Shown piece after piece: positions 1-64,000 of a stretch of 64,000 nucleotides of DNA. The position numbers were made by a program, and so were the translations under genes. Numbering within the stretch: the stretch's first letter is position 1; each line of letters begins with the position of its first letter. The stretch comes from Candidatus Neptunichlamydia sp. (GTDB lineage Bacteria; Chlamydiota; Chlamydiia; Chlamydiales; Simkaniaceae), in contig OZ247587.1 in the NCBI GenBank assembly GCA_965233865.1, positions 448,001 through 512,000 of the forward strand, written 5' to 3'. Below the pieces are notes generated by a model. The model made no database searches. It was not told where the DNA came from and saw only the letters and a list, made by a program, of their open reading frames with translations.

Positions 1-382
1 CCATTGCAAACTCATCCATGTTGGTTTTACCGATAACGAGACCATCCTGTTCTTCAATCAAGCGGACTGCTGTTGCATCAAATGGAGCGACATAGTTCGA
101 TAAGAATTTGGAGCCACACGTGGTGATTTCTTTTTTAATCTGGATGTTGTCTTTGATAGCAATAGGGACCCCAGCTAATTTTCCAACAGGAGCACCAGTT
201 GCGCGCTTCACATCGAGTTCTTTAGCTTTTGCCATAGCGCGGTCCAAGAAAACATTTAAGAATGATTCGAGGTCTGAATCCAGTGTTTGAATGCGTTGAA
301 AATAATAGGATGTGATTTCAGAGGCAGTAAGCTCACCTTTTATGAAGGCGTCATGAAGTTCTAGAGCAGATTTACGATACAT
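1..382 (-). CDS. gatA: Asp/Glu-tRNA amidotransferase subunit A (5' part; runs off window)
   Basis: Minus-strand translation from ATG at 382 gives MYRKSALELH...GKLAGVPIAIKDNI...TTCGSKFL...YVAPFDATAVRL...GKTNMDEFAM (amidase signature). It lies directly downstream of gatC. Confidence 0.95.
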   Translation of the reverse strand, partial: MYRKSALELHDAFIKGELTASEITSYYFQRIQTLDSDLESFLNVFLDRAMAKAKELDVKRATGAPVGKLAGVPIAIKDNIQIKKEITTCGSKFLSNYVAPFDATAVRLIEEQDGLVIGKTNMDEFAM

Positions 383-388
383 GGTTAC

Positions 389-685
389 TCAAAATTTAAT
401 GACAGTTGGAACGCGGATCATCCCACCAACGTGAGAGGGACTATTATCGAGGAATGTTTTTCTATCAAGAGATTGATCTGGCTCATCTTTTCGCGCAACC
501 GACTCTATTTCGTCACTGACATAGTTGCACACAGGAACACCCTCGGTATCAACCTCTTCCATTTGGTCGATATAACCCAATATAGATTGGAGATTACTAA
601 GAAGAGTTTCTAACTCTTCTTCGCTGCAGTTAATCCGACACAGCTTGGTCAGATCGATGAGTGTTTCTTTATCTAATTTTGTCAC
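389..685 (-). CDS. gatC: Asp/Glu-tRNA amidotransferase subunit C
   Basis: 98 aa with LQSILGYIDQMEEVDTEGV and C-terminal GGMIRVPTVI; upstream of gatA. Confidence 0.95.
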   Translation of the reverse strand: MTKLDKETLIDLTKLCRINCSEEELETLLSNLQSILGYIDQMEEVDTEGVPVCNYVSDEIESVARKDEPDQSLDRKTFLDNSPSHVGGMIRVPTVIKF

Positions 686-720
686 AATGCAAAGTTGTAA
701 TTGAATTCTTCTATAAAGTC

Positions 721-754
721 AACAACGGAAGCTCCCTAAAGAACTTCCGTTGTT
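721..754 (-). terminator. Hairpin, probable terminator of the 775-2349 gene
   Basis: AACAACGGAAG (721-731) and CTTCCGTTGTT (744-754) form a perfect 11-bp inverted repeat 20 nt past the stop codon. Confidence 0.55.
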
Positions 755-774
755 ATGAAAAAAGGTTTCAATCA

Positions 775-2349
775 TTAGTAGTGATTTTGGTTTCCCAGTC
801 CCCAATTGCATTCAGGGAAGGGTGTTCCATTAGGGATGGTGGTGAAATCATGTAGGACAATATTGTTAACAGGGGTTTCTAGTTCTCCTCTTAAACTTTT
901 GAACAAAGGCTGCATTAAAAAGCCAAAGCTATTCCTTTGGTTTTTATGGCTAAAGCTCAAAAAATCAAGGAAATTGTCAAGATGCCAGTTTCCAAAAAAA
1001 CGTCCCTCATTTGAGTCAAAACCCGTACTAAACACATAGTAGATTCTTGTCCGAAGGAAGTTAGAAACGCTAGGGGTAACCCATGAGACTGGAGTGGCAG
1101 TCACATAATACTCGGCTTTTTCAACATTTTCGGTTGTACTAAACGTCGAGGTGAGCTTTAAGCGTTTATTGCTTTCAGGTTGAGAAGCAATAACTTTTTG
1201 AATTCTCTTTGAAACATAAGGGGGGCGTACTTCAATTGCTCCACCTTCAACAACCTGTCCCTGCATGTATTTTTCTCCTCCAGTTCGAAAAAAGGTGTAC
1301 AGACCGGAAACTTCAGAAGTTCCCTTAATATTGGAGATTTTTCCAGGTCCTTTTACAAATGGAACCCCTCTAAAGTTTTTTCCCAGGCTTAGCACCAAAT
1401 CATAAATAGCGCTTTGATTGTGCTCTGCAGGATCTGGTAATACAGAATGGTTTTGATAGATTGATTCTACAAGGCGTTTATCTGCCATTTTTAAATAGAC
1501 TGCATCAAGCAATGGATGATTAACATCGCTGCGCCATTCTGGGGCTAAATAAGAGGGTCCCTCAGATGGAAAATTTGCTGGGGGAAGTACTCCAATGTCA
1601 TCTGGCTTTTGACTGCGCAGGTCTGTCCTCATGGGGAATCGCCCTAGGTTACAAAATGCCATGTTTTTTTGATCTAGACCTAGATAGACAGCTATTCTCA
1701 CGTCAGAGTAAGGGTTCTTTGGAAGATCCTCAGACGCGTTGTATTTGTATTGATCAAGGGTATTGATGATTAGCTGTAAGCTTTCTTCTTCAAGGTTCTT
1801 TGGGTCAATTGTAATTCCTCGTACCAAGTACTTTATTTTGCCAGAAGGGTCAGACATTTCATTCAAAAATGAAACCCAAGCGAGCTTTTGCTTTAAATTT
1901 CGGAACTCTCCAAGAGGTCTTTCGATTCTTAGCCAAGTAGCAGCGTACCCAAAAATTCGGTCCGTCCAAGATTGATCTCCGATATCAAACGCTTTTGTAT
2001 CAAAAACCGCTTCGATTTCTGCATATAGACTTAGTTGCAACGCCCAGTAGTAGAAATTGTCATCACGAGTGGCATCGTAGTTTTCAGTATTAAAAAAATC
2101 AAATTCAGCAGGATTTAGAATTTTGACAAGAACGCGTCTTGTATTGTAGGTTTTTGCAAATTTAACCTTATCTTCGAATAGCTTCTGTAGTTTATTGGTT
2201 TTCTCTTCTTGAGAAAGCCCGTCAAACTTCATTCCTGAATAGTCTGTCCAAACACTAAAATTGAAACGCTTAAGGGGATTCGCCTCAGCACCTGCGGTCA
2301 GCGCAAGAGCTAGACAAATCATTGAAATTAATGATTTAAATGTTTTCAT
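775..2349 (-). CDS. Hypothetical secreted protein (524 aa)
   Basis: Long ORF with a signal peptide (MKTFKSLISMICLALALTAGAEA); no family recognised. Confidence 0.8.
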   Translation of the reverse strand: MKTFKSLISMICLALALTAGAEANPLKRFNFSVWTDYSGMKFDGLSQEEKTNKLQKLFEDKVKFAKTYNTRRVLVKILNPAEFDFFNTENYDATRDDNFYYWALQLSLYAEIEAVFDTKAFDIGDQSWTDRIFGYAATWLRIERPLGEFRNLKQKLAWVSFLNEMSDPSGKIKYLVRGITIDPKNLEEESLQLIINTLDQYKYNASEDLPKNPYSDVRIAVYLGLDQKNMAFCNLGRFPMRTDLRSQKPDDIGVLPPANFPSEGPSYLAPEWRSDVNHPLLDAVYLKMADKRLVESIYQNHSVLPDPAEHNQSAIYDLVLSLGKNFRGVPFVKGPGKISNIKGTSEVSGLYTFFRTGGEKYMQGQVVEGGAIEVRPPYVSKRIQKVIASQPESNKRLKLTSTFSTTENVEKAEYYVTATPVSWVTPSVSNFLRTRIYYVFSTGFDSNEGRFFGNWHLDNFLDFLSFSHKNQRNSFGFLMQPLFKSLRGELETPVNNIVLHDFTTIPNGTPFPECNWGLGNQNHY

Positions 2350-2548
2350 AAGCTGTTATCTGCTCCTTCTTGTTTGTTTGAGGCTGTTGAAAAAGTCCAC
2401 TCCTATATCCTTTGCTCTCTTTTCGGAAAAATCATCATAAAATATGTAGAAAACGACATTCTTAATAGTCCTGTTAGGGAATTTCTTCCAAGTGAATGAA
2501 AAACCTTATTTGTCATTCCATTAAACGTCAAAACATTTTTTACAAATC

Positions 2549-2603
2549 ATGAGCCTACCCCTACAACCAACTTCCGGTAAATTGGTTGTAGGGGTAGGTT
2601 CAT
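2549..2603. repeat. 22-bp inverted repeat with 11-nt loop
   Basis: ATGAGCCTACCCCTACAACCAA (2549-2570) and TTGGTTGTAGGGGTAGGTTCAT (2582-2603) pair at 21/22, and the mismatch is a G-U pair. Confidence 0.9.
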
Positions 2604-2673
2604 CTGAGAAATAGCTAGCAAAATTATTTTTTTTTAGATACATTAAAATTGAATAGGATAGGAGGTATCACCT

Positions 2674-2898
2674 ATGAAGATAATTAACCTTATTGCACTG
2701 GTTCTTATTCTGGTAGGAGCCATTAATTGGGGTCTCTGGGGTTTTTTTCAGTTTGACCTAATCGCATGGCTTTTTGGAGGCGATGCCTCTTGGTTTTCTC
2801 GCTTAGCTTACGCTATCATTGGGATTGCAGGAATCTGGGGCTTTAGCTTTCTAGGGAAATGCAAGACTCTATGTTGCAGCTCCTGTAAGAAAGATTAA
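2674..2898 (+). CDS. DUF378 family small membrane protein
   Basis: LILVGAINWGLWGFFQFDLIAWLFG motif; GGAGG RBS. Confidence 0.9.
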   Translation: MKIINLIALVLILVGAINWGLWGFFQFDLIAWLFGGDASWFSRLAYAIIGIAGIWGFSFLGKCKTLCCSSCKKD

Positions 2899-2904
2899 TC
2901 ACAT

Positions 2905-2936
2905 AAATCGCAAGATATTCATAGCTTGCGATTTTT
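2905..2936 (+). terminator. Rho-independent terminator
   Basis: AAATCGCAAG...CTTGCGATTTTT immediately after the DUF378 stop codon. Confidence 0.7.
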
Positions 2937-3009
2937 ACTTTAAACCTTGAGTTAATCTATATTAATATCTATACTTTCCGTAAAAACATTAACACAAGGA
3001 TGGCATAAC

Positions 3010-3519
3010 ATGAGAGATTATTTTTTAAATGTCCGGGGTGCTTATAGGCAGCCGATCGAACAATTCTTTAACAGCGTAAAATCTAGTTCAGCCGTTAAAA
3101 AATCCGACAGCGATGTACATGACCTTGGAATGAATACTCTGAAACTCTGTGCGCTTCCATTCCTTACAGCATCCGCATATATTATCGGGAAGGTTGCTTA
3201 TACCAGGCAGTTTTCTTACAAAGGGCTTCTTTTAGCAGGCACAACATTTTCAATAGGTCACGACCTGTCAAAAATAGGTGATGTTTATGACAAAGAATTT
3301 TTCATCTGCCAAAAAAAGGATAAAAAACCAGACGTTCTGATAGATGCTCTTACTTGGATTATTCCAAAGTTTATAAGTACTGAGAGTGCTAATGAAGATA
3401 CTGCTGAGAGTGCTAATGAAAATCAGGGGAATAGTATTAAGTCCAAGGTAACTGAAGCTCTTGATGGGACTATTGCTGAAAACATCGAACTTGTTGTAAC
3501 TGATTTTATTTTGGGATAA
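3010..3519 (+). CDS. Hypothetical protein with two hydrophobic stretches (possible Inc-like effector)
   Basis: 169-aa ORF with AAGGA RBS and an internal 24-nt-period repeat encoding ESANEDTAESANEN. Confidence 0.65.
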   Translation: MRDYFLNVRGAYRQPIEQFFNSVKSSSAVKKSDSDVHDLGMNTLKLCALPFLTASAYIIGKVAYTRQFSYKGLLLAGTTFSIGHDLSKIGDVYDKEFFICQKKDKKPDVLIDALTWIIPKFISTESANEDTAESANENQGNSIKSKVTEALDGTIAENIELVVTDFILG

Positions 3520-3792
3520 AGAATCATTTTGCATTAAATTCTAGGATCTTGTAGCAATTTCCAGTGTAATAACAAGGTCCTATGCTTGAAAAGACAAAGA
3601 TTGCCATTCGGTTTAAAATTCTAAACCTTTTCTGGGTTAAGCTAGTTCTGCAGTATGATGCGCATAAAGACAATGAATCATTTTCCTGAGTGCGTCGTGC
3701 GCATTCGAGTTGGGCCTAAGCGTCTTTGTGAGAGTGGTTATAATTTTCATTACCCAAACTTCTGCCAACCTCTAGAGCATGTAACATAACTC

Positions 3793-3821
3793 TTGCATCA
3801 ATTTTTTTTGTGTTGTACACT
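3793..3821 (+). promoter_or_regulatory. sigma66/sigma70-type promoter of the brnQ leader
   Basis: TTGCAT (3793-3798), 17-bp spacer, TACACT (3816-3821). Confidence 0.6.
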
Positions 3822-3831
3822 CTGCGGTACT

Positions 3832-3891
3832 ATGGAAACAATAAAAAACATACACCTTATTTCCTCTCGAGTAATTATTGTGCGCCCCTAG
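3832..3891 (+). CDS. Candidate branched-chain amino acid leader peptide METIKNIHLISSRVIIVRP
   Basis: 19-codon uORF with 8 Ile/Val/Leu codons including VIIV; the stop codon lies in a GC hairpin (3879-3898); 63 nt upstream of brnQ. Confidence 0.65.
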   Translation: METIKNIHLISSRVIIVRP

Positions 3892-3954
3892 GCGCATATA
3901 AATCCCCCCCCATCCAGAATATAGTACTATTAATTCGAAAATTAAGGAAAAAAA

Positions 3955-5100
3955 GTGAATAAATTAAAAAGCACATCATTATCAACAGGCCTTGCAATGT
4001 TCTCCATGTTTTTCGGAGCAGGAAATATTACATTCCCTCTGATTATTGGGCAGACTGTTGAAGGGGGATTGATATGGGCGCTACTCGGTCTTGTTTTGAC
4101 AGCTATATTGATTCCATTTAGTGGTTTATTATCTATCAGTCTCTATGAAGGAGACTATGAAAGTTTCTTCAGCCGGATTGGCAAAGGACCCGGCCTTTTT
4201 GTCATCATACTTTTGCTTGCTATGATTGGTCCTTTCGGGGGAATTCCCCGTTGTATTACGCTGACCTATTCAACTCTTAAAGTCTATTTCAGTGGGATGC
4301 ACCTCCTAACCTTTAGCTTACTTAGCTGCTTGATTGTCTTCCTCTTCTCCTGGAAAAAGAACAGAATCTTAGACCTTATCGGTTACGTTTTATCTCCTAT
4401 ACTAGTCCTCTTTCTGCTCGTGATCATCATCAAAGGAATATTCTTTTCAAATTCAGATCCTGTGGGATCGTCTCATGTAGCGCATCCTTTCTTTTATGGG
4501 CTAAGAGAAGGATATAATACTATGGATCTTCTAGCGGCCTTCTTTTTCTCCTCTCTTATTTATAACAAACTTAAGGAGCAGCAAGGGGAGCGAAAAAACG
4601 TTTTAATCCCCGTATTTAAGGCGAGCCTGATTGGTGCAGGTCTTTTGAGTATGATCTATATTGGGTTTAGCTACGTTGCGGCCTACCATAGTATAGCCCT
4701 TGATGGCACTGGGGCTGACCAACTTCTTGGCCGTATTGGTCAAATCGTTTTAGGGCAACATGCAGGCCTTGTTGTGTGCATGTCGATTGCACTAACTTGT
4801 TTAACTACAGCAATTGCATTAACGGTTGTTTGTGCTGAGTTTTTGCAAAGGCGCATCACAAAGGGACGCTTGTCATATGAGTGGTCACTTGTGGCAATTT
4901 TGGTTGTAACCGTTCTTGTTTCAACACTCAAATTCACGGGGATTGTTAAACTCTTGGCTCCTGTTTTGGAAGTTGTTTATCCCTCAATGCTGGTTCTTTG
5001 TGTGATGAATGTTTTTCATAAGCTCTTGAACTATCAACCAGTTAAAGTTCCAGTTTTTGTTACACTTTTCTTAGTGCTCTATTTCCAGTACTTTGTATAA
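3955..5100 (+). CDS. brnQ: Branched-chain amino acid transport system II carrier protein
   Basis: GLAMFSMFFGAGNITFP, IGPFGGIPR, GYNTMDLLAAFFF and LTCLTTAIAL motifs. Confidence 0.95.
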   Translation: MNKLKSTSLSTGLAMFSMFFGAGNITFPLIIGQTVEGGLIWALLGLVLTAILIPFSGLLSISLYEGDYESFFSRIGKGPGLFVIILLLAMIGPFGGIPRCITLTYSTLKVYFSGMHLLTFSLLSCLIVFLFSWKKNRILDLIGYVLSPILVLFLLVIIIKGIFFSNSDPVGSSHVAHPFFYGLREGYNTMDLLAAFFFSSLIYNKLKEQQGERKNVLIPVFKASLIGAGLLSMIYIGFSYVAAYHSIALDGTGADQLLGRIGQIVLGQHAGLVVCMSIALTCLTTAIALTVVCAEFLQRRITKGRLSYEWSLVAILVVTVLVSTLKFTGIVKLLAPVLEVVYPSMLVLCVMNVFHKLLNYQPVKVPVFVTLFLVLYFQYFV

Positions 5101-5386
5101 ATAGTCATCATTTTTCAACTCTCGATGTTCTCTTCGGAAACTGCAATTACAGAACAAATGTTACACTACCCTTTGTCAAAATCTAAGTGGCCTAGAAGGA
5201 GGACGTAAGAGAGTATTCAAACTCTCTTAGATTTGCCTTCCGTGGAGCTACTAGTGCCCTTTATTGCTATATGTGGAAAATATTTCCTCTTGTGTAATTA
5301 ATTTTTTCAATCTAGATTTAAAGATGAGGGCGGCAAATTGAGCAGGGAACTTGATTTTTTGCCTTTCATCAATAGGAGGAGGGGAA

Positions 5387-6019
5387 ATGAAAGAGAAATT
5401 AGGACTTAATCCTTGGCTCAGTATCTGGGTTAAGCCTAGAGAGACAATACGAGCGCTAGTCGATTATAATGTAAATTTTCGCTTTATTGTGATGTGTGCA
5501 ATTTATGGCATTTTGTATATGTTGCAAACAAGTCAGTTTTTGGCACTTGGGCGATCTTCGTCCTTGCTGGTTATTATTATCCTATCAGTAGTTTTAGCTA
5601 TTCCAGCAGGCTATATTGTTTTCAATATATCGAGCTTTTTTGCATTTCTGCTCGGAAAACTTATTAAGGGAAAGGGCTCATTTAAACAAGTCCGAACGGT
5701 AACTTATTGGTCCACAGTTCCTATGGTTGTGACGCTTTTGTTTTGGGTTTTTTGTATCATTATCAATGGCAACAGCTTGTTTGTTCCAGGCTACGAAAAA
5801 AGCCTCGTTGGATCAGCTGCGCTCATTAATCTTGTCATAGGCATTGCCCAGTTTGTTTTAGCGATCTGGGGATTGATTATTTATTTACATGCATTAGGGG
5901 AAGTGCAAGGGTTTTCAGTGTGGATGGCGCTGCTAAATGCTTTTTTAGCAGGGCTTTCGCTTTTTATCCTTATTTTCCTCGTTAGTTGGGGTGTTGCTAC
6001 TCTAACACACGTAACTTAA
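5387..6019 (+). CDS. YIP1 family membrane protein
   Basis: NPWLSIWVKPRETIR N-terminus and about 5 TM segments; ATG at 5387 follows GGAGG. Confidence 0.8.
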   Translation: MKEKLGLNPWLSIWVKPRETIRALVDYNVNFRFIVMCAIYGILYMLQTSQFLALGRSSSLLVIIILSVVLAIPAGYIVFNISSFFAFLLGKLIKGKGSFKQVRTVTYWSTVPMVVTLLFWVFCIIINGNSLFVPGYEKSLVGSAALINLVIGIAQFVLAIWGLIIYLHALGEVQGFSVWMALLNAFLAGLSLFILIFLVSWGVATLTHVT

Positions 6020-6045
6020 ACAAAAAGAAGTAGAGGGGGGAAAAG

Positions 6046-6639
6046 ATGCTGAGTTTGTTTAAAAAGAAGGCGTTTGCAGCGCTGGGAGCAATTTTACTAA
6101 CGGCAGGGGGCGGTCCTGCGCTTATTGGGGGAGCACCCGTGAAAATGGCTGTTCAGTCAAAGGCAACGATCCAAACCGCGGAGGGGTGGAAGAGATTTCA
6201 TTCTGTACATGGAAAATGTATGGTTTCCCTTCCTGAATCTCCTGAGCATGTAAAACAGATCATGCCTTTTCCTGAGGAAGGGTATAACCTCCGCTATGAT
6301 GTGTATGTTTCTGCACATGAAAAGAAAGCGATCTACATGATGCTTATTGCGCAGTATCCTCCGTTTATTAATGAGTCTCATGCCGAAATGAGTCTTGAAA
6401 GTTTTCTCAACGGGATGGTAACGCAAAACCATGACAATGAGCTGATATTTGCTGATTTAGTTGTTATTGATGGACATAAAGCGCTTGATTTCTTCATCCA
6501 GGCAAAAGGGACTTACTTTAAAGGGCGTGCTATTATGGCTGAAAATCATCTCTATCTTCTAGCAATGGAGTGCGAAGTAACGAACTACTTTGAAGCGAAT
6601 TTTGATCACTTTATTAACTCGTTTGAACTGGTTAAATAA
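6046..6639 (+). CDS. Hypothetical exported protein (possible PsbP/Mog1-like fold)
   Basis: Signal-like N-terminus, W-x-x-F-x-S...LPESP motif and C-terminal FINSFEL; paralogous to 31467-32108. Confidence 0.7.
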   Translation: MLSLFKKKAFAALGAILLTAGGGPALIGGAPVKMAVQSKATIQTAEGWKRFHSVHGKCMVSLPESPEHVKQIMPFPEEGYNLRYDVYVSAHEKKAIYMMLIAQYPPFINESHAEMSLESFLNGMVTQNHDNELIFADLVVIDGHKALDFFIQAKGTYFKGRAIMAENHLYLLAMECEVTNYFEANFDHFINSFELVK

Positions 6640-7121
6640 TGCAAAGTATTTTGGATTTGATCTATCTAACGCTCATACAACTTGTTGTAAATTGGATGGT
6701 TGTTGGAATCATGTGGTTTTTGCAAGTTGTTCATTACCCACTCTATCGGAAGATTAAGGAGGGGTTTGTAGAGTATGAGCGCGCCCACATTAGACGGGCA
6801 GCGTTTTTGATCGGTCCTATCATGCTTATCGAAGTGATTACTTCGATACTCCTTATTGGGATGTCAACAGAAGGGACTCTAAAGAAACTTGCGGGAGCCA
6901 ATCTGATCCTACTGATCTTGATTTGGCTCTCGACATTTCTCTTTCAACTAAATCAACATCAAAAGCTTAGCGTCTGTTTCTCTCTTAAAATTGTGCAGCG
7001 GCTTATCCACTGTAATTGGATCCGCACCCTTCTCTGGACCATTAAGGGCTTGGTTATGCTATTTTTCTGTTATCATCTCTTTCATTTAGGCACCATCGCT
7101 AGAAAATTCTTTAATATGTAG
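6639..7121 (+). CDS. Hypothetical membrane protein
   Basis: 4 TM segments with G-I-M-W-F-L-Q-V-V-H-Y-P and N-W-I-R-T motifs; translationally coupled to the upstream gene. Confidence 0.8.
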   Translation: MQSILDLIYLTLIQLVVNWMVVGIMWFLQVVHYPLYRKIKEGFVEYERAHIRRAAFLIGPIMLIEVITSILLIGMSTEGTLKKLAGANLILLILIWLSTFLFQLNQHQKLSVCFSLKIVQRLIHCNWIRTLLWTIKGLVMLFFCYHLFHLGTIARKFFNM

Positions 7122-7189
7122 CACCATTATTTTTGATAGCTGGTATACCGAGTGTATGCTATGTGAGGAAATAAGGGGAGCTTAATCTG

Positions 7190-8824
7190 ATGCATGATCC
7201 TGTCCTTCCAGATGTGAAAATGGTCAATATCAACCACCGAGAATCGTGGGAAGGAGCGATTTCACGTCATTTTCGCTCTCAATTTAAAGTAGGATCACTC
7301 AAAAATTTCTGCCTTTCGATCATTACCTTTGGCGTTTATCCTTACAAAAAATACAAGCAATCGAAGAGATCGGTTGCTCAAGCGCTTTCTGCTCGTAAGC
7401 TTTTTTTTTTTAGAGCACTTCAAGAACATATTGAAGAACGCCGTAAGGAGCAGACTCATCCTGATCCAAGACAATCCCTCAACGCAATTTTCATGGGTGT
7501 TCAATCTGAAAAAGTGGATGAAACAGAGGAAGCCCTAGAGTTTAAAGCGATCTATAATCCTAATGAACTCCTTCTATTTATCACCAATCCTATTCGCGAC
7601 AATCGTAGTATCCGGCTTCATCGTCACAAGTCACGTAAACATCTTGATTTCTTAAGGATATGGCATGAGCTCAAGAAAAAAGCGCGTATCAATCAATACC
7701 GGCAGATCCAAAATATCAACTACTGCAGCCGGACATTAAAGGAAGAATATTGCTTGGCTCCCTCTGGAATTCATGACCGACTAATCCGCACTTCTGTTTG
7801 TCGAAAAAGCATTTACCTCACAACCAAGTTTCGTGAGCTTGGAAAGGCTTTCCAAGAAGTTGTTCTTGCATATCAAGATTTTCATGAGCTAAAAGAAACG
7901 AATCCTGAGCTTTTTTACCTTCTTGAAACTCTTTCTAAAACCTCTAAAAAAGATATTAAAACCCTTCAAACCTATTTAGCTAGTAGGTATTTAACCCAGG
8001 ATCTTTCTCTAGCTAACCGTAGACAGTTAATTCAACTCGCAAATCAGCAAGAGGCCCTTTACCGTATGAGCGAGGAGGATCAGTTTGGCATATGTGCTCT
8101 GATTCTCAATAAATATCAGTGGGAATTTCTCCTCTCCATTCAAGAAGTTTCGCAAGTGACTTTAGGTCTTTTAGACTGGGCATTTGAAAAATGCCCCTCA
8201 GAAATTCAAAAGGAACTGTCTTTTATAGAACGCATTTATGAAGGGGTTGACAAGAAGGTAAATGATGATACCGAAGCATTTCCTACCTTTAATGAAAAGA
8301 TTTCTGAGGATGAGAGTCTTCGTTTTATGACAGTTGGTTTTGCAAAAGAACTTAATCGAGAGTGGCCTTCTCTCTACCTTTATGACCATGATAAACTCTT
8401 ATTTCACGCGGACAAAACCGATTCTTTTTCAATGGAAAAACTCATTGAGACTTACAAAGAAATGCAAAAATTATGTCCAGCAGACGAAAACCTTTTTTCT
8501 CTCCTACAGCAAGCATTTTCTCAAGTAGGAAGACAAGCCTTCCAATCTGCGATTGAGGATGGAGTGTTAAAGCTGCTAGGAGAAAAACCGCAATACTTTC
8601 TTCCGATCCTTTCTAATACTGATATCACAGTTGTTAAGGAAAACGAAACCTACCTTAAGTTGCGCTATACTTTTGAGCAGCTTATTACGAAAAAAGGAGA
8701 GGTTCAACATCCTTTTGAAATAGAAAAATATATGGTGATTACCCAGCCACTTATTAGAAAAAATGATAGGTGGTTCTCTCCTGAGGCACAGAAAAAAATT
8801 GCTGCGAAGAAGAGGTCTGAATGA
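7190..8824 (+). CDS. Hypothetical protein (544 aa)
   Basis: Long ORF with RBS and one N-terminal hydrophobic patch; no family recognised. Confidence 0.75.
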   Translation: MHDPVLPDVKMVNINHRESWEGAISRHFRSQFKVGSLKNFCLSIITFGVYPYKKYKQSKRSVAQALSARKLFFFRALQEHIEERRKEQTHPDPRQSLNAIFMGVQSEKVDETEEALEFKAIYNPNELLLFITNPIRDNRSIRLHRHKSRKHLDFLRIWHELKKKARINQYRQIQNINYCSRTLKEEYCLAPSGIHDRLIRTSVCRKSIYLTTKFRELGKAFQEVVLAYQDFHELKETNPELFYLLETLSKTSKKDIKTLQTYLASRYLTQDLSLANRRQLIQLANQQEALYRMSEEDQFGICALILNKYQWEFLLSIQEVSQVTLGLLDWAFEKCPSEIQKELSFIERIYEGVDKKVNDDTEAFPTFNEKISEDESLRFMTVGFAKELNREWPSLYLYDHDKLLFHADKTDSFSMEKLIETYKEMQKLCPADENLFSLLQQAFSQVGRQAFQSAIEDGVLKLLGEKPQYFLPILSNTDITVVKENETYLKLRYTFEQLITKKGEVQHPFEIEKYMVITQPLIRKNDRWFSPEAQKKIAAKKRSE

Positions 8825-10125
8825 GGAAAGTTTTGCGCAGTGTTACACCACCCTTGGTGAGCCTTGTCATTGTGATGTTGGGAAATGGATTCTTCACGAC
8901 ATTTACCAGTCTGCGTCTTGCAGTTGCTGACTATCCTAATTGGATTATTGGCCTGATTAATGCATTTTATTACGCTGGAATTATGCTTGGCTCTATTTAT
9001 ATCGAGAGGCTCATTGAAAGGATTGGTCATATCAGAGCTTTTGCGATCGTAGCGTCTGTCAATTCTGTTTTAATTGTTTTGCAAGGGGGTATGATTAGCG
9101 TTGCCTCATGGTCAATATTTCGATTTTTTATGGGATTTTGTGTTTCGGGATTTTTTATTGCAATTGAGAGTTGGCTCCTCCTTTCTACAGGAGTTAAGAA
9201 CAGAGGGAGACTTCTTTCGTTTTATATGCTTACGCTCTATGTGGCTCAAGGATTTGGACAATTTATTCTGAATTTTTCACCGATCAACAGTCTACTACCC
9301 TTTGTCATCACGGTTATCCTAAGCTCTCTTTCTGTGATTCCTGTCTGCGTGATGAAAAGTAATGGTCCTATGCTTCTAGATTCTTCGATTACTAATATCT
9401 TTCAAATTATCCGAAAGGCTCCTCTTGGTCCTATCGGGTGTTTTGTTTCGGGGATGATTCTAAGCTCCTTTTATTCTCTTGCTCCGATTTTTGCTAAGGA
9501 GATCAATTTCTCCGTGATGCAAATTTCTCAAATTATGGGTTTTACTATCCTAGGAGGGCTTGTGCTTCAATGGCCTATTGGACATCTTTCTGATATATTT
9601 GAGCGTCGAAAAGTGATTATTGGCGTAGCCCTAGCTTTAATGTGTGTGACGTTTGCCCTTTATCATAGCCTTCACTTCCATTATTACCTTCTCCTTGGTT
9701 TAACGATCTTATTTGGAGGGGTCTCATTCACCCTATATCCTCTTTCGATCACGTATACGTGTGACCATTTTTCAGATAAAAAAATTGTGGGGATCACCTG
9801 CGCCCTTCTGGTAATTTATGGAGTTGGGTGTATTATCGGCCCCCTTGTTGCTCCATTTTTCATGACTTTCTTTGGTCCTAGCGGTCTATTTCTCTATATG
9901 AGTATTTTTTGTGCTGTCTTTATTCTTATTTGTCTATGGAGGGTATTTCATGCCAAATCTCGTGGTGATGAGGAGCAGAGCGATTATCTCCCGCTTCCTA
10001 GAGCGACATCTCTAGCCTTTTATATCGACCCTCGAAGTGATCTAGGGGATGATGAGCTAGATGATGAGGATGAAGATCTTTACCCCTTCAGTCAGGAATA
10101 TGAAGATGAGGATGAAGATGATTAA
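8821..10125 (+). CDS. MFS transporter (YcaD-like) with acidic C-terminal tail
   Basis: 12 TM segments; IERIGHIRAF, IESWL and QWPIGHLSD motifs. Confidence 0.9.
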   Translation: MRKVLRSVTPPLVSLVIVMLGNGFFTTFTSLRLAVADYPNWIIGLINAFYYAGIMLGSIYIERLIERIGHIRAFAIVASVNSVLIVLQGGMISVASWSIFRFFMGFCVSGFFIAIESWLLLSTGVKNRGRLLSFYMLTLYVAQGFGQFILNFSPINSLLPFVITVILSSLSVIPVCVMKSNGPMLLDSSITNIFQIIRKAPLGPIGCFVSGMILSSFYSLAPIFAKEINFSVMQISQIMGFTILGGLVLQWPIGHLSDIFERRKVIIGVALALMCVTFALYHSLHFHYYLLLGLTILFGGVSFTLYPLSITYTCDHFSDKKIVGITCALLVIYGVGCIIGPLVAPFFMTFFGPSGLFLYMSIFCAVFILICLWRVFHAKSRGDEEQSDYLPLPRATSLAFYIDPRSDLGDDELDDEDEDLYPFSQEYEDEDEDD

Positions 10126-10205
10126 TTATAAAACATTTGAATTTCCAATATTCACGCTCACTTCATAGAGATATTTTGGTAATATCTTGCTTAAAACTTA
10201 GGTTA

Positions 10206-11336
10206 TTAGGGAAGAGTTGCTGCGCGGATTTTGCTTGCGAGTGAGATAACCACTTCGGCAGCTTGCTTGACTTCTTCAGTGGTGTTAAAGCGGGAGAAGG
10301 AGAAGCGTAATGAGGAGGAGGCTCGTTCGCGGGAATAACCCATTTTAAGAAGAATTCGAGAAGGTTCTAAAGCGCCAGACGCGCAGGCTGAAGCATGAGA
10401 AGCAGCAATCTTGTGCATATCAAGTGCAATTAGCAGAGATTCTCCATCAACTCCAGGAAAGAATAGATTAGAAGTATTAGAAATTCTAGGACCTTCTCCA
10501 TTAATTTCTACGTCTGGAAAGGCCGAAAATATCTCTGATTCAAAGAGCTCACGAAGAGATATAAGGCTAGCCGCGTTTTCATCTTCATCAATTAAAGTAA
10601 GTGCGCGGGTCATACCGACGATTCCTGGAAGATTTTCGGTTCCACTTCGAATTTTTTTCTCTTGTCCCCCTCCTGTCACAAGGGGAGAGAGCTTGAAGTT
10701 TGAGGAAGCAAAAATGAAACCCACTCCCTTTGGACCATGGAACTTATGAGCAGAAAATGTGACCCCTGACACTCCAGGATAAATAGCAAAAGGCTCTTTT
10801 CCGAGGAATGAGACGCCATCGACAATGAGAGGAACCTTGGATGATCGGGCAATGGCAGCCATTTTTTCAAGGTCAATTTTGATCCCTGTTTCACTATTGG
10901 CTGCTGTGAGGACGATGAGTTTTGTATCGGGACGGAGAGCTTTTTGTAGGTCATTAGGATGAGGAGCTCCGTAGGTGCTGACTGGGAGGAAAGTGACATC
11001 AGCTCCCTTTGCCTGCAGATCGATTAGTGTACTATATACGCACGAGTGATCAATAGGAGATCCGATGATATGGGCTTTGGAATTATCTAGTGAGCCTCGG
11101 ATCAGAAGATTCATCCCCTCTGTTCCTCCTGAAGTAAAGAGGATTTCACTAGGTTTCACACCTAAAAAGGAAGCGATTTGAGAGCGACAGTCAGAGAGCA
11201 CTTTTTTCCCTTCCTGACCAAAGTGATGGACGCTTGAGGGATTCCGAGGGGGAGCAGCAAGTTCCTCAATCATATCTTCTATGACTAGAGGATCGATTTG
11301 TGTTGTGGCATTATTATCGAGGTAAATTCTCATCAT
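10206..11336 (-). CDS. iscS: Cysteine desulfurase (IscS/NifS family)
   Basis: IYLDNNATT, FTSGGTE, FSAHKFHGPKG (PLP Lys), RSGTEN and SACASG motifs. Confidence 0.92.
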   Translation of the reverse strand: MMRIYLDNNATTQIDPLVIEDMIEELAAPPRNPSSVHHFGQEGKKVLSDCRSQIASFLGVKPSEILFTSGGTEGMNLLIRGSLDNSKAHIIGSPIDHSCVYSTLIDLQAKGADVTFLPVSTYGAPHPNDLQKALRPDTKLIVLTAANSETGIKIDLEKMAAIARSSKVPLIVDGVSFLGKEPFAIYPGVSGVTFSAHKFHGPKGVGFIFASSNFKLSPLVTGGGQEKKIRSGTENLPGIVGMTRALTLIDEDENAASLISLRELFESEIFSAFPDVEINGEGPRISNTSNLFFPGVDGESLLIALDMHKIAASHASACASGALEPSRILLKMGYSRERASSSLRFSFSRFNTTEEVKQAAEVVISLASKIRAATLP

Positions 11337-12087
11337 CTGTTTTCACAATTACTACAGTTACGTTGTCCAGCCCCCCCTGTTCTTTAGCTCTTTCAACAAG
11401 CTGCGTAGTTGCGCTCTTAATATCTTTGCTATTTTTCAAAATCTTAGTGATTTCTTCATCCGAGACCTGATCAGTGAGACCATCACTGCACATCAAGTAT
11501 ATATCATGAGGGTTTACTGGGGCAATATGGATTTCTGCTTCTACATCCATCTGAGTTCCAATCGCTCGGGTTAAAATATTTTTGTAGGGGAGAGTTTGCG
11601 ATTTTTCTTTTGATACTTGCCCTTTCTCAATCATTTGATTTGTGAGGGAGTGGTCAAGGGTCAGTTGATCAAGGAGTCCTTGTCGAAAGCGGTAGATACG
11701 ACTATCTCCTACGTGACCATAAATGAGTGAATGTTCGTGAAAAAGAAGGGTACATAGGGTGGTCCCCATCCCTGAGTAATCCTTTTTCTTTTTGCCTAGG
11801 TGATGAACCCAGCTATTAGCATTTTCAATGCAAAGCTTATTAAAAGAAGAAAGATCAAAAATATTCCACTCCCTCTTTGCAGAAACAAAGAGCTCTTCAA
11901 TTGAGGCACAGACAAATCGGACAGCTTCCTTTGCTGCGACTTCCCCAGCGTTATGTCCACCCATTCCGTCGGCAAGGGCAAAAAATCCATATTCATGGAG
12001 ATTAAGAAATATATCTTCGTTATTTGTGCGGACATGGCCGACATCCGTAAGTCCATAACAAGATAGTGGAAAGGCGTAGCGGTTCAA
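11314..12087 (-). CDS. PP2C-family Ser/Thr protein phosphatase
   Basis: RTNNED, ALADGMGGH, GMGTT, HVGDSRIY, CSDGL and GGLDNVT motifs. Likely TTG start at 12087 overlapping the serpin stop, with a GGAGG RBS. Confidence 0.93.
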   Translation of the reverse strand: MNRYAFPLSCYGLTDVGHVRTNNEDIFLNLHEYGFFALADGMGGHNAGEVAAKEAVRFVCASIEELFVSAKREWNIFDLSSFNKLCIENANSWVHHLGKKKKDYSGMGTTLCTLLFHEHSLIYGHVGDSRIYRFRQGLLDQLTLDHSLTNQMIEKGQVSKEKSQTLPYKNILTRAIGTQMDVEAEIHIAPVNPHDIYLMCSDGLTDQVSDEEITKILKNSKDIKSATTQLVERAKEQGGLDNVTVVIVKTDDENLPR

Positions 12088-13319
12088 GATGATTTCCCTC
12101 CTGCTATTTTGGTGATTCCTGTTTGAGATGGGTCCTGACATTCTCCAAGAAAAAGGAGGAGTTTAGTGTCAAAGTCGTAAACAGCATATAAGAAGGGGCG
12201 GTTCGCAATAAATTGAGCTGCATCGTTCCTTCTAGATGATTTTAAACTAAAGGATGAACTCGTTGTTGCTGTTGCGAAAATCCCTCCTTCGTCTATTGAG
12301 AGGACACTTTGCTGAAAGGCTTCACTAATCATTAAATTTTTTGTCCCATCAATTCCAGAAAAATTAGCTTTAGACGAGAGGGCATCATTAATTCCCAGCG
12401 ATCGGTAGAGAGGAAGTAGATTGAGTTTTTGTGAAACAATAAATTTCGGGATTGAGGTGATGACATAGGCTTTTTTAAGGTGCTGAAGATAGGAGATAAA
12501 GCCTTCAGGTTTTTTTTCATCTTGAGAGTAGTAAAAATTGTAGAGATCATCAGGTCTTTTTTTCGGGAGGAAGATGACAAAAGCAAGGTGCGAGTTAGGA
12601 TTTTCAATTGGGAGGGCTACAATTTGCGAATCATCATTTTCAAAGTAGTAGACCTCGGAAGATTGACGCATCATTTTGCAAGAGACAGAACTTCCGTCCT
12701 TTTTCAGGAATGGCTGTTGCCCTGTATTTTGGGTAGGAAAGGGAGATTCCCATGAGCCTTTTAACATGAGGCTATTGATAAGAATCATTTGAGTCGATTT
12801 AGAGAGGGTAGATGGATTGATGAAATTCGAAATCTTTCCATCCGATTTTTCATAGACCCACCTATTCATGCTTTTCGCCGCAATTAGAGGCTTACGAAAA
12901 TTGGCGCTATGGATTGATCCATCGAAGTCTCTTGAAATAAGCGATTTATAGGATCCTAACACATTAGATTTCTCATCTATCCACATGGTTGCACCAATCT
13001 GGACCTTATCTCTACCGCTAGTTAGATGATTGGTTAGGGATAAATAAGCAGTAGAGGCTTCTTTTTGCGCTATGGTCAAGTGAAGACTCGTTGCAATCTG
13101 GTGAGCGGTATTTCCTTTAGCTCCTATATAGGTCATCAAAAGAGAAGTACTAATTGCCAGGGGAGACATCACGGTGTTCTGAGATTTATCCATAATATAG
13201 TAGAGGAACATTCCAGTGTGATTAATGCTCTCTGCTAGCTCTTCATTGACAGCATAGGCTCGAAAGGGGGTTCCTAAAGTGATGAGGGTCAAAAAAAGAC
13301 CTTGTAACAAAGTGCGCAT
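12084..13319 (-). CDS. Serpin family protein with signal peptide
   Basis: NTVMSPLAI, GAKGNTA, INSLMLKGSWESPF, IPKF, hinge DEGG and FIANRPFLYAV motifs. Confidence 0.93.
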   Translation of the reverse strand: MRTLLQGLFLTLITLGTPFRAYAVNEELAESINHTGMFLYYIMDKSQNTVMSPLAISTSLLMTYIGAKGNTAHQIATSLHLTIAQKEASTAYLSLTNHLTSGRDKVQIGATMWIDEKSNVLGSYKSLISRDFDGSIHSANFRKPLIAAKSMNRWVYEKSDGKISNFINPSTLSKSTQMILINSLMLKGSWESPFPTQNTGQQPFLKKDGSSVSCKMMRQSSEVYYFENDDSQIVALPIENPNSHLAFVIFLPKKRPDDLYNFYYSQDEKKPEGFISYLQHLKKAYVITSIPKFIVSQKLNLLPLYRSLGINDALSSKANFSGIDGTKNLMISEAFQQSVLSIDEGGIFATATTSSSFSLKSSRRNDAAQFIANRPFLYAVYDFDTKLLLFLGECQDPSQTGITKIAGGKSS

Positions 13320-13330
13320 ACCACATTCTA

Positions 13331-14179
13331 CTAAGTTGAAATTAAAAGTATACGGATAACACTTATTGAATTGAATGTCATGTGTAAAGCGATTGGAGCA
13401 AGAAGGGAACGTTGCCTTTCATAGAGGAATCCTAAAAATAAAGCTAAGAAAAAGAGAGAAGACAGCAGGGCAATATTGCTCACTCCTTGATCGGAGGAAA
13501 AGTGAAACAGTGAAAAGATAAGAGCAGAAAAAATTATTGATTTAACCATCGAAAGTTTTTTGCGAAGGTAAGTATATAGAAACCCTCTAAATACAAGCTC
13601 TTCGATGACTGGAGCGGCCACTAATATCATAAAGAGAGCAATTGATAATAGAACAGGGGACTCTTTTGCCATTTTTAGGTAGCGGACAGCAATTTGATCA
13701 ACCGGTGATAGCCCTGTTAGAGCAAAAGCAATAAACTCCATCATTTGACTTACTGCACCTACAACAGGAAAAGCAATAAGCCATGTTAAGATTCCCAGGC
13801 CAAAATCTTCAAGGATGCAAGAAAAACGGTTTCGACTTGGATGGACCCACATTGCATGAAGGGCGGTTTTGTCTTGCAACAGTGAGAGAGAAAAAAGATA
13901 AGCAATCACCCATGAAAGGGAAACGATTTGAAGAAGGGTCATGAGTAAGATTGGGGAGTGCTCAGCAAGATCTTGCAAGTACTTCCCCACTATACGTACA
14001 CTGAGAGGGGCAGTGATAAAAAAAAGGAGGAGGTATCCGATAATTCCAATGATTGGATACCTAAGGTCTGCCGTAGTTCTTGGCAATGCTTTGACACGAA
14101 AAAAGCGAAAGTGTGCTGCCACCCACAAAAAAACGGCTCCGACTATTCCTAGAAAGAACCCTGATGTTAGGTGATTCAT
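13331..14179 (-). CDS. CPBP/CAAX family intramembrane metalloprotease (CT254-like)
   Basis: APVIEELVFRG, FSLFH and PIALHMTFN motifs. Confidence 0.92.
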   Translation of the reverse strand: MNHLTSGFFLGIVGAVFLWVAAHFRFFRVKALPRTTADLRYPIIGIIGYLLLFFITAPLSVRIVGKYLQDLAEHSPILLMTLLQIVSLSWVIAYLFSLSLLQDKTALHAMWVHPSRNRFSCILEDFGLGILTWLIAFPVVGAVSQMMEFIAFALTGLSPVDQIAVRYLKMAKESPVLLSIALFMILVAAPVIEELVFRGFLYTYLRKKLSMVKSIIFSALIFSLFHFSSDQGVSNIALLSSLFFLALFLGFLYERQRSLLAPIALHMTFNSISVIRILLIST

Positions 14180-14859
14180 TGGCTCTTGGAGAGAAGGATA
14201 TAATCCTCAACTCGCTTGATTACCTCTTTGCTAAACTGCATATGAGCACGTCCCATAGGAGAAACAATAAATGTCATTTTTTTCCACTTTTCAGGGCTTG
14301 GTGTATTAAGGCTCGAAGGTTTAGGGATCAAGTGATCTTGATGGATAAATTCTTGCAAAATGACTTCAGGGTGAGAACCTCGTAAATCAAACACACGAAC
14401 TCGCATGGATAGTGAAAGTTCAGAAGAGGGAGTAATCTTGTCAATAAAATTCCCCTTAAGGAGCTTTGAATGAATGTCATGTTCAACAAGCTCTGCGAAA
14501 ATTACGAATTCATGACGATCAAAAGCATCTTTAATCCAGTCAATATTTGTGCTAAAGGGACTATCTTCAGCACTCAAGTTAGCAACAACCTGGTTAATCT
14601 CATCAGGAGTGTTGAGGTAAAAGCTGTTTTGTTTGTGGAGACGTCCGCGGAGCTGATCTGTAAATTCGTCTGAGAGACTCCAACCTACTTGAGCGTTTGA
14701 GCGATCAAACACCGGGATAAAAGCAACAACAGGTTTGGCACGCCCATCATCATGGAAGCGAGTCACTTGATCATAATTACTATTCGAAGAACACCCAAAA
14801 AGGGTAAGACAGAGGGCAGAAATAAGTCCAAACCGTTTTAACATAAATAAGATCCCCAT
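14176..14859 (-). CDS. CT253-family chlamydial lipoprotein
   Basis: Lipobox LFGC; KPVVAFIPVFD, ELVEH and RVRVFDLR motifs; upstream of the CT254-like gene. Confidence 0.8.
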   Translation of the reverse strand: MGILFMLKRFGLISALCLTLFGCSSNSNYDQVTRFHDDGRAKPVVAFIPVFDRSNAQVGWSLSDEFTDQLRGRLHKQNSFYLNTPDEINQVVANLSAEDSPFSTNIDWIKDAFDRHEFVIFAELVEHDIHSKLLKGNFIDKITPSSELSLSMRVRVFDLRGSHPEVILQEFIHQDHLIPKPSSLNTPSPEKWKKMTFIVSPMGRAHMQFSKEVIKRVEDYILLSKSQ

Positions 14860-14891
14860 TGGTGTAAAAAATGAGGATAACCGATGTAGAT

Positions 14892-16709
14892 TTATGTGGC
14901 AATGAACAGAACACTAGTAAAGGGATAAAGGGTATATTCATGAGAGTAACTTCCCTCTTCTCCGTGCGTGTCAATAATCCGTTTCCATAGGCCCTTTGGA
15001 AGAGGCCATGTGAGAGTTTTATGGGAAGGATTGAATGCTACTAATATGGAACGATTGATTATGAGAGCAAGAAAGGGAAGATCTAGCCACTCTGTTCTTT
15101 CTATTTTTTTAAGATGAAACTTTCGAAATGCAGTGAGTTTAGAAAGAAACTTCTGAATTCCAGTGCGTTCCCATTGAAAGTAATTCAAGGCATTGTCTTG
15201 ACACCAGGTATTGTTGTTACCTAGTTTAGAGTGGCCATATTCATCGCCCATAAGGAGCATCGGAATTCCCTGAGAAATCATTAAAATCAAAAAAAAGTTC
15301 TTCATCTGCCGTGTTCTTAAAGAAAGGATTTCAGGTGCATCTACAGAACCTTCCACGCCGCAATGCCAGGAGATATTATGATTAGAGCCGTCTTGGTTTC
15401 CCTCACCATTTTCCTCATTATGTTTTTCGCTATATGAAACAAGATCATGGAGGGTAAAGCCATCATGAATAGTGACAAAATTGTAACTCTTTGAGGGAGC
15501 ATTATAAATATCAGGAGAGCCTAGGATCCTTTTTTTGATGCTATCAAGATTTCCGTCTCCTCTGATGAAGTGGCGGACATCATCGCGATACTTGTCATTC
15601 CAGCCTCCGAAACGGTAAGAAGGGAATGTGCCAACTTGGTAAAGACCTGCAGCATCCCACGGCTCAGCAATGAGTTTTGTGGGTCCTAATATTGAATCTC
15701 GATTGATCATTTCAAGGACTGGTGGGTGCTTTAACGGTTTTCCATCCTGTCCACGTGTTAAAATTGGAGCTAAATCAAAACGGAAGCCATCAATGTGATA
15801 TTCGATGACAAAATGACGAAGAGAATCGACAATAAGCCGGGCTGCTGCTGGATGATTACAGTTAAACGTGTTTCCACATCCAGAGTAGTTATGGTATCCA
15901 TTCTCATCGACTATGTAGTACGAAGCGTTATCAATGCCTCGAAATGAGTAATAATACTCTGGAAATGAACCTTCATTGGTATGGTTATAAACCACGTCCA
16001 TAATCACTTCAATCCCTGCATGATGGAGTGCCCTGACCAAGATCTTTAGATCCTCTTGAGAGCCGTAGGGGCGCATAGGAGTAAAAAAATTTGCTGTAGA
16101 GTAACCCCAATAGTTTAAGAGTTCCCTTCCTGTTCCAGGTGTTGTTTTTTGATTTTCATTTTTGCTAAAAGATTGAATAGGAAGAAGTTCTACAGTGGTA
16201 ACTCCAAGGTCTTTTAGGTAGGGAATTTTCTCTATAATTCCTAAAAAAGTCCCAGGATTTTCAACGCCGCTACTAGGATCCTGGGTAAAGCCGCGCACAT
16301 GTAGCTCGTAGAGGATCATTTCTTCGGGTGGAATCATTGGGCGGGAATCTGCCTGCCAATCAAAATCTTCTTGGGGAATGATAACAGCTCTGGGAGTTTT
16401 TTTTTGGTTATTCCAAGCAGGTGATTGGTTTAGGAGCGTTGCATAAGGGTCAACAAGATCCATCTCTTTATTGAAAAGATGCCCCTCTTCAGGTTTATAG
16501 GGTCCATTGCATCGATAGGTATATTCATAAGTCTTAGGAAGATTTTCGAGAGTAATTTCCCAGACATCTCCCTTTTGCTGCAGATCAGCTATATGAAATG
16601 GGTCATTTCTCTCCAGTTCATAAAGGTGCAAGCAAACTTGTGTAGCATGCCTTGAATAGAGTGCAAAGGTCGTCTCTTCGCCTGATTTTGTTACTCCCAG
16701 AGCTGTCAT
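14892..16709 (-). CDS. glgX: Glycogen debranching enzyme / isoamylase (GH13)
   Basis: YELHVRGFT, NYWGY, DVVYNHT, DGFRFDLA, IAEPWD and HDGFTL motifs. Confidence 0.95.
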   Translation of the reverse strand: MTALGVTKSGEETTFALYSRHATQVCLHLYELERNDPFHIADLQQKGDVWEITLENLPKTYEYTYRCNGPYKPEEGHLFNKEMDLVDPYATLLNQSPAWNNQKKTPRAVIIPQEDFDWQADSRPMIPPEEMILYELHVRGFTQDPSSGVENPGTFLGIIEKIPYLKDLGVTTVELLPIQSFSKNENQKTTPGTGRELLNYWGYSTANFFTPMRPYGSQEDLKILVRALHHAGIEVIMDVVYNHTNEGSFPEYYYSFRGIDNASYYIVDENGYHNYSGCGNTFNCNHPAAARLIVDSLRHFVIEYHIDGFRFDLAPILTRGQDGKPLKHPPVLEMINRDSILGPTKLIAEPWDAAGLYQVGTFPSYRFGGWNDKYRDDVRHFIRGDGNLDSIKKRILGSPDIYNAPSKSYNFVTIHDGFTLHDLVSYSEKHNEENGEGNQDGSNHNISWHCGVEGSVDAPEILSLRTRQMKNFFLILMISQGIPMLLMGDEYGHSKLGNNNTWCQDNALNYFQWERTGIQKFLSKLTAFRKFHLKKIERTEWLDLPFLALIINRSILVAFNPSHKTLTWPLPKGLWKRIIDTHGEEGSYSHEYTLYPFTSVLFIAT

Positions 16710-16760
16710 ATCCTCCTTTTAGTTATATGCAAGATTTTTGGCCAGAAAGGTAAAAGGCTA

Positions 16761-16789
16761 TTGCATTTCTATGCCGTAGGGACTATCAT
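16761..16789 (+). promoter_or_regulatory. sigma66-type promoter of the CesT chaperone gene
   Basis: TTGCAT, 17-bp spacer, TATCAT. Confidence 0.55.
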
Positions 16790-16897
16790 GAAAAAATAAA
16801 TTGTTCTTTGTATGAATTTTTTGTTGCACTTTTTATCTAAGCCTGAAAAATTTCTTTTCGAAGAACTATATAAGAATTTATTAAGGAGGAGACATTA

Positions 16898-17437
16898 ATG
16901 TCACTGCAAAACGCTGAGGCGAATCTCAATGAGTTTGGAAAAGAGCTAAACTTAGAAGGGTTGGCCTTTGATGAAAATCACACCTGTATTCTGGGGATCG
17001 ATAATACATTTTCGCTTCACCTTACCTATGAGCCGAATTCTGATCGTCTCTATCTCTACGCTCCGATTCTGGACGGTCTTCCGAAGGATGATGCTTCCAA
17101 GTTAAAACTTTATGAAGCTCTTCTTGAGGGCTCGATGCTTGGCGGCCAGATGGCTGGCGGTGGTGTCGGTGTAGCCGTCAAGGAAGAATTGATCTTGATG
17201 CACTGCGTTCTTGAAATGGGATCTGGAGCTGACGCTTCGTCTCTTCAAAGATTTGCTCCTCTTTTTGTGGAGTCTGTCGAAAAGTGGCGTGAAAGGGCTA
17301 AAGACATCCTTGAAGGACGCGATCCAGGAGCAACAGGCATTCCTGGAGGTGGACCAATGACTCCTGGTGGCCAGCTGCAACATGGAAAGAAGGGTGGTGA
17401 AGATCCTAAACCAGGCGATCGTTTTATCAAGATCTAA
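16898..17437 (+). CDS. slc1: CesT-family type III secretion chaperone (Slc1/CT043-like)
   Basis: FDENHTCILGIDNTFSLHLTYEPNSDRLYLYAP...LYEALLEGSMLGGQMAGGGVGVA; divergent from glgX as in Chlamydia. Confidence 0.88.
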   Translation: MSLQNAEANLNEFGKELNLEGLAFDENHTCILGIDNTFSLHLTYEPNSDRLYLYAPILDGLPKDDASKLKLYEALLEGSMLGGQMAGGGVGVAVKEELILMHCVLEMGSGADASSLQRFAPLFVESVEKWRERAKDILEGRDPGATGIPGGGPMTPGGQLQHGKKGGEDPKPGDRFIKI

Positions 17438-18738
17438 GAGATCATTCGTTTTATATCTGAAAGAGGAAGGAGAAATCCGTCCTCTTTTTTTTCGATTCCA
17501 GCCTTTACCCGTTTTACACTTGTCATAACTGTTGAATGATCTCGAGAAAAGAGGCGCCCAATCTTCAAAAAGGGCATATTCAGGTATTTTCGGCAGAGGT
17601 ACATCGCAATCTGTCTTGGAAGAGCTTGCTCTTTTCTTTGTCCTTTTCCTAAGATATCCTCTATTTTGATTCCAAAGGTGTTGGCGACGATTTTTAGGAC
17701 TTTCTCAGGAGTGAGGAGGGTTTTATTTTCCTTTTCTAACAGGTCTTTGAGGTAATATTTGGCAATTTCTAAGTCTGGTGGGGTTTTTGCGTGAGGGAGG
17801 CGGAGTGCTAGAGCCTCTAGCGCTTGAATAAGTGAGTGGAGGTTTTTGAATGAGTGCAGAAGAAACTCGATCAAAGGGGGATTAATCGGAAAAGTAAGAG
17901 CATCGGCGCGTTTTTCTAAAATTTCTTTTTTTATAACCTCGCTTGGGTGCGTGACTGAGAGAGTAATTCCCCATTCGAAGCGGCTAATAAGGCGGTCTTC
18001 TATTTCCTCTAGAAAACGAGGAGGGACATTCGATCCTAGAATAATCTGAAAACCTGTTGTATGGAGGCGATTAAACGTGTGGAATAGCTCCTCCTGTGTT
18101 GCAGTTTTCCGTGAAAAAAGTTGGACGTCATCAATAATAAGAACTTCAATATCACGGTAGGTCTTTCGAAATTCTTGAAGAGATGCCGAGCGAAAAGCGC
18201 GAATAACGTGCTCTGTAAAGGTATCAGCACGGACGTAACAATATTTTTTTCCCATTTCATGAAAAGCTTGAGCTGCAGCCATTAAAAGGTGAGATTTACC
18301 ACTTCCTTTTGGTCCATAAATGTAAACTGGATTGTAATTCCCAAAAGCAAGCTTTCCGTTAAGAAGCTCTTTAATAATGTTGTAGGCAAGATTCTCTTCA
18401 GATGAGGGGATAAAATTATCAAATGTTGCATGAGGTTCAAGAGAATTAGGTGCAAAAGGGTTGTTTTTCTTTGGAGTGTCAATTTCTTTCACATTATAGG
18501 GATTCCCCCCAATTAAGAAATGAACTTTAATAGGCCGTCCACTCCCTGTTAAAAACTTGCGGGGAAGGAGAGGAAAAACATACTCCTTAAACCAATTGAT
18601 CTGGAAAGAGTCTACAGCGTCTAAAAAAATATTTCCGGCATCAAATTTCACCACTTTGAGTGTGCGGAGCCATTTATCAACCGTATCTGTTCCTAACTCT
18701 CTATCTAGCTGTTTTAGGAAATTACTCCACTGATTCAT
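17434..18738 (-). CDS. dnaA: Chromosomal replication initiator DnaA (yidC-linked chlamydial copy)
   Basis: YNPVYIYGPKGSGKSHLL, IIDDVQ, QEELFHTFN, RLISRFEWG and RDHSTV motifs. Confidence 0.95.
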   Translation of the reverse strand: MNQWSNFLKQLDRELGTDTVDKWLRTLKVVKFDAGNIFLDAVDSFQINWFKEYVFPLLPRKFLTGSGRPIKVHFLIGGNPYNVKEIDTPKKNNPFAPNSLEPHATFDNFIPSSEENLAYNIIKELLNGKLAFGNYNPVYIYGPKGSGKSHLLMAAAQAFHEMGKKYCYVRADTFTEHVIRAFRSASLQEFRKTYRDIEVLIIDDVQLFSRKTATQEELFHTFNRLHTTGFQIILGSNVPPRFLEEIEDRLISRFEWGITLSVTHPSEVIKKEILEKRADALTFPINPPLIEFLLHSFKNLHSLIQALEALALRLPHAKTPPDLEIAKYYLKDLLEKENKTLLTPEKVLKIVANTFGIKIEDILGKGQRKEQALPRQIAMYLCRKYLNMPFLKIGRLFSRDHSTVMTSVKRVKAGIEKKEDGFLLPLSDIKRMIS

Positions 18739-18751
18739 TTACCTAAACGCG

Positions 18752-19849
18752 TCATTTTTTTTTTGGCTCTACAAGGAATTCTCTCGAATCTTTACTGGGC
18801 TTTAACTTTCTCTGTGACATGTACCATTGCTGCACAATCTGCAGTAGCATTGAAGAAAGCCAGTAAAGGTTCAATCCAGATGGGAATTTATAAAAAAGGA
18901 GAGGGAAAATAAGAGTCATGATCATTCCCATCTTTTGCTGTTGCTGCTGTTGATCTGAAATCTGTCCTTTTTTCTTATTTTGAGCTTGCCCCAGTTTTTG
19001 CTGGAAGAACATGACTATTCCAAGAAGAATAGGGAGAGCGTGCAGTGAGGTTCCAATGAACGGAATAGGATACCCCCATGAAAACACTACATCAGGAGCT
19101 GTTAAATTATCGATCCATCCAGGAATAAAGCTCGCTCCTCTAAGAGGAAAAACCGATTTTAGGAGGTCAAACATTCCAAATAGGAACGGCATCTGAATGA
19201 TAAGAGGGAGACATCCTCCAAGAGGATTGATCTTATGCTCTTTATAGAAGGTCATCATCTCCATTTGAGCTTGCTTTGGATCTTTGGCTTTTTTCTGCTT
19301 TTCCTTCATTTTTTCGAGCTTTGGTCCAAGCTCCTGCATCTTCAGTGTCGACTTAATCGACCAAGCGTTTAGTGGGTACATCATGACCCTAAGGACAACT
19401 GTTAATAAAATGATCGAGAATCCCCATGACTCAGTGACTGAATAAAAGAAGTTCATAATGAAGTAGAGAAATTTTGCAAAGGGCTCAGAAATAAAGGAAA
19501 ACCATCCATGAAAGCTACGCGTTTGCGTGTAGTTGGGATTATATCCTGTAACAGGATTTGTGTAGGTGTCATCGACTTTTTGCAAGATCTGTTTTTCAAT
19601 CGGACCTGCGTAAAGACGGAAGTTCATTGGTTGTGACGAGCGTCTGAGGGGAATATGCACTTCATACCCTGGATATTTACTCGTAGGGTAGAGATCGTGA
19701 ACTGAATCGATAACCACGATTCTTGATGGATCAATGTTTCCGGGAACATTATTGGCTTGGAAACCCATTCCTACTTCTGTTAGGGGATCCATAATCAACG
19801 TAAAATAACCATTAGAATTTGCTATCCAGTCAGGTTGAAAAGAGCTCAT
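18752..19849 (-). CDS. yidC: Membrane protein insertase YidC, C-terminal part
   Basis: SWGFSIILLTVVLR, NPLGGCLP, WIDNLTAPD and PSGLNLYW motifs. Confidence 0.9.
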   Translation of the reverse strand: MSSFQPDWIANSNGYFTLIMDPLTEVGMGFQANNVPGNIDPSRIVVIDSVHDLYPTSKYPGYEVHIPLRRSSQPMNFRLYAGPIEKQILQKVDDTYTNPVTGYNPNYTQTRSFHGWFSFISEPFAKFLYFIMNFFYSVTESWGFSIILLTVVLRVMMYPLNAWSIKSTLKMQELGPKLEKMKEKQKKAKDPKQAQMEMMTFYKEHKINPLGGCLPLIIQMPFLFGMFDLLKSVFPLRGASFIPGWIDNLTAPDVVFSWGYPIPFIGTSLHALPILLGIVMFFQQKLGQAQNKKKGQISDQQQQQQKMGMIMTLIFPLLFYKFPSGLNLYWLSSMLLQIVQQWYMSQRKLKPSKDSREFLVEPKKK

Positions 19850-21174
19850 TGTTGTTGAGGTTTTGGAAGGGATAGTTTTTCTACAACGGGTTTGCTATTT
19901 CGAACAGTACTGTACTTAATAATTGGAGCAGGGCTTCCAGAAATAAGCTCGACTTCAGGAACTCCTGATCCAACCCAAAGACCTCTAGAATCTCCTTCGA
20001 CCTTAATAGAGACGTTTAGGCAATAAGGAGCATCGTTGCCTTCTTCAGGGAAGGTATAAGTCTTAATGATGCGTCTGTTGGGAAAATTTGCTTCAAACTG
20101 AATCATTTTATCATCAAAACGGAGGAGCTTATAAAATGTCTGAGAGGTTTCTGAGTCTTCAGAAATTGTATTAAATGCGTAGTACTGTGGGGAGAGAGAA
20201 TGAGGGGGATATCCACTGTCTTTTTTAATTCCTCTTCGAAGTAGGGGGTAGTAACCACCTAGAACAGGATTTTTTATAATTGTTTGACCTGACGGATCTA
20301 CTGCATGATAAGAATGGTTAGGGAACATCCCATTACTAGGATAACTTTTGTCAATCGTGCGGTCAAAACCTATTGGCAACACGATGCTTTCGCTATCATT
20401 TTCGCTTTTGAAAGGAAGGTTAATTTCAGCAATTGCTCCTCCTAAATTGGAGAAGACGACTTGCATTGTATCGTTTTCTAGGACGAAATACTCTTGATTG
20501 CCAAAATCTTCTTTAGGAAACGATTCCATTCGATAATTGACCAAGTCAGCAAAGTGCTCAAGTTTTGAAAGCGGAGAGAAAGAGCCGGATCGCTTTTCAT
20601 AGATTCCAACAGGTAAATAAGCATCTTCTAAACGATAGAGGACGATTCCATTTGCTTGAGGAAGGAAGGAAGGAAAAAACAGTTGACCCTCATCATATTC
20701 TCCTAGAACAACCAATGGATTCAGTTCATCAGATATCGAAACTACCTGAACGTCATGCATTCCCATTTGGGGAAGGTATGTTGAATCGATTTCAGGCTTC
20801 CCCCCAGTGTTGTATAGTGCAAAATGGTCATTGGTTTTAAGCAAGTGAGCGGCCTTTCCATCTACATAGAGAATCTCGGCCCATTTTCCTGCCCAGGAGG
20901 GTGAAAGATATAACCCATTGCCACAAGCAACAACCCAAGTCAACGGCTGCTTTTCATTGATATCGGTAAACGCTCGAAAAAGAGGAAGCTCTTTGGCAGA
21001 GGCTGTTCTTTCTTTGACATTGATTTCATGATCAAATTTTTTCTCCTCAGTCATCACTTGCTGTTTTTGTTGGTATGCATCATATTCCGCTTGCTTCTTG
21101 GAAGTAAAATATTGATTCACAAAGAATAAGATCACTGACATTGAGATGACAAAGAGGAAGAAACGTTTATTCAT
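19846..21174 (-). CDS. yidC: YidC N-terminal part (anchor and periplasmic domain), out of frame with the C-terminal part
   Basis: MNKRFFLFV anchor; VLENDTMQVVFSNLGGAIAEINL, GGYYPLLRR and SGVPEVE motifs typical of chlamydial YidC. One extra A at 19861-19864 would fuse the two ORFs. Confidence 0.8.
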   Translation of the reverse strand: MNKRFFLFVISMSVILFFVNQYFTSKKQAEYDAYQQKQQVMTEEKKFDHEINVKERTASAKELPLFRAFTDINEKQPLTWVVACGNGLYLSPSWAGKWAEILYVDGKAAHLLKTNDHFALYNTGGKPEIDSTYLPQMGMHDVQVVSISDELNPLVVLGEYDEGQLFFPSFLPQANGIVLYRLEDAYLPVGIYEKRSGSFSPLSKLEHFADLVNYRMESFPKEDFGNQEYFVLENDTMQVVFSNLGGAIAEINLPFKSENDSESIVLPIGFDRTIDKSYPSNGMFPNHSYHAVDPSGQTIIKNPVLGGYYPLLRRGIKKDSGYPPHSLSPQYYAFNTISEDSETSQTFYKLLRFDDKMIQFEANFPNRRIIKTYTFPEEGNDAPYCLNVSIKVEGDSRGLWVGSGVPEVELISGSPAPIIKYSTVRNSKPVVEKLSLPKPQQQ

Positions 21175-21648
21175 AATGGGGTAAACCTTGATTTTTGATA
21201 AACGCCGATCATATCAAAAAAAAGAAAATTAATAAAGCTCAATACGCGACATGCACCAAAATAGTTTTTTTGGGAATTGGGCACGATGCGGGAGTTCTTG
21301 ATCATAAAGTGGGTTGTAATTTAAATTTGCGTTATGAAAATTTTATCGCGACTTCTCTTAACGTTTTGCTGTCTTGGCAAAACTTAAATTTTCTGTGCTT
21401 CGGGTCAACAGTACCTTTTTTCTAAAATCTAATGAATACGTCATTCAAAAAAGTATAACTAAAACAAAATATTTTAGCTATATAACAATAAGAGAAGGCA
21501 TTCAACATTGGGATATTTGAGCCCGGTGAAATTTGAAGAAAAACATGAGAATAGTCTATGTTAAAAGTGTCTACAGAAACGGGGGAAGATCAGTTGTTGA
21601 AAGGGTCCTTAAAAGCTCTGCATGTCCTGTCTGGATCTGCTTTAGCGC

Positions 21649-22644
21649 TCACTGAAACTCTTTTATAAGGTGGCATGCAACGCTGTGTCCAGGGGAAACA
21701 GTGCGGAGAAATGGACGTTTTTGGAGGCAAATGGGTTTGACCTTTGGACACCGGGTGCAGAAAACACATCCTTTTGGAGGGTTAATAGGGGAGGGGACTT
21801 CCCCAGTAAGAAGAATACGGGTACGTTTTTTTTCAATGAAAGGATCGGGAATAGGGATTGCAGATAAGAGCCCTTGGGTGTAGGGATGTTGAGGGGTTTT
21901 ATAGAGATCGGCACTAGGTGCAAGCTCCATACAGTGACCCAAGTACATCACAACAACACGTGTTGAAAGATATTTAACCATGGCCAGATCATGGGAAATA
22001 AAAAGATATGTGAGACCCATTTCCTCTTGCAAATATCTTAGAAGGTTAATGATCTGAGCTTGGATTGAAACATCAAGGGCTGCAATAGGCTCGTCGCAAA
22101 CAATGAAGCGGGGATTGAGAGCGAGTGAGCGAGCAATTCCAATCCGTTGCCGCTGCCCTCCACTAAACTCATGAGGGAAGCGACTCATATACTCAGGGCG
22201 AAGTCCGACAAGCTCAAGGAGTTCTTGGACACGTTTTTGTTTTCCATAGGAGTTTAATATGTTATGGATAGTAAGAGGCTCTGAAATAATCTCACCAGCA
22301 GTCATTCGGGGATTTAAAGATGTAAAGGGATCTTGAAAAATATATTGCATATCGTGGCGGAGTGCTTTGATCGCTTTTCCTTTATATTTAAGGATGCTCT
22401 CTCCCTTAAAAAAGATGTCGCCACTACTGGGCTCATATAGACGCATAAGGGCTCTTGCAAGAACCGTTTTTCCACACCCACTTTCTCCAACAAGGCCAAG
22501 AGTCTCTTGAGGAAAAACATCAAAGGAGATTCCATCAACGGCGCGCACAATCTTTCCTTTATGTTCAAAGTGTTTTTTTAGATTCTTTACTTGAAGAAGA
22601 GGCTTTGTCACTTTAAATCTCCTGTCTCTGTATTCGAGGGTCAA
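21649..22644 (-). CDS. oppF: Oligopeptide ABC transporter ATP-binding protein
   Basis: GESGCGKT, FSGGQRQR, CDEP and HPYT motifs; the true start is probably a few codons downstream. Confidence 0.93.
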   Translation of the reverse strand: MTLEYRDRRFKVTKPLLQVKNLKKHFEHKGKIVRAVDGISFDVFPQETLGLVGESGCGKTVLARALMRLYEPSSGDIFFKGESILKYKGKAIKALRHDMQYIFQDPFTSLNPRMTAGEIISEPLTIHNILNSYGKQKRVQELLELVGLRPEYMSRFPHEFSGGQRQRIGIARSLALNPRFIVCDEPIAALDVSIQAQIINLLRYLQEEMGLTYLFISHDLAMVKYLSTRVVVMYLGHCMELAPSADLYKTPQHPYTQGLLSAIPIPDPFIEKKRTRILLTGEVPSPINPPKGCVFCTRCPKVKPICLQKRPFLRTVSPGHSVACHLIKEFQ

Positions 22645-23608
22645 ACAGCCAACAGGCAGTATGATGATTTTTCGAGACTTCTATGGATGAAGGACAGGCA
22701 TCATGACACAGTTTCATTGCATGGGGACATCTCTGAGCAAAAGCACACCCTTTGATTTTATAGGAGGGGTCAGGGGGGGATCCATGGATGGAATAAAGCT
22801 GGCGCAAGGGGGGAAGATCAAGGCGTGGAATGGAGTTTAAAAGGCGGCGAGTATAAGGGTGTTTTGGGGATCTAAAGAGTTCTTCAACAGAAGAGCTTTC
22901 AACAATCTTTCCTGCGTACATTACAACAACACGATCGCAAAATCCAGCAACAATGCTGAAATCATGAGTAATCAGGATGATACTCATTTGTTCTTTTTTT
23001 TGAATCTCCTTCAAAAGGCCTAGAATTTGTGCTTGTATGGCTACATCAAGTGCAGTTGTGGGTTCATCAGCAATGAGAATTTTAGGTGATGAAATCATGG
23101 CAATTGCAATCATTGTCCGTTGCCGCATTCCTCCACTAAGCTCATAAGGGAACTGGGTAAGGCGCATTTCTGAGTCTGAAACCCCAACTCTTTTTAAGAG
23201 TTTAATCGCGCGTATTTTCATCTCTTTTTTTGAAGCTGATGGGTGATGGAGGGCATACCCTTCTATGATCTGATCACCGATTCGCATAGTGGGATTAAGA
23301 GAGGTCATGGGATCTTGAAAAATCATTCCAATTTCCTTTCCCCGAATTTTTCTAAGCTCTCTTTCTTTTTTTAGGAGAAGGTTTTCCCCCTTATAGTAAA
23401 TTTCCCCCTTGTCGATGCGTGAAGAAATGGAAGGAAGAAGTCGGGTAATGCTCTTTGCCATTACGGATTTTCCACATCCCGATTCACCAACAATTCCCAG
23501 TGTTTCTCCCTCCTTTAGCTCAAAGTCAACGCCTCGAACAGCAAAGACTTTTTTAGAGAGAGTCGAAAAGGAAGTATGGAGGTTTTTCACTTCTAAGAAT
23601 TTTTTCAT
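22613..23608 (-). CDS. oppD: Oligopeptide ABC transporter ATP-binding protein
   Basis: GESGCGKS, LSGGMRQR and ADEPTTALDV motifs. Confidence 0.93.
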   Translation of the reverse strand: MKKFLEVKNLHTSFSTLSKKVFAVRGVDFELKEGETLGIVGESGCGKSVMAKSITRLLPSISSRIDKGEIYYKGENLLLKKERELRKIRGKEIGMIFQDPMTSLNPTMRIGDQIIEGYALHHPSASKKEMKIRAIKLLKRVGVSDSEMRLTQFPYELSGGMRQRTMIAIAMISSPKILIADEPTTALDVAIQAQILGLLKEIQKKEQMSIILITHDFSIVAGFCDRVVVMYAGKIVESSSVEELFRSPKHPYTRRLLNSIPRLDLPPLRQLYSIHGSPPDPSYKIKGCAFAQRCPHAMKLCHDACPSSIEVSKNHHTACWLFDPRIQRQEI

Positions 23609-24510
23609 GTACGAAGCCTTGGGTCGAATGCATCTCGAATACCGTCACCCAGCAAGTTAAGGGCCAGTATTGTAATACTGATAAACCCTGCAGGAAAAAA
23701 GAGTCTCCAGGGATAATATTGAAGTGCTGAAAGACCCTCGCTGGCCATTGTTCCCCAGCTAGCTATTGGGGCTTGCACCCCAAGCCCTAAAAAGCTTAAG
23801 AAAGCCTCGGCAAAGATTGCAGTAGGGATGGTGAGAGTCATCGTTGTAATGATCGATCCGATCGAATTGGGGATAAGGTGGCGAAACAGAACTCTCCATC
23901 TACTCGCTCCTAGTATATAGGCGGCCATCACAAAGTCATTTTGCTTTATTTGAAGAATTTGTGCGCGCACAATACGGGCCATATTGATCCATCCAGTAAT
24001 TGTGAGGGCTATCAATATTGTTGTGACTCCAGGTTTCATAATGACCATTAAAAGAATTACGATGAGGAGATGGGGAAGAGAGTGTAGAATATCGGTCAGG
24101 CGCATCATAAACTCTTCTAGCTTTCCTCCAACCATTCCAGCAAAGGCCCCATAGAAGACTCCAATGACCATATCGATTACTGCAGCGGTAATACCAACAA
24201 AAAGAGAGATTCGGGCTCCCCACCAGATGCGGGTAAAAAGATCGCGCCCAAGCTCATCAGTTCCAAACCAAAAGGTAGCACAGGGAGCATTGTTTTTGAG
24301 GGCTAGATGGGTCTCATAATAGGTATGAGGACTGAAGAAAGGGACGATGATCGCAGAGCCAATCATGATGACTAAGACGGTCAGACCAAAAATTGCAGGG
24401 CGGTTTGATTGAAGACGGATCCAAGCATCTTTCCAGTAGGAGACCCCCTTTTCTGGGAGAGATTCAGCGAATGGTGGTGGGGTTGCTATGAGTACGTCTG
24501 ATTCCTTCAC
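23605..24510 (-). CDS. oppC: Oligopeptide ABC transporter permease
   Basis: FGTDELGRD, EAFLSFLGLG and LGDGIRDAFDPR motifs. Confidence 0.93.
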   Translation of the reverse strand: MKESDVLIATPPPFAESLPEKGVSYWKDAWIRLQSNRPAIFGLTVLVIMIGSAIIVPFFSPHTYYETHLALKNNAPCATFWFGTDELGRDLFTRIWWGARISLFVGITAAVIDMVIGVFYGAFAGMVGGKLEEFMMRLTDILHSLPHLLIVILLMVIMKPGVTTILIALTITGWINMARIVRAQILQIKQNDFVMAAYILGASRWRVLFRHLIPNSIGSIITTMTLTIPTAIFAEAFLSFLGLGVQAPIASWGTMASEGLSALQYYPWRLFFPAGFISITILALNLLGDGIRDAFDPRLRT

Positions 24511-25448
24511 GCTTCCACCTTTTTTTGATTTTCAAAACGCATTCGGGGATCGATTATTGTGTACATTAGGTCCACGGCTAAGACGCATAGCATCAGTAAT
24601 GCGCTGTAGAAAACAGTAACACCCATAATCACTGTATAATCTCGATTTGTAATGCTGTTTACAAACCATCCTCCTAGTCCAGGGATTCCAAAAATCTTTT
24701 CCACTATAAAACTCCCTGTAAGAATCGCACTGGTCAAAGGCCCTAAATAGGTGAGCACTGGAAAGAGACTATTTTTCAAAACATGCTTAAGAACAACCTG
24801 ACGGGTTGACAATCCTTTTGATCGAGCGGTTTGAACATAGTCCTGCTCTAAAACCTCAACCATATTTGCCCGTGTTAGTCGGGCTATAAAAGCAGTGGGC
24901 AAGGCTGCCAGAGAGAGAGCAGGCAGGATTGAGTGAACAAGGGAGCCCCAACGAGCAACAGGAAGAAGGTCCATTTTCATGGAGAAGAGATATTGCAAAA
25001 AAGTTGCCATGATAAAGTTAGGAACGGATATTCCCACAACAGCAAGGATCATTGCTAAACTATCCTGCCATCTTGAGCGTTTTACAGCGGCAAGTGTTCC
25101 TAAAATGATTCCTGAAAAAAGGGCAATTGTGACCGCTTCAAGGCCTAAAATAAAAGAAACGGGGAAACCCTCTCGAATGATGTCATTTACTGTTCTCCCT
25201 TCATATTTGAATGAGGGACCGAGATTCCACGTAACAAGGCCCTTAAGGTATTTGAGATATTGGATGTACCAAGGTTGATCCAAGCCATAATGAGCATACA
25301 TACTCTTCATGATCTCTTCAGGAATTGCTTGCTCTTGCATAAACGGATCACCAGGAGCCGCTTGCATTAGAAAAAAGGTCGCGGTTGCTACAATGAACAA
25401 GGAGAGAATCAAAAGAAAAAATTTTCGAACAAAATATGTGTGTTTCAT
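24507..25448 (-). CDS. oppB: Oligopeptide ABC transporter permease
   Basis: APGDPF, YGLDQP, TARSKGL, VEKIFGIPGLG and IDPR motifs. Confidence 0.93.
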   Translation of the reverse strand: MKHTYFVRKFFLLILSLFIVATATFFLMQAAPGDPFMQEQAIPEEIMKSMYAHYGLDQPWYIQYLKYLKGLVTWNLGPSFKYEGRTVNDIIREGFPVSFILGLEAVTIALFSGIILGTLAAVKRSRWQDSLAMILAVVGISVPNFIMATFLQYLFSMKMDLLPVARWGSLVHSILPALSLAALPTAFIARLTRANMVEVLEQDYVQTARSKGLSTRQVVLKHVLKNSLFPVLTYLGPLTSAILTGSFIVEKIFGIPGLGGWFVNSITNRDYTVIMGVTVFYSALLMLCVLAVDLMYTIIDPRMRFENQKKVEA

Positions 25449-25522
25449 TAAATTTAGTGTTTGGCCTCTAATCTTATGTGAGTCCCAATAAATTTAAGGG
25501 GTACTTGGAATTTTGTCAAAGA

Positions 25523-25551
25523 TTGCAAAATTTTCGATTATAGAATATAAT
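25523..25551 (+). promoter_or_regulatory. sigma66-type promoter of fbaB
   Basis: TTGCAA, 17-bp spacer, TATAAT. Confidence 0.65.
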
Positions 25552-25580
25552 GGTGTAAATTATTGAAAGGAGACCTCCCT

Positions 25581-26636
25581 ATGGATTATGCAGAAATTGA
25601 ATCTCTTCTTGGTTCTAAAGGAAAATTGCTTCTAGAGCATTCCTGTAAAACCCTTTCTAAGAAAGAATTACATCTACCAGGTTCTGATTGGGTCGATCGA
25701 ATTTTTGCTGGAAGTGACCGTTCCATTCGTGTGCTTCAGAGCATGCAAGAAATCCTCTCTCATGGAAGCCTTGCTAATACAGGGTATATTTCGATCCTTC
25801 CTGTAGATCAAGGAATTGAGCATACTGCGGGTTCTTCCTTTGCCCCGAACCCTGCTTACTTTGATCCTGAAAACATTATCAAACTTGCGATAGAGGGGGG
25901 ATGTAATGCTGTTGCAACGACCTTGGGCGTTCTAGGCTCTGTGGCTCGAAAATATGCTCACAAGATTCCATTCGTCTTGAAATTTAATCATAACGAACTC
26001 ATGACTTATCCCAATACCTATGGTCAAATCCCATTTTCTTCGATTGATAAGGCCTATGACATGGGATGCCGCGCTGTTGGAGCAACGATTTATTTTGGAT
26101 CTCCTGAAAGTGACCGCCAAATTATTGAAGTGGCACAGGCTTTCGAGCATGCTCACGAACTGGGAATGGTCACTATTCTTTGGTGCTATCTCCGCAATCC
26201 TGCTTTTAAGACTGATAAAGAGGATTATCACAACGCTGCAGATCTCACTGGGCAAGCAAATCATCTTGGAGTTACGATTGAAGCGGATATTATCAAGCAG
26301 AAATCTCCTACCTGCAACGGGGGATTTAAAGCCCTTAAGTTTGGAAAGGCAACAGAAAAAATGTATACTGAACTTTCTTCTGATCATCCTATTGACCTGA
26401 CCCGTTATCAAGTGATAAATAATTATATGGGGCGTATGGGGCTTATCAATTCAGGGGGAGCCTCAGGGGAAAATGATCTTGAATCAGCCGTTGAAACAGC
26501 CGTGGTTAATAAGCGCGCTGGCGGAATGGGGCTCATCTCGGGACGTAAGGCTTTTCAAAAACCTATGAAAGATGGTGTTAAGCTTCTTCATGCGATTCAA
26601 GACGTTTACCTTTGTGATAAAATCACCGTAGCCTAA
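25581..26636 (+). CDS. fbaB: Class I fructose-bisphosphate aldolase (DhnA type)
   Basis: [17 protein letters not shown] and [10 protein letters not shown] motifs; ATG at 25581 follows AAGGAG. Confidence 0.95.
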
Positions 26637-26801
26637 TATTTGAGATAACCTCAAATTAGCTTAGTTTCTGTAGATCCTCTTGAAAGAATGGCCAATAGTC
26701 GAAGATGCTCCAACATGTCTTTAGAATTCTTAAGGCAATTTGAACTGACTTTAATTTTGTATCCCAAGACTCTGGATTTTCCTCCAGTGACTTAGCTCGG
26801 T

Positions 26802-29800
26802 TTATGGTTGAGGTTGCCAAGGAAATGGAATGTTTGGAGGGGGGACGTTAGATTGATCATCAGCAAGGTTTCCGACTGCGCCAAGGACTTGTCCCCAAAT
26901 CCCTGTTTTTGGAGCGATTTGCTTGCGAGCGACAAGGAATGCAATCTTCCCTGTCGCAGCAACTGTGTCGATTTTGACATTGCCAAAAAGGCCTTCAACG
27001 GGAACCTTCAAAACATAGTTATCATCGATTCCTTGGATTCCTAATGCAGAACGGAGTACTGGGGCAGTTAGGCCAAGGGTCATATCAACATAACGCTTTG
27101 GGAAGTTAATGCCTCCCCATAAGCAGATTTGATATGCATTGTTATAGAGAATTTCAGTTCTGTCAACATGCATCTTTCCTCGATTCATATTGAACCCTGC
27201 AGGGGCAAACCAAAGGGAAACGTTTCCTCTGTTTTCGGAGCTAAAAAGCCCCCCTACTTCTGAGGTGCTGCCAGTATTCTTGCAAAGGATCTGGCCGAGA
27301 TCGAGTTGTCCATATTTAAAGCTCATATTTTTTATATGGAGATCTTTTAGAGGAATATTAAATCCCTTATCGTGAATATAGAGAGTGATAGGTTTTTCCA
27401 TCGCCACGACGACCAGCTTGGCACTTTTTTCGAGAACATCATTAAGCTGAGGGGTGATAGTAAAAACTGCTTTGAGTGGGTCTTGAAGATAAAGAATTTC
27501 ATTAGAAATGATTCCAGAAAAATTGGCTCGGCATGCTGATGCGTTAATATCCATCGTGATTTTCCCCTGGCTCTTTTCAACTTCTGCATCAAAAGTAGCA
27601 TTAAACAGATTACCAAGAAATGATGATGGGGGAAAGTCGGAGACCTTGTCAAATTTCGAAAGAGCATCGACAAAAACACTGGGAAGATTTTTGACGCTTG
27701 CATGGATCGATGTAGAGACATCTTTAAAATCAAGGGTTCCAGCGCTTGAGAGAAAATCTGTTATTGTTCCAGAGCCTTGTATCACACCGCTTTTTCTGTC
27801 TCCATCTGGAGATATATCCCCATTAAAATTAAAGGTGAGAGGGTTGTTTCCTGCCCGTTTTTTTGCAATATTGAAATCAAATTTTTCAAGCACAGTAGTA
27901 ACGCCAGTTCTGCTCTGTTTTAATTTGAGATCATTAACCCTCACCTTCGCATCAAAGTGGCTGCCAAAGAGATTGAAATCAAATTTAGGGAACCCTTCGC
28001 TCTGATCCTTTAAAGGAACAGAAAAGGAGGAGATTTGCATTTTAAGCACTCCCAAATCATCATCATCGACAGTAAAAAGTAGATTATTGGACATAATCTG
28101 TTGGTTGGGGTTGCGCCATTTGCGGAAGGCATCGTATGATTTTTCGCTTAAATCCCAGCGAATTTTCAATGGTTTTCGGGGGCTGCGGAGCTCCAAAGTT
28201 TCTCCCACATAAAATGCACCGTCAAGAGTCAGGCCACGGCTTTCTATTTGAATATCGAGGTTTTGCCTTCCCAGAGCTTTTTCCGTTGCATATTTTAACT
28301 CAAGAGTGGGACCGATTAAATCGGGGAGTTGTCCTTGCGTTTTGAAAAAAACATCAGCAATTTGTGAGGAGAAATCGCTTAAAGATGCTCTCATGGTACT
28401 AAGAGAGGATATAAGCTCAGATGTTTTTCCATTTCCAACTAATGTGAGCTCTAGCTTTCCAGCGCTGCTACCATTTTCAAGAGCACTTCCTTCAAAATGG
28501 ACGGTATGTGCATTTTTCTTTCCGTCGAGATCAAAATCCACTTGAACATTTTCAAATGTGAATGGATAGCGATTTAATGGGTTCACCATATCGAGGTTGG
28601 CAATCTTTCCAACTCCTTTTACAGATAGAGATGCCCCCCCCCCTTCCTTTAGAGGGATTTGACTTGGTTTAATTTCTAGCTGAAGAGGGGTTGTTTTAGT
28701 CAATAGAGGGTATTCTCTCTCTTCAGAAAGGATAGGGTTTATTTGTGAGGGCTCCAAAAGAAAATCTATTTGTACTCCTTTTGTCAAAATGAGGGTGCTT
28801 TTCTCTATTGCAGCTGTAATATCTCCTTTAAATTTCCGCCCATCTAGGGAAAGATTAAAGGGTGAAATTTCAAATTCATCACTAACTTTTGTTTTTCCTT
28901 TAGCTTTAACACCTACATTTTTTCCTAAAATCGAATATCCCCATGTTTGATCCTGATAATCGAGAGTTGTGGCTCCATTAAATTGAAAGGCGGATAGAGA
29001 GGTTCCCTTAAGGTTTACACGAAGGGAGGGGAGATTAACATTTCCTAGCGCAAAAAGATCACTTATTTCTATTTGTCCAGAACTGAGATTAAGATCGAAA
29101 TCAGAATCCTTAAAAACAAGCCCTTCTTCGTTTATAGGAATCGAAAGAGCGTTTAACTCTCCTTGTACCTTAAAGAAGCCCGTAAGATTTTTATAGAGAT
29201 TTGGTGTGACTACGTAGGTAAAAGTTGAAGGCTTTGTAAGCTGCGCAACCTCGCTGAGAATAAGGGAAGTGTTTTGCAGGTTTAGAAGAGGAGTTTTTCC
29301 GTTTAAGGTAATGCTGCTTTGGTTTTTAGCAATTTTTCCGGAATAGGTATCTCCAAGATAGACGGCAAGGGAACTACTTAAAAAACTGTCAATAAGGGAC
29401 AGGGGGAGGTCATTAATACTTAAATCAAGAGCTGGATAGGAAGCTTTTTTTAAGATATTTTGGATCGAAAGAGTTCCATTTACAGAAGGTTGGGCCTCTT
29501 TTTGGTATCGCATGGTGCTTTTCAAACTCATTTGAATGAGCTTATTTAATGCTGCTGTTGAAAATTTTGCATTGAGTTCATCAATATTAATAATTCTTTG
29601 AATTTTATTTAAGAGAAGCTGTCCACCAGAAAAATAGAGATTTCCAACAACTGCTGCCTCGCTAAAATCAAAACTGTTTCGAGTCAATGGGAGAGAACCT
29701 TTCTCAAGCCGAATCTCGGTTTGTGCATTATTTTGGAGGGAAATGTTCTCATTGAAGTAGTTAAATAGAAGAGGTTTTAAAGTCAAATCTACTCTTCCTG

Positions 29801-30656
29801 GAGAATCTAGAACAAGTTTTCCATTTTTATAGGTCGGATTAAAATCTACAAAAAGGCGAGGTGAGCGCACGCTTACCTCAACCTTTAACTCTTCTGCAAC
29901 AGGAGTTGATTTTAGGTTCGCATTTACAGTATCACCAAGTGTTGCAAGAAGAAGACCTTGATATTTAGGTGCAAAGATAGAAATAACTTGGTCTAGACCC
30001 TCGACAGGAACATTATCAAGCGTTGCCGTTCCCTCCAACGAGGCATTCCAACTCCCTTGGGCAAAAAAAGTTCCTACGAGCTCATTTTTTCTTATTTTCC
30101 CCTCGAATAAAAATGAGTTAGCCTCTCTAATATCAAGATCTACTTTTATCCCATAAATGGATATGGAGGTGTTTCCTCCATTTTCAATTGAGATTTTTCC
30201 ATTTGAGAGCGTGAAGTGGCCGCTAAAGTCAGACCAGAACGTTCCTTTGGTTTTTTCAATGGCCTTCCCAGACTTTTTGAGGGTAGCGACCTTTTTTTGA
30301 GATACTTTGGGGTAGGCTGAAATATTAAGGTTTTCAATGTGCGTATTACCGATACTTCCATTCCGAAAAAGGAGATTCGAAAAAGAACAGCCGCTGGTGA
30401 GAGAATCAAACGTAACTTCGAATCCTTTCCCCTCATTAAACTGAAGTTTGTCAATCTGTTGTTCACTCGTCCAACTAAGCGAAAGGTCTTGAATTTTGAG
30501 CTGACCGCCCGTACTTCTCTCAACTATTTTGATCAGAAAGTTTGTCCCAGCTTCGGAGGATAAGATTGTAGGAAGGAATGTTACAATTAGAGCAACTCCT
30601 CCTAAAATAGCTACGACTGCCCACACCCACTTTTTTATTTTAAGGTTAAAGGTCAT
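26802..30656 (-). CDS. Large inner-membrane-anchored beta-rich protein, AsmA/TamB-like (inferred)
   Basis: 1284 aa with one N-terminal TM followed by LPTILSS...LSLSW, repetitive beta strands and C-terminal VPVEG...VKID. Confidence 0.65.
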   Translation of the reverse strand: MTFNLKIKKWVWAVVAILGGVALIVTFLPTILSSEAGTNFLIKIVERSTGGQLKIQDLSLSWTSEQQIDKLQFNEGKGFEVTFDSLTSGCSFSNLLFRNGSIGNTHIENLNISAYPKVSQKKVATLKKSGKAIEKTKGTFWSDFSGHFTLSNGKISIENGGNTSISIYGIKVDLDIREANSFLFEGKIRKNELVGTFFAQGSWNASLEGTATLDNVPVEGLDQVISIFAPKYQGLLLATLGDTVNANLKSTPVAEELKVEVSVRSPRLFVDFNPTYKNGKLVLDSPGRVDLTLKPLLFNYFNENISLQNNAQTEIRLEKGSLPLTRNSFDFSEAAVVGNLYFSGGQLLLNKIQRIINIDELNAKFSTAALNKLIQMSLKSTMRYQKEAQPSVNGTLSIQNILKKASYPALDLSINDLPLSLIDSFLSSSLAVYLGDTYSGKIAKNQSSITLNGKTPLLNLQNTSLILSEVAQLTKPSTFTYVVTPNLYKNLTGFFKVQGELNALSIPINEEGLVFKDSDFDLNLSSGQIEISDLFALGNVNLPSLRVNLKGTSLSAFQFNGATTLDYQDQTWGYSILGKNVGVKAKGKTKVSDEFEISPFNLSLDGRKFKGDITAAIEKSTLILTKGVQIDFLLEPSQINPILSEEREYPLLTKTTPLQLEIKPSQIPLKEGGGASLSVKGVGKIANLDMVNPLNRYPFTFENVQVDFDLDGKKNAHTVHFEGSALENGSSAGKLELTLVGNGKTSELISSLSTMRASLSDFSSQIADVFFKTQGQLPDLIGPTLELKYATEKALGRQNLDIQIESRGLTLDGAFYVGETLELRSPRKPLKIRWDLSEKSYDAFRKWRNPNQQIMSNNLLFTVDDDDLGVLKMQISSFSVPLKDQSEGFPKFDFNLFGSHFDAKVRVNDLKLKQSRTGVTTVLEKFDFNIAKKRAGNNPLTFNFNGDISPDGDRKSGVIQGSGTITDFLSSAGTLDFKDVSTSIHASVKNLPSVFVDALSKFDKVSDFPPSSFLGNLFNATFDAEVEKSQGKITMDINASACRANFSGIISNEILYLQDPLKAVFTITPQLNDVLEKSAKLVVVAMEKPITLYIHDKGFNIPLKDLHIKNMSFKYGQLDLGQILCKNTGSTSEVGGLFSSENRGNVSLWFAPAGFNMNRGKMHVDRTEILYNNAYQICLWGGINFPKRYVDMTLGLTAPVLRSALGIQGIDDNYVLKVPVEGLFGNVKIDTVAATGKIAFLVARKQIAPKTGIWGQVLGAVGNLADDQSNVPPPNIPFPWQPQP

Positions 30657-31051
30657 TACATCTCTTCCTTCCTTTATTGATGGTTTTTAGACCCTTGTTT
30701 AATTTCCAGCTTTCCTCTTTCATAGAAAACAAGCTTCCTTAAAATATTCACCTTTATAAGAATAGGTGTTTTTATGTGCTGAAAGAGGTGTTGCAGAAAA
30801 TAGGAGGACAATTCTTAGTATCTTCATAATCTTGAGGGTAGCGCTCTTAAAGATTTTATTCAACCAACTAAGGGCAGAGCTAGCGCACTGAAGAAAAGGG
30901 AATATTCAAACCTACTCTCTCGATCCATATGCTCAAAAAACCTTAATCAATTCGAAATAATTCACGATTAAAACACTCTTCCTGAAGAATAACACTTGCA
31001 TTTTCAAGCAGTTTTTTTTATTAAAAAAAAAGAAATACTCACAGGTACAGT

Positions 31052-31522
31052 ATGAAAAAACAGACAGTTAATACTATTATCACACTTTCTAACTTTGGCT
31101 ATATCGCGGCTTGTATCGTTCTCTATTTAATCGCTCTTTGTATTCTTATTTCGGCTGTTTGGGGTATTGTAGCAGACATGCATTCTGGAGCCTATACTGT
31201 CTATAAGTTACTTGACGAAGTAGGTTTGATTGTCTTCTCAATGGCTGTGATCGATGTAGGTAAATACCTCATGCTAGAAGAGGTAATTCGAAAAGAAAAG
31301 AATGAATATCATCCTGCACAGACACGAAAAACCCTGACAAAGTTTGCGATTATTATTGCTTCGGCCCTTTCTTTAGAGGGTCTTGTCCTAACGATTGAAG
31401 TCGCCAAGCAAGATATCACAAAGATTCTTTACCCAGTTTGTGTGCTAATTACCGCAACAATCTTTATTATTGGGATTGGGATATATCAATTTCTGAACTC
31501 TCGCTCTGAGATGAAAAAGTAG
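31052..31522 (+). CDS. Hypothetical 4-TM membrane protein (PsiE-like)
   Basis: AVIDVGKYLMLEEV and RKTLTKFAIII...SLEGLV motifs. Confidence 0.75.
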   Translation: MKKQTVNTIITLSNFGYIAACIVLYLIALCILISAVWGIVADMHSGAYTVYKLLDEVGLIVFSMAVIDVGKYLMLEEVIRKEKNEYHPAQTRKTLTKFAIIIASALSLEGLVLTIEVAKQDITKILYPVCVLITATIFIIGIGIYQFLNSRSEMKK

Positions 31523-32108
31523 GAGCAAAATTTTCGATAAAGTTAGCAAGCTCATCCTGAACCTTGTCATGGTGCTCTAATAGGTAAGTCATCTCCACTT
31601 TGTAGAGAATATTCCCAACAAGCACTAAGGTTCCTGCCGTCTCAGTCGTTTTACCATAATGCTCGTAGTCTAAGGCAGGAAAGGTTTTGAAAACCGTGCT
31701 TTTTTTCCCTACAAGTTGGACTTTTCCAAGTTCTTTCATTACCACTTTAAGTGCTCCGCCAAGAACCAGACTGTTTCCATATTTTAGCCACCCATCAGGT
31801 AACGTTGTATAGCTGACTGAGAAACGCTTACCTCCGTCAACATCACAAATATATTCTTTATAGGGAATGGAGTCTTCTCCTCCAGGAATTGGCAGGTCTC
31901 GAACAGTTTTCTCAGGTTTTTTTGGAAAAGATGCTGTAAAACTCTCTTCCTTAGTGGTAAAAGCAATCCATTTTTCAAATCCTAAACCTTTTTTCACTGC
32001 ATGATGAAAATTTAATTTGTGGCTATGCTGTCTTAAATTGATATAAACATAATAACCACCGAAACAGATAAAAGTCACAAAAATAATAAAAAATATTTTC
32101 TTCATCAT
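31467..32108 (-). CDS. Hypothetical membrane-anchored protein, paralog of 6046-6639
   Basis: N-terminal TM, W-I-A-F-T...FTASFPKKP and C-terminal FIENF. Confidence 0.7.
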   Translation of the reverse strand: MMKKIFFIIFVTFICFGGYYVYINLRQHSHKLNFHHAVKKGLGFEKWIAFTTKEESFTASFPKKPEKTVRDLPIPGGEDSIPYKEYICDVDGGKRFSVSYTTLPDGWLKYGNSLVLGGALKVVMKELGKVQLVGKKSTVFKTFPALDYEHYGKTTETAGTLVLVGNILYKVEMTYLLEHHDKVQDELANFIENFAPTFSSQSESSEIDISQSQ

Positions 32109-32305
32109 TAAACCTAAATTGTTTTTTATGAAATAATAGATTAATATCCTAAAAATTACAACTCAATAAATATGTATTAATATTAAAAATTAGAGAGTGT
32201 TAACCAAAAAAACGAGATTGCTAAATCCTTTTTAAAGAAAACTCTAGAAGTTTTGTCATGAAAAATGGATACCTAGCATTCCTTAAGTAAACATTCTCCA
32301 TCTTT

Positions 32306-33091
32306 TTAGCGCATATAGCGTGAACCACTTCTTAGGCTACAGAGCGCTAAAATATAACAGAGCAGAAAAAAAACAAAAGTGACAGCTCCGGCAATGCCAA
32401 GGTCTATATCAGTACTACCGAGCATTCCATAGCGGATTCCATTGATAATAAAAAAAAGAGGGTTAAAGTGGGATACAGATTGCCAAAAGAAGTGCATACC
32501 TTCGAGACTAAAAAAAACACCACCTAGATAAATTAAAGGAAGTAGGATCAACATGCTTACAGCTCCGACATGTTCAAAACTCTTAGACCACATGCCAATG
32601 GCAATTCCAAGATTTCCAAAGGCGAGCCCTCCAAAGATTAAAAAATAGATGAAAACAAGAGGGTCAGCAATGAGAAGAAAGTGACCCATTTGGAAATAGT
32701 AGAAGGCTTGCCCCACCCCGTAGGTGATAAGCCCGACAAAGAGCCCTCGCGTTAGAGATGAGAGTGTTTTAGCAGCGCATAATTGCTGGAGCGAAAATGG
32801 AGCCACCCGAAGGTCTTGAAGCTCATTCACATACTTTTGTCCCATGATTGCACTTGTTGAATTGTCGAAAGTGTTTTTAATAAGAGACATGGCGATTAGC
32901 CCAGGGATCAAAAAAGCAAGATAGGGAACGTTATTTTCTAAATGGATGGAATGACTCAAACTGACACCAAAGATCAGAAGGTAGAGGATTGAGTTGACAA
33001 TAGGAGCTCCCACTGTTTGAAGTGGAACCTTCAAAAAACGAGCAACCTCTCGCTTATAGAGACCCTGAATTTGCAACCATCGGTTCATCAC
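32306..33091 (-). CDS. ABC-2 type transporter permease (YadH-like)
   Basis: REVARFLKV, YLAFLIPGL, LGGVFFS and NPLFFIINGIRYG motifs. Confidence 0.9.
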   Translation of the reverse strand: MMNRWLQIQGLYKREVARFLKVPLQTVGAPIVNSILYLLIFGVSLSHSIHLENNVPYLAFLIPGLIAMSLIKNTFDNSTSAIMGQKYVNELQDLRVAPFSLQQLCAAKTLSSLTRGLFVGLITYGVGQAFYYFQMGHFLLIADPLVFIYFLIFGGLAFGNLGIAIGMWSKSFEHVGAVSMLILLPLIYLGGVFFSLEGMHFFWQSVSHFNPLFFIINGIRYGMLGSTDIDLGIAGAVTFVFFLLCYILALCSLRSGSRYMR

Positions 33092-33984
33092 TTGTCTCCT
33101 GTCAGGATGGTTTGCATCACATCTTCAAGAGTTCCCATTTTGATATTGATATCTTGAATGCAATTCATAGGAATCGAAGCTTCTTGAAATAATTGAGAGA
33201 GAGGCATTTCATTAGGGACTTGAAAGTCAAGAAGATGATCACTTTGAGCTGTAAGAAGTGGATGGGGTATCTCTTCAAGTGGAGAAGATAGGGTTATGCT
33301 CACCTTTTTTGAAGAGTATTCTTGCAGCATTTTCTCTGTTGTGTCTACCTTCCTCAAGCGACCGTGGTCCAGTATGCCAATTTTATCGCAAAGAAACTCA
33401 GCTTCCTCCAAGTAGTGAGTTGTTAAGAGAATGGAGAGGCTATCTTTTTTTAGTTCTTGAATAAACTTCCAAAGAGAGGCGCGCAATTCAACATCAACTC
33501 CTGCTGTTGGTTCATCAAGAAGAAGAAGTTTGGGTTTATGAAGAAGCGCTTTAATGATCAAGAGGCGCCGTTTCATTCCACCGCTCAACTGATTCACCAG
33601 TTTTTTTCGGTGATGATAGAGGTGAAGTTTGTCAAGGAGGTACTTTAGGCGTTCCTTGTCGAAAGGAATACCAAAGTAAGTTGCATGATATTTTAAGATC
33701 TCTTCCACAGTAAAAAAACCGTGATGGATCAGTTCTTGCGGAACAAAACCCATATGAGATTTCGCAATGCGGGGGTTCTTTTGGACGTCAACTCCAAAGA
33801 TTTTAATCGAGCCCTCTGAAAAAGATTGCAGAGTCACAATATTTGAGATAATCGTTGTTTTCCCCGCCCCATTTGCTCCTAAGAGACCGAAGACTTCCCC
33901 TCTTTGAATCTCGAAAGAAACCCTTTCTGCAGCCACAAGCCTTCCATATTTTTTGGTGAGATTCTTAACGACAAGAGGAGTCAT
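33088..33984 (-). CDS. ABC transporter ATP-binding protein (YadG-like)
   Basis: GANGAGKTT, LSGGMKRR, LDEPTAGVD and TTHYLEEAE motifs. Confidence 0.92.
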   Translation of the reverse strand: MTPLVVKNLTKKYGRLVAAERVSFEIQRGEVFGLLGANGAGKTTIISNIVTLQSFSEGSIKIFGVDVQKNPRIAKSHMGFVPQELIHHGFFTVEEILKYHATYFGIPFDKERLKYLLDKLHLYHHRKKLVNQLSGGMKRRLLIIKALLHKPKLLLLDEPTAGVDVELRASLWKFIQELKKDSLSILLTTHYLEEAEFLCDKIGILDHGRLRKVDTTEKMLQEYSSKKVSITLSSPLEEIPHPLLTAQSDHLLDFQVPNEMPLSQLFQEASIPMNCIQDINIKMGTLEDVMQTILTGDK

Positions 33985-34442
33985 TTTACCTCTTTCATAT
34001 CAAGTAGAAGGTGGCCCCAATCGGCTAGGCAGATGCCGCCTAAACCGTAAAAAATGAATGGCTTATAATGTTTGTAAAACTTTAAAATGGAGCCTTTTGT
34101 CGGGAGTACATTGTAAACAATAAGGAATACAAGGGCTCCCCATGCTAAAAGCCATACGATGCGGGTAAAAGACCCAAGAATCAGATTATGGGAGAGGCCT
34201 CGATGGATAAAAACTTTTGAATAGGAGCGAAAGGGGATGCTTAAAATTCCCCGAATAGACATTAAGCGGATTTGATTCGCAAGGTCCATATCAGGGTTCA
34301 TAAAAAGAGTGCTGTAGGCAAATGTTCCGGAAAATATGAACATGAGATTCCTTGCAGGGTGAAGAAAAAAATACATGGCCCCTATAAGTATAGGAAGAGC
34401 TATAAAGAAATTGAATTGAGCATGTTGCTTATACATTGCCAT
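33981..34442 (-). CDS. DUF2227-family putative metal-binding membrane protein
   Basis: H...N, PDMD, HRGLSH and HLLLD motifs. Confidence 0.75.
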   Translation of the reverse strand: MAMYKQHAQFNFFIALPILIGAMYFFLHPARNLMFIFSGTFAYSTLFMNPDMDLANQIRLMSIRGILSIPFRSYSKVFIHRGLSHNLILGSFTRIVWLLAWGALVFLIVYNVLPTKGSILKFYKHYKPFIFYGLGGICLADWGHLLLDMKEVK

Positions 34443-34493
34443 ATGGACTTATCCCTCGACTTCTCTAATATTTAATAAAAACTCCCGGCTATT

Positions 34494-34529
34494 TTTAGTG
34501 CAAGGCAGACGTTTAGTGCAAGGCAGACG
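34494..34529. repeat. Perfect 18-bp tandem duplication
   Basis: TTTAGTGCAAGGCAGACG occurs twice in succession. Confidence 0.95.
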
Positions 34530-34553
34530 TATATAAAATATATAGTGCTTAAA

Positions 34554-35423
34554 TTAACGGCAATGACTTTCTATAGACAGATCAAGATAGGGAGCCAGTT
34601 CAGGGTGGTTTTTTTCGAGATAATTCTTGAGATCAAGCGTTACAACTGTAAGCTCCTCTCTGCTTGGAGATTCAGATACTGTTGGGTAAAGCTCTCCAAT
34701 ATCAATCTGTATAATCTTTCCATCTAAAACCCCTAAATTCCCTTCGCAGTTGATATTATCATTTCCGATTCCCCGCTCATTTCTTAAGGTTAGATAATCT
34801 AAAATTGCATCGATTGTTTGTTTTCCCTTTTTAGGGGATTTTTTTAGCACATCAAAGACATGGTGGGCGTTCTTTTGAATCAGAAATTCCATGTCATCTA
34901 ACTTAAGCACAAGCTTTTTTCCTTGCGAAGAAAGCAAAGTAATGGACTTTTTGAGATAGTTTGTTTTTGTGAGGTGAAGGTAGAGAACTCCACTATGATC
35001 TTGAAGTCTTTCGTGAGCAAGCTGATAGCTTTGGTAGAGATATAGTCGTCGGTGGTGGTGACGGTTTAACATTTCATTTCGGATCATTCGAATACGTTCA
35101 GATAAGGGAAGGTGGTTCAAAAAATACCGCGTTCTCATATGCTTTTGCTTAAAAAATTTCACGACAATCTCACCATCTTCGGAGACAAATGCATAGCACT
35201 CCTTTCCACTTTCAAGAGGAGAAAAGGTTTGTGTGGAAACCCGATCAAGGAGATCTGCTTGCTCAAGGCTTGGCAGCCCAAAATCCCAACGGGAATCATA
35301 TCCATAAAGGGAATGAATTTTCTTATAAGAGAACCCTTTAATTCTCATGATGCAAGAGATATAAGTCAAGACACATAAAAAAACTCCAAGGGCAATAGCG
35401 GAAGATAAAATGTATTTTTTCAT
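34554..35423 (-). CDS. Membrane-anchored kinase-fold protein, degenerate catalytic loop (paralog 1 of 4)
   Basis: N-terminal TM; ESGKECYAF, VVKFFK, GIGNDNINCEGNLG and QIDIG motifs. Confidence 0.7.
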   Translation of the reverse strand: MKKYILSSAIALGVFLCVLTYISCIMRIKGFSYKKIHSLYGYDSRWDFGLPSLEQADLLDRVSTQTFSPLESGKECYAFVSEDGEIVVKFFKQKHMRTRYFLNHLPLSERIRMIRNEMLNRHHHRRLYLYQSYQLAHERLQDHSGVLYLHLTKTNYLKKSITLLSSQGKKLVLKLDDMEFLIQKNAHHVFDVLKKSPKKGKQTIDAILDYLTLRNERGIGNDNINCEGNLGVLDGKIIQIDIGELYPTVSESPSREELTVVTLDLKNYLEKNHPELAPYLDLSIESHCR

Positions 35424-36283
35424 TTGTACTGCTCAATTTGATCGACAATTTTACTTTCAACTTTCGAAAGATGTTTTGGGGCGTGCATTTTTAAAAAATC
35501 GTGAATTTGGTAAGAGAGAGTTTTGAGCTCTTCATAAGTAGGTCTGGGGGCCTGGTTTGTGCGAAACTCTCCTATATCGATTTCAATCGCTCGGTTATTC
35601 ACAAATCCAAAGTTTTTGAAAAACTGGAGATCCTTGTCATAAATTCCTTTTTGGCTCCGTTTTGCAACAACCTCAAAGAGAGAAAGAATCGCTCTTTCTG
35701 CTTCCTTGGATTGCCCTTTTTTATACAAAGCCTTGAGGTGATGAAAGACCAGCGTTGCTTTTTTTTGAATCAGAAATTCCATTTCATCAAGAGAGACTTC
35801 AAACGTTTTTCCATTTTGATCAATTAAGGTAAGGGAGAGGTTGAGCGTATCGGTCTTATTAAGGTGGAGGCAGAGCATCCCGGTTTCTTCTGGAAGCTTT
35901 TCAAAAGCAAGCTTGTAACTACTAAAGGAATCCTGCCTTTCCTTTGTTCTTTGATCAATCTTCCGTACTGAGTGAAATATTTTTTTGACAAAAATAGAGA
36001 GCGAGTCCGTCCCTGTTTTGATTCTCATGTGTTTTTGCTTAAAAAACTTGATAACGGCTTCATCATCATCAGATACAAAGGCATAGGTATGATTCCCACT
36101 TCCAAGGTAATGGCATTGCGATCCCATTAGAGAAGCGAGTTCCATGCGAGACATTGTGTTCTCTACTTCCCATTCAGGAGCAGAAGCATGATGAGACGTA
36201 ATTTTTTTAAGAGTAAATCCTTTAGGGCGATCGCACCCGACAGAAAATACAATAATCGAAAAGACAAGTAACCATTTCTTCAT
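35420..36283 (-). CDS. Kinase-fold lipoprotein (paralog 2 of 4)
   Basis: MKKWLLVFSIIVFSVGC lipobox; YLGSGNHTYAF, VIKFFK, GIYDKDLQFFKNFG and EIDIG motifs. Confidence 0.7.
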   Translation of the reverse strand: MKKWLLVFSIIVFSVGCDRPKGFTLKKITSHHASAPEWEVENTMSRMELASLMGSQCHYLGSGNHTYAFVSDDDEAVIKFFKQKHMRIKTGTDSLSIFVKKIFHSVRKIDQRTKERQDSFSSYKLAFEKLPEETGMLCLHLNKTDTLNLSLTLIDQNGKTFEVSLDEMEFLIQKKATLVFHHLKALYKKGQSKEAERAILSLFEVVAKRSQKGIYDKDLQFFKNFGFVNNRAIEIDIGEFRTNQAPRPTYEELKTLSYQIHDFLKMHAPKHLSKVESKIVDQIEQYK

Positions 36284-36445
36284 GTAGATCAGTTTACACA
36301 AATAGGGCCAAAGCGTCTAGGACTTCTGCTGCTCATGCTTTTGATTTAGGAAGAATAAGGCCAAGCAAGTGAGGATGCAAACCTTAGGGACTTGGATTTC
36401 ACTTTTGATCTCCTTTGGTAGATGTTTTTTTACAGTTTCAAATCC

Positions 36446-38062
36446 TCAATCTGAAGAGATAAAGGCTTTGTGGAACTGGATATCTCCCATTGGGGAGATG
36501 GAGAGACCTTGAAGGTGGGAATGCTTTACGTAGACAAGATGGAAGTGGTAAAGAGGAATAATGGGCATTTCATCCATGAGTAGGGACTCAGCCTCTTCAA
36601 GAAGAGCGACTCTTCCTTCTTTGCTTGCGTAGTAGGAGGACGAAAGGAGTTCAGAATAGTAGGGGTTTTCCCATCCACTATAGTTTCGAAAAGCCTCTTT
36701 TCCATTAAAGCGTTCAAGAAAGGACATGGGGTCGTGATACTGTCCCACCCAAGACATTTGGGCAACTGAAAAGTCATGGTTCTCTAGTTTTGTAAGGTGC
36801 GATTTAAATTCTAGAGCTTGAATACTAATATCAATGCCGAGGACAGATTTCCAATAGTTTTGAAGGGTAATTGCTAAATTTCTGTGAAGCTCAGATATGA
36901 AGTAATAATAGGTGATCTTTGGAAACTCTTGCTTCGTAATTCCAAGCTCCTCAAGCCCCTTATGAAAATGCTGCTGAGCAAGAGCCTTTTGATGATCTAA
37001 AAAGAAAGTGGTTACGGTTTCTTTAAGAACATGAGGAACAGGCCCCGAGGCAACATCGTCATACATTTGAAAAAGGTTTTCTGTGATTTCCCCCCGATCA
37101 ATCGCTAAGGAAAAAGCCTTTCTAACATGAACATTATTGAAGGGGAAGCGGTTCACGTTGAAAGTGCAAAGAGTGGTTCCCGCAATCGGCCTCTGTCTAA
37201 TCAAGTCACTTTTTTTAAGGCTCGAAACCGCATCAAGAGGGAGCGTAGAGGTTAGACCACCAACGATATCAAGCTTTCCTTTTTCAAAAAGGTTAAGCGT
37301 TGTTCCTTCATTGCTTACCATCAAGATCGTTATTTTTTCTAGGTGGACCTTATCAGCATTCCAGTAGTAGGGATTCTTAACTGCAACGATTTTATCGTCA
37401 TTTTTCCAGGACGTAATTTGAAACGGTCCACAGGAAAGGACTTCGCCGGTTTGGTTAGGATGGGGGACTTCATCACCATGAAATGGAACTGGAAAATAGG
37501 TACAAAAAGAGGTCAGCTCCAAGAAATATGGAGTAGGACGTTCAAGGCGCACAAGCAGAGTTGTTTTATCAAGGGCTTCTATCCCCACCTCATCAAGAGA
37601 GCATTCTCCATTTTTAGCGCGCTCCGCATTTTTTATGGGGAAGAGGAGATGCGCAGATTTTGAAGTGAAGTCAGTGTTAAGCGCAGCCTTCCATGCAGCT
37701 TCAAAATGATAGGCGGTGAGGGGAGATCCATCTGACCACATCGCTGGCCTTAAGGAAAAGAGGTAGTTGCGTTTATCTCTTGAGAGATTGACATGCTCTG
37801 CTAAAGCGTACGATACCGTCCCATCTGCCTCTAGGTGCGTGAGTCCCTCATAGAGCATGAAATTAAGTGTTGTGGTGACAGGGTCTGTGCATTTTCTGGG
37901 GTCAGCAGTAAAGGGGCTATAGCTAAAATTAATCACTATTTCCTGGCGCAGTCTGCCATGATCCTTCTTCTGGCACGAGGCTGCTGTAAACAAAAATAAA
38001 ATAGGGATAAAAAAGTGCCTTATCATTAAGTAGATAGTAGGCTTTGTCTCTAAGGTCTGCAC
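36446..38062 (-). CDS. oppA: Peptide ABC transporter substrate-binding lipoprotein
   Basis: Lipobox AASC; LYEGL, WSDGSPLTA, IKNA, GPF, KNPYYW and RKAFSLAIDR motifs. Confidence 0.92.
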   Translation of the reverse strand: MQTLETKPTIYLMIRHFFIPILFLFTAASCQKKDHGRLRQEIVINFSYSPFTADPRKCTDPVTTTLNFMLYEGLTHLEADGTVSYALAEHVNLSRDKRNYLFSLRPAMWSDGSPLTAYHFEAAWKAALNTDFTSKSAHLLFPIKNAERAKNGECSLDEVGIEALDKTTLLVRLERPTPYFLELTSFCTYFPVPFHGDEVPHPNQTGEVLSCGPFQITSWKNDDKIVAVKNPYYWNADKVHLEKITILMVSNEGTTLNLFEKGKLDIVGGLTSTLPLDAVSSLKKSDLIRQRPIAGTTLCTFNVNRFPFNNVHVRKAFSLAIDRGEITENLFQMYDDVASGPVPHVLKETVTTFFLDHQKALAQQHFHKGLEELGITKQEFPKITYYYFISELHRNLAITLQNYWKSVLGIDISIQALEFKSHLTKLENHDFSVAQMSWVGQYHDPMSFLERFNGKEAFRNYSGWENPYYSELLSSSYYASKEGRVALLEEAESLLMDEMPIIPLYHFHLVYVKHSHLQGLSISPMGDIQFHKAFISSD

Positions 38063-38076
38063 TATATTTGTATTCT

Positions 38077-39009
38077 TTATAGGCCGTTAAATATCATCGG
38101 TTTAATTGTCAAGGGTATTTTACGGCGTATATTGAAAAAATTCAAATCTGCTTCTTCGCTGTCAATGTTCATGAAAAATCTTCCTAAAATTGGAGCCAGT
38201 GAGTAACCGGCAGAGGCTAGGTATCCCACTTTTTTCTTCACCATGAAGGAAGAAAATGTTGGGGTTAGCGCAGCTCCAAGAATTGCCGCAATAGCCAGTG
38301 AGCTGAGTTCTTTATTAACCTCGTTCAAGCCGTATTTTTTTTTATTAAGTTCTTCTTTTGCTAACGCGAATGTTGGAGCTAAAATGACCGCAGTGGGAAT
38401 ACTTCCCTTAATTATAGAGAATGTATTTCTAAAGGCGAAGATGCTCTTCATGCCGAGGCAGACAACAGCGTTTGCTATTCCAGAGGCTACTCCAGAGGCT
38501 ATTCCAGCATAGATCCCCATTTTTACACTCTCATTCCACTTAGGGTTTGTAATTTTTTCTTGAGAGGTGACAGCAACTGCAAAGAGTGATGTAATAGCTG
38601 AGATGCTTGCATAGGAGAAAGCTTCTGATAGTGACATCTGATGCGAGTTAAACTTACTGTTCAAATACCGAACAGTAAGAAGCGTTAGCACAAACACACT
38701 GGTTGCCACGACAATTGATCTTTTCTCTTTCTTCTGAGGCTCTGCTGGAATCACGCTATACTTATAAGTCAGGCCAACCGCTGTTCCAGCAGGTGTGGAT
38801 CCTACGAGATTTTTGGCAATCCACTTTATGGCGTTCCAAGAGTGAGATAGTCCCCAACTTGATACAGAGTAAAAGCTCTTTCCAACATGCCAAGAGGCTT
38901 TTGCAGCAAGGACTGCGGTGGCTGTACCAATAATGGTTGCTTGACCGCAGTAAAGTAAATTGTTTCCATAAACTTGTAAATTTCTTTGAGTCATTCTAAT
39001 ACTTCCCAA
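38077..39009 (-). CDS. Hypothetical multi-hydrophobic-segment protein
   Basis: 310-aa ORF with several Ala/Gly/Ser-rich hydrophobic hairpins and an AT-rich upstream region. Confidence 0.7.
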   Translation of the reverse strand: MGSIRMTQRNLQVYGNNLLYCGQATIIGTATAVLAAKASWHVGKSFYSVSSWGLSHSWNAIKWIAKNLVGSTPAGTAVGLTYKYSVIPAEPQKKEKRSIVVATSVFVLTLLTVRYLNSKFNSHQMSLSEAFSYASISAITSLFAVAVTSQEKITNPKWNESVKMGIYAGIASGVASGIANAVVCLGMKSIFAFRNTFSIIKGSIPTAVILAPTFALAKEELNKKKYGLNEVNKELSSLAIAAILGAALTPTFSSFMVKKKVGYLASAGYSLAPILGRFFMNIDSEEADLNFFNIRRKIPLTIKPMIFNGL

Positions 39010-39085
39010 ATTTTGAATTTATAATAAAATTAGGAACATTATACCAAATGTTAATAAATTATAAAAGGTAAAATATTAATCTATC

Positions 39086-39985
39086 TTAAGCAGGTACCTT
39101 ATAGCTCTGAAGTTCTTCTTGGGCTATAGGAACAAGCTCAAGGTAGTTTTCTTGGAGCCAGGGAAGGAGTTTGTGATAAATTTTTTTGAGTTCGTGATTG
39201 TAGAAATATTCAAGATTTTTCTTTGGGTCTCGATGAAACCCCCCAATATCGAGTTCTACAGCTTTTCCATTGATAAAGCCAAAGTTTCGAATCAGGTGAG
39301 GATCTTTATCGCTAAATCCTTTTTTGGCGCGCATCTCTGTAAAAGCAAGGAGTTCTTTTAAAGCCTTCTGTGCTTCTTGGGTTTTCCCTTCTTTTTTTAG
39401 GGAGAGGAGATATTCTCCTGTTGGAATCGCCTTTTTTTGAACCACAAACTCGACATTTTTGAGTTGGATATGGTGCTTAAGGCCAATCCGATCTTTTAAA
39501 ATAATTGTATGATTAAAAAGGGTGTTTTTATTAAGGTGGACAAAGATGACCCCTGTCTCATTTTTAAAAATTGTATAAGCAATTTTGCAGCTTCCAAAGG
39601 TTGATGCGACAGTCCTTTTCTTCTTGAGCTTCCACCGATCCCGTTTTTCAGCAATTTTTTTTGGGAGGGGGAGCTTTTCATAGAGGGGATTCATCCGCCA
39701 TCTTTTGTGCTTAAAAAATTTGAGAACATAGCTGTTGTCTTCGCTGATAAAGACATAGCTTTGCGAGCCACTTTCTAAGTAGGAGAAGGGTTGGTCAAGG
39801 GCTGTTTCTAATTCCAAAAGATCTTCAGGTTCAAAGGTGATATCCCACTTCGGATTGTAAGGGAGCGAGGAAGTAATATTGGGATAACTAAATCCGTCTG
39901 TTAAGGCATGAGAAAAGCGCTCTACTCCGACAATTGCAGCAACGATCAAAAGTCCTATCAGGCATTTATTGATAAATGATTTCAT
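39086..39985 (-). CDS. Membrane-anchored kinase-fold protein (paralog 3 of 4)
   Basis: N-terminal TM; YLESGSQSYVF, VLKFFK, GFSDKDPHLIRNFG and ELDIG motifs. Confidence 0.7.
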   Translation of the reverse strand: MKSFINKCLIGLLIVAAIVGVERFSHALTDGFSYPNITSSLPYNPKWDITFEPEDLLELETALDQPFSYLESGSQSYVFISEDNSYVLKFFKHKRWRMNPLYEKLPLPKKIAEKRDRWKLKKKRTVASTFGSCKIAYTIFKNETGVIFVHLNKNTLFNHTIILKDRIGLKHHIQLKNVEFVVQKKAIPTGEYLLSLKKEGKTQEAQKALKELLAFTEMRAKKGFSDKDPHLIRNFGFINGKAVELDIGGFHRDPKKNLEYFYNHELKKIYHKLLPWLQENYLELVPIAQEELQSYKVPA

Positions 39986-40823
39986 TTAATTCCTCAACAA
40001 ATGGGTCTAACAAAACAGGGTGATTTTCTGCAATCCAAGATTCAAAAGCGCGGGTAATTCGGATCATTTCTGGTCCATAAACTTCTCGTTTTTTTTCTTG
40101 TTCGTATGGGGAAAGCCTTCCGAAATCTATTTGAAAAGGAGTGGTATTGATATACCCAAAATTGGTGCTAAAGTCTGGATCCTTATCGAAGATTCCTTTT
40201 TGACATCGGTCCTTTGCAAGGCGCAGGAGAGAGCAGATTGCTGTTTCTGCAGCCTTTTGATTTCCTTCAGCCATCCAGCGATCTATTGCGGTATAAGCAA
40301 GAGTTCCCTTTTTCTGAAGGAGGAACTCCACTTGGTCAAGATTCAGGAAATGCTTTTTTCCAATTCTATCAATAATCGTGATGGTTTGCTTAAGGTTTGA
40401 CGTTTTTGCTAAATGGAGAGTAATGAGCCCAGTCTCTTCTTTCATCTCGTCGTATGCTAAACAGAGACTATCAAAGGTCTTTTCCAAAATAGATCGTTTC
40501 TTTTCTCTTTTTTTGCCTAAAATTCCCACGTTGGGTAGGAAATTTATCAGAGGAGGCGTTCTCATATGTTGGAATTTGAAAAGTTTAAGAACTGTGGTTC
40601 CATCTTCAGAAAAGAAGACGTAGGATTGACTTCCTGAACCGAAATAAGTGAAGGTTTGTTTAAGGAGATGCCCTGGAATATCTCCTTCGCGATGCCACTT
40701 TTTATTGTCTTCAGTTGGAGCATACACATTGACTAGTGCAAAGCCATCTGTTGCTTTGTGGCAGAAACGTTCTGTTGCAAAAAACAAAAAAACACTCAAA
40801 AAAAATATGAATAATCGCTTCAT
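39966..40823 (-). CDS. Membrane-anchored kinase-fold protein (paralog 4 of 4)
   Basis: N-terminal hydrophobic segment; YFGSGSQSYVF, VLKLFK, GIFDKDPDFSTNFG and QIDFG motifs. Confidence 0.72.
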   Translation of the reverse strand: MKRLFIFFLSVFLFFATERFCHKATDGFALVNVYAPTEDNKKWHREGDIPGHLLKQTFTYFGSGSQSYVFFSEDGTTVLKLFKFQHMRTPPLINFLPNVGILGKKREKKRSILEKTFDSLCLAYDEMKEETGLITLHLAKTSNLKQTITIIDRIGKKHFLNLDQVEFLLQKKGTLAYTAIDRWMAEGNQKAAETAICSLLRLAKDRCQKGIFDKDPDFSTNFGYINTTPFQIDFGRLSPYEQEKKREVYGPEMIRITRAFESWIAENHPVLLDPFVEELNEIIYQ

Positions 40824-40871
40824 TACCGTATATGAAAAGTTATAAGCTTGAGATATAAGGTATAGTATTAG

Positions 40872-42386
40872 ATGAAGACCATTTCTGAAAAGAAAAGAAA
40901 ACGCCTCATTCTCCTTGCGATGACAAGCTCCACCTCACTCATCTTCTTGAATGCTACGCTCCTTCCTGTGGCATTGCCAACGATTCAGAGGGAACTTTTG
41001 GTTTCCATGAGTGGATTACAATGGATTATTAACGCTTATCTTTTGGCAACGGCGGTTTTTGTCATTGCAGGGGGGCGCTTAGGGGATCTTTTGGGCCATA
41101 GGCGCATGTTCTGTATTGGTGTTGCAATCTACTCAATTTCATCGGTGATGGGAGCAATGGCAGAAACAGGATGGTGGCTTATTATGAGCCGAGCAATTCA
41201 AGGGACGGGGGGCGCGCTGATGTCCCCTGCTGGAATGTCTATTCTCATTCATTCGTTTTCTGAAAAGGAACGGGGGAAAGCCATTGGAATTATGGTGGGA
41301 ATTGGCTCTTTATTCCTCTCTTTGGGCCCTTTTATTGGTGGGGCTTTTACTCAATATCTTTCCTGGAGGTGGGCATTTTTGATCAACCCCCTAGTTGCTC
41401 TTTATGGGATTCTGATGGTTATAAAATCTGTTCCAAAATCTGAAACGATAAAGGAGAGCTTTGATTTTCCAGGGTTTATTTCTCTTTCTCTTTCCATTTC
41501 CTGTTTAACGCTTGCTTTGATGCAAGGGAAGGTTTGGGGGTGGGGCTCCTGGCAAGTGGTTTTCCTCTTCCTTCTTGCGGTGTGCTTTCTCTTAGCTGTT
41601 CGAGGGTTGGAGCGGTTTGCAAAACATCCATTTTTTCAATTTAGCCTCTTCAAAAACCGTACTTTTTTAGGTGGCTGTATTTTAATGCTTTGTTCTCAGT
41701 TCATTCTGATGATTACCGTATTTTGGCCCATATATTTTCAGAAGATTGTAATGGACTCTCCTATGGTTGTGGGGCTTATCACGGCAATTGCAACCATCCC
41801 TCTGATGCTGTTTGCTCCAATTGGTGGAAATCTTGCGGACCGCAAGGGAGCGCGTCTTCCGCTGCTTGTGGGCTTTACGCTCCTTTTTTTCAGTCTTATA
41901 TGGTTTGCTTACTTCCTATCGTATCAAAATATTTCCCTCCTTTTTCCCGCACTGTTTGCCTTTGGAGCAGGGATTTCTTTTGTGATGGCTCCAGCAAGTG
42001 CTGCAACCCTTAACGCTGTTCCAAAAATGAAAACAGGGGTTGCTACGGGGATGTATAATATGCTCCGTTTCACGGGAGCGACAGTTGGGGTAGCTGTTCT
42101 AGGAGCAGTTCAGGTCAATGTTCAAGATAATCTGTTTAGTTCCTCCTTAAAAAATCGTCCTGATACGGCTTCTTTAAACCCTGATCTTTATGAAGGACTC
42201 TTAAATAGATTACCCGGTTCGCTAGAATCATCAAGAAGCATTAATTCTGAGACTTTTGCCTATGTTAAAGGGTCTCTGATCAAAGCTTCCATAGTCGCTT
42301 TTTCTGCAATGAACCTTGTGACTGCCGCCGCGGCTGTTCTTTCCTTTTTTATCACCCTGGTTTTTTTTAAAAAAGCAAAAAGGTAA
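40872..42386 (+). CDS. DHA2-family (EmrB/QacA) MFS efflux transporter
   Basis: VALPTIQREL, QWIINAYLL, GGRLGDLLGHRR and WRWAFLIN motifs; 14-TM pattern. Confidence 0.92.
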   Translation: MKTISEKKRKRLILLAMTSSTSLIFLNATLLPVALPTIQRELLVSMSGLQWIINAYLLATAVFVIAGGRLGDLLGHRRMFCIGVAIYSISSVMGAMAETGWWLIMSRAIQGTGGALMSPAGMSILIHSFSEKERGKAIGIMVGIGSLFLSLGPFIGGAFTQYLSWRWAFLINPLVALYGILMVIKSVPKSETIKESFDFPGFISLSLSISCLTLALMQGKVWGWGSWQVVFLFLLAVCFLLAVRGLERFAKHPFFQFSLFKNRTFLGGCILMLCSQFILMITVFWPIYFQKIVMDSPMVVGLITAIATIPLMLFAPIGGNLADRKGARLPLLVGFTLLFFSLIWFAYFLSYQNISLLFPALFAFGAGISFVMAPASAATLNAVPKMKTGVATGMYNMLRFTGATVGVAVLGAVQVNVQDNLFSSSLKNRPDTASLNPDLYEGLLNRLPGSLESSRSINSETFAYVKGSLIKASIVAFSAMNLVTAAAAVLSFFITLVFFKKAKR

Positions 42387-42399
42387 GAAGAAGATAGAG

Positions 42400-43224
42400 G
42401 TGATTATGAAAAGGCTTTTAGGATTTTTTGTTTTTTTTGCAGCAGCACTTTATGGCATTAATGAAGTAAGGGTTGTTCCTACTGTTTCAACTCCAGAACT
42501 CAATACTGTAGCTACGAAAATCGTATTTCCCCGTCCTTATGAGAATAAAAGGAAAACCCCTGTTAATGTGCAGCTTAGAGTGGAAGGGTTTCCTTTAGGA
42601 GTGATCACTCAGAATGATCTTTTTAAAGAGATTTATGACGATCCTGAAGGGCAAGCGATTCATGTCATTATTGATAATGAGCCTTATCTTGTCTATAACC
42701 AGTCCTTTGAAGATTCTTTCGATGGAAATCGGGAATTTCATGATAAAATTGTGAGTTTTCACATTCCATTTACGCTTAAGCCTGGGATGCATGTTTTGCG
42801 GGTATTCCCTGCTCGTTCTTATGGGGAGAGTCTGAAAGGAAAAGGTCTTTTTTCGGCTGAGATTTTCTATTTTCAAGATCGCAAGAAAAGTGATGACCTT
42901 AATATAGATCTCCAAAACCCCTACCTTACTTATAATGAGCCGCAAGGAAGATACCCTTCTGGCAAGGGAGATCCTATTCTTCTCGATTTCCTCCTCTCTA
43001 ACTGTGAGTTAAGCCAGGATGGATACAAAGTGCGACTTACAGTTGATAAAGAGGTTATTTCAACACTCACAAAATATACTCCTTATTTAATTTATGGCTT
43101 AAGCCCAGGAAAACATATCGTTAAGCTCGAACTTCTTGATAAAGATAACAAGATCGTTCCCGGTTTTTTTAATGTGACGCAGCGGGAAGTGGAGATTGAT
43201 AATAATCTTTCTGACGCCTCATAA
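42400..43224 (+). CDS. Hypothetical secreted protein with two repeated Ig-like modules
   Basis: Signal peptide; repeated H-V-I-I-D-N / V-R-L-T-V-D and L-x-P-G-x-H motifs. Confidence 0.75.
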   Translation: MIMKRLLGFFVFFAAALYGINEVRVVPTVSTPELNTVATKIVFPRPYENKRKTPVNVQLRVEGFPLGVITQNDLFKEIYDDPEGQAIHVIIDNEPYLVYNQSFEDSFDGNREFHDKIVSFHIPFTLKPGMHVLRVFPARSYGESLKGKGLFSAEIFYFQDRKKSDDLNIDLQNPYLTYNEPQGRYPSGKGDPILLDFLLSNCELSQDGYKVRLTVDKEVISTLTKYTPYLIYGLSPGKHIVKLELLDKDNKIVPGFFNVTQREVEIDNNLSDAS

Positions 43225-43244
43225 TAAAGTTATAGGAGGGCGTT

Positions 43245-45404
43245 GTGGCAAAGAAGAAGAAAGATCAAGAAATGTCCATCATGGACGCGGTCGACAATCT
43301 CTCAGGAATGGCAGAGCTCGATATAACCGCACCAAAAGAGAGTGAAGCCCTCGGTGTTAAGAAAAATCTCCACAAACTTAAAGAGTTAGAAAAAACAGAG
43401 AAGGAAGAAACCCTCTCGACCATCAAAGGGACTTTCAAAACAGTCCACAAATACCTTGAACACGTTTATTACAAAGACAAAGAGCAGCTGAAAGACCGCG
43501 ACATGCAACGGGGAATTAAAGCGATCATGGTTTTGGCTGATGAAGCTGCTGATAAGCTAGATAAGTGCACCTCTCTTTTTAAGCATACCTATGAAGAGGG
43601 CAAGATCTCTGAGATCAAGGAGTACAGAGACCTCCGCAATTTCTACAGTAAAAAGATCCTAAAACGTTTTGAAGAAGTTCTAGCGACAGAAGCTGCCTGG
43701 CAGGAAGAGTGGGCATCCGAAGATGAGAAGATTAATATCGAGCGCCAGGGTCTCAAAGATTTAGAGATGGTTAAAAGGGATAAGAAGTACGAACTCTTCT
43801 ATATCCGCAAGGATGATGGGAAGCCGTTCTTTAACCGGAATCTTTTGCGGCACATTAAGCTTGTGAGTGACTTCGATGAGGTGATCATGGAATTTGAAGG
43901 GGAAGACCCCCTTCTTCGCATCAATATTCTTCTTGATCATGAAGCTCAAGTTGTTGCGGAAGAAATTCTAGATATCGCAAAAAATGAGCTTGGCAATTTT
44001 TATGCTGATGCTTTTCACCACAAAGAAATTCAGATTGTTGGAGATATGATCAAAATGACCATATCTCTCATGCTTGCTTGTAACCCTCAAAATCTTAATG
44101 AAAACACCATGGGGAAGGTTTGCACTCGTTATCTGAAGGACTTCCACAAATTTTTAAGAGAGATTCTTGTTTCGCCTGATTACCTGCGCCTGATTAACCA
44201 TGCTGTTGAAGAGACAGATCAACTTTCCCGTGCACTTGTTAATCTTGTTCATGCCTTTTCCTTTGCCTTCTTTTGCCATAGTGGAAAGAAACAAGAGATG
44301 CTCGATTTTATGAATGACCTGCTTAAACGCTCCAATGATGGAGAACTTCCTATCAGAAAAGATAAGATTGATACTAACGTCTTTTTGAGTGAAGTTTATG
44401 ACCGTCATGACAGTATCACCGGGATGCTTAAAAAATACCCAAGTGGTCCTCTTTTTAAAACACTTGACATCTTCCAAGAAAGAAATGAAAGGGAAGGATT
44501 CGATCCAATCGATCAAGGAAACCCTCCTTACTACCTTTATACTTTTTCGAGCAGCAACTTTGATTCAAAGTGTCTTAAAATGCCTTGCCCAACTCTCCAT
44601 GCCCATATTAATAAAGCAGAAATTATCGATGAGTTTAAAGGATTTCTACGCTACTTTGAAACAAAGAAGGGGCTTGAAAGACACCTTCACATCAACCTTC
44701 AAGACCGCACTTCATGGGAAGAGCATGCTAGGTGCCAGGCCTTAGAAAAACTTCAAAATCAAGCCGAATTCTCAGAGCAACTGATTCTCGTCACCTTTTC
44801 TAAGAAGAGTGACTTCTACTTTCAGGCCGAAGATTATCTCAATGTCGATACTGCTAAAGATTTTCTAAAGTTATTAGAAGAGCAGGTGAAAAGTGGGGAA
44901 GAGTGCGGCTTCTTTTTCTCTAAACACCTACCCAAGAAAGAGCTTCACGATTTTGTAAAAAAAATTCTTCCAATCCTTCACACGTATTTCTTTAATAAAA
45001 TGGTGAAACTCAAGAGAAAAGAACGGCTGGATTTCATTGAAATTTTCTATCAATTCTTCACCCTGAAAATCCTTGAGCTCTCAAGACCCGATACCTTCAC
45101 CTTTTCATGTAAGGATGGAGTGGATGTGGGTTCTACAGCGAGTGCGGCGTTCTTCACTCTCGTGAAGCTGCTTGGGAAAGAGGATAAGTGGTCTCAAGAA
45201 GAGCAAGACCAACTCTATTGGATCCTCTGTGGTCCAGCACTTACCGTTCGTGAGCGCCTTGTAGATTATCAGAGATTTAGCCGGATGGCGAGCAGCCTTA
45301 GCATCACTGCGCAGATCCTTGCTAAAGACCACGATAAAATTATTAAGACACTTCAGCCTCTTTATAGCACAAAGTTATTCCAGAATCTCAAAAATGAATA
45401 CTAG
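43245..45404 (+). CDS. Chlamydial hypothetical protein (719 aa) with a CX5R-like loop lacking Arg
   Basis: GGAGG RBS; HLHINLQDRTSWEEHAR, DFYFQ and FSCKDGVDVG motifs. Confidence 0.75.
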   Translation: MAKKKKDQEMSIMDAVDNLSGMAELDITAPKESEALGVKKNLHKLKELEKTEKEETLSTIKGTFKTVHKYLEHVYYKDKEQLKDRDMQRGIKAIMVLADEAADKLDKCTSLFKHTYEEGKISEIKEYRDLRNFYSKKILKRFEEVLATEAAWQEEWASEDEKINIERQGLKDLEMVKRDKKYELFYIRKDDGKPFFNRNLLRHIKLVSDFDEVIMEFEGEDPLLRINILLDHEAQVVAEEILDIAKNELGNFYADAFHHKEIQIVGDMIKMTISLMLACNPQNLNENTMGKVCTRYLKDFHKFLREILVSPDYLRLINHAVEETDQLSRALVNLVHAFSFAFFCHSGKKQEMLDFMNDLLKRSNDGELPIRKDKIDTNVFLSEVYDRHDSITGMLKKYPSGPLFKTLDIFQERNEREGFDPIDQGNPPYYLYTFSSSNFDSKCLKMPCPTLHAHINKAEIIDEFKGFLRYFETKKGLERHLHINLQDRTSWEEHARCQALEKLQNQAEFSEQLILVTFSKKSDFYFQAEDYLNVDTAKDFLKLLEEQVKSGEECGFFFSKHLPKKELHDFVKKILPILHTYFFNKMVKLKRKERLDFIEIFYQFFTLKILELSRPDTFTFSCKDGVDVGSTASAAFFTLVKLLGKEDKWSQEEQDQLYWILCGPALTVRERLVDYQRFSRMASSLSITAQILAKDHDKIIKTLQPLYSTKLFQNLKNEY

Positions 45405-45576
45405 GTTTTGTTGAGGAATTTTTATAAATAGTGTAGGTTGTTTCCTTAAACAAGGAGATCTACATATCAAGCCAGCACAGAATAAGTGATCCGATTTGGT
45501 CAAGAATTTATGAATATTTGACCGATTACCCTAAAATACACACAAACAATGAAGAAAAAATACGCCCCTTTGTAGA
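45403..45576 (+). pseudogene. IS5-family element left end with transposase N-terminal fragment, interrupted by the Tn3-family transposon
   Basis: Begins at CTAG/GTTTTGTTGAGG. AAGGAG RBS, then an ATA-started frame ISSQHRISDPIWSRIYEYLTDYPKIHTNNEEKIRPFVEG resembling IS5 (IS427-group) transposase N-termini. Confidence 0.55.
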
Positions 45577-45655
45577 GGGGTCTGAAGCCCAACCGTACGG
45601 AAATGTACGCTAAGGACTTAAAATTTCAACTTAAGTAATTGATTTTTAAACAATT
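45577..45655 (+). repeat. Left terminal inverted repeat (38-bp core extended to about 79 bp)
   Basis: 68/79 match to the reverse complement of 50863-50941; contains the IHF consensus AATCAATTACTTA on the minus strand (45632-45644). Confidence 0.9.
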
Positions 45656-45927
45656 TTTATCAAAAGTTTTTTTTACACACTTGTCCATTACACACATAAT
45701 ATATTTATTATCAAATCTTTAAGTATAAAACTTGAGCTCAATTTGCATTATTATTTAACAAGTTGCTTTAAATAAAATAGTTAAGTAATTAATAGTTAAT
45801 TAAATTTATTTAGTTAACTTTTTATTAAAAAAATGTTATAATTTTATTAAACTTTAAATAAAAAACCAAGGTTAATAATACGAGTATTATATCAATTTTT
45901 GGAAATATTCTTAGATGTCTATCCTCC

Positions 45928-47127
45928 ATGGGTTCTGGTATATCCGGTCAAATTAGTAAAAAAGCTCTTATAATTCCAGCAGCCAATAGTAAAGTTAGCC
46001 AAGGAATCATATCTAGAGCTCTTGAAGAAGGGCAACAAGTCTTTGCTATGACGGGAAGCCTTCAAAAGTCAAGAGAAATATATGGGAGACACATGGATCA
46101 CCCTCGCTTGCAAATTGTTCCAGTGGATCATGCTGATTATGCTGATCTTCTGTGTATATCATCGCTTGTCAGAAAGGCAATGGATGGACATACATTCGAT
46201 CATTTAGGAATTATTAATACTTTAGGAGGAACAAGATCTTTAATAGGGACTCCAGACTCCGAAGAGACGATTGTTCACAAAAACGTTACACAACCAAGAG
46301 GGTTTGTAGTGGGTGCTTTAGAAGGTTCTGATGGTCTTGTTGGGGAGGTAGGGGTAGTTCATATTTCATCTATTGCCGCTTCGATATCAGACCGTGATCA
46401 GTGTACATATGCAAGGGTCCGTGCTAAAGGAGAAGAGGCTATTACAAATGCAACTGAAGATAAGGTTAAATCTTTAACCCATCTAAGAGTAGGACTTGTT
46501 CAACCACATATGCACCGAGATCAATTAGGAAGGCTCGTTCTAGATAGTGGTCATAACCACTCTGCAGAGCACTGGAAAGACCGCTCTATTGTGATGGTTG
46601 GAGGTAAAGATGATAAACCTGTGCAACAACCAGTTTCTCTTCAGTGTGTTGCAAAAGGAGCTCTTGCCGCAACTTCTCGTGATTTTGGGCCTGATCTGTG
46701 GGTTGTTAATGGAGTAAGCAAACAAAAAATGACACAACGTGAATATCTGACATATTTTACAAGTGGTAAGAAAGTCGTTTGTGTTCATGTTCCGCTAAAG
46801 GTTTTACGTGCAATGACAGGGCTTGTTGCAGATGGCCGCTTGCAGCCCTATGCAGTTAGCATTCTTGAGGCGTTAGAAAAAGATCCTAAACTTTTAGACC
46901 CGGATGATTTTGAAAAGCTTCTTGGAGAGCCTGCAGAAACCCTAGATGAAATCTATTCAGGTTCTCAAACAGAATCGTTTTTGCATGATCATCCGCATTT
47001 ACTGCGTTATGTTGCTCAGCTAATAAAAGCAAGTGCTTTTCATCCTATAAGTGGAGCTCATCTTGCTGTTTCAGCATTTACAAGAGAATGGGGTTTATCC
47101 GTTATTGACAAAAGTCACTTGCAGTAA
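45928..47127 (+). CDS. Transposon cargo: atypical SDR / NAD-dependent epimerase-like protein
   Basis: Rossmann-like ALIIPAANSKVSQGII, IINTLG, VVHISSI, Y-x-x-x-R, LRVGLV and QPVS motifs. Confidence 0.65.
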   Translation: MGSGISGQISKKALIIPAANSKVSQGIISRALEEGQQVFAMTGSLQKSREIYGRHMDHPRLQIVPVDHADYADLLCISSLVRKAMDGHTFDHLGIINTLGGTRSLIGTPDSEETIVHKNVTQPRGFVVGALEGSDGLVGEVGVVHISSIAASISDRDQCTYARVRAKGEEAITNATEDKVKSLTHLRVGLVQPHMHRDQLGRLVLDSGHNHSAEHWKDRSIVMVGGKDDKPVQQPVSLQCVAKGALAATSRDFGPDLWVVNGVSKQKMTQREYLTYFTSGKKVVCVHVPLKVLRAMTGLVADGRLQPYAVSILEALEKDPKLLDPDDFEKLLGEPAETLDEIYSGSQTESFLHDHPHLLRYVAQLIKASAFHPISGAHLAVSAFTREWGLSVIDKSHLQ

Positions 47128-47189
47128 CCATCACAAATGAGAAAGCAGCCGGTATATTCCTGTGCTTTCTCATATTTTACCTATCATGA

Positions 47190-47474
47190 TTACTGATCAT
47201 TGTTTTTTATGATGCGATCAATCTTTCTTCGAGTTTCTGCAGCATAAGCTTCTTTATAAATTTCTGCAGCTTTTGGATTCACAATTCCTTGAGGTCCTTT
47301 CCAAGAGGGATATTTAACAGTTTGAAGGTTTCCCCATTTCTGTAAAGTGGTGATGCTGAAATTAGAAATCCTATCCATTAATTGTAGGGGCTGGGATGTA
47401 TGCCCGAAGAACAGACGGTTTGATTGATAAAAACATTGCTTTCCAATAGTTTCTAAAATTGCTCTAATACTCAT
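47190..47474 (-). CDS. Transposon cargo: small hypothetical protein (94 aa)
   Basis: ATG at 47474 follows AAGGAGG; MSIRAILETIG... Confidence 0.6.
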   Translation of the reverse strand: MSIRAILETIGKQCFYQSNRLFFGHTSQPLQLMDRISNFSITTLQKWGNLQTVKYPSWKGPQGIVNPKAAEIYKEAYAAETRRKIDRIIKNNDQ

Positions 47475-47556
47475 GTTGCCTCCTTTTGTTAGGATTAGAA
47501 GGCATAATAACAATTATCAAAATTAAGATCAAAAATTAATCGTTTAAATAAAATTT

Positions 47557-48224
<668 letters not shown>

Positions 48225-48226
48225 CA

Positions 48227-50864
48227 ATGCCAATCGATTTTTTAACAGTTGAGCAAAAAGCGGGATATGGACGCTTTTCTTGCAGGCCCAATGAAACACA
48301 ATTGGCTCGTTATTTTTTGCTCGATGAAAATGATAGGGATTTCATTTCGAGATGCCGTTGAGATTCGAGAAAGGTCTGCTAATCGTCTATGGTGTAGGCT
48401 GTCTTCTCTTCCGAGCACAGGACAGAAGGCCCAGCTTGAAACATTATTGCAGTTGAAAGAACGCCAGAAAATTTCTTATCTCGATCATTATCGCAAAGGG
48501 CCTGTGACTGTAAGCGGTCCTTCTTTTAATGGAGCCATAGAACGGTTTAAAAGTTTAAAATCTTTTGGAATCCAAGAGATCAATTTTTCTTATGTTCCTC
48601 CAGTAAGGTTAAAGGTTCTTGGGCGTTATGCCAGCATGGCATCAGCATACAAGATCTCTAGGATGTCTGATGAAAAACGGATTGCAACGCTTCTCGCTTT
48701 TACCAAAGCTTTTGAGATCATTGCTTTGGATGAGGCTCTTGATGTTTTAGATTTGCTGGTTACGGAGATAGCAGGGGAGGCAAAAAAGATTGGACAAAAG
48801 AAGCGTTTACGTACTCTGAAAGATCTTGATAGATCAGCACTTTCTCTAGCAGAAGCGTGTCACTGGGTATTAGATGATACTGTTCCAGATGAAAATCTGA
48901 GAAAAATGATATTTGCTTCTGTTCCTCGAGAAAAAATGGCGGATTCGGTAAAGACTGTGAATGACTTAGCTCGTCCCCCTGATGATGACTTTCATGATGA
49001 GCTTGTTGAACAATACGGACGTGTTCGAAGATTTTTGCCTCACTTACTGAATCACGTTGAATTTAAAGCTGCACCTGGAGGAAAGGCTGTTTTAGATGTG
49101 TTTGATTACCTAAAAAATATAGGAATCTTCCGTAAGCATTTTTTAGAAGATCCTCCTCTTGATATAGTCTCTCCTGCTTGGGAGCGACTCGTCATAGATC
49201 AAGATGGAAAAGTGAATAAAAAAGGGTATGTTCTCTGTTTTTTAGATCGGCTTCAAGATGCTCTTCGCAGAAGAGATATTTATGTCGAAGGTAGTGATCG
49301 ATGAGGAGATACCAGGGCAAAACTTCTTCAAGGATCTGAGTGGCAAGCAAACCGCATTCAGGTTTACAGATCTCTAGGACATCCCCTTAACCCAAAAGAA
49401 GCTGTTAATGGATTAGCAAGCCAGCTGGATGGAGCTTACAAGAATATCATTGCAAATTTTCAAACTAATGAAAAAGTTCGTGTTGATTATTCTTCTAAGC
49501 GACCTTCTTTGACAATCACCCACTTGGATAAAATAGATGAGCCTCCCAGCCTTAAAAAGCTTAAAGAAGAAGTCCAAGCTTTGCTTCCAAAGGTTGATCT
49601 CACAGAGCTTTTATTAGAGGTTCATACTCATACGGGGTTTGCTGATGAATTTACCCATGTTAGTGAGTCCAATGCTAAAGCCGACGATATTGCGGTTAGC
49701 ATTTGCGCTGTTCTGATGTCAGAGGCTTGTAATATTGGAATAGAACCGCTAGTAAAACATCACGTTCCCGCTCTCACAAGACACCGATTAAGTTGGGTGA
49801 AACAGAATTATCTTCGTGCTGAAACTCTCGTTAAGTCGAATGCAAGACTTGTTGATTACCAATCCACTCTTTCTCTCCCTAAAAAATGGGGAGGAGGGGA
49901 GGTCGCTTCAGCAGATGGAATACGTTTTGTTACACCGATTCGAACGATCAATGCAGGACTTAACAGAAAATATTTCGGCTCAAAAAAGGGGATCACTTGG
50001 TACAACTTCATCTCGGATCAATACTCAGGATTCCATGGAATTGTTGTTCCCGGGACTTTGAGAGATTCAATCTTTGTTCTGGAAGGTTTGTTAGAGCAAC
50101 AAACAGGGCTAAACCCTACAGAAATTATGACAGATACTTCTGGAGTAAGCGATCTGATCTTTGGGCTTTTTTGGCTTTTAGGATACCAGTTTTCTCCAAG
50201 GCTTGCCGATGCAGGAGAGGCTGTTTTCTGGAGAATAGATAAAAACGCAGATTATGGACCTCTAGACGAGATAGCGCGTAGCTGTGTCAATACTCGCCGA
50301 ATTGAAGAGCATTGGGATGACATGATGAGGATCGGTGGATCACTAAAGATAGGGACAGTTCAAGCCTCAGAACTCATTCGTTCCCTATTGAAAAGTGATA
50401 AGCCTTCAAGTTTAACTCAGGCGATTATTGATCTTGGAAGGATCAACAAGACCCTTTATCTCCTCAACTATATCGATGATGAAGACTATCGCCGCCGAAT
50501 ACTGAATCAGTTAAACAGAGGAGAAGGAAGGCACAGCATGGCTCGAGTCATCTGCCATGGTCAGAGAGGTGAAATTCGCAAGCGTTACCGCGAGGGTCAA
50601 GAAGATCAACTGGGAGCTCTCGGCTTAGTGATCAATGCGGCTGTCCTATGGAACACAATTTATATGGAGGAATCTTTGAAGCATTTGCAAGACGAATTCT
50701 TTGAGATCAGAGAAGAAGATGAAGCAAGGCTATCCCCTCTTGTTCATGAGCATATTAACGTTTTAGGTCATTACTCTTTTACACTGTCGGATAGTGTACT
50801 CAAGGGAGGGCTAAGACCGCTAAATAAAATGGGTGAATATGTTGAGAAAAACTTTCGAATGTAA
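48227..50864 (+). pseudogene. tnpA: Tn3-family transposase, disrupted
   Basis: Starts MPIDFLTVEQKAGYGRF...QLARYF. A deletion plus frameshift near 48355 removes roughly 120 codons. A TGA at 49302-49304 replaces the W of SDRWGDPR. The C-terminus retains ASADG, IMTDT and LNRGEGRH. Confidence 0.93.
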
Positions 50865-50941
50865 TTGTTTAAAGATTAATTACTTAAGTTGCAATTTTAG
50901 GTCCTTAGCGTACGTTTTCGGTCGGATGGGCTACGGACCCC
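50863..50941 (-). repeat. Right terminal inverted repeat
   Basis: Reverse complement reads GGGGTCCGTAGCCCATCCGACCGAAAACGTACGCTAAG plus a 41-bp extension matching the left end. Confidence 0.9.
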
Positions 50942-50957
50942 TAAAAAGAGAAAAAAA

Positions 50958-51581
50958 ATGGCAAAAACAAGAAAAAAATATTCTGCCAAATTTAAGCTAA
51001 AGGTGGTGTTCGAAGTTTTAAAAGGAGAGAAAACAGCGGGAGAGCTTGCTGAGAAATTTGAAGTTCACCCTTTAGTTCCTGGAGGGTGGAAAAGGCACTT
51101 TAAAGCCACTGCAGTTCAAATTTTTGAGAAAAGCAATAAGCGTTTGATTAGCAAAGAAAAAGAGCAAGAAAAGGGAGGGTTATTTGAGCAAATTGGAAGG
51201 CTTAAAAAAGTACACGGCTTTGAGTTAGCTCTGAGAAAATCTCTTATAGATGCAGGTGATAGTGAGCTATCACAGAGAAAGCAATGCGAGCTTCTGGGAT
51301 TAAATAGATCAACCCTATACTACGTTGAAACTATTTCTAGGGAAGCAGACTTAGACTTAATAAAAACAATTGATAAAGAATACCTTAGAAACCCATTTTA
51401 TGGGAGACGTAGGATGACATTAGAAATGCGCGACCAAGCCTTTTTTGTTGGAGAAAAAAGAGTGAGAACTGCCATGAAAAGAATGGGATTGGAAGCGATT
51501 TATCCAAAGCCTAATTTGAGCAAGCCACATCAAGACCACAAGAAGTATCCATATCTAATGAGGTCTGTAAAGTCAGGTTGA
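50958..51581 (+). pseudogene. IS3-family transposase remnant (OrfA fused to truncated OrfB)
   Basis: RKKYSAKFKLKVV...ELAEKFEVHP...WK HTH; then LSQRKQCELLGLNRSTLYY, PFYGRRRM and YPKPNLS...HKKYPYL. It stops before the DDE domain. Confidence 0.88.
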
Positions 51582-51690
51582 TCCTTTTCGTAAGGTGATA
51601 TCATTACTATTTCAGAAAAAACATTTCCAATGTCATTTGAAATAACAACCCCTATTTTCCCGTAAAGAGCCCCTCTTTTGGATAGCTGAA
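51580..51690 (-). pseudogene. MazF/PemK toxin fragment
   Basis: Minus frame reads SKRGALYGKIGVVISNDIGNVFSEIVMISP, matching the KRG...VVISND.GN..S..V...P pattern with the middle segment missing. Confidence 0.5.
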
Positions 51691-51900
51691 TTAGACTAGC
51701 CTCAGACCTCTTAGTAGAAAATTTTGGATATTTTATCCTTTGCTTACCCGCAAACTTTCCGTGTGCTGTTTATTTCTTTGTGGGCAATATTTTTTAATCA
51801 ATTCATATAAAAACACTTATGGAAAGCACAGAGAGCAACCAAATTCAAATCTTTTTTGAAGGTTCGAGATAGGAAAGAAAGCGGAAGATCTCTAAGAGGG

Positions 51901-52461
51901 TTAGTTTAGATCGAGATTTTCTGGTATGAGGGAGAGGGTTTTGTATTTCCCTCCCATTTCCCGAAGGAGGGTTTGCCAAAGGGTTTCAGGAGGCGTTTGA
52001 AAGAGGTACTTGCTTTTGGCAGGGCATAGGTACCAAGCACCATTGAGGAACTCCCGTTCTAGGACACCTGAGTCCCATCCTCCATAGCCAAAACAAACGA
52101 GGGTAAGGGGGGAGTCTCTTTCCTCTTCTTGAAGCATTTCCATATCTCCATTTAAATAAATGCCAGCGCTAACTTGAAGGCTTGTCTCATCTTCATATCC
52201 TTGGTTTTGAAGGAGCATGATCTGATTGGGTTGATTGGGGCCACCAGCGCGCATTTCGACAGGACCTTCTCCATTGCTGATTCCAAGAAAATCATCCTCT
52301 ACTTCAATGTCTAGGGGTTTATTGATAATGAGACCGAAGGATCCTACAGCGCTATGATCACACAAAAGGACTACACTGCGGTAAAAGCTTCCACTTTCAA
52401 CATCTGGGCTGGCAATAAGAAAAGTTCCCTTCTTAAGCTTTGAGTAAGGTATGTTCTTCAT
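51901..52461 (-). CDS. YqgE/AlgH family protein
   Basis: FLIASP, FYRSVVLLCDH, GLIINKP, GGP and GYGGW...LERE motifs. Confidence 0.9.
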   Translation of the reverse strand: MKNIPYSKLKKGTFLIASPDVESGSFYRSVVLLCDHSAVGSFGLIINKPLDIEVEDDFLGISNGEGPVEMRAGGPNQPNQIMLLQNQGYEDETSLQVSAGIYLNGDMEMLQEEERDSPLTLVCFGYGGWDSGVLEREFLNGAWYLCPAKSKYLFQTPPETLWQTLLREMGGKYKTLSLIPENLDLN

Positions 52462-52486
52462 AACTTACCCATAGCAGAGAAGTCTA

Positions 52487-53695
52487 TTATTGTACTAGTT
52501 CTTCGGCACTCTGGAGCTGTTCATTATAGAGCCTCAGATTGTCGTAAAGAGCCTGAGATCGACGCATAAGTTCTGCGAAGTCTCTTTGGAACGCGTTGGT
52601 ATCAAAGATTTGCTGACTATCAGGACTATTCTCAGCCCGTTCGACAAGCATGGAGAGCCGAGACATTGAGGTATTGATGAGGTCAACTTCTTTATTGAAG
52701 TAGTTGCGGAAACTTTGTGGAGTATTGAGAGCATTGAGGATAGTTGCCTGTTTGAGGCGCGTTCTTTGCCACTCTTTATTGAGGTTGAAGAAGAATCCGT
52801 AATGGTTAACATCGTTCATGGTGGTGTCAAGTTTGCTGAGGATGGCGGTGGCGCGGAGGTAGGTATCTTCATCCATAAAGAGTTTACCGAGGGTTCCCTT
52901 TCCGCTGGCAATAGAATTCATCACGTGGTCAAAGGAGTAGCTAGCTTTCTTAGTATTGCGAAGCGTAACGGCAAGGTTTCTGAAGGCATCTTCGCTATTA
53001 AGATCATCCATAGCCGAGTGGATATCGCGCATAGCGACAGCAAAGTTTTGAACACCGAGTTTGACTTCATCGATCAAGTGGGTTTGGTTGACGCGGGTAA
53101 GGGTGGTTGTAGCTTCGGTCATTGCATCGTCAAAGGCTCGGATAGCGCTGCCAAGTTCATGCCCATTTTGGTCAATCCAGGCAATCACTTTATCGAGAGT
53201 TTCCTCGACTTTATCAGAGAGTTGCGATAACTCATTAAATGCACTTTCAAGAGGGTCTACTGATTCGGCATAGATGGGGGTCTTTGAGGTCATAAGCGTG
53301 GGTTTGACTCCTTTTGGGGGAGTGCGAGGAATGATAGCAATCGATTTTTCCCCAAGCAGGCCAGAGGTTTGAACGGTGATTTCATCTGTATTGTAAACAT
53401 GGACGCTCGAATCGAGATGAAGGATAAGTTGGTAAAAGTAAATTTGGCCGAGTTCATCAGTAGGCTGCTCGCGGGCATGAGGAATCTGTTGGATTGCAAC
53501 TACTTCTCCCACAGGTTTTCCGGCAAACATTACACGGGTTCCAAGAGATAGGCCATTGACATTGGAGAACCGAACAATGAGGGTTTCTTTCCCATCACCG
53601 ACACTGGGTTCAAGAAAGAGAATGATGCCCACAACAAGTGCGCAGGCCACCACCACAAAAAGCCCAATGAACATGTTCTTCATATAATCAATCAT
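52487..53695 (-). CDS. mlaD: MCE/MlaD family protein with long helical extension
   Basis: IGLFV anchor; FSNVNGLSLGTRVMFAGKPVGEV and TSGLLGEKSI motifs. Confidence 0.88.
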   Translation of the reverse strand: MIDYMKNMFIGLFVVVACALVVGIILFLEPSVGDGKETLIVRFSNVNGLSLGTRVMFAGKPVGEVVAIQQIPHAREQPTDELGQIYFYQLILHLDSSVHVYNTDEITVQTSGLLGEKSIAIIPRTPPKGVKPTLMTSKTPIYAESVDPLESAFNELSQLSDKVEETLDKVIAWIDQNGHELGSAIRAFDDAMTEATTTLTRVNQTHLIDEVKLGVQNFAVAMRDIHSAMDDLNSEDAFRNLAVTLRNTKKASYSFDHVMNSIASGKGTLGKLFMDEDTYLRATAILSKLDTTMNDVNHYGFFFNLNKEWQRTRLKQATILNALNTPQSFRNYFNKEVDLINTSMSRLSMLVERAENSPDSQQIFDTNAFQRDFAELMRRSQALYDNLRLYNEQLQSAEELVQ

Positions 53696-53696
53696 C

Positions 53697-54476
53697 TCAT
53701 TTCCTCCTAAATGTCCTCGGATCCTCTGATATGGTTTTCCGTAAAAATTCTATAATCGGGTCGTTGATTTTTAAAAATGTGTCAGGTTCATCGATATACG
53801 CGATTCTTCCATCCTTGTGAAGAGCTAAGCGGTCTCCAACGACAAGAGAAGAGATAATATCGTGAGTGACCACAATGCTTGTTGCTTTTAATTCTTCTTG
53901 AGTTTTAAGGATGAGTTCATTGATCTGCATCGCCGTAATAGGATCGAGTCCCGTAGTTGGTTCATCATACAATAAATACTTTGGGCGGTAAACAACTAAC
54001 CGGGCTAGACCGGCGCGCTTCTTCATACCACCCGAGAGATCCGAAGGCATTTTTTTTTGAGTTCCTTCTAGATCAACCATACGGAGGGCTTCATCTACGC
54101 GATCGTTAATTTCACTCTTCGAGTATTTTTTTCCTGTTTCGATATCTCCATGTTGGCGCAAGAAAAAAGCGGTATTGTCTTCGATATTCATTGAATCAAA
54201 AAGAGCTGCCCCTTGGAAGAGCATTCCCATTTCGAGATTTGCTTTATACCGCTTTTCTCCGCGCAAATCAGAGATTCGGACTCCATCCACCTCGATGTAT
54301 CCCTTATCGGCGTGAGAAATTCCAATGATATGCTTTAGCAGGACACTTTTCCCTACCCCTGAGCGTCCTAAAATAACAAGGGTTTCCCCTTTTTTGACAG
54401 TTAGGGTAAGCCCTTTCAATACTTCGTTTCCTTCAAAGGCTTTCCACAGATCATGAATGTCTATCATGCGAACCAC
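53697..54476 (-). CDS. mlaF: MCE-system ABC ATPase
   Basis: GRSGVGKS, MLFQGAALFDSM, LSGGMKKR and YDEPTTGLDP motifs. Confidence 0.9.
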   Translation of the reverse strand: MVRMIDIHDLWKAFEGNEVLKGLTLTVKKGETLVILGRSGVGKSVLLKHIIGISHADKGYIEVDGVRISDLRGEKRYKANLEMGMLFQGAALFDSMNIEDNTAFFLRQHGDIETGKKYSKSEINDRVDEALRMVDLEGTQKKMPSDLSGGMKKRAGLARLVVYRPKYLLYDEPTTGLDPITAMQINELILKTQEELKATSIVVTHDIISSLVVGDRLALHKDGRIAYIDEPDTFLKINDPIIEFLRKTISEDPRTFRRK

Positions 54477-55249
54477 CCTGTCGCGTTTTGAAGCATATTA
54501 AGGCCAAGGGTAATGAGAAAGTTAGTAAAGAGAATAAAGGTATAGCAAACAACCACGCTATTTGTAGTAGAGCGTCCTACTCCTTCAGCGCCTCCTGAGG
54601 TTTTCAACCCTTTGTAGCAAGAAATTGTTACAATTAAAACCCCGAATACAAAAGCCTTTACGATACCGATTAAGAGGTCAAAGTTGGTGATATAGATCGG
54701 CATGGGGTCAAAATACGTTGTCGGAGGGAGCTTAAAGTAAAAGACCGAAATCAAATACCCACCAAAAATTCCCATAAAGATGCTGAAGACGGTCAAAAGT
54801 GGCATCATTACCATTCCAGAGATAAAGCGGGGAGAGATAAGGTAGCGATTGGGATCAACAGCCATGGTTTCGAGGGCATCCACTTGCTCTGTAACACGCA
54901 TGGTTCCTAGCTCGGCGCACATTGCAGCTCCAACGCGTCCTGTTACCATAAAAGCAGTAAGGACCGGTCCGAGCTCGGTAATCATTGCTTTTCCGACCAT
55001 AAGCCCTGTTGCACCAGCAAGGCCTTTGTCGCTGAGCTGAAAAAAGGATTGGGCAGCCAAAACAAGCCCAGTTGAAAACCCCGTCATCGCAACAACAGGA
55101 AGAGAGAGGACCCCGATGTTATAGAGTTGTTCGCGAATAAGGGCCCAACTTGGGGGGCTCTTGAAAGTGGCCACTGTGACATTCCAGATGAGGAATACAA
55201 ACTCACCCGTTGCTTCTAAAAAATTAAGTTTACTTAGTAAAAAGCGCAT
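54464..55249 (-). CDS. mlaE: MCE-system ABC permease
   Basis: ELGPVLTA, GRVGAAMCAELGTMRVTEQVDAL and GGAEGVGRSTT motifs. Confidence 0.93.
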   Translation of the reverse strand: MRFLLSKLNFLEATGEFVFLIWNVTVATFKSPPSWALIREQLYNIGVLSLPVVAMTGFSTGLVLAAQSFFQLSDKGLAGATGLMVGKAMITELGPVLTAFMVTGRVGAAMCAELGTMRVTEQVDALETMAVDPNRYLISPRFISGMVMMPLLTVFSIFMGIFGGYLISVFYFKLPPTTYFDPMPIYITNFDLLIGIVKAFVFGVLIVTISCYKGLKTSGGAEGVGRSTTNSVVVCYTFILFTNFLITLGLNMLQNATGWFA

Positions 55250-55255
55250 GTGTAC

Positions 55256-55285
55256 ATCATACTATTATCATGAACCTCAATGCAA
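55256..55285 (-). promoter_or_regulatory. Putative promoter of a leaderless mlaE transcript
   Basis: Minus strand TTGCAT, 18-bp spacer, TATGAT, ending 6 nt before the ATG. Confidence 0.45.
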
Positions 55286-55380
55286 GTTTGAATTTTATAT
55301 TTATGGTTAAATGAGCTGAGAATTGAATTGCGCGTCTAGCAAGACGGGGGATGTATACAAGAAAGGTGGTCTTGTCAAAG

Positions 55381-55404
55381 AAAAGCCACAATTACTTGTG
55401 GCTT
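55381..55404 (-). terminator. Rho-independent terminator of the chaperone-translocator operon
   Basis: Minus strand AAGCCACAA-GTAA-TTGTGGCTT followed by TT, about 17 nt after the stop at 55422. Confidence 0.7.
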
Positions 55405-55421
55405 AGAAGTTGTGTATCAAA

Positions 55422-56258
55422 TTATCCCGCTTTACCCATTAGGATCTCACCTTGAGCTCTAATGAGCTGTTTTGCTGTATCGGACGCGTTATCAACAGCT
55501 TGCTTATCGGAAGTCTGTTGTTGAGAGGTATTCTGGTATTCAGATGTGTGGGTCTGAACTTCGTGTTGAAACAGAGAATCTTTAGTTCCAAGATTATACT
55601 GTTCCGCTTGAGTCATTGCTGATGCAAAATCAGACGCTCCTTTACTAAGCGAGCCAGAAAGCGGCTGAAGAGAATCTTTAATTGCATTCTCAGCCCACTC
55701 TTTACCTTTTTGGAGATTCACTTCCTTTCCATCGGATAATCCCTGTAGATTTGCACCAAAAGTATTCAGCATTTTAAACCAACCATTCTGATCAAAGTGT
55801 CCTAAAGCTTTGCCTAATGGGGTATGCCATCCATTGCTTACACCAATACTGGCAAAGGTATGGACTTGCCCTGCCATTACAGCCATAAGTTGCCAATTTT
55901 GGTTTCCATTGATATTTTCCTTAGACTGAAGATTATTTGCGGATTGTTTGTCAGAAACAGCTTTCCATTCCTTTTTAATGAGCTTATTTGTTTCTTTGCT
56001 TGAATCAGAAGATTCTCTGAGTGTTTCCATCACAATTTTCATGATTTTAAAAGTTGTGATCATGCTGTTTTTTGCTTTGGGAAGCGAAGCTCCGTGTGTT
56101 TTTTGAGCGTCGGCTTTAGCGACTTCCATTAGGGCATCTTTCACACTGTTAAAGTGCGTCATAGTTGCCGAATCAAGAGCCAATCCTTTGACTTTCTCTT
56201 CATCTCTTTCAATCGACTTAAAGCCGACCGATTGAACGGTGTTTTCTGTATTAGACAT
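55422..56258 (-). CDS. Putative type III minor translocator (CopD-like, by position)
   Basis: Helical Ser/Gln/Ala-rich protein with one weak hydrophobic segment; last gene of the SycD operon. Confidence 0.45.
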   Translation of the reverse strand: MSNTENTVQSVGFKSIERDEEKVKGLALDSATMTHFNSVKDALMEVAKADAQKTHGASLPKAKNSMITTFKIMKIVMETLRESSDSSKETNKLIKKEWKAVSDKQSANNLQSKENINGNQNWQLMAVMAGQVHTFASIGVSNGWHTPLGKALGHFDQNGWFKMLNTFGANLQGLSDGKEVNLQKGKEWAENAIKDSLQPLSGSLSKGASDFASAMTQAEQYNLGTKDSLFQHEVQTHTSEYQNTSQQQTSDKQAVDNASDTAKQLIRAQGEILMGKAG

Positions 56259-56280
56259 TGTTTATCCTCTCTATGACAAT

Positions 56281-57417
56281 TTAAGCTCTTGACCCTAGTG
56301 CAATGCGAGATTTAACTTCGTTTTCAGTGCGTAGGGCTTTGGTTGCTGCTCCAAGAAGATCGGAGCTTTCTTTAGAGGATGTGAATCCTCCAATAAGTTT
56401 CCGCATTGTAGTTTCATTATCTTCCCGTTGATATTGCAGGTTAATGTTTTTTGCATTCATTTCAAATCGACTAGCATTATTCTGATTGACTTTTCTTTGA
56501 ACTGCGTATTGAGCAATTCCACCAATTGAAGCATTGGCAAACCCAAATGCTTTCAGCGCACTGTCAAAGTCTTTTACACCTTTGGCTATTCCATAACCCG
56601 AGAGTAGATTACCGGCTAAGTCTATGAGTGGCGTAATTTTATGTTCATCAAAATACCTAGAAGAAATATTTCCTACTAAAGAGATGGCGCTACCAGCAAG
56701 CATTTGTATGCCGGGAATGGCCGATACACCACCATTAGTAAAGCTAGTACCAATCATAGCTGAGCCGGCTACGATTCCTGTGGCCGCTCCCAAATAACTG
56801 AGAAATTCTAAGCGGTAGGACCAGGTTTCCATATCTTTGCGGTTGCGGATTTGTTCTATTAAAAGTTCTAATTCTTTTTTATGGATCTCTTCTAAATTGG
56901 AGCTTGTTGCACTAAAGACTTCAAGCTGAAGCGACTGAGTTGTGGCTTGGTAATCAGTAATCATTCCAATGAGTTTTGCAAGGATTGCCCCTCCTTGTTT
57001 AGGAAGGTGAGCAAGCTCATCTTTGTCCCTTTGAGAGGAAACTTGATTATTGACTCGGTAGTTGTATCCAATCAGAGGCTCTGTCTGAGTAGATTTTGCC
57101 GCGACTGTGGGCTTTGGAAGGTCTGGCTTATTCTCTTTCTTCGCGCGCGGGGCGGCGAAAGCAGGTTGATCAAAGTTCACTGCAACTTCTTCTTCTGTCA
57201 AGGGGAGCATGCGCTGAATCTCTGGAAAGAGATCCGTAGATTGATCACCTTTAGAAGGTTTTAGAAGATCTAGAGCATTTTGATTTTCAATAGACCTCTT
57301 TTTGAGAGGGATCTTGTACCCCAAGTCTTGCTCATAAGTAGGCTTATTAATCGCGAAAAGGGGGCTTTCTACGCGTGCTTGATTCATTAGGCTCCTTTTT
57401 GTTCTTCTTGTTTCCAA
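56281..57417 (-). CDS. Putative type III major translocator (CopB-like)
   Basis: Pro-rich N-terminus, coiled coil, then a Gly/Ala hydrophobic hairpin (FLSYLGAATGIVAGSAMIG...MLAGSAISLVG); directly downstream of SycD. Confidence 0.55.
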   Translation of the reverse strand: METRRTKRSLMNQARVESPLFAINKPTYEQDLGYKIPLKKRSIENQNALDLLKPSKGDQSTDLFPEIQRMLPLTEEEVAVNFDQPAFAAPRAKKENKPDLPKPTVAAKSTQTEPLIGYNYRVNNQVSSQRDKDELAHLPKQGGAILAKLIGMITDYQATTQSLQLEVFSATSSNLEEIHKKELELLIEQIRNRKDMETWSYRLEFLSYLGAATGIVAGSAMIGTSFTNGGVSAIPGIQMLAGSAISLVGNISSRYFDEHKITPLIDLAGNLLSGYGIAKGVKDFDSALKAFGFANASIGGIAQYAVQRKVNQNNASRFEMNAKNINLQYQREDNETTMRKLIGGFTSSKESSDLLGAATKALRTENEVKSRIALGSRA

Positions 57418-57863
57418 GATGCATCTAATTCTTCTAACTTTGTCAGAAGGTGGGAATGTTCAGCTTTCAGATAGCTCTTGCAAGTATCCATTGCTTTCCT
57501 CCCTTCGATTTCATTTTCAAGAGCAAAATAACATTCTGCGGCATGCAGGTGGGGAATGGGGTCGTGTTCATTTAAGATCGATGCCATAGCCCAGGCTTTC
57601 AAGGCTTCTTGGTAATTTTTTTGCATCTGCCAGCAGGCACCAAGCCCCATCCAGTTCCTTTGAGAAAGGGATTCATGGCTTGCAAGACGTTGAAAGACGC
57701 GGATTGCCTCTTCATAGTCATCACTCTGATATAGGGTATAGGCGACTGAGTAAAGAACACTCAAGTCTTCGTTTGAATAACTCTTCGTGCGGTCTCCGTG
57801 GAGCAATAGGCCTAGGTTCTCCATGGCCTGTTCCACTTTAGCTTTACCCTGCGGCGTTAACAT
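57387..57863 (-). CDS. SycD/LcrH-family class II type III secretion chaperone
   Basis: TPR motifs LYSVAYTLY...YEEA..VF..L, WMGLGACWQ...YQEA and DPIPHLHAAECY. Confidence 0.9.
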   Translation of the reverse strand: MLTPQGKAKVEQAMENLGLLLHGDRTKSYSNEDLSVLYSVAYTLYQSDDYEEAIRVFQRLASHESLSQRNWMGLGACWQMQKNYQEALKAWAMASILNEHDPIPHLHAAECYFALENEIEGRKAMDTCKSYLKAEHSHLLTKLEELDASWKQEEQKGA

Positions 57864-58372
57864 TACATTCCTCTAGAGGCTTGTGCAAGTCTTCCTAAGT
57901 GTTGCGTGTGGGATTTTTGGCTTTCATTCAAACAGTTGAAGATCGCAAGAGACATATTCACTTTCAAGAAGAGCATCTGAGTAGAGTCTTGAGTTTTTGT
58001 TTTGTGATTCGTTTCTAAATTATCTACATGGGATAGAATTTCAGTAAGCTGCTCTTTAGTAACTGCTTCGAGCTTTTCTAAATCGAGATCCTTAATAGTG
58101 AAGGTTTTTCCTTCGCCATAGGTTTTTTCAAATAAATTTTTGAAATCTAGAATAGCATCGACAATACGTCTTCCGTCAGCCATATCTCCAGTGAGATCAA
58201 AAGGGCCATCTTTAGTTTTTTCTTTCGATAGATGTGTTTTTAGGGGGAGAAGAATTTCAATGAGTTCTTGATTGAGTCTCTCAACGTGTTTACCGATTTG
58301 GGTATACTCTTCAGTCTCGAGATCACTTTTTCGCATTCCTAAATTAGCAACTTCTGCAGCTAAGCATGGCAT
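57863..58372 (-). CDS. Hypothetical helical protein, first gene of the SycD operon
   Basis: 169 aa, GAGG RBS, stop overlaps the chaperone start. Confidence 0.7.
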   Translation of the reverse strand: MPCLAAEVANLGMRKSDLETEEYTQIGKHVERLNQELIEILLPLKTHLSKEKTKDGPFDLTGDMADGRRIVDAILDFKNLFEKTYGEGKTFTIKDLDLEKLEAVTKEQLTEILSHVDNLETNHKTKTQDSTQMLFLKVNMSLAIFNCLNESQKSHTQHLGRLAQASRGM

Positions 58373-58712
58373 AACTTGTACCTCTCAAATTATTTAAACA
58401 TCTTTTCAGGATTTTTTATTGGGCGAGTTTTATCAGTTAATTTTATTATGCTCGATCCCTGCCTGCAGTTAAGATTATAACCAAAATTCTATTTACTCGC
58501 TATGTAAATGAAGAACCTAACGGATTAAAAAAAAACATTCACCTCTAGATCTTAGTAACTCATTTATATTTAATAGCTTGAGGAATTTAGTGTGAAAAAT
58601 GTTTTTTTTGAAAAAAATTATCGAGATTAACGCATCATAATAAATTTTATACTTAATAATTCATATTAAGATTAAAATCTATCGAGAATCAGAAGATGGA
58701 TTAAAATAATTA

Positions 58713-64000: not shown

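Follow-up and report, generated by a model that had tools for sequence, protein, structure and literature searches.

The window, a stretch of 64,000 nucleotides from Candidatus Neptunichlamydia sp. (GCA_965233865.1 OZ247587.1:448001-512000), encodes the branched-chain amino acid carrier BrnQ, and between a candidate promoter and the brnQ gene it contains a short leader open reading frame (uORF) whose stop codon lies in a GC-rich hairpin, followed by a C-rich spacer (Table 1). The BrnQ product comprises 381 amino acyl residues, a normal length for the clade since most relatives have open frames of 381-404 residues, and brnQ is present as a single copy in the genome of the window. Among the codons of the leader ORF are five for Ile (two of them ATA), two for Val and one for Leu, and the segment CTTATTTCCT is placed inside the ORF at positions 3856-3865. 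An earlier note on this DNA had reported the promoter, the uORF, the hairpin, the C8 run and the brnQ start, and its coordinates and sequences are exact to the base; its count of branched-chain codons among the 19 of the uORF agrees with our recount.

Table 1. Features of the brnQ leader region, numbered from the first nucleotide of the window.
Feature	Position	Strand	Evidence or remark
-35 box TTGCAT	3793-3798	+	Window sequence; CTTGCnT at the matching place in L014 as well as in the 13 loci of the genus that have a leader
-10 box TACACT	3816-3821	+	17-nt spacer after the -35 box; TATACT, TAAAAT or TACAAT in relatives
Putative transcription start, A	3829	+	3 nt 5' of the uORF ATG, 8 nt past the -10 box
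Leader ORF METIKNIHLISSRVIIVRP (then stop), 19 codons	3832-3891	+	ATG 10 nt downstream of the -10 box
Candidate control codons Val-Ile-Ile-Val	3871-3882	+	Adjoin and run into the 5' arm of the hairpin
GC-rich hairpin TGTGCGCC-CCTA-GGCGCATA	3879-3898	+	8 pairs, one of them G-U; TAG across loop and 3' arm
C-rich, G-poor spacer (rut-like)	3899-3940	+	C8 run at 3904-3911; 12 C and 3 G per 42 nt
brnQ Shine-Dalgarno sequence AAGGAA	3944-3949	+	Window sequence and relatives
brnQ (LIV-II branched-chain amino acid carrier), GTG start	3955-5100	+	Pfam PF05525, E 4e-69

Taken by itself, the evidence from the window is weak. Eight branched-chain codons out of 19 are not significant alone in this AT-rich genome, the promoter matches the consensus at 7 of 12 positions, and the scanner output listed neither this promoter nor any terminator at 3879-3911. 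An Rfam scan of positions 2300-5400 with E values of up to 10 gave 13 listed matches, all below their gathering scores and none overlapping 3793-3957, where no T-box, riboswitch or Leu, Thr, His or Trp leader family was matched. When a second copy was sought in the same genome by a pattern search allowing up to 3 mismatches, only this site and one chance match with 3 mismatches were returned. Among sequencing runs, no RNA run was listed for this stretch, which occurs in 3 DNA-type runs from a single study.

Orthologs of brnQ are encoded in all 16 other genomes of the genus, one of which (G008) has fragments only. The whole leader layout was found in 13 of the 16 usable loci of the genus, the window counted, and also in one further genus of the family (L017). 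The layout common to the family consists of CTTGCnT, 17 nt, TAnnnT, about 10 nt, and an ATGGAA that opens a 19-codon ORF, which is followed by the hairpin with the stop codon in its loop, the C run, an A/U-rich spacer, AAGGAAAAAAA, and a brnQ start that can be GTG, ATG or TTG. Leader peptides of the family include MEPVKNVHLISTRVIIVRL, MESLKKIILISVRVNIVRQ, MENLKLAQILSIQVIIVRL, and MVKTATLSLISTLLIIARP. The uORF has 19 codons in 13 of the 14 family leaders and 22 codons in the remaining one (L015), where a deletion of 1 nt and an insertion of 10 nt jointly restore the frame; the non-coding spacer between the stop codon and brnQ, in contrast, varies from 54 to 68 nt while the length of the uORF stays fixed. 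Among named relatives, the nearest are metagenome-assembled genomes that carry the label Simkaniaceae.

A purine is kept 3 nt 5' of the uORF ATG in 13 of 14 aligned leaders, and transcription probably starts at that position. Of the 12 family leaders that were scored, 11 have about 10 nt between the end of the -10 box and the uORF ATG, and L011 has 11 nt; the script used for start signals assigned a wrong frame to L006 and dropped L009, both of which carry a 19-codon ORF. Three species of the genus (L010, L012, and L014) possess neither the leader ORF nor the hairpin, and in two of them, L010 and L012, the ATG of brnQ itself lies 6 nt after the -10 box, which suggests a genuine promoter and the use of leaderless initiation. 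One leader copy was seen per locus. The gene upstream differs in L006, L011, and L017, and the leader stays with brnQ, from which we conclude that it belongs to brnQ. A terminator of the upstream gene was considered as an identity for the hairpin and is ruled out by the changing neighbor in these three loci and by the position of 19 of 20 genome-wide matches ahead of brnQ.

Outside the family, a scan for the GC hairpin alone in 96 distinct loci of brnQ homologs identified 28 leaders, to which L016 was added by hand, giving 29. A covariance model of the hairpin region (R1), built from 11 leaders of other families, was used to search 150 genomes of the order and produced 20 matches in 20 genomes from many families. 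Nineteen of them are situated 31-128 nt upstream of a brnQ homolog, and the weakest (E 0.008) is not so placed. After removal of duplicates, 45 distinct leaders were obtained. Under strict filters R1 missed the genus of the window in the genome search, and on the loci of this genus it gave weak scores of 17.9-29.5 bits; the 130 of 150 genomes with no R1 match are therefore no evidence of absence. Chlamydiaceae and L019, which is located upstream of the first tandem copy, were left out of the survey. Eight ilvD loci of 7 genomes were also searched with R1, with 1.5-kb flanks outside of which operon starts may fall; they gave no match, the best E being 2.8. In other families the stem reads GUGCGC-NNN-GCGCAC, and either the stop codon is located in the loop, as for the peptide MKKNLFIPILILVR, or the frame crosses the stem and stops one or two codons further on, as for a peptide ending in LIVVRKAHI. 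In total, the layout precedes brnQ in at least 45 distinct loci from at least 15 chlamydial families. Judged by this comparison with relatives, the element is real and its layout goes far beyond chance. The earlier note had proposed to look upstream of brnQ in relatives for a conserved uORF rich in Ile, Val and Leu codons, and such a uORF exists: 13 of the 16 usable loci of the genus have it, and no fewer than 45 distinct leaders are known in all.

Start signals of the same kind recur across these leaders. A -10-like TAnnnT ends 4-12 nt 5' of the in-frame ATG in 31 of 44 leaders (13.5% for random ATGs of the genome of the window), and it is accompanied by TTG at -35 in 24 of 44, compared with 3.3% for random ATGs. 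Three leaders have a Shine-Dalgarno sequence instead of the leaderless layout. In many other families the gap between -10 box and ATG amounts to 6-7 nt, and a true leaderless start is therefore predicted for them; the genus of the window, with a predicted 5' untranslated region of 3 nt, is hence not truly leaderless.

In 45 of 45 distinct leaders the reading frame stays open over a minimum of 12 codons ahead of the hairpin, and the stop codon is located in the loop, ahead of the 3' core, in 28 leaders and at most 15 nt past the 3' core in the other 17. The frame in which the stem is read is xxG CGC in 42 of 45 leaders and is shifted by one in three. Within the last 12 codons of the 45 leaders, Ile accounts for 17.8%, Leu for 17.4%, and Val for 21.7%, together 57%, and the proteome of the genome of the window contains 23.7% of these three residues. 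At codons -4 to -1 before the CGC codon their share is 76, 60, 91, and 98%, respectively. In 29 leaders the uORF frame contains on average 6.9 Ile, Leu or Val codons per 13 codons and 0 stops, whereas the other two frames contain 3.7 and 1.6 such codons and 22 and 3 stops, although U-rich sequence readily gives hydrophobic codons and one alternative frame still reaches 28% Ile/Leu/Val. The loci had been picked by hairpin and ORF, not by codon composition. Several traits of classical attenuators are thus present, namely a conserved short ORF (with translation predicted), promoter or Shine-Dalgarno signals 5' of its ATG, and enrichment of cognate codons. The central idea of the earlier note, that an Ile/Val/Leu-rich leader ORF, predicted to be translated, controls brnQ, gains strong support from the way in which ORF, frame and codon composition are conserved and from the exclusive association with brnQ.

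The hairpin itself is conserved in an unusual manner. Its GCGC core is kept in all aligned leaders and 99% of the stem cells are paired, in an alignment fitted to the model and with 3 antisense partial rows among its sequences. The covarying hairpin for which the earlier note had hoped did not appear, since covariation is minimal and consists of one compensatory pair, a result that 32 of 500 shuffles equal. In 15 rows a U-A pair has changed to U-G, and two pairs show no change in any of the 41 rows. The pair counts exclude the MAFFT alignments A2 and A3 of the whole set of leaders, as these placed the two stem types out of register. The stem comprises 5-9 pairs and the loop 3-8 nt, and the distance between the GCGC cores is variable; because of this varied spacing and the G-U pairs, we favor an RNA structure over a DNA operator. 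The near-invariance of GUGCGC/GCGCAC over at least 15 families might hint at a specific partner. A second conserved hairpin or an antiterminator was absent from the consensus fold of 14 leaders, which consists of the stop-codon hairpin and a weak 5' helix of 5 bp. A U-tract (at least 5 T in 8 nt, 0-2 nt from the stem), as expected for an intrinsic terminator, was detected in only 4 of 45 leaders, and no terminator was called at the hairpin of the window, where the earlier note had likewise seen no U-tract. With a single conserved hairpin, no antiterminator and few U-tracts, the predicted element is not a textbook attenuator.

The RNA downstream of the hairpin has a characteristic composition. 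All 29 leaders examined for it have more C than G within the first 30 nt past the hairpin, and 26 of them contain at least 6 C and at most 3 G. The pooled spacer contains 22% C and 10.5% G, compared with 17% C and 18% G in 1031 background upstream segments, of which only 0.5% show a skew as strong as that of the window spacer. Over 78 nt the C/G ratio of the window peaks at 2.6, which corresponds to the 98th percentile of the genome and is a moderate skew. On composition, then, a C-rich, G-poor tract lies beside the end of the uORF, as in Rho-dependent attenuators, and a rho gene is present (691 bits, over the cut-off). Given a conserved, rut-like C-rich tract and the rho gene, Rho-dependent termination seems a plausible readout and the most likely one.

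Chlamydiae rely on their host for branched-chain amino acids. Neither ilvC nor ilvD was found in the genome of the window, a single contig that is 96% complete, and ilvD was detected in only 7 of the 401 genomes searched from the order and in none of the 38 from the family. Since ilvC and ilvD were not found and brnQ is present in single copy, the cell depends on import. To our knowledge, pathogenic chlamydial species lack the usual stringent response. BrnQ is the known chlamydial branched-chain carrier (Braun et al., 2008, as cited in PMC6123439), and work on Chlamydia trachomatis, as far as it is set out in parts of PMC7755916 and PMC8670374, points to codon-dependent ribosome stalling and Rho.

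The anatomy of the leader is conserved, its codons are biased, it is linked to brnQ exclusively, a rho gene is present, and ilvC and ilvD were not found; from this we infer a ribosome-sensed leader of brnQ that acts by stalling at hungry codons, a reading to which we assign a probability of roughly 65%. Transcription would start about 3 nt before the ATG at 3832, and the 19-codon ORF would be translated from a nearly leaderless mRNA. The last codons ahead of the hairpin, Val-Ile-Ile-Val in the window and runs of Val, Ile or Leu in other lineages, would serve as hungry codons, on which the ribosome would stall whenever charged Ile, Val or Leu tRNA is scarce. A stalled ribosome would sit on the 5' hairpin arm and on the 3' portion of the pyrimidine-rich leader and so block the hairpin, and the stall would hinder Rho loading on the C-rich tract or termination driven by the hairpin, allowing the polymerase to read into brnQ. 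When supply is good, the ribosome would reach the stop codon in the hairpin and leave, after which the hairpin would close and the C-rich RNA would lie bare and open to Rho, so that transcription would end before or early in brnQ. Given that a sensor exists, we consider Rho-dependent termination about as probable as all other readouts taken together; factor-independent termination or pausing at the hairpin would take a fifth of the probability, control of brnQ translation another fifth, and any other readout the last tenth.

Some observations speak against this mechanism. With the ribosome stalled at codons 14-17, its footprint would end at about the loop and fall short of the C run at 3904, and the shielding of the rut site is therefore not obvious. 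As a terminating ribosome also melts the hairpin, the mechanism needs an assumption about timing. Furthermore, three species of the genus manage without the leader. More tentatively, and with clearly less confidence than for stalling at hungry codons itself, the leader might represent a minimal and ancient attenuator in which the ribosome is the only antiterminator: a leaderless ORF with a run of hungry codons placed exactly one footprint ahead of a single, sequence-invariant hairpin, with Rho or another reader of the hairpin as effector, might be common to most environmental chlamydial families and provide a direct gauge of the branched-chain supply of the host.

Several other explanations have to be weighed. 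Translational attenuation resembling that of ermC, which we regard as improbable, would have CUUAUUUCCU in the ORF pair with the Shine-Dalgarno sequence and start codon of brnQ until a stalled ribosome frees the Shine-Dalgarno sequence, with Rho polarity at most secondary. Such a pairing of 3853-3871 with the Shine-Dalgarno sequence and GUG is indeed predicted in the minimum free energy fold of the window (-21.2 kcal/mol, z -2.6, 3 of 200 shuffles as good), and GGA of the Shine-Dalgarno sequence is paired at high probability with ORF codons 8-11 in 8 of 14 family leaders (L001-L005, L007, L008, and L017). However, in L006, L009, L011, and L013 UUUCC pairs with the 5' AUGGAA instead, and it is this helix, not the pairing of the Shine-Dalgarno sequence, that the consensus fold keeps. 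When the footprint of a stalled ribosome was masked, just 8 of 44 leaders gained more than 0.15 in the unpaired probability of the Shine-Dalgarno sequence, with a change of the mean from 0.43 to 0.49 and from 0.56 to 0.61 in the window, and we therefore rank this readout below a transcriptional one. A purine-rich Shine-Dalgarno sequence also meets pyrimidine partners by chance, and both the hairpin and the C-rich tract would be left unexplained. The release of the ribosome binding site suggested in the earlier note thus holds as a prediction for the window and its close relatives, but not in general. Slightly less probable again is that the ORF is translated without sensing tRNA charging, be it for ribosome entry on leaderless mRNA, for stabilization of the mRNA, or for a fixed low level of brnQ through constitutive partial termination. 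This would agree with the leaderless or near-leaderless layout, with the leaderless position of brnQ itself in L010 and L012, and with the absence of alternative structures, but it would explain neither why branched-chain codons are so enriched toward the end of the ORF (57% over the last 12 codons and 91-98% over the final two) across otherwise divergent families nor why 19 of 20 genome-wide matches are tied to a branched-chain carrier.

The peptide might instead be the functional product, either a small hydrophobic partner of BrnQ or an arrest peptide that responds inside the exit tunnel to free branched-chain amino acids, as TnaC does to tryptophan, and we give this a low probability. Its C-terminus (I/L/V)(I/L/V)-V-R is kept across families, and the stop codon lies beside a rut-like tract as it does for tnaC and speFL (PMC12360218, in part). 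Beyond the V-R codons, which are fixed by the stem, composition rather than sequence is kept, other than in arrest peptides; lengths range from 14 to about 57 residues; and in the genus of the window Arg and Asn break the hydrophobic stretch, which makes it unlike a membrane span. Nor would it make much sense to induce an importer at times of ample substrate in an organism where ilvC and ilvD were not found. Least probable, in our estimate, is that GTGCGC...GCGCAC is read sequence-specifically and the ORF is secondary, the element being a DNA operator for a repressor roadblock or a protein-bound RNA hairpin. The stem is palindromic as DNA and unusually conserved in sequence, with its two invariant pairs and hardly any compensatory change, yet the loop sequence is not conserved, and all 45 leaders preserve the reading frame and the place of the stop codon with respect to the stem, for which an operator would have no use. 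The operator version is rejected, as TGCGC half-sites 3, 5, 6, 7 or 8 nt apart and the 15 rows with U-G pairs fit RNA and not a dimeric operator; a regulatory protein that binds the RNA hairpin might still act here.

A ribosome-sensed brnQ leader would matter in several respects. How chlamydiae sense amino acid shortage is poorly understood, and a leader peptide present in many families would constitute a direct and testable sensor. Annotators would gain a small ORF and a cis-regulatory RNA that are missing from current libraries, and a one-hairpin, leaderless form devoid of a U-tract would broaden the known designs of ribosome-mediated attenuation. We found no description of a chlamydial brnQ leader in the literature, including the main text and one supplement of PMC8632094; the leader is apparently undescribed so far, although control of branched-chain genes by leader peptides as such is already known.

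The same gene is regulated by the same signal elsewhere, as brnQ is among the transporters controlled by T-boxes in Firmicutes (PMC2494555, in part), and uncharged tRNA is the signal there, as is proposed for the chlamydial leader. In the mycobacteria, leaderless uORFs with poly-cysteine runs act as attenuators in which the codons of one amino acid control metabolic genes for that amino acid (10.1101/834739, in part); compared by description, they differ from the brnQ leader in phylum, amino acid and target genes. T-box RNAs bind tRNA directly and carry no leader peptide. The enterobacterial leaders ilvL (of ilvGMEDA), ivbL (of ilvBN), and leuL are likewise short, Ile/Val/Leu-rich ORFs upstream of genes for the same amino acids, and the speed of their translation is read on their own transcript; ilvL encodes 32 amino acids with 15 branched-chain residues and ivbL 32 with 11 (PMC6123439, in part). 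These leaders target biosynthesis genes, whereas the chlamydial leader would target a transporter, and the search of its genome yielded neither ilvC nor ilvD. They also employ alternative 1:2, 2:3, and 3:4 hairpins, an intrinsic terminator with a U-tract, and a Shine-Dalgarno sequence, in contrast to the brnQ leader with its one hairpin, mostly no U-tract, and a leaderless or near-leaderless ORF.

In its putative readout the brnQ leader resembles the uORF-dependent Rho attenuators tnaC-tnaAB, speFL-speF, and cruR-bfrG, in which a rut site is located beside the end of the uORF and a ribosome held there keeps Rho off, and whose downstream genes include the transporters tnaB and bfrG (PMC12360218, in part). 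As in those systems, the uORF has a C-rich, G-poor tract behind it, and the genome contains a rho gene. Unlike in those systems, as far as they are described there, a conserved hairpin covers the stop codon and the role of Rho is a prediction. The peptides encoded by the uORFs tnaC, speFL, and cruR arrest the ribosome in a sequence-specific manner and respond to a free ligand at the stop codon, whereas the brnQ leader keeps codon composition only, and it is for this reason that tRNA charging is indicated as its signal. The proposed mechanism would thus join a signal of the ilvL type with a readout of the kind described for tnaC, speFL, and cruR.

In the leaders, the stem is separated from the C-rich tract by a stretch made up only of A and U (variants AUAUAAAU, GAUAAU, and AUAUAA), which is retained also in leaders where it does not serve as the stop codon. 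In most of the family's leaders, 7–8 nt separate the GC core from the C run.

Within the genus of the window, the ~40 nt before brnQ at the homologous loci L010 and L012 contain neither the leader ORF nor the hairpin. At both loci a TAAAAT or TAGAAT box is followed after 6 nt by the ATG of brnQ, and brnQ itself looks leaderless there. Another brnQ locus, L014, retains the promoter and has a ~60-nt leader devoid of the leader ORF. At the brnQ loci L018 and L054, a 13-codon ORF (MLSFINFSVIVRF, then stop) followed by CCCC is encountered ~250 nt upstream of brnQ; it is similar to the leader peptide, the hairpin is absent, and this ORF may represent a decayed leader. At L075, the leader model matches a second time behind the first brnQ copy, and this match is perhaps a second leader ahead of a tandem gene.

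Upstream of the brnQ promoter of the window, a YfcH-like epimerase gene is reduced to a 3'-terminal remnant, while in relatives it is intact, comprising the Epimerase and DUF1731 domains; the genome of the window has no further copy. The 169-aa ORF is situated where the epimerase gene stands in relatives. In the window the DUF378 gene precedes brnQ by ~1 kb; at L020, a brnQ locus from another genus of the same family, it stands immediately upstream of brnQ. Its presence near brnQ in two genera may reflect a conserved neighbourhood.

Coordinates of features at and around brnQ in the window and at two homologous loci
Feature	Location	Strand	Remark
DUF378 small membrane protein gene	window 2674-2898	+	
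ORF, 169 aa	window 3010-3519	+	without Pfam match
YfcH-like epimerase gene remnant	window 3682-3786	+	last ~49 codons, DUF1731 part
A/U-only stretch	window 3896-3903		6-8 nt; other leaders have it at the corresponding position
DUF378 small membrane protein gene	L020 1223-1429		
Second leader-model match	L075 2601-2669		3' of first brnQ copy

Follow-up and report, generated by a model that had tools for sequence, protein, structure and literature searches.

A chlamydial family of minimal kinase-fold proteins with predicted export signals

A gene cluster in Candidatus Neptunichlamydia sp. raises the question of whether bacteria of this kind might phosphorylate molecules outside their cytoplasm. 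Hardly any case of phosphorylation with ATP beyond the cytoplasmic membrane is known from bacteria, as the periplasm is assumed to contain no ATP. A natural exception is provided by the chlamydiae, which take host ATP across their envelope. We analyzed a window of 64,000 nt (assembly GCA_965233865.1, contig OZ247587.1, positions 448,001-512,000), i.e., the whole stretch of DNA to which our coordinates refer. An earlier note on this window had proposed that it encodes four paralogous, exported proteins of the protein-kinase-like (PKL) superfamily. We ask what these proteins are, on which side of the membrane they are likely to act and what they might do there.

Paralogs in overlapping pairs around oppA

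The four genes lie on the reverse strand in two pairs. K4 (39966..40823, 285 aa; profile E 3.8e-97) is first in the upstream pair and overlaps K3 (39086..39985, 299 aa), the copy that we modeled and used in fold searches. The downstream pair consists of K2 (35420..36283, 287 aa), a predicted lipoprotein, and K1 (34554..35423, 289 aa), whose catalytic loop is degenerate. The encoded proteins are paralogs, as the note had claimed: their full-length alignment shows 29-34% identity and 38 invariant columns, and the family profile matches them in the genome at E values of 3e-82 to 7e-136, far beyond chance. The note's count of four was one too low, since a fifth copy (K5) is present elsewhere in the genome.

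The overlaps within the pairs were also correctly described, and both recur in relatives. The ATG of K1 lies on the TGA of K2 (ATGA, 4 nt), an arrangement found at five loci, and the ATG of K3 lies 20 nt within K4, as it does at at least seven loci. The K2 reading frame stays open up to a TTG at 36301; its start in common with orthologs is the ATG at 36283. Scans of the stretch for promoters (21 vs. 18.7 +/- 4.1) and for terminators (7 vs. 9.5 +/- 3.2) gave counts at chance level.

The pairs do flank an oppA gene (SBP_bac_5; 36446..38062, reverse strand), whose product has the lipobox F-T-A-A-S-C. The interval also holds, on the same strand, a multi-pass membrane ORF of 310 aa (38077..39009) that has no family match and little conservation (a single relative, at 44%). 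Downstream of K1, again on the reverse strand, is a gene for a DUF2227 membrane protein (33981..34442), which is next to K1 in some relatives. The same-strand string ends with genes for an ABC ATPase (33088-33984) and an ABC-2 permease (32306-33091), which together span 32306..33984. On the forward strand are genes for a signal-peptide protein of 274 aa (42400..43224) and a protein of 719 aa (43245..45404), both without family matches.

To assess which of these neighbors belong with the kinase-fold genes, we used 33 related loci found with closer orthologs, a sample that is biased towards K3-like genes. The 274-aa protein gene adjoins kinase-fold genes in 17 of these loci, and the 719-aa protein co-occurs with both in 16/33. 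A low-confidence model of the 274-aa protein (pLDDT 64) has two beta-sandwich domains. The genome encodes nine OppA paralogs, and the one in the window is the one that co-occurs with kinase-fold genes: its orthogroup lies inside the cluster in 14 of the 33 loci, and in two of them (L018 and L017) oppA overlaps or abuts K3. We consider this OppA a likely functional partner of the kinase-fold proteins.

A divergent kinase fold with conserved catalytic-type residues

Sequence searches against known families gave few leads. The four proteins have matches at chance level only in Pfam and NCBIfam, and PDB sequences searched with profiles of 4, 41 and 139 family members yielded no kinase. The Pfam family AceK_kinase is matched by 2 of the 139 members at E 0.033, which is below the cut-off, and by 0/139 above it; the Kdo/WaaP family is matched by none of them. 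An Atlas search returned unnamed chlamydial clusters only, the nearest named ones (YrbL-PhoP_reg, 0.88, and Kinase-PolyVal, 0.86) both being under the reliability level. The only sequence-level hint comes from AceK (isocitrate dehydrogenase kinase/phosphatase, PF06315). hhalign against E. coli AceK, whose homologs among the 120 matches listed were all near-identical E. coli sequences, aligned 123 columns at E 1.2e-3, with a probability of only 18.9%. The aligned region includes the D-x(5-6)-N-F-G loop and the metal-binding Asp: D228 and N234 (K3 numbering) pair with G-D-M-L-F-K-N-F-G of AceK, and D246 with Y-D-Y-D. The genome has three Hanks-type kinase genes, and hhalign against the genome's own Hanks kinase gave a probability of 0.2%.

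Structure comparison was more informative. The AlphaFold model of K3 (pLDDT 94, pTM 0.88) has the two-lobed fold of the PKL superfamily, which covers roughly residues 40-299 of the ~290-aa proteins. With this model, all Foldseek matches listed within ranks 1-50 are PKL proteins, including AceK (E 2.3e-5), WbdD (E 6.9e-5) and WaaP (E 6.8e-4). VIA-align gave Z 11.9 for AceK (205 residues, rmsd 3.9) and Z 11.5 for PRPK, with Z of at least 8 for 838 of 999 chains. A search of 48,161 chains that is independent of Foldseek also placed AceK at the top (Z 11.7), and its best 50 chains are all PKL proteins. Because structure prediction, two independent fold searches and invariant Lys, Asn and Asp residues at the expected places agree, the assignment of K1-K4 to a PKL-fold family is, at the level of a predicted model, confirmed. 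The note had suggested such a check of the fold, and its kinase-like reading passed.

Six positions are invariant in 139 diverse members that have a mean column identity of 29%: F32, G73, K89, Q183, N234 and D246. For a further three (D226, D228 and H150), conservation is 90% or higher. In the K3 model, G73 lies between strands 1 and 2 and K89 in the third strand, which corresponds to the Gly-rich loop and the beta3 Lys. N234 immediately precedes strand 235-238, and D246 immediately follows strand 241-244; with D226/D228, they supply the Asp/Asn of the catalytic loop and the metal-binding Asp in the window's copies other than K1. The motifs that the note had listed are accordingly found in K2, K3 and K4, and K1 lacks the D-K-D...N-F-G form. 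Its loop reads G-I-G-N-D-N-I-N-C-E-G-N-L-G, with N-D-N where its orthologs have D-x-D. As this loop is degenerate, K1 may be inactive, and the window's copy has, to judge by its residues, probably lost its activity.

This loss, set against the D-x-D kept by 3/3 K1 orthologs of the same genus, is one of several observations that fit a different view of the family, namely that the fold is retained and no phosphate is transferred to a substrate. The proteins might then work as ATPases or switches in the manner of Bud32 and RIO, perform other nucleotide-dependent chemistry or serve as scaffolds (pseudokinases). Bud32/PRPK and RIO, which act mainly as ATPases, are the closest structures after AceK (PRPK as above, Bud32 Z 9.9-10.2, Rio1 Z 9.7), followed by eukaryotic kinases, and they resemble the family in size, minimal architecture and the lack of an activation segment. 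The helix at 109-138 has no conserved Glu, and a near-invariant S132 occupies the place of the helix-C Glu, as judged by spacing only. The C-lobe of the model is minimal, with two helices directly after D246 and no activation segment. However, the invariance of Lys89, Asn234 and Asp246, together with Asp228 in at least 90% of members so diverse, speaks for catalysis still being intact in most copies, and we consider the loss of phosphotransfer across the family unlikely. Bud32, PRPK and RIO also differ from the family in that they show no sequence match and are cytoplasmic or nuclear proteins, active as part of the KEOPS complex or in the maturation of ribosomes, whereas the proteins studied here have export signals and appear to be confined to chlamydiae.

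Every search put AceK first among the structural matches (Z 11.7-11.9, 190-205 residues, rmsd 3.5-3.9), and AceK shares the minimal C-lobe. However, AceK is cytoplasmic and has a large N-terminal regulatory domain (PF20423), which was not found in the ~290-aa proteins; these carry instead a predicted signal or lipid anchor and are extended N-terminally by G-F...W. Hanks-type kinases (Pkinase, PF00069) belong to the same superfamily and have the same Lys / Asp...Asn / Asp arrangement, but in them a cytoplasmic kinase domain comes before the membrane span. Our proteins fall outside that group, as they have no Pfam match to it and no activation segment in the model. We found no description of this kinase-fold family in literature listings and abstracts, so it may be undescribed to date.

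Export signals and the side of the membrane

The note placed the kinase domains outside the cytoplasm. Each of K1-K4 indeed starts with Lys/Arg residues followed by one hydrophobic segment, and an N-terminal hydrophobic 15-mer is present in 206 of 219 family members. The flank before this segment (about 6 residues) has a mean of 2.3 K/R and 0.1 D/E, and the flank after it (15 residues) has 2.4 K/R and 1.4 D/E; as the K/R counts are alike, an N-in orientation is favored by net charge only. Most members lack an obvious signal-peptidase site. In K4, e.g., the hydrophobic segment is followed by E-R-F-C-H-K-A-T-D-G-F.

The most specific signal is in K2, which begins M-K-K-W-L-L-V-F-S-I-I-V-F-S-V-G-C-D. 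Its F-S-V-G-C, followed by D-R-P-K-G-F, is a lipobox by the PROSITE rule ([LVI..]-x-[GAS]-C). The note had recognized this lipobox as a property of one protein; in fact, it is conserved across the whole K2 subfamily. L-x-[GAS]-C and then x-R-P-K-G-F occur in 8/9 K2-clade sequences and in one more same-genus ortholog, and 10 further representatives, with mutual identities of at most 50%, have a lipobox Cys that leads, through polar or charged residues, to the G-F motif. Over the whole family, however, the lipobox pattern occurs at only about twice the shuffled rate (22/219 vs. 10.8 +/- 3.2, maximum 21). The genome encodes the lipoprotein processing enzymes Lgt (E 5e-58) and LspA (E 2.6e-25).

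Fusion proteins provide another kind of evidence. Three relatives are tandem fusions, each with a single N-terminal hydrophobic segment, and one of these (P0078) has a classical A-H-A cleavage motif (I-Y-A-H-A, then V-S-S). In another relative (P0347), a K3-like domain is fused to an OppA domain that lacks a signal peptide. Cysteine co-variation, a possible sign of disulfides, is weak (phi 0.26-0.30). Taken from sequence, the K2-subfamily lipobox, the single-signal tandem fusions and the OppA fusion support the view that K1-K4 carry export signals and that their domains would be exported.

Despite this support, an N-terminal helix might simply anchor a cytoplasmic domain that phosphorylates envelope precursors at the inner leaflet, as the LPS kinases WaaP and KdkA and the O-antigen terminator WbdD do. 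These enzymes share the PKL fold and act on envelope glycolipids, and Foldseek lists two of them, WbdD and WaaP. The partner of WbdD is an ABC-2 exporter; such an exporter is also encoded downstream here and again in L017. A gene for a KdsD-like SIS+CBS protein lies near the single-copy basal subfamily at 3 loci, and murJ adjoins a family gene in L019. The equal K/R counts of the flanks also allow this orientation, and one relative, the singleton P0348, carries a fused flavin amine oxidase domain, of a kind more often cytoplasmic. WaaP, KdkA and WbdD themselves work on the cytoplasmic side and, unlike our family, carry neither a signal peptide nor a lipobox. However, a cytoplasmic domain is incompatible with the lipobox conserved in the K2 subfamily. 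The short, basic N tail, nearly free of acidic residues, the cleavable signal of P0078 and the fusion to a periplasmic binding-protein domain also stand against it, and we judge it improbable.

The opposite possibility is that the proteins leave the bacterial cell. Some chlamydial Sec substrates reach the host, and the family could be an effector arsenal of Sec-dependent secreted factors that phosphorylate host targets in the inclusion lumen or host cytosol, where host ATP is available. The classical cleavable signal of P0078 would suit such a role, as would the tandem arrays in one chlamydial family (f9; about 7-9 matches per genome), which are typical of host-interaction families. However, the segment after the hydrophobic core is conserved (E-R-F-C-H-x-x-T-D-G-F), mostly without a small-x-small cleavage site, and the K2 type is predicted to be lipid-anchored. 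The neighbors are envelope and transport genes (OppA, ABC-2, MFS), and a bilobed hydrophobic domain of the type III-like or Inc-like kind is not seen in K1-K4. In our estimation, secretion to the host has a small chance of being the correct explanation.

We favor a location between these extremes, with domains that would face the periplasm. A parallel in layout is the group of animal secretory-pathway kinases with Fam20C, POMK and FAM69/DIPK, in which one N-terminal anchor precedes a non-cytoplasmic kinase-fold domain. However, these are eukaryotic Golgi/ER proteins without sequence similarity to our family and are structurally no closer to it than ordinary kinases: POMK (Z 9.9-10.3) does not rank above many of the latter, and Fam20, whose secretory-pathway kinases are treated in a review (PMC7948968), was not among the matches listed. 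The common descent supported for this group is that of the superfamily as a whole.

Distribution and a possible periplasmic role

The family numbers 2,482 representatives at 50% identity and appears to be limited to the phylum Chlamydiota. In the phyletic profile that the note had suggested, it is present in 219 of 300 Chlamydiota genomes and in 0/29 of one family with ~1 Mb genomes (f4). The latter bacteria also import host ATP, and the family was nonetheless absent from searches of their genomes; the supply of ATP alone therefore does not explain the distribution. Homologs are present in the cultivable Simkania negevensis, which makes experiments feasible.

The explanation that we consider somewhat better than even is that these proteins are membrane- or lipid-tethered periplasmic phosphotransferases of a minimal PKL family that use host ATP. 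K1-K4 and K5 would go out through the Sec pathway and stay tethered to the membrane, facing the periplasm, by an N-terminal signal, cleaved or not, in K1, K3, K4 and K5 and by a lipid anchor in K2. There they would transfer phosphate from ATP, which is to be expected in the chlamydial periplasm because host ATP crosses it to reach inner-membrane nucleotide transporters; the genome encodes four TLC nucleotide transporters of full length. Substrates probably differ between the paralogs, and the dedicated OppA might bind a substrate or product, or be itself the target.

A broader version of this idea is more tentative, and we would put it below even: environmental chlamydiae might use a diversified set of such anchored minimal kinases, fueled by host ATP, to modify solutes or peptides taken up by the cell, or components of the envelope, that are then passed to the dedicated OppA, unless the kinases act on OppA itself. 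If true, these bacteria would have, unlike free-living Gram-negative bacteria, a compartment in which ATP-dependent chemistry takes place.

The family extends the kinase-like superfamily by a highly divergent branch and accounts, in most genomes of environmental chlamydiae, for several "hypothetical proteins", in clean contrast to the family with ~1 Mb genomes. Given a kinase fold combined with export signals, these bacteria may phosphorylate something outside their cytoplasm, and a phylum-wide, multi-copy and unannotated family offers a testable handle on the use of ATP before it enters the cell.

Fold, gene string and spread of the family

Nine genes form a single minus-strand string, as judged from the ORFs of the window and the family search. 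In order, they encode the paralogs K4 (39966-40823) and K3 (39086-39985), a 310-aa multi-pass ORF without a family match (38077-39009), an OppA-type binding protein (36446-38062), the paralogs K2 (35420-36283) and K1 (34554-35423), a DUF2227 membrane protein (33981-34442), an ABC ATPase (33088-33984) and an ABC-2 permease (32306-33091). K1-K4 align end to end at 29-34% pairwise identity. The overlap of the ORFs within each pair, described in the earlier note, is present and is conserved in relatives: the K1 start lies on the K2 stop (ATGA), and K3 starts 20 nt within K4.

The earlier note had also assigned these proteins a kinase fold, and structure prediction, Foldseek and an independent fold search all point to kinase-like proteins. 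The K3 model, built from an alignment of 41 relatives, has a pLDDT of 94 and a pTM of 0.88. Only kinase-like proteins were among the Foldseek matches listed from the PDB; AceK was the top match (E 2.3e-5), followed, among those listed, by WbdD, COQ8A, Rv3197, PRPK, WaaP, RIO and APH. VIA-align gave Z 11.9 for AceK (205 residues, rmsd 3.9), 11.5 for PRPK and at least 8 for 838 of 999 chains. A search of 48,161 chains, conducted independently of Foldseek, placed AceK first (Z 11.7, 190 residues, rmsd 3.5), and all 50 of the chains listed were kinase-like. The family has a kinase-like fold with conserved residues. The C-lobe of the K3 model is minimal, with two helices following D246 and no activation segment.

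At the level of sequence, no curated family covers the kin of K1-K4: Pfam-A gave nothing above its cut-off among 139 diverse members (the AceK_kinase family matched two of them weakly, at E 0.033), NCBIfam gave nothing for K1-K4, and PDB sequence searches with the family found no kinase. Named relatives, from Simkaniaceae, Simkania, Neptunochlamydia, Anoxychlamydiales and other chlamydial bins, are all annotated "hypothetical protein". A profile search of 1.84 billion representatives yielded 2,482 proteins at E<=1e-3, 1,545 of them at E<=1e-30. Of 300 genomes sampled across the phylum, 219 gave a match at E<=1e-5, including all genomes of families f6 (32/32) and f7 (47/47), and f9 had about 7-9 matches per genome; the same search found the family in none of the 29 genomes of f4, which are 1.0-1.2 Mb in size and, on that size alone, may be Chlamydiaceae. 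By record title, the 33 related loci, which were fetched with a bias toward K3-like sequences, comprise 27 from chlamydiae, three from "Verrucomicrobia(e)" bins and three from "uncultured bacterium". The gene order of two "Verrucomicrobia" loci (L020 and L023) is that of the Rhabdochlamydiaceae locus L022, and the third, L025, contains only a kinase-fold array, so all three probably belong to chlamydiae. K1-K4 represent a genuine and large branch of the protein-kinase-like superfamily that has yet to be named and is found phylum-wide in environmental chlamydiae.

In the source genome (one contig of 1.83 Mb, 96% complete), the family profile recovered K1-K4 at E 3e-82 to 7e-136, together with a divergent fifth copy, K5, which is a 296-aa ORF (L034:5031-5921; profile match G000:C1:769168-769896). 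K5 is preceded by a 522-aa signal-peptide protein and followed by a 147-aa ORF that we take to resemble an IS200/IS605-type transposase.

Catalytic-type residues

Among the 139 members, whose mean column identity is 29%, six residues are invariant (F32, G73, K89, Q183, N234 and D246, in K3 numbering), and D226, D228, H150, S132, D165 and G248 are conserved in at least 90%. The K3 model puts G73 between strands 1 and 2, K89 within strand 3, N234 immediately ahead of strand 235-238 and D246 immediately past strand 241-244. As modelled, this placement is canonical for the Gly loop, the beta3 Lys, the catalytic-loop Asn and the metal-binding Asp, respectively. An hhalign alignment to Escherichia coli AceK (E 1.2e-3, but a probability of only 18.9%) sets D228...N234-F-G on G-D-M-L-F-K-N-F-G, with a one-residue gap, and D246 on Y-D-Y-D; the AceK residues concerned are presumably catalytic. 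Because D228 persists without D226 in the K5 group and in one subgroup of the arrays, we take D228 as the putative catalytic base; K5 itself also has N234 and D246. The family's long helix C showed no conserved Glu, whose place S132 may occupy, judging by spacing.

The ordered motifs that the earlier note described as shared are present in the paralogs, except that the catalytic loop of K1 reads G-N-D-N-I-N-C-E-G-N-L-G. In place of the window's G-N-D-N-I-N, three orthologs from the same genus have G-D-N-D-I-N or G-D-D-D-I-N, and more distant K1 orthologs also retain D-x-D, so the Asp at the D228 position was lost in the window's K1. This copy, which retains K89, N234 and D246, may be inactive. 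The change corresponds to three first-codon-position substitutions or to a small slip within a GAT/AAT run. ATPase or pseudoenzyme roles are one alternative to phosphotransfer, and the altered K1 loop is compatible with them for that copy; in the family at large the catalytic-type residues are intact, and ATP use and activity are inferred.

Export signals and fused forms

An N-terminal hydrophobic 15-mer (Kyte-Doolittle mean >=1.6) is present in 206 of the 219 full-length members, and the median length of the uncharged run is 17 residues. The N flank carries 2.3 K/R and 0.1 D/E over about 6 residues, and the C flank 2.4 K/R and 1.4 D/E over 15 residues. The net charges of the flanks favor an N-in/C-out orientation, although K/R counts alone do not.

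The strongest evidence of export is that of the K2 subfamily. The lipobox that the earlier note saw in one copy, K2, is conserved across its clade, in which 8 of 9 sequences, plus the G034 ortholog, have L-x-[GAS]-C and then (D/E/Q/N/S)-R-P-(K/Q)-G-F. It also occurs in distant relatives: in ten further representatives, with at most 50% mutual identity, a lipobox Cys is separated from the G-F motif by polar or charged residues. Family-wide, a loose lipobox pattern matches 22 of 219 members, as against 10.8 +/- 3.2 in shuffles (maximum 21), so the lipobox signal stems from the K2 subfamily. Both Lgt and LspA are encoded in the source genome.

Fused architectures bear on the same question. In three representatives that are tandem fusions (501, 564 and 519 aa), the N-terminus holds the sole hydrophobic segment; one of these, P0078, has a textbook N-terminal signal ending in A-H-A, followed by V-S-S. 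Two metagenomic singletons emerged from a search for longer forms. P0347, a putative fusion of a K3-like domain to an OppA domain without a signal peptide, would place the kinase fold in the same compartment as a periplasmic binding protein. P0348, a putative fusion of an anchored K3-like domain to a flavin amine oxidase, is less easily reconciled with export; no homolog of this oxidase was found in the source genome or the 33 related loci. On the whole, the export signals are consistent across the family, and export is predicted from sequence.

Genomic neighbors and the supply of ATP

The cluster OppA is one of nine OppA paralogs in the genome, and among these it best matches the OppA part of P0347. 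Its orthologs lie within the cluster in 14 of 33 related loci; in L018 the ortholog overlaps K3 by 17 nt, in L017 it follows K3 after 11 nt (ORFs 7974-8894 and 8906-10495), and these two OppA orthologs are predicted lipoproteins. The cluster OppA is separated by 11 kb from a complete oppBCDF set (21649-25448, minus strand), which comprises two permeases and two ATPases with an oligo_HPY domain. In L007, L017 and L018, DUF2227 and ABC-2 exporter genes come after K1 or after the cluster. A 274-aa signal-peptide protein (42400-43224) and a 719-aa protein (43245-45404) adjoin kinase-fold genes in 17 and 16 of the 33 loci, respectively, at identities down to 40-50%. A search with one query located the 274-aa protein in f1, f7, f9, f20, f28 and f30, and not in f3, f6 or f12, although the kinase-fold family is present there; it is therefore a frequent, not an obligate, neighbor.

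Several other features were observed nearby. The K4 and MFS transporter genes diverge from starts only 48 bp apart (40824-40871), so that either at least one promoter must be embedded in coding sequence or one of the start codons is wrongly called; a promoter scan in this context was at chance level. Directly past the K1 stop, an 18-nt unit occurs twice in tandem (34495-34530, minus strand), within the 111-nt gap to the DUF2227 gene. A 1284-aa protein with a single N-terminal membrane segment, encoded between the opp permeases and the kinase-fold cluster (26802-30656, minus strand), has no Pfam family, and matches GspN only below threshold. A resolvase (47557-48105) and a Tn3-family DDE transposase (49509-50864), a few kb from the cluster, indicate a transposon remnant. 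In a basal single-copy subfamily, the divergent neighbor in 4/4 loci encodes a conserved, uncharacterized membrane protein of ~260 aa (L026:7068-7985, L028:4656-5426, L031:7078-7884, L032:7099-7887; 35-57% identity between loci), and a SIS+CBS (KdsD-like) gene is near in 3/4. Several distant loci have a PHO4-type phosphate transporter next to their kinase-fold arrays (L023:3182-4177, L020:2777-3787, L022:5699-6691, L024:4190-5182, L026:2344-3994); in L026 it is accompanied by a PhoU_div gene, immediately past a kinase-fold gene.

The genome encodes four full-length TLC-type nucleotide transporters. In chlamydiae, such transporters bring host ATP over the inner membrane, and this ATP must therefore cross the periplasm, where the kinase-fold proteins would use it. 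The proteins might instead be secreted kinases directed at the host; this possibility, cytoplasm-facing kinases of envelope precursors and ATPase or pseudoenzyme roles together carry about the same weight as the reading that we somewhat prefer. In that preferred reading, with ATP use, activity and substrate all inferred, the family would consist of membrane- or lipid-tethered periplasmic phosphotransferases that draw on host ATP.
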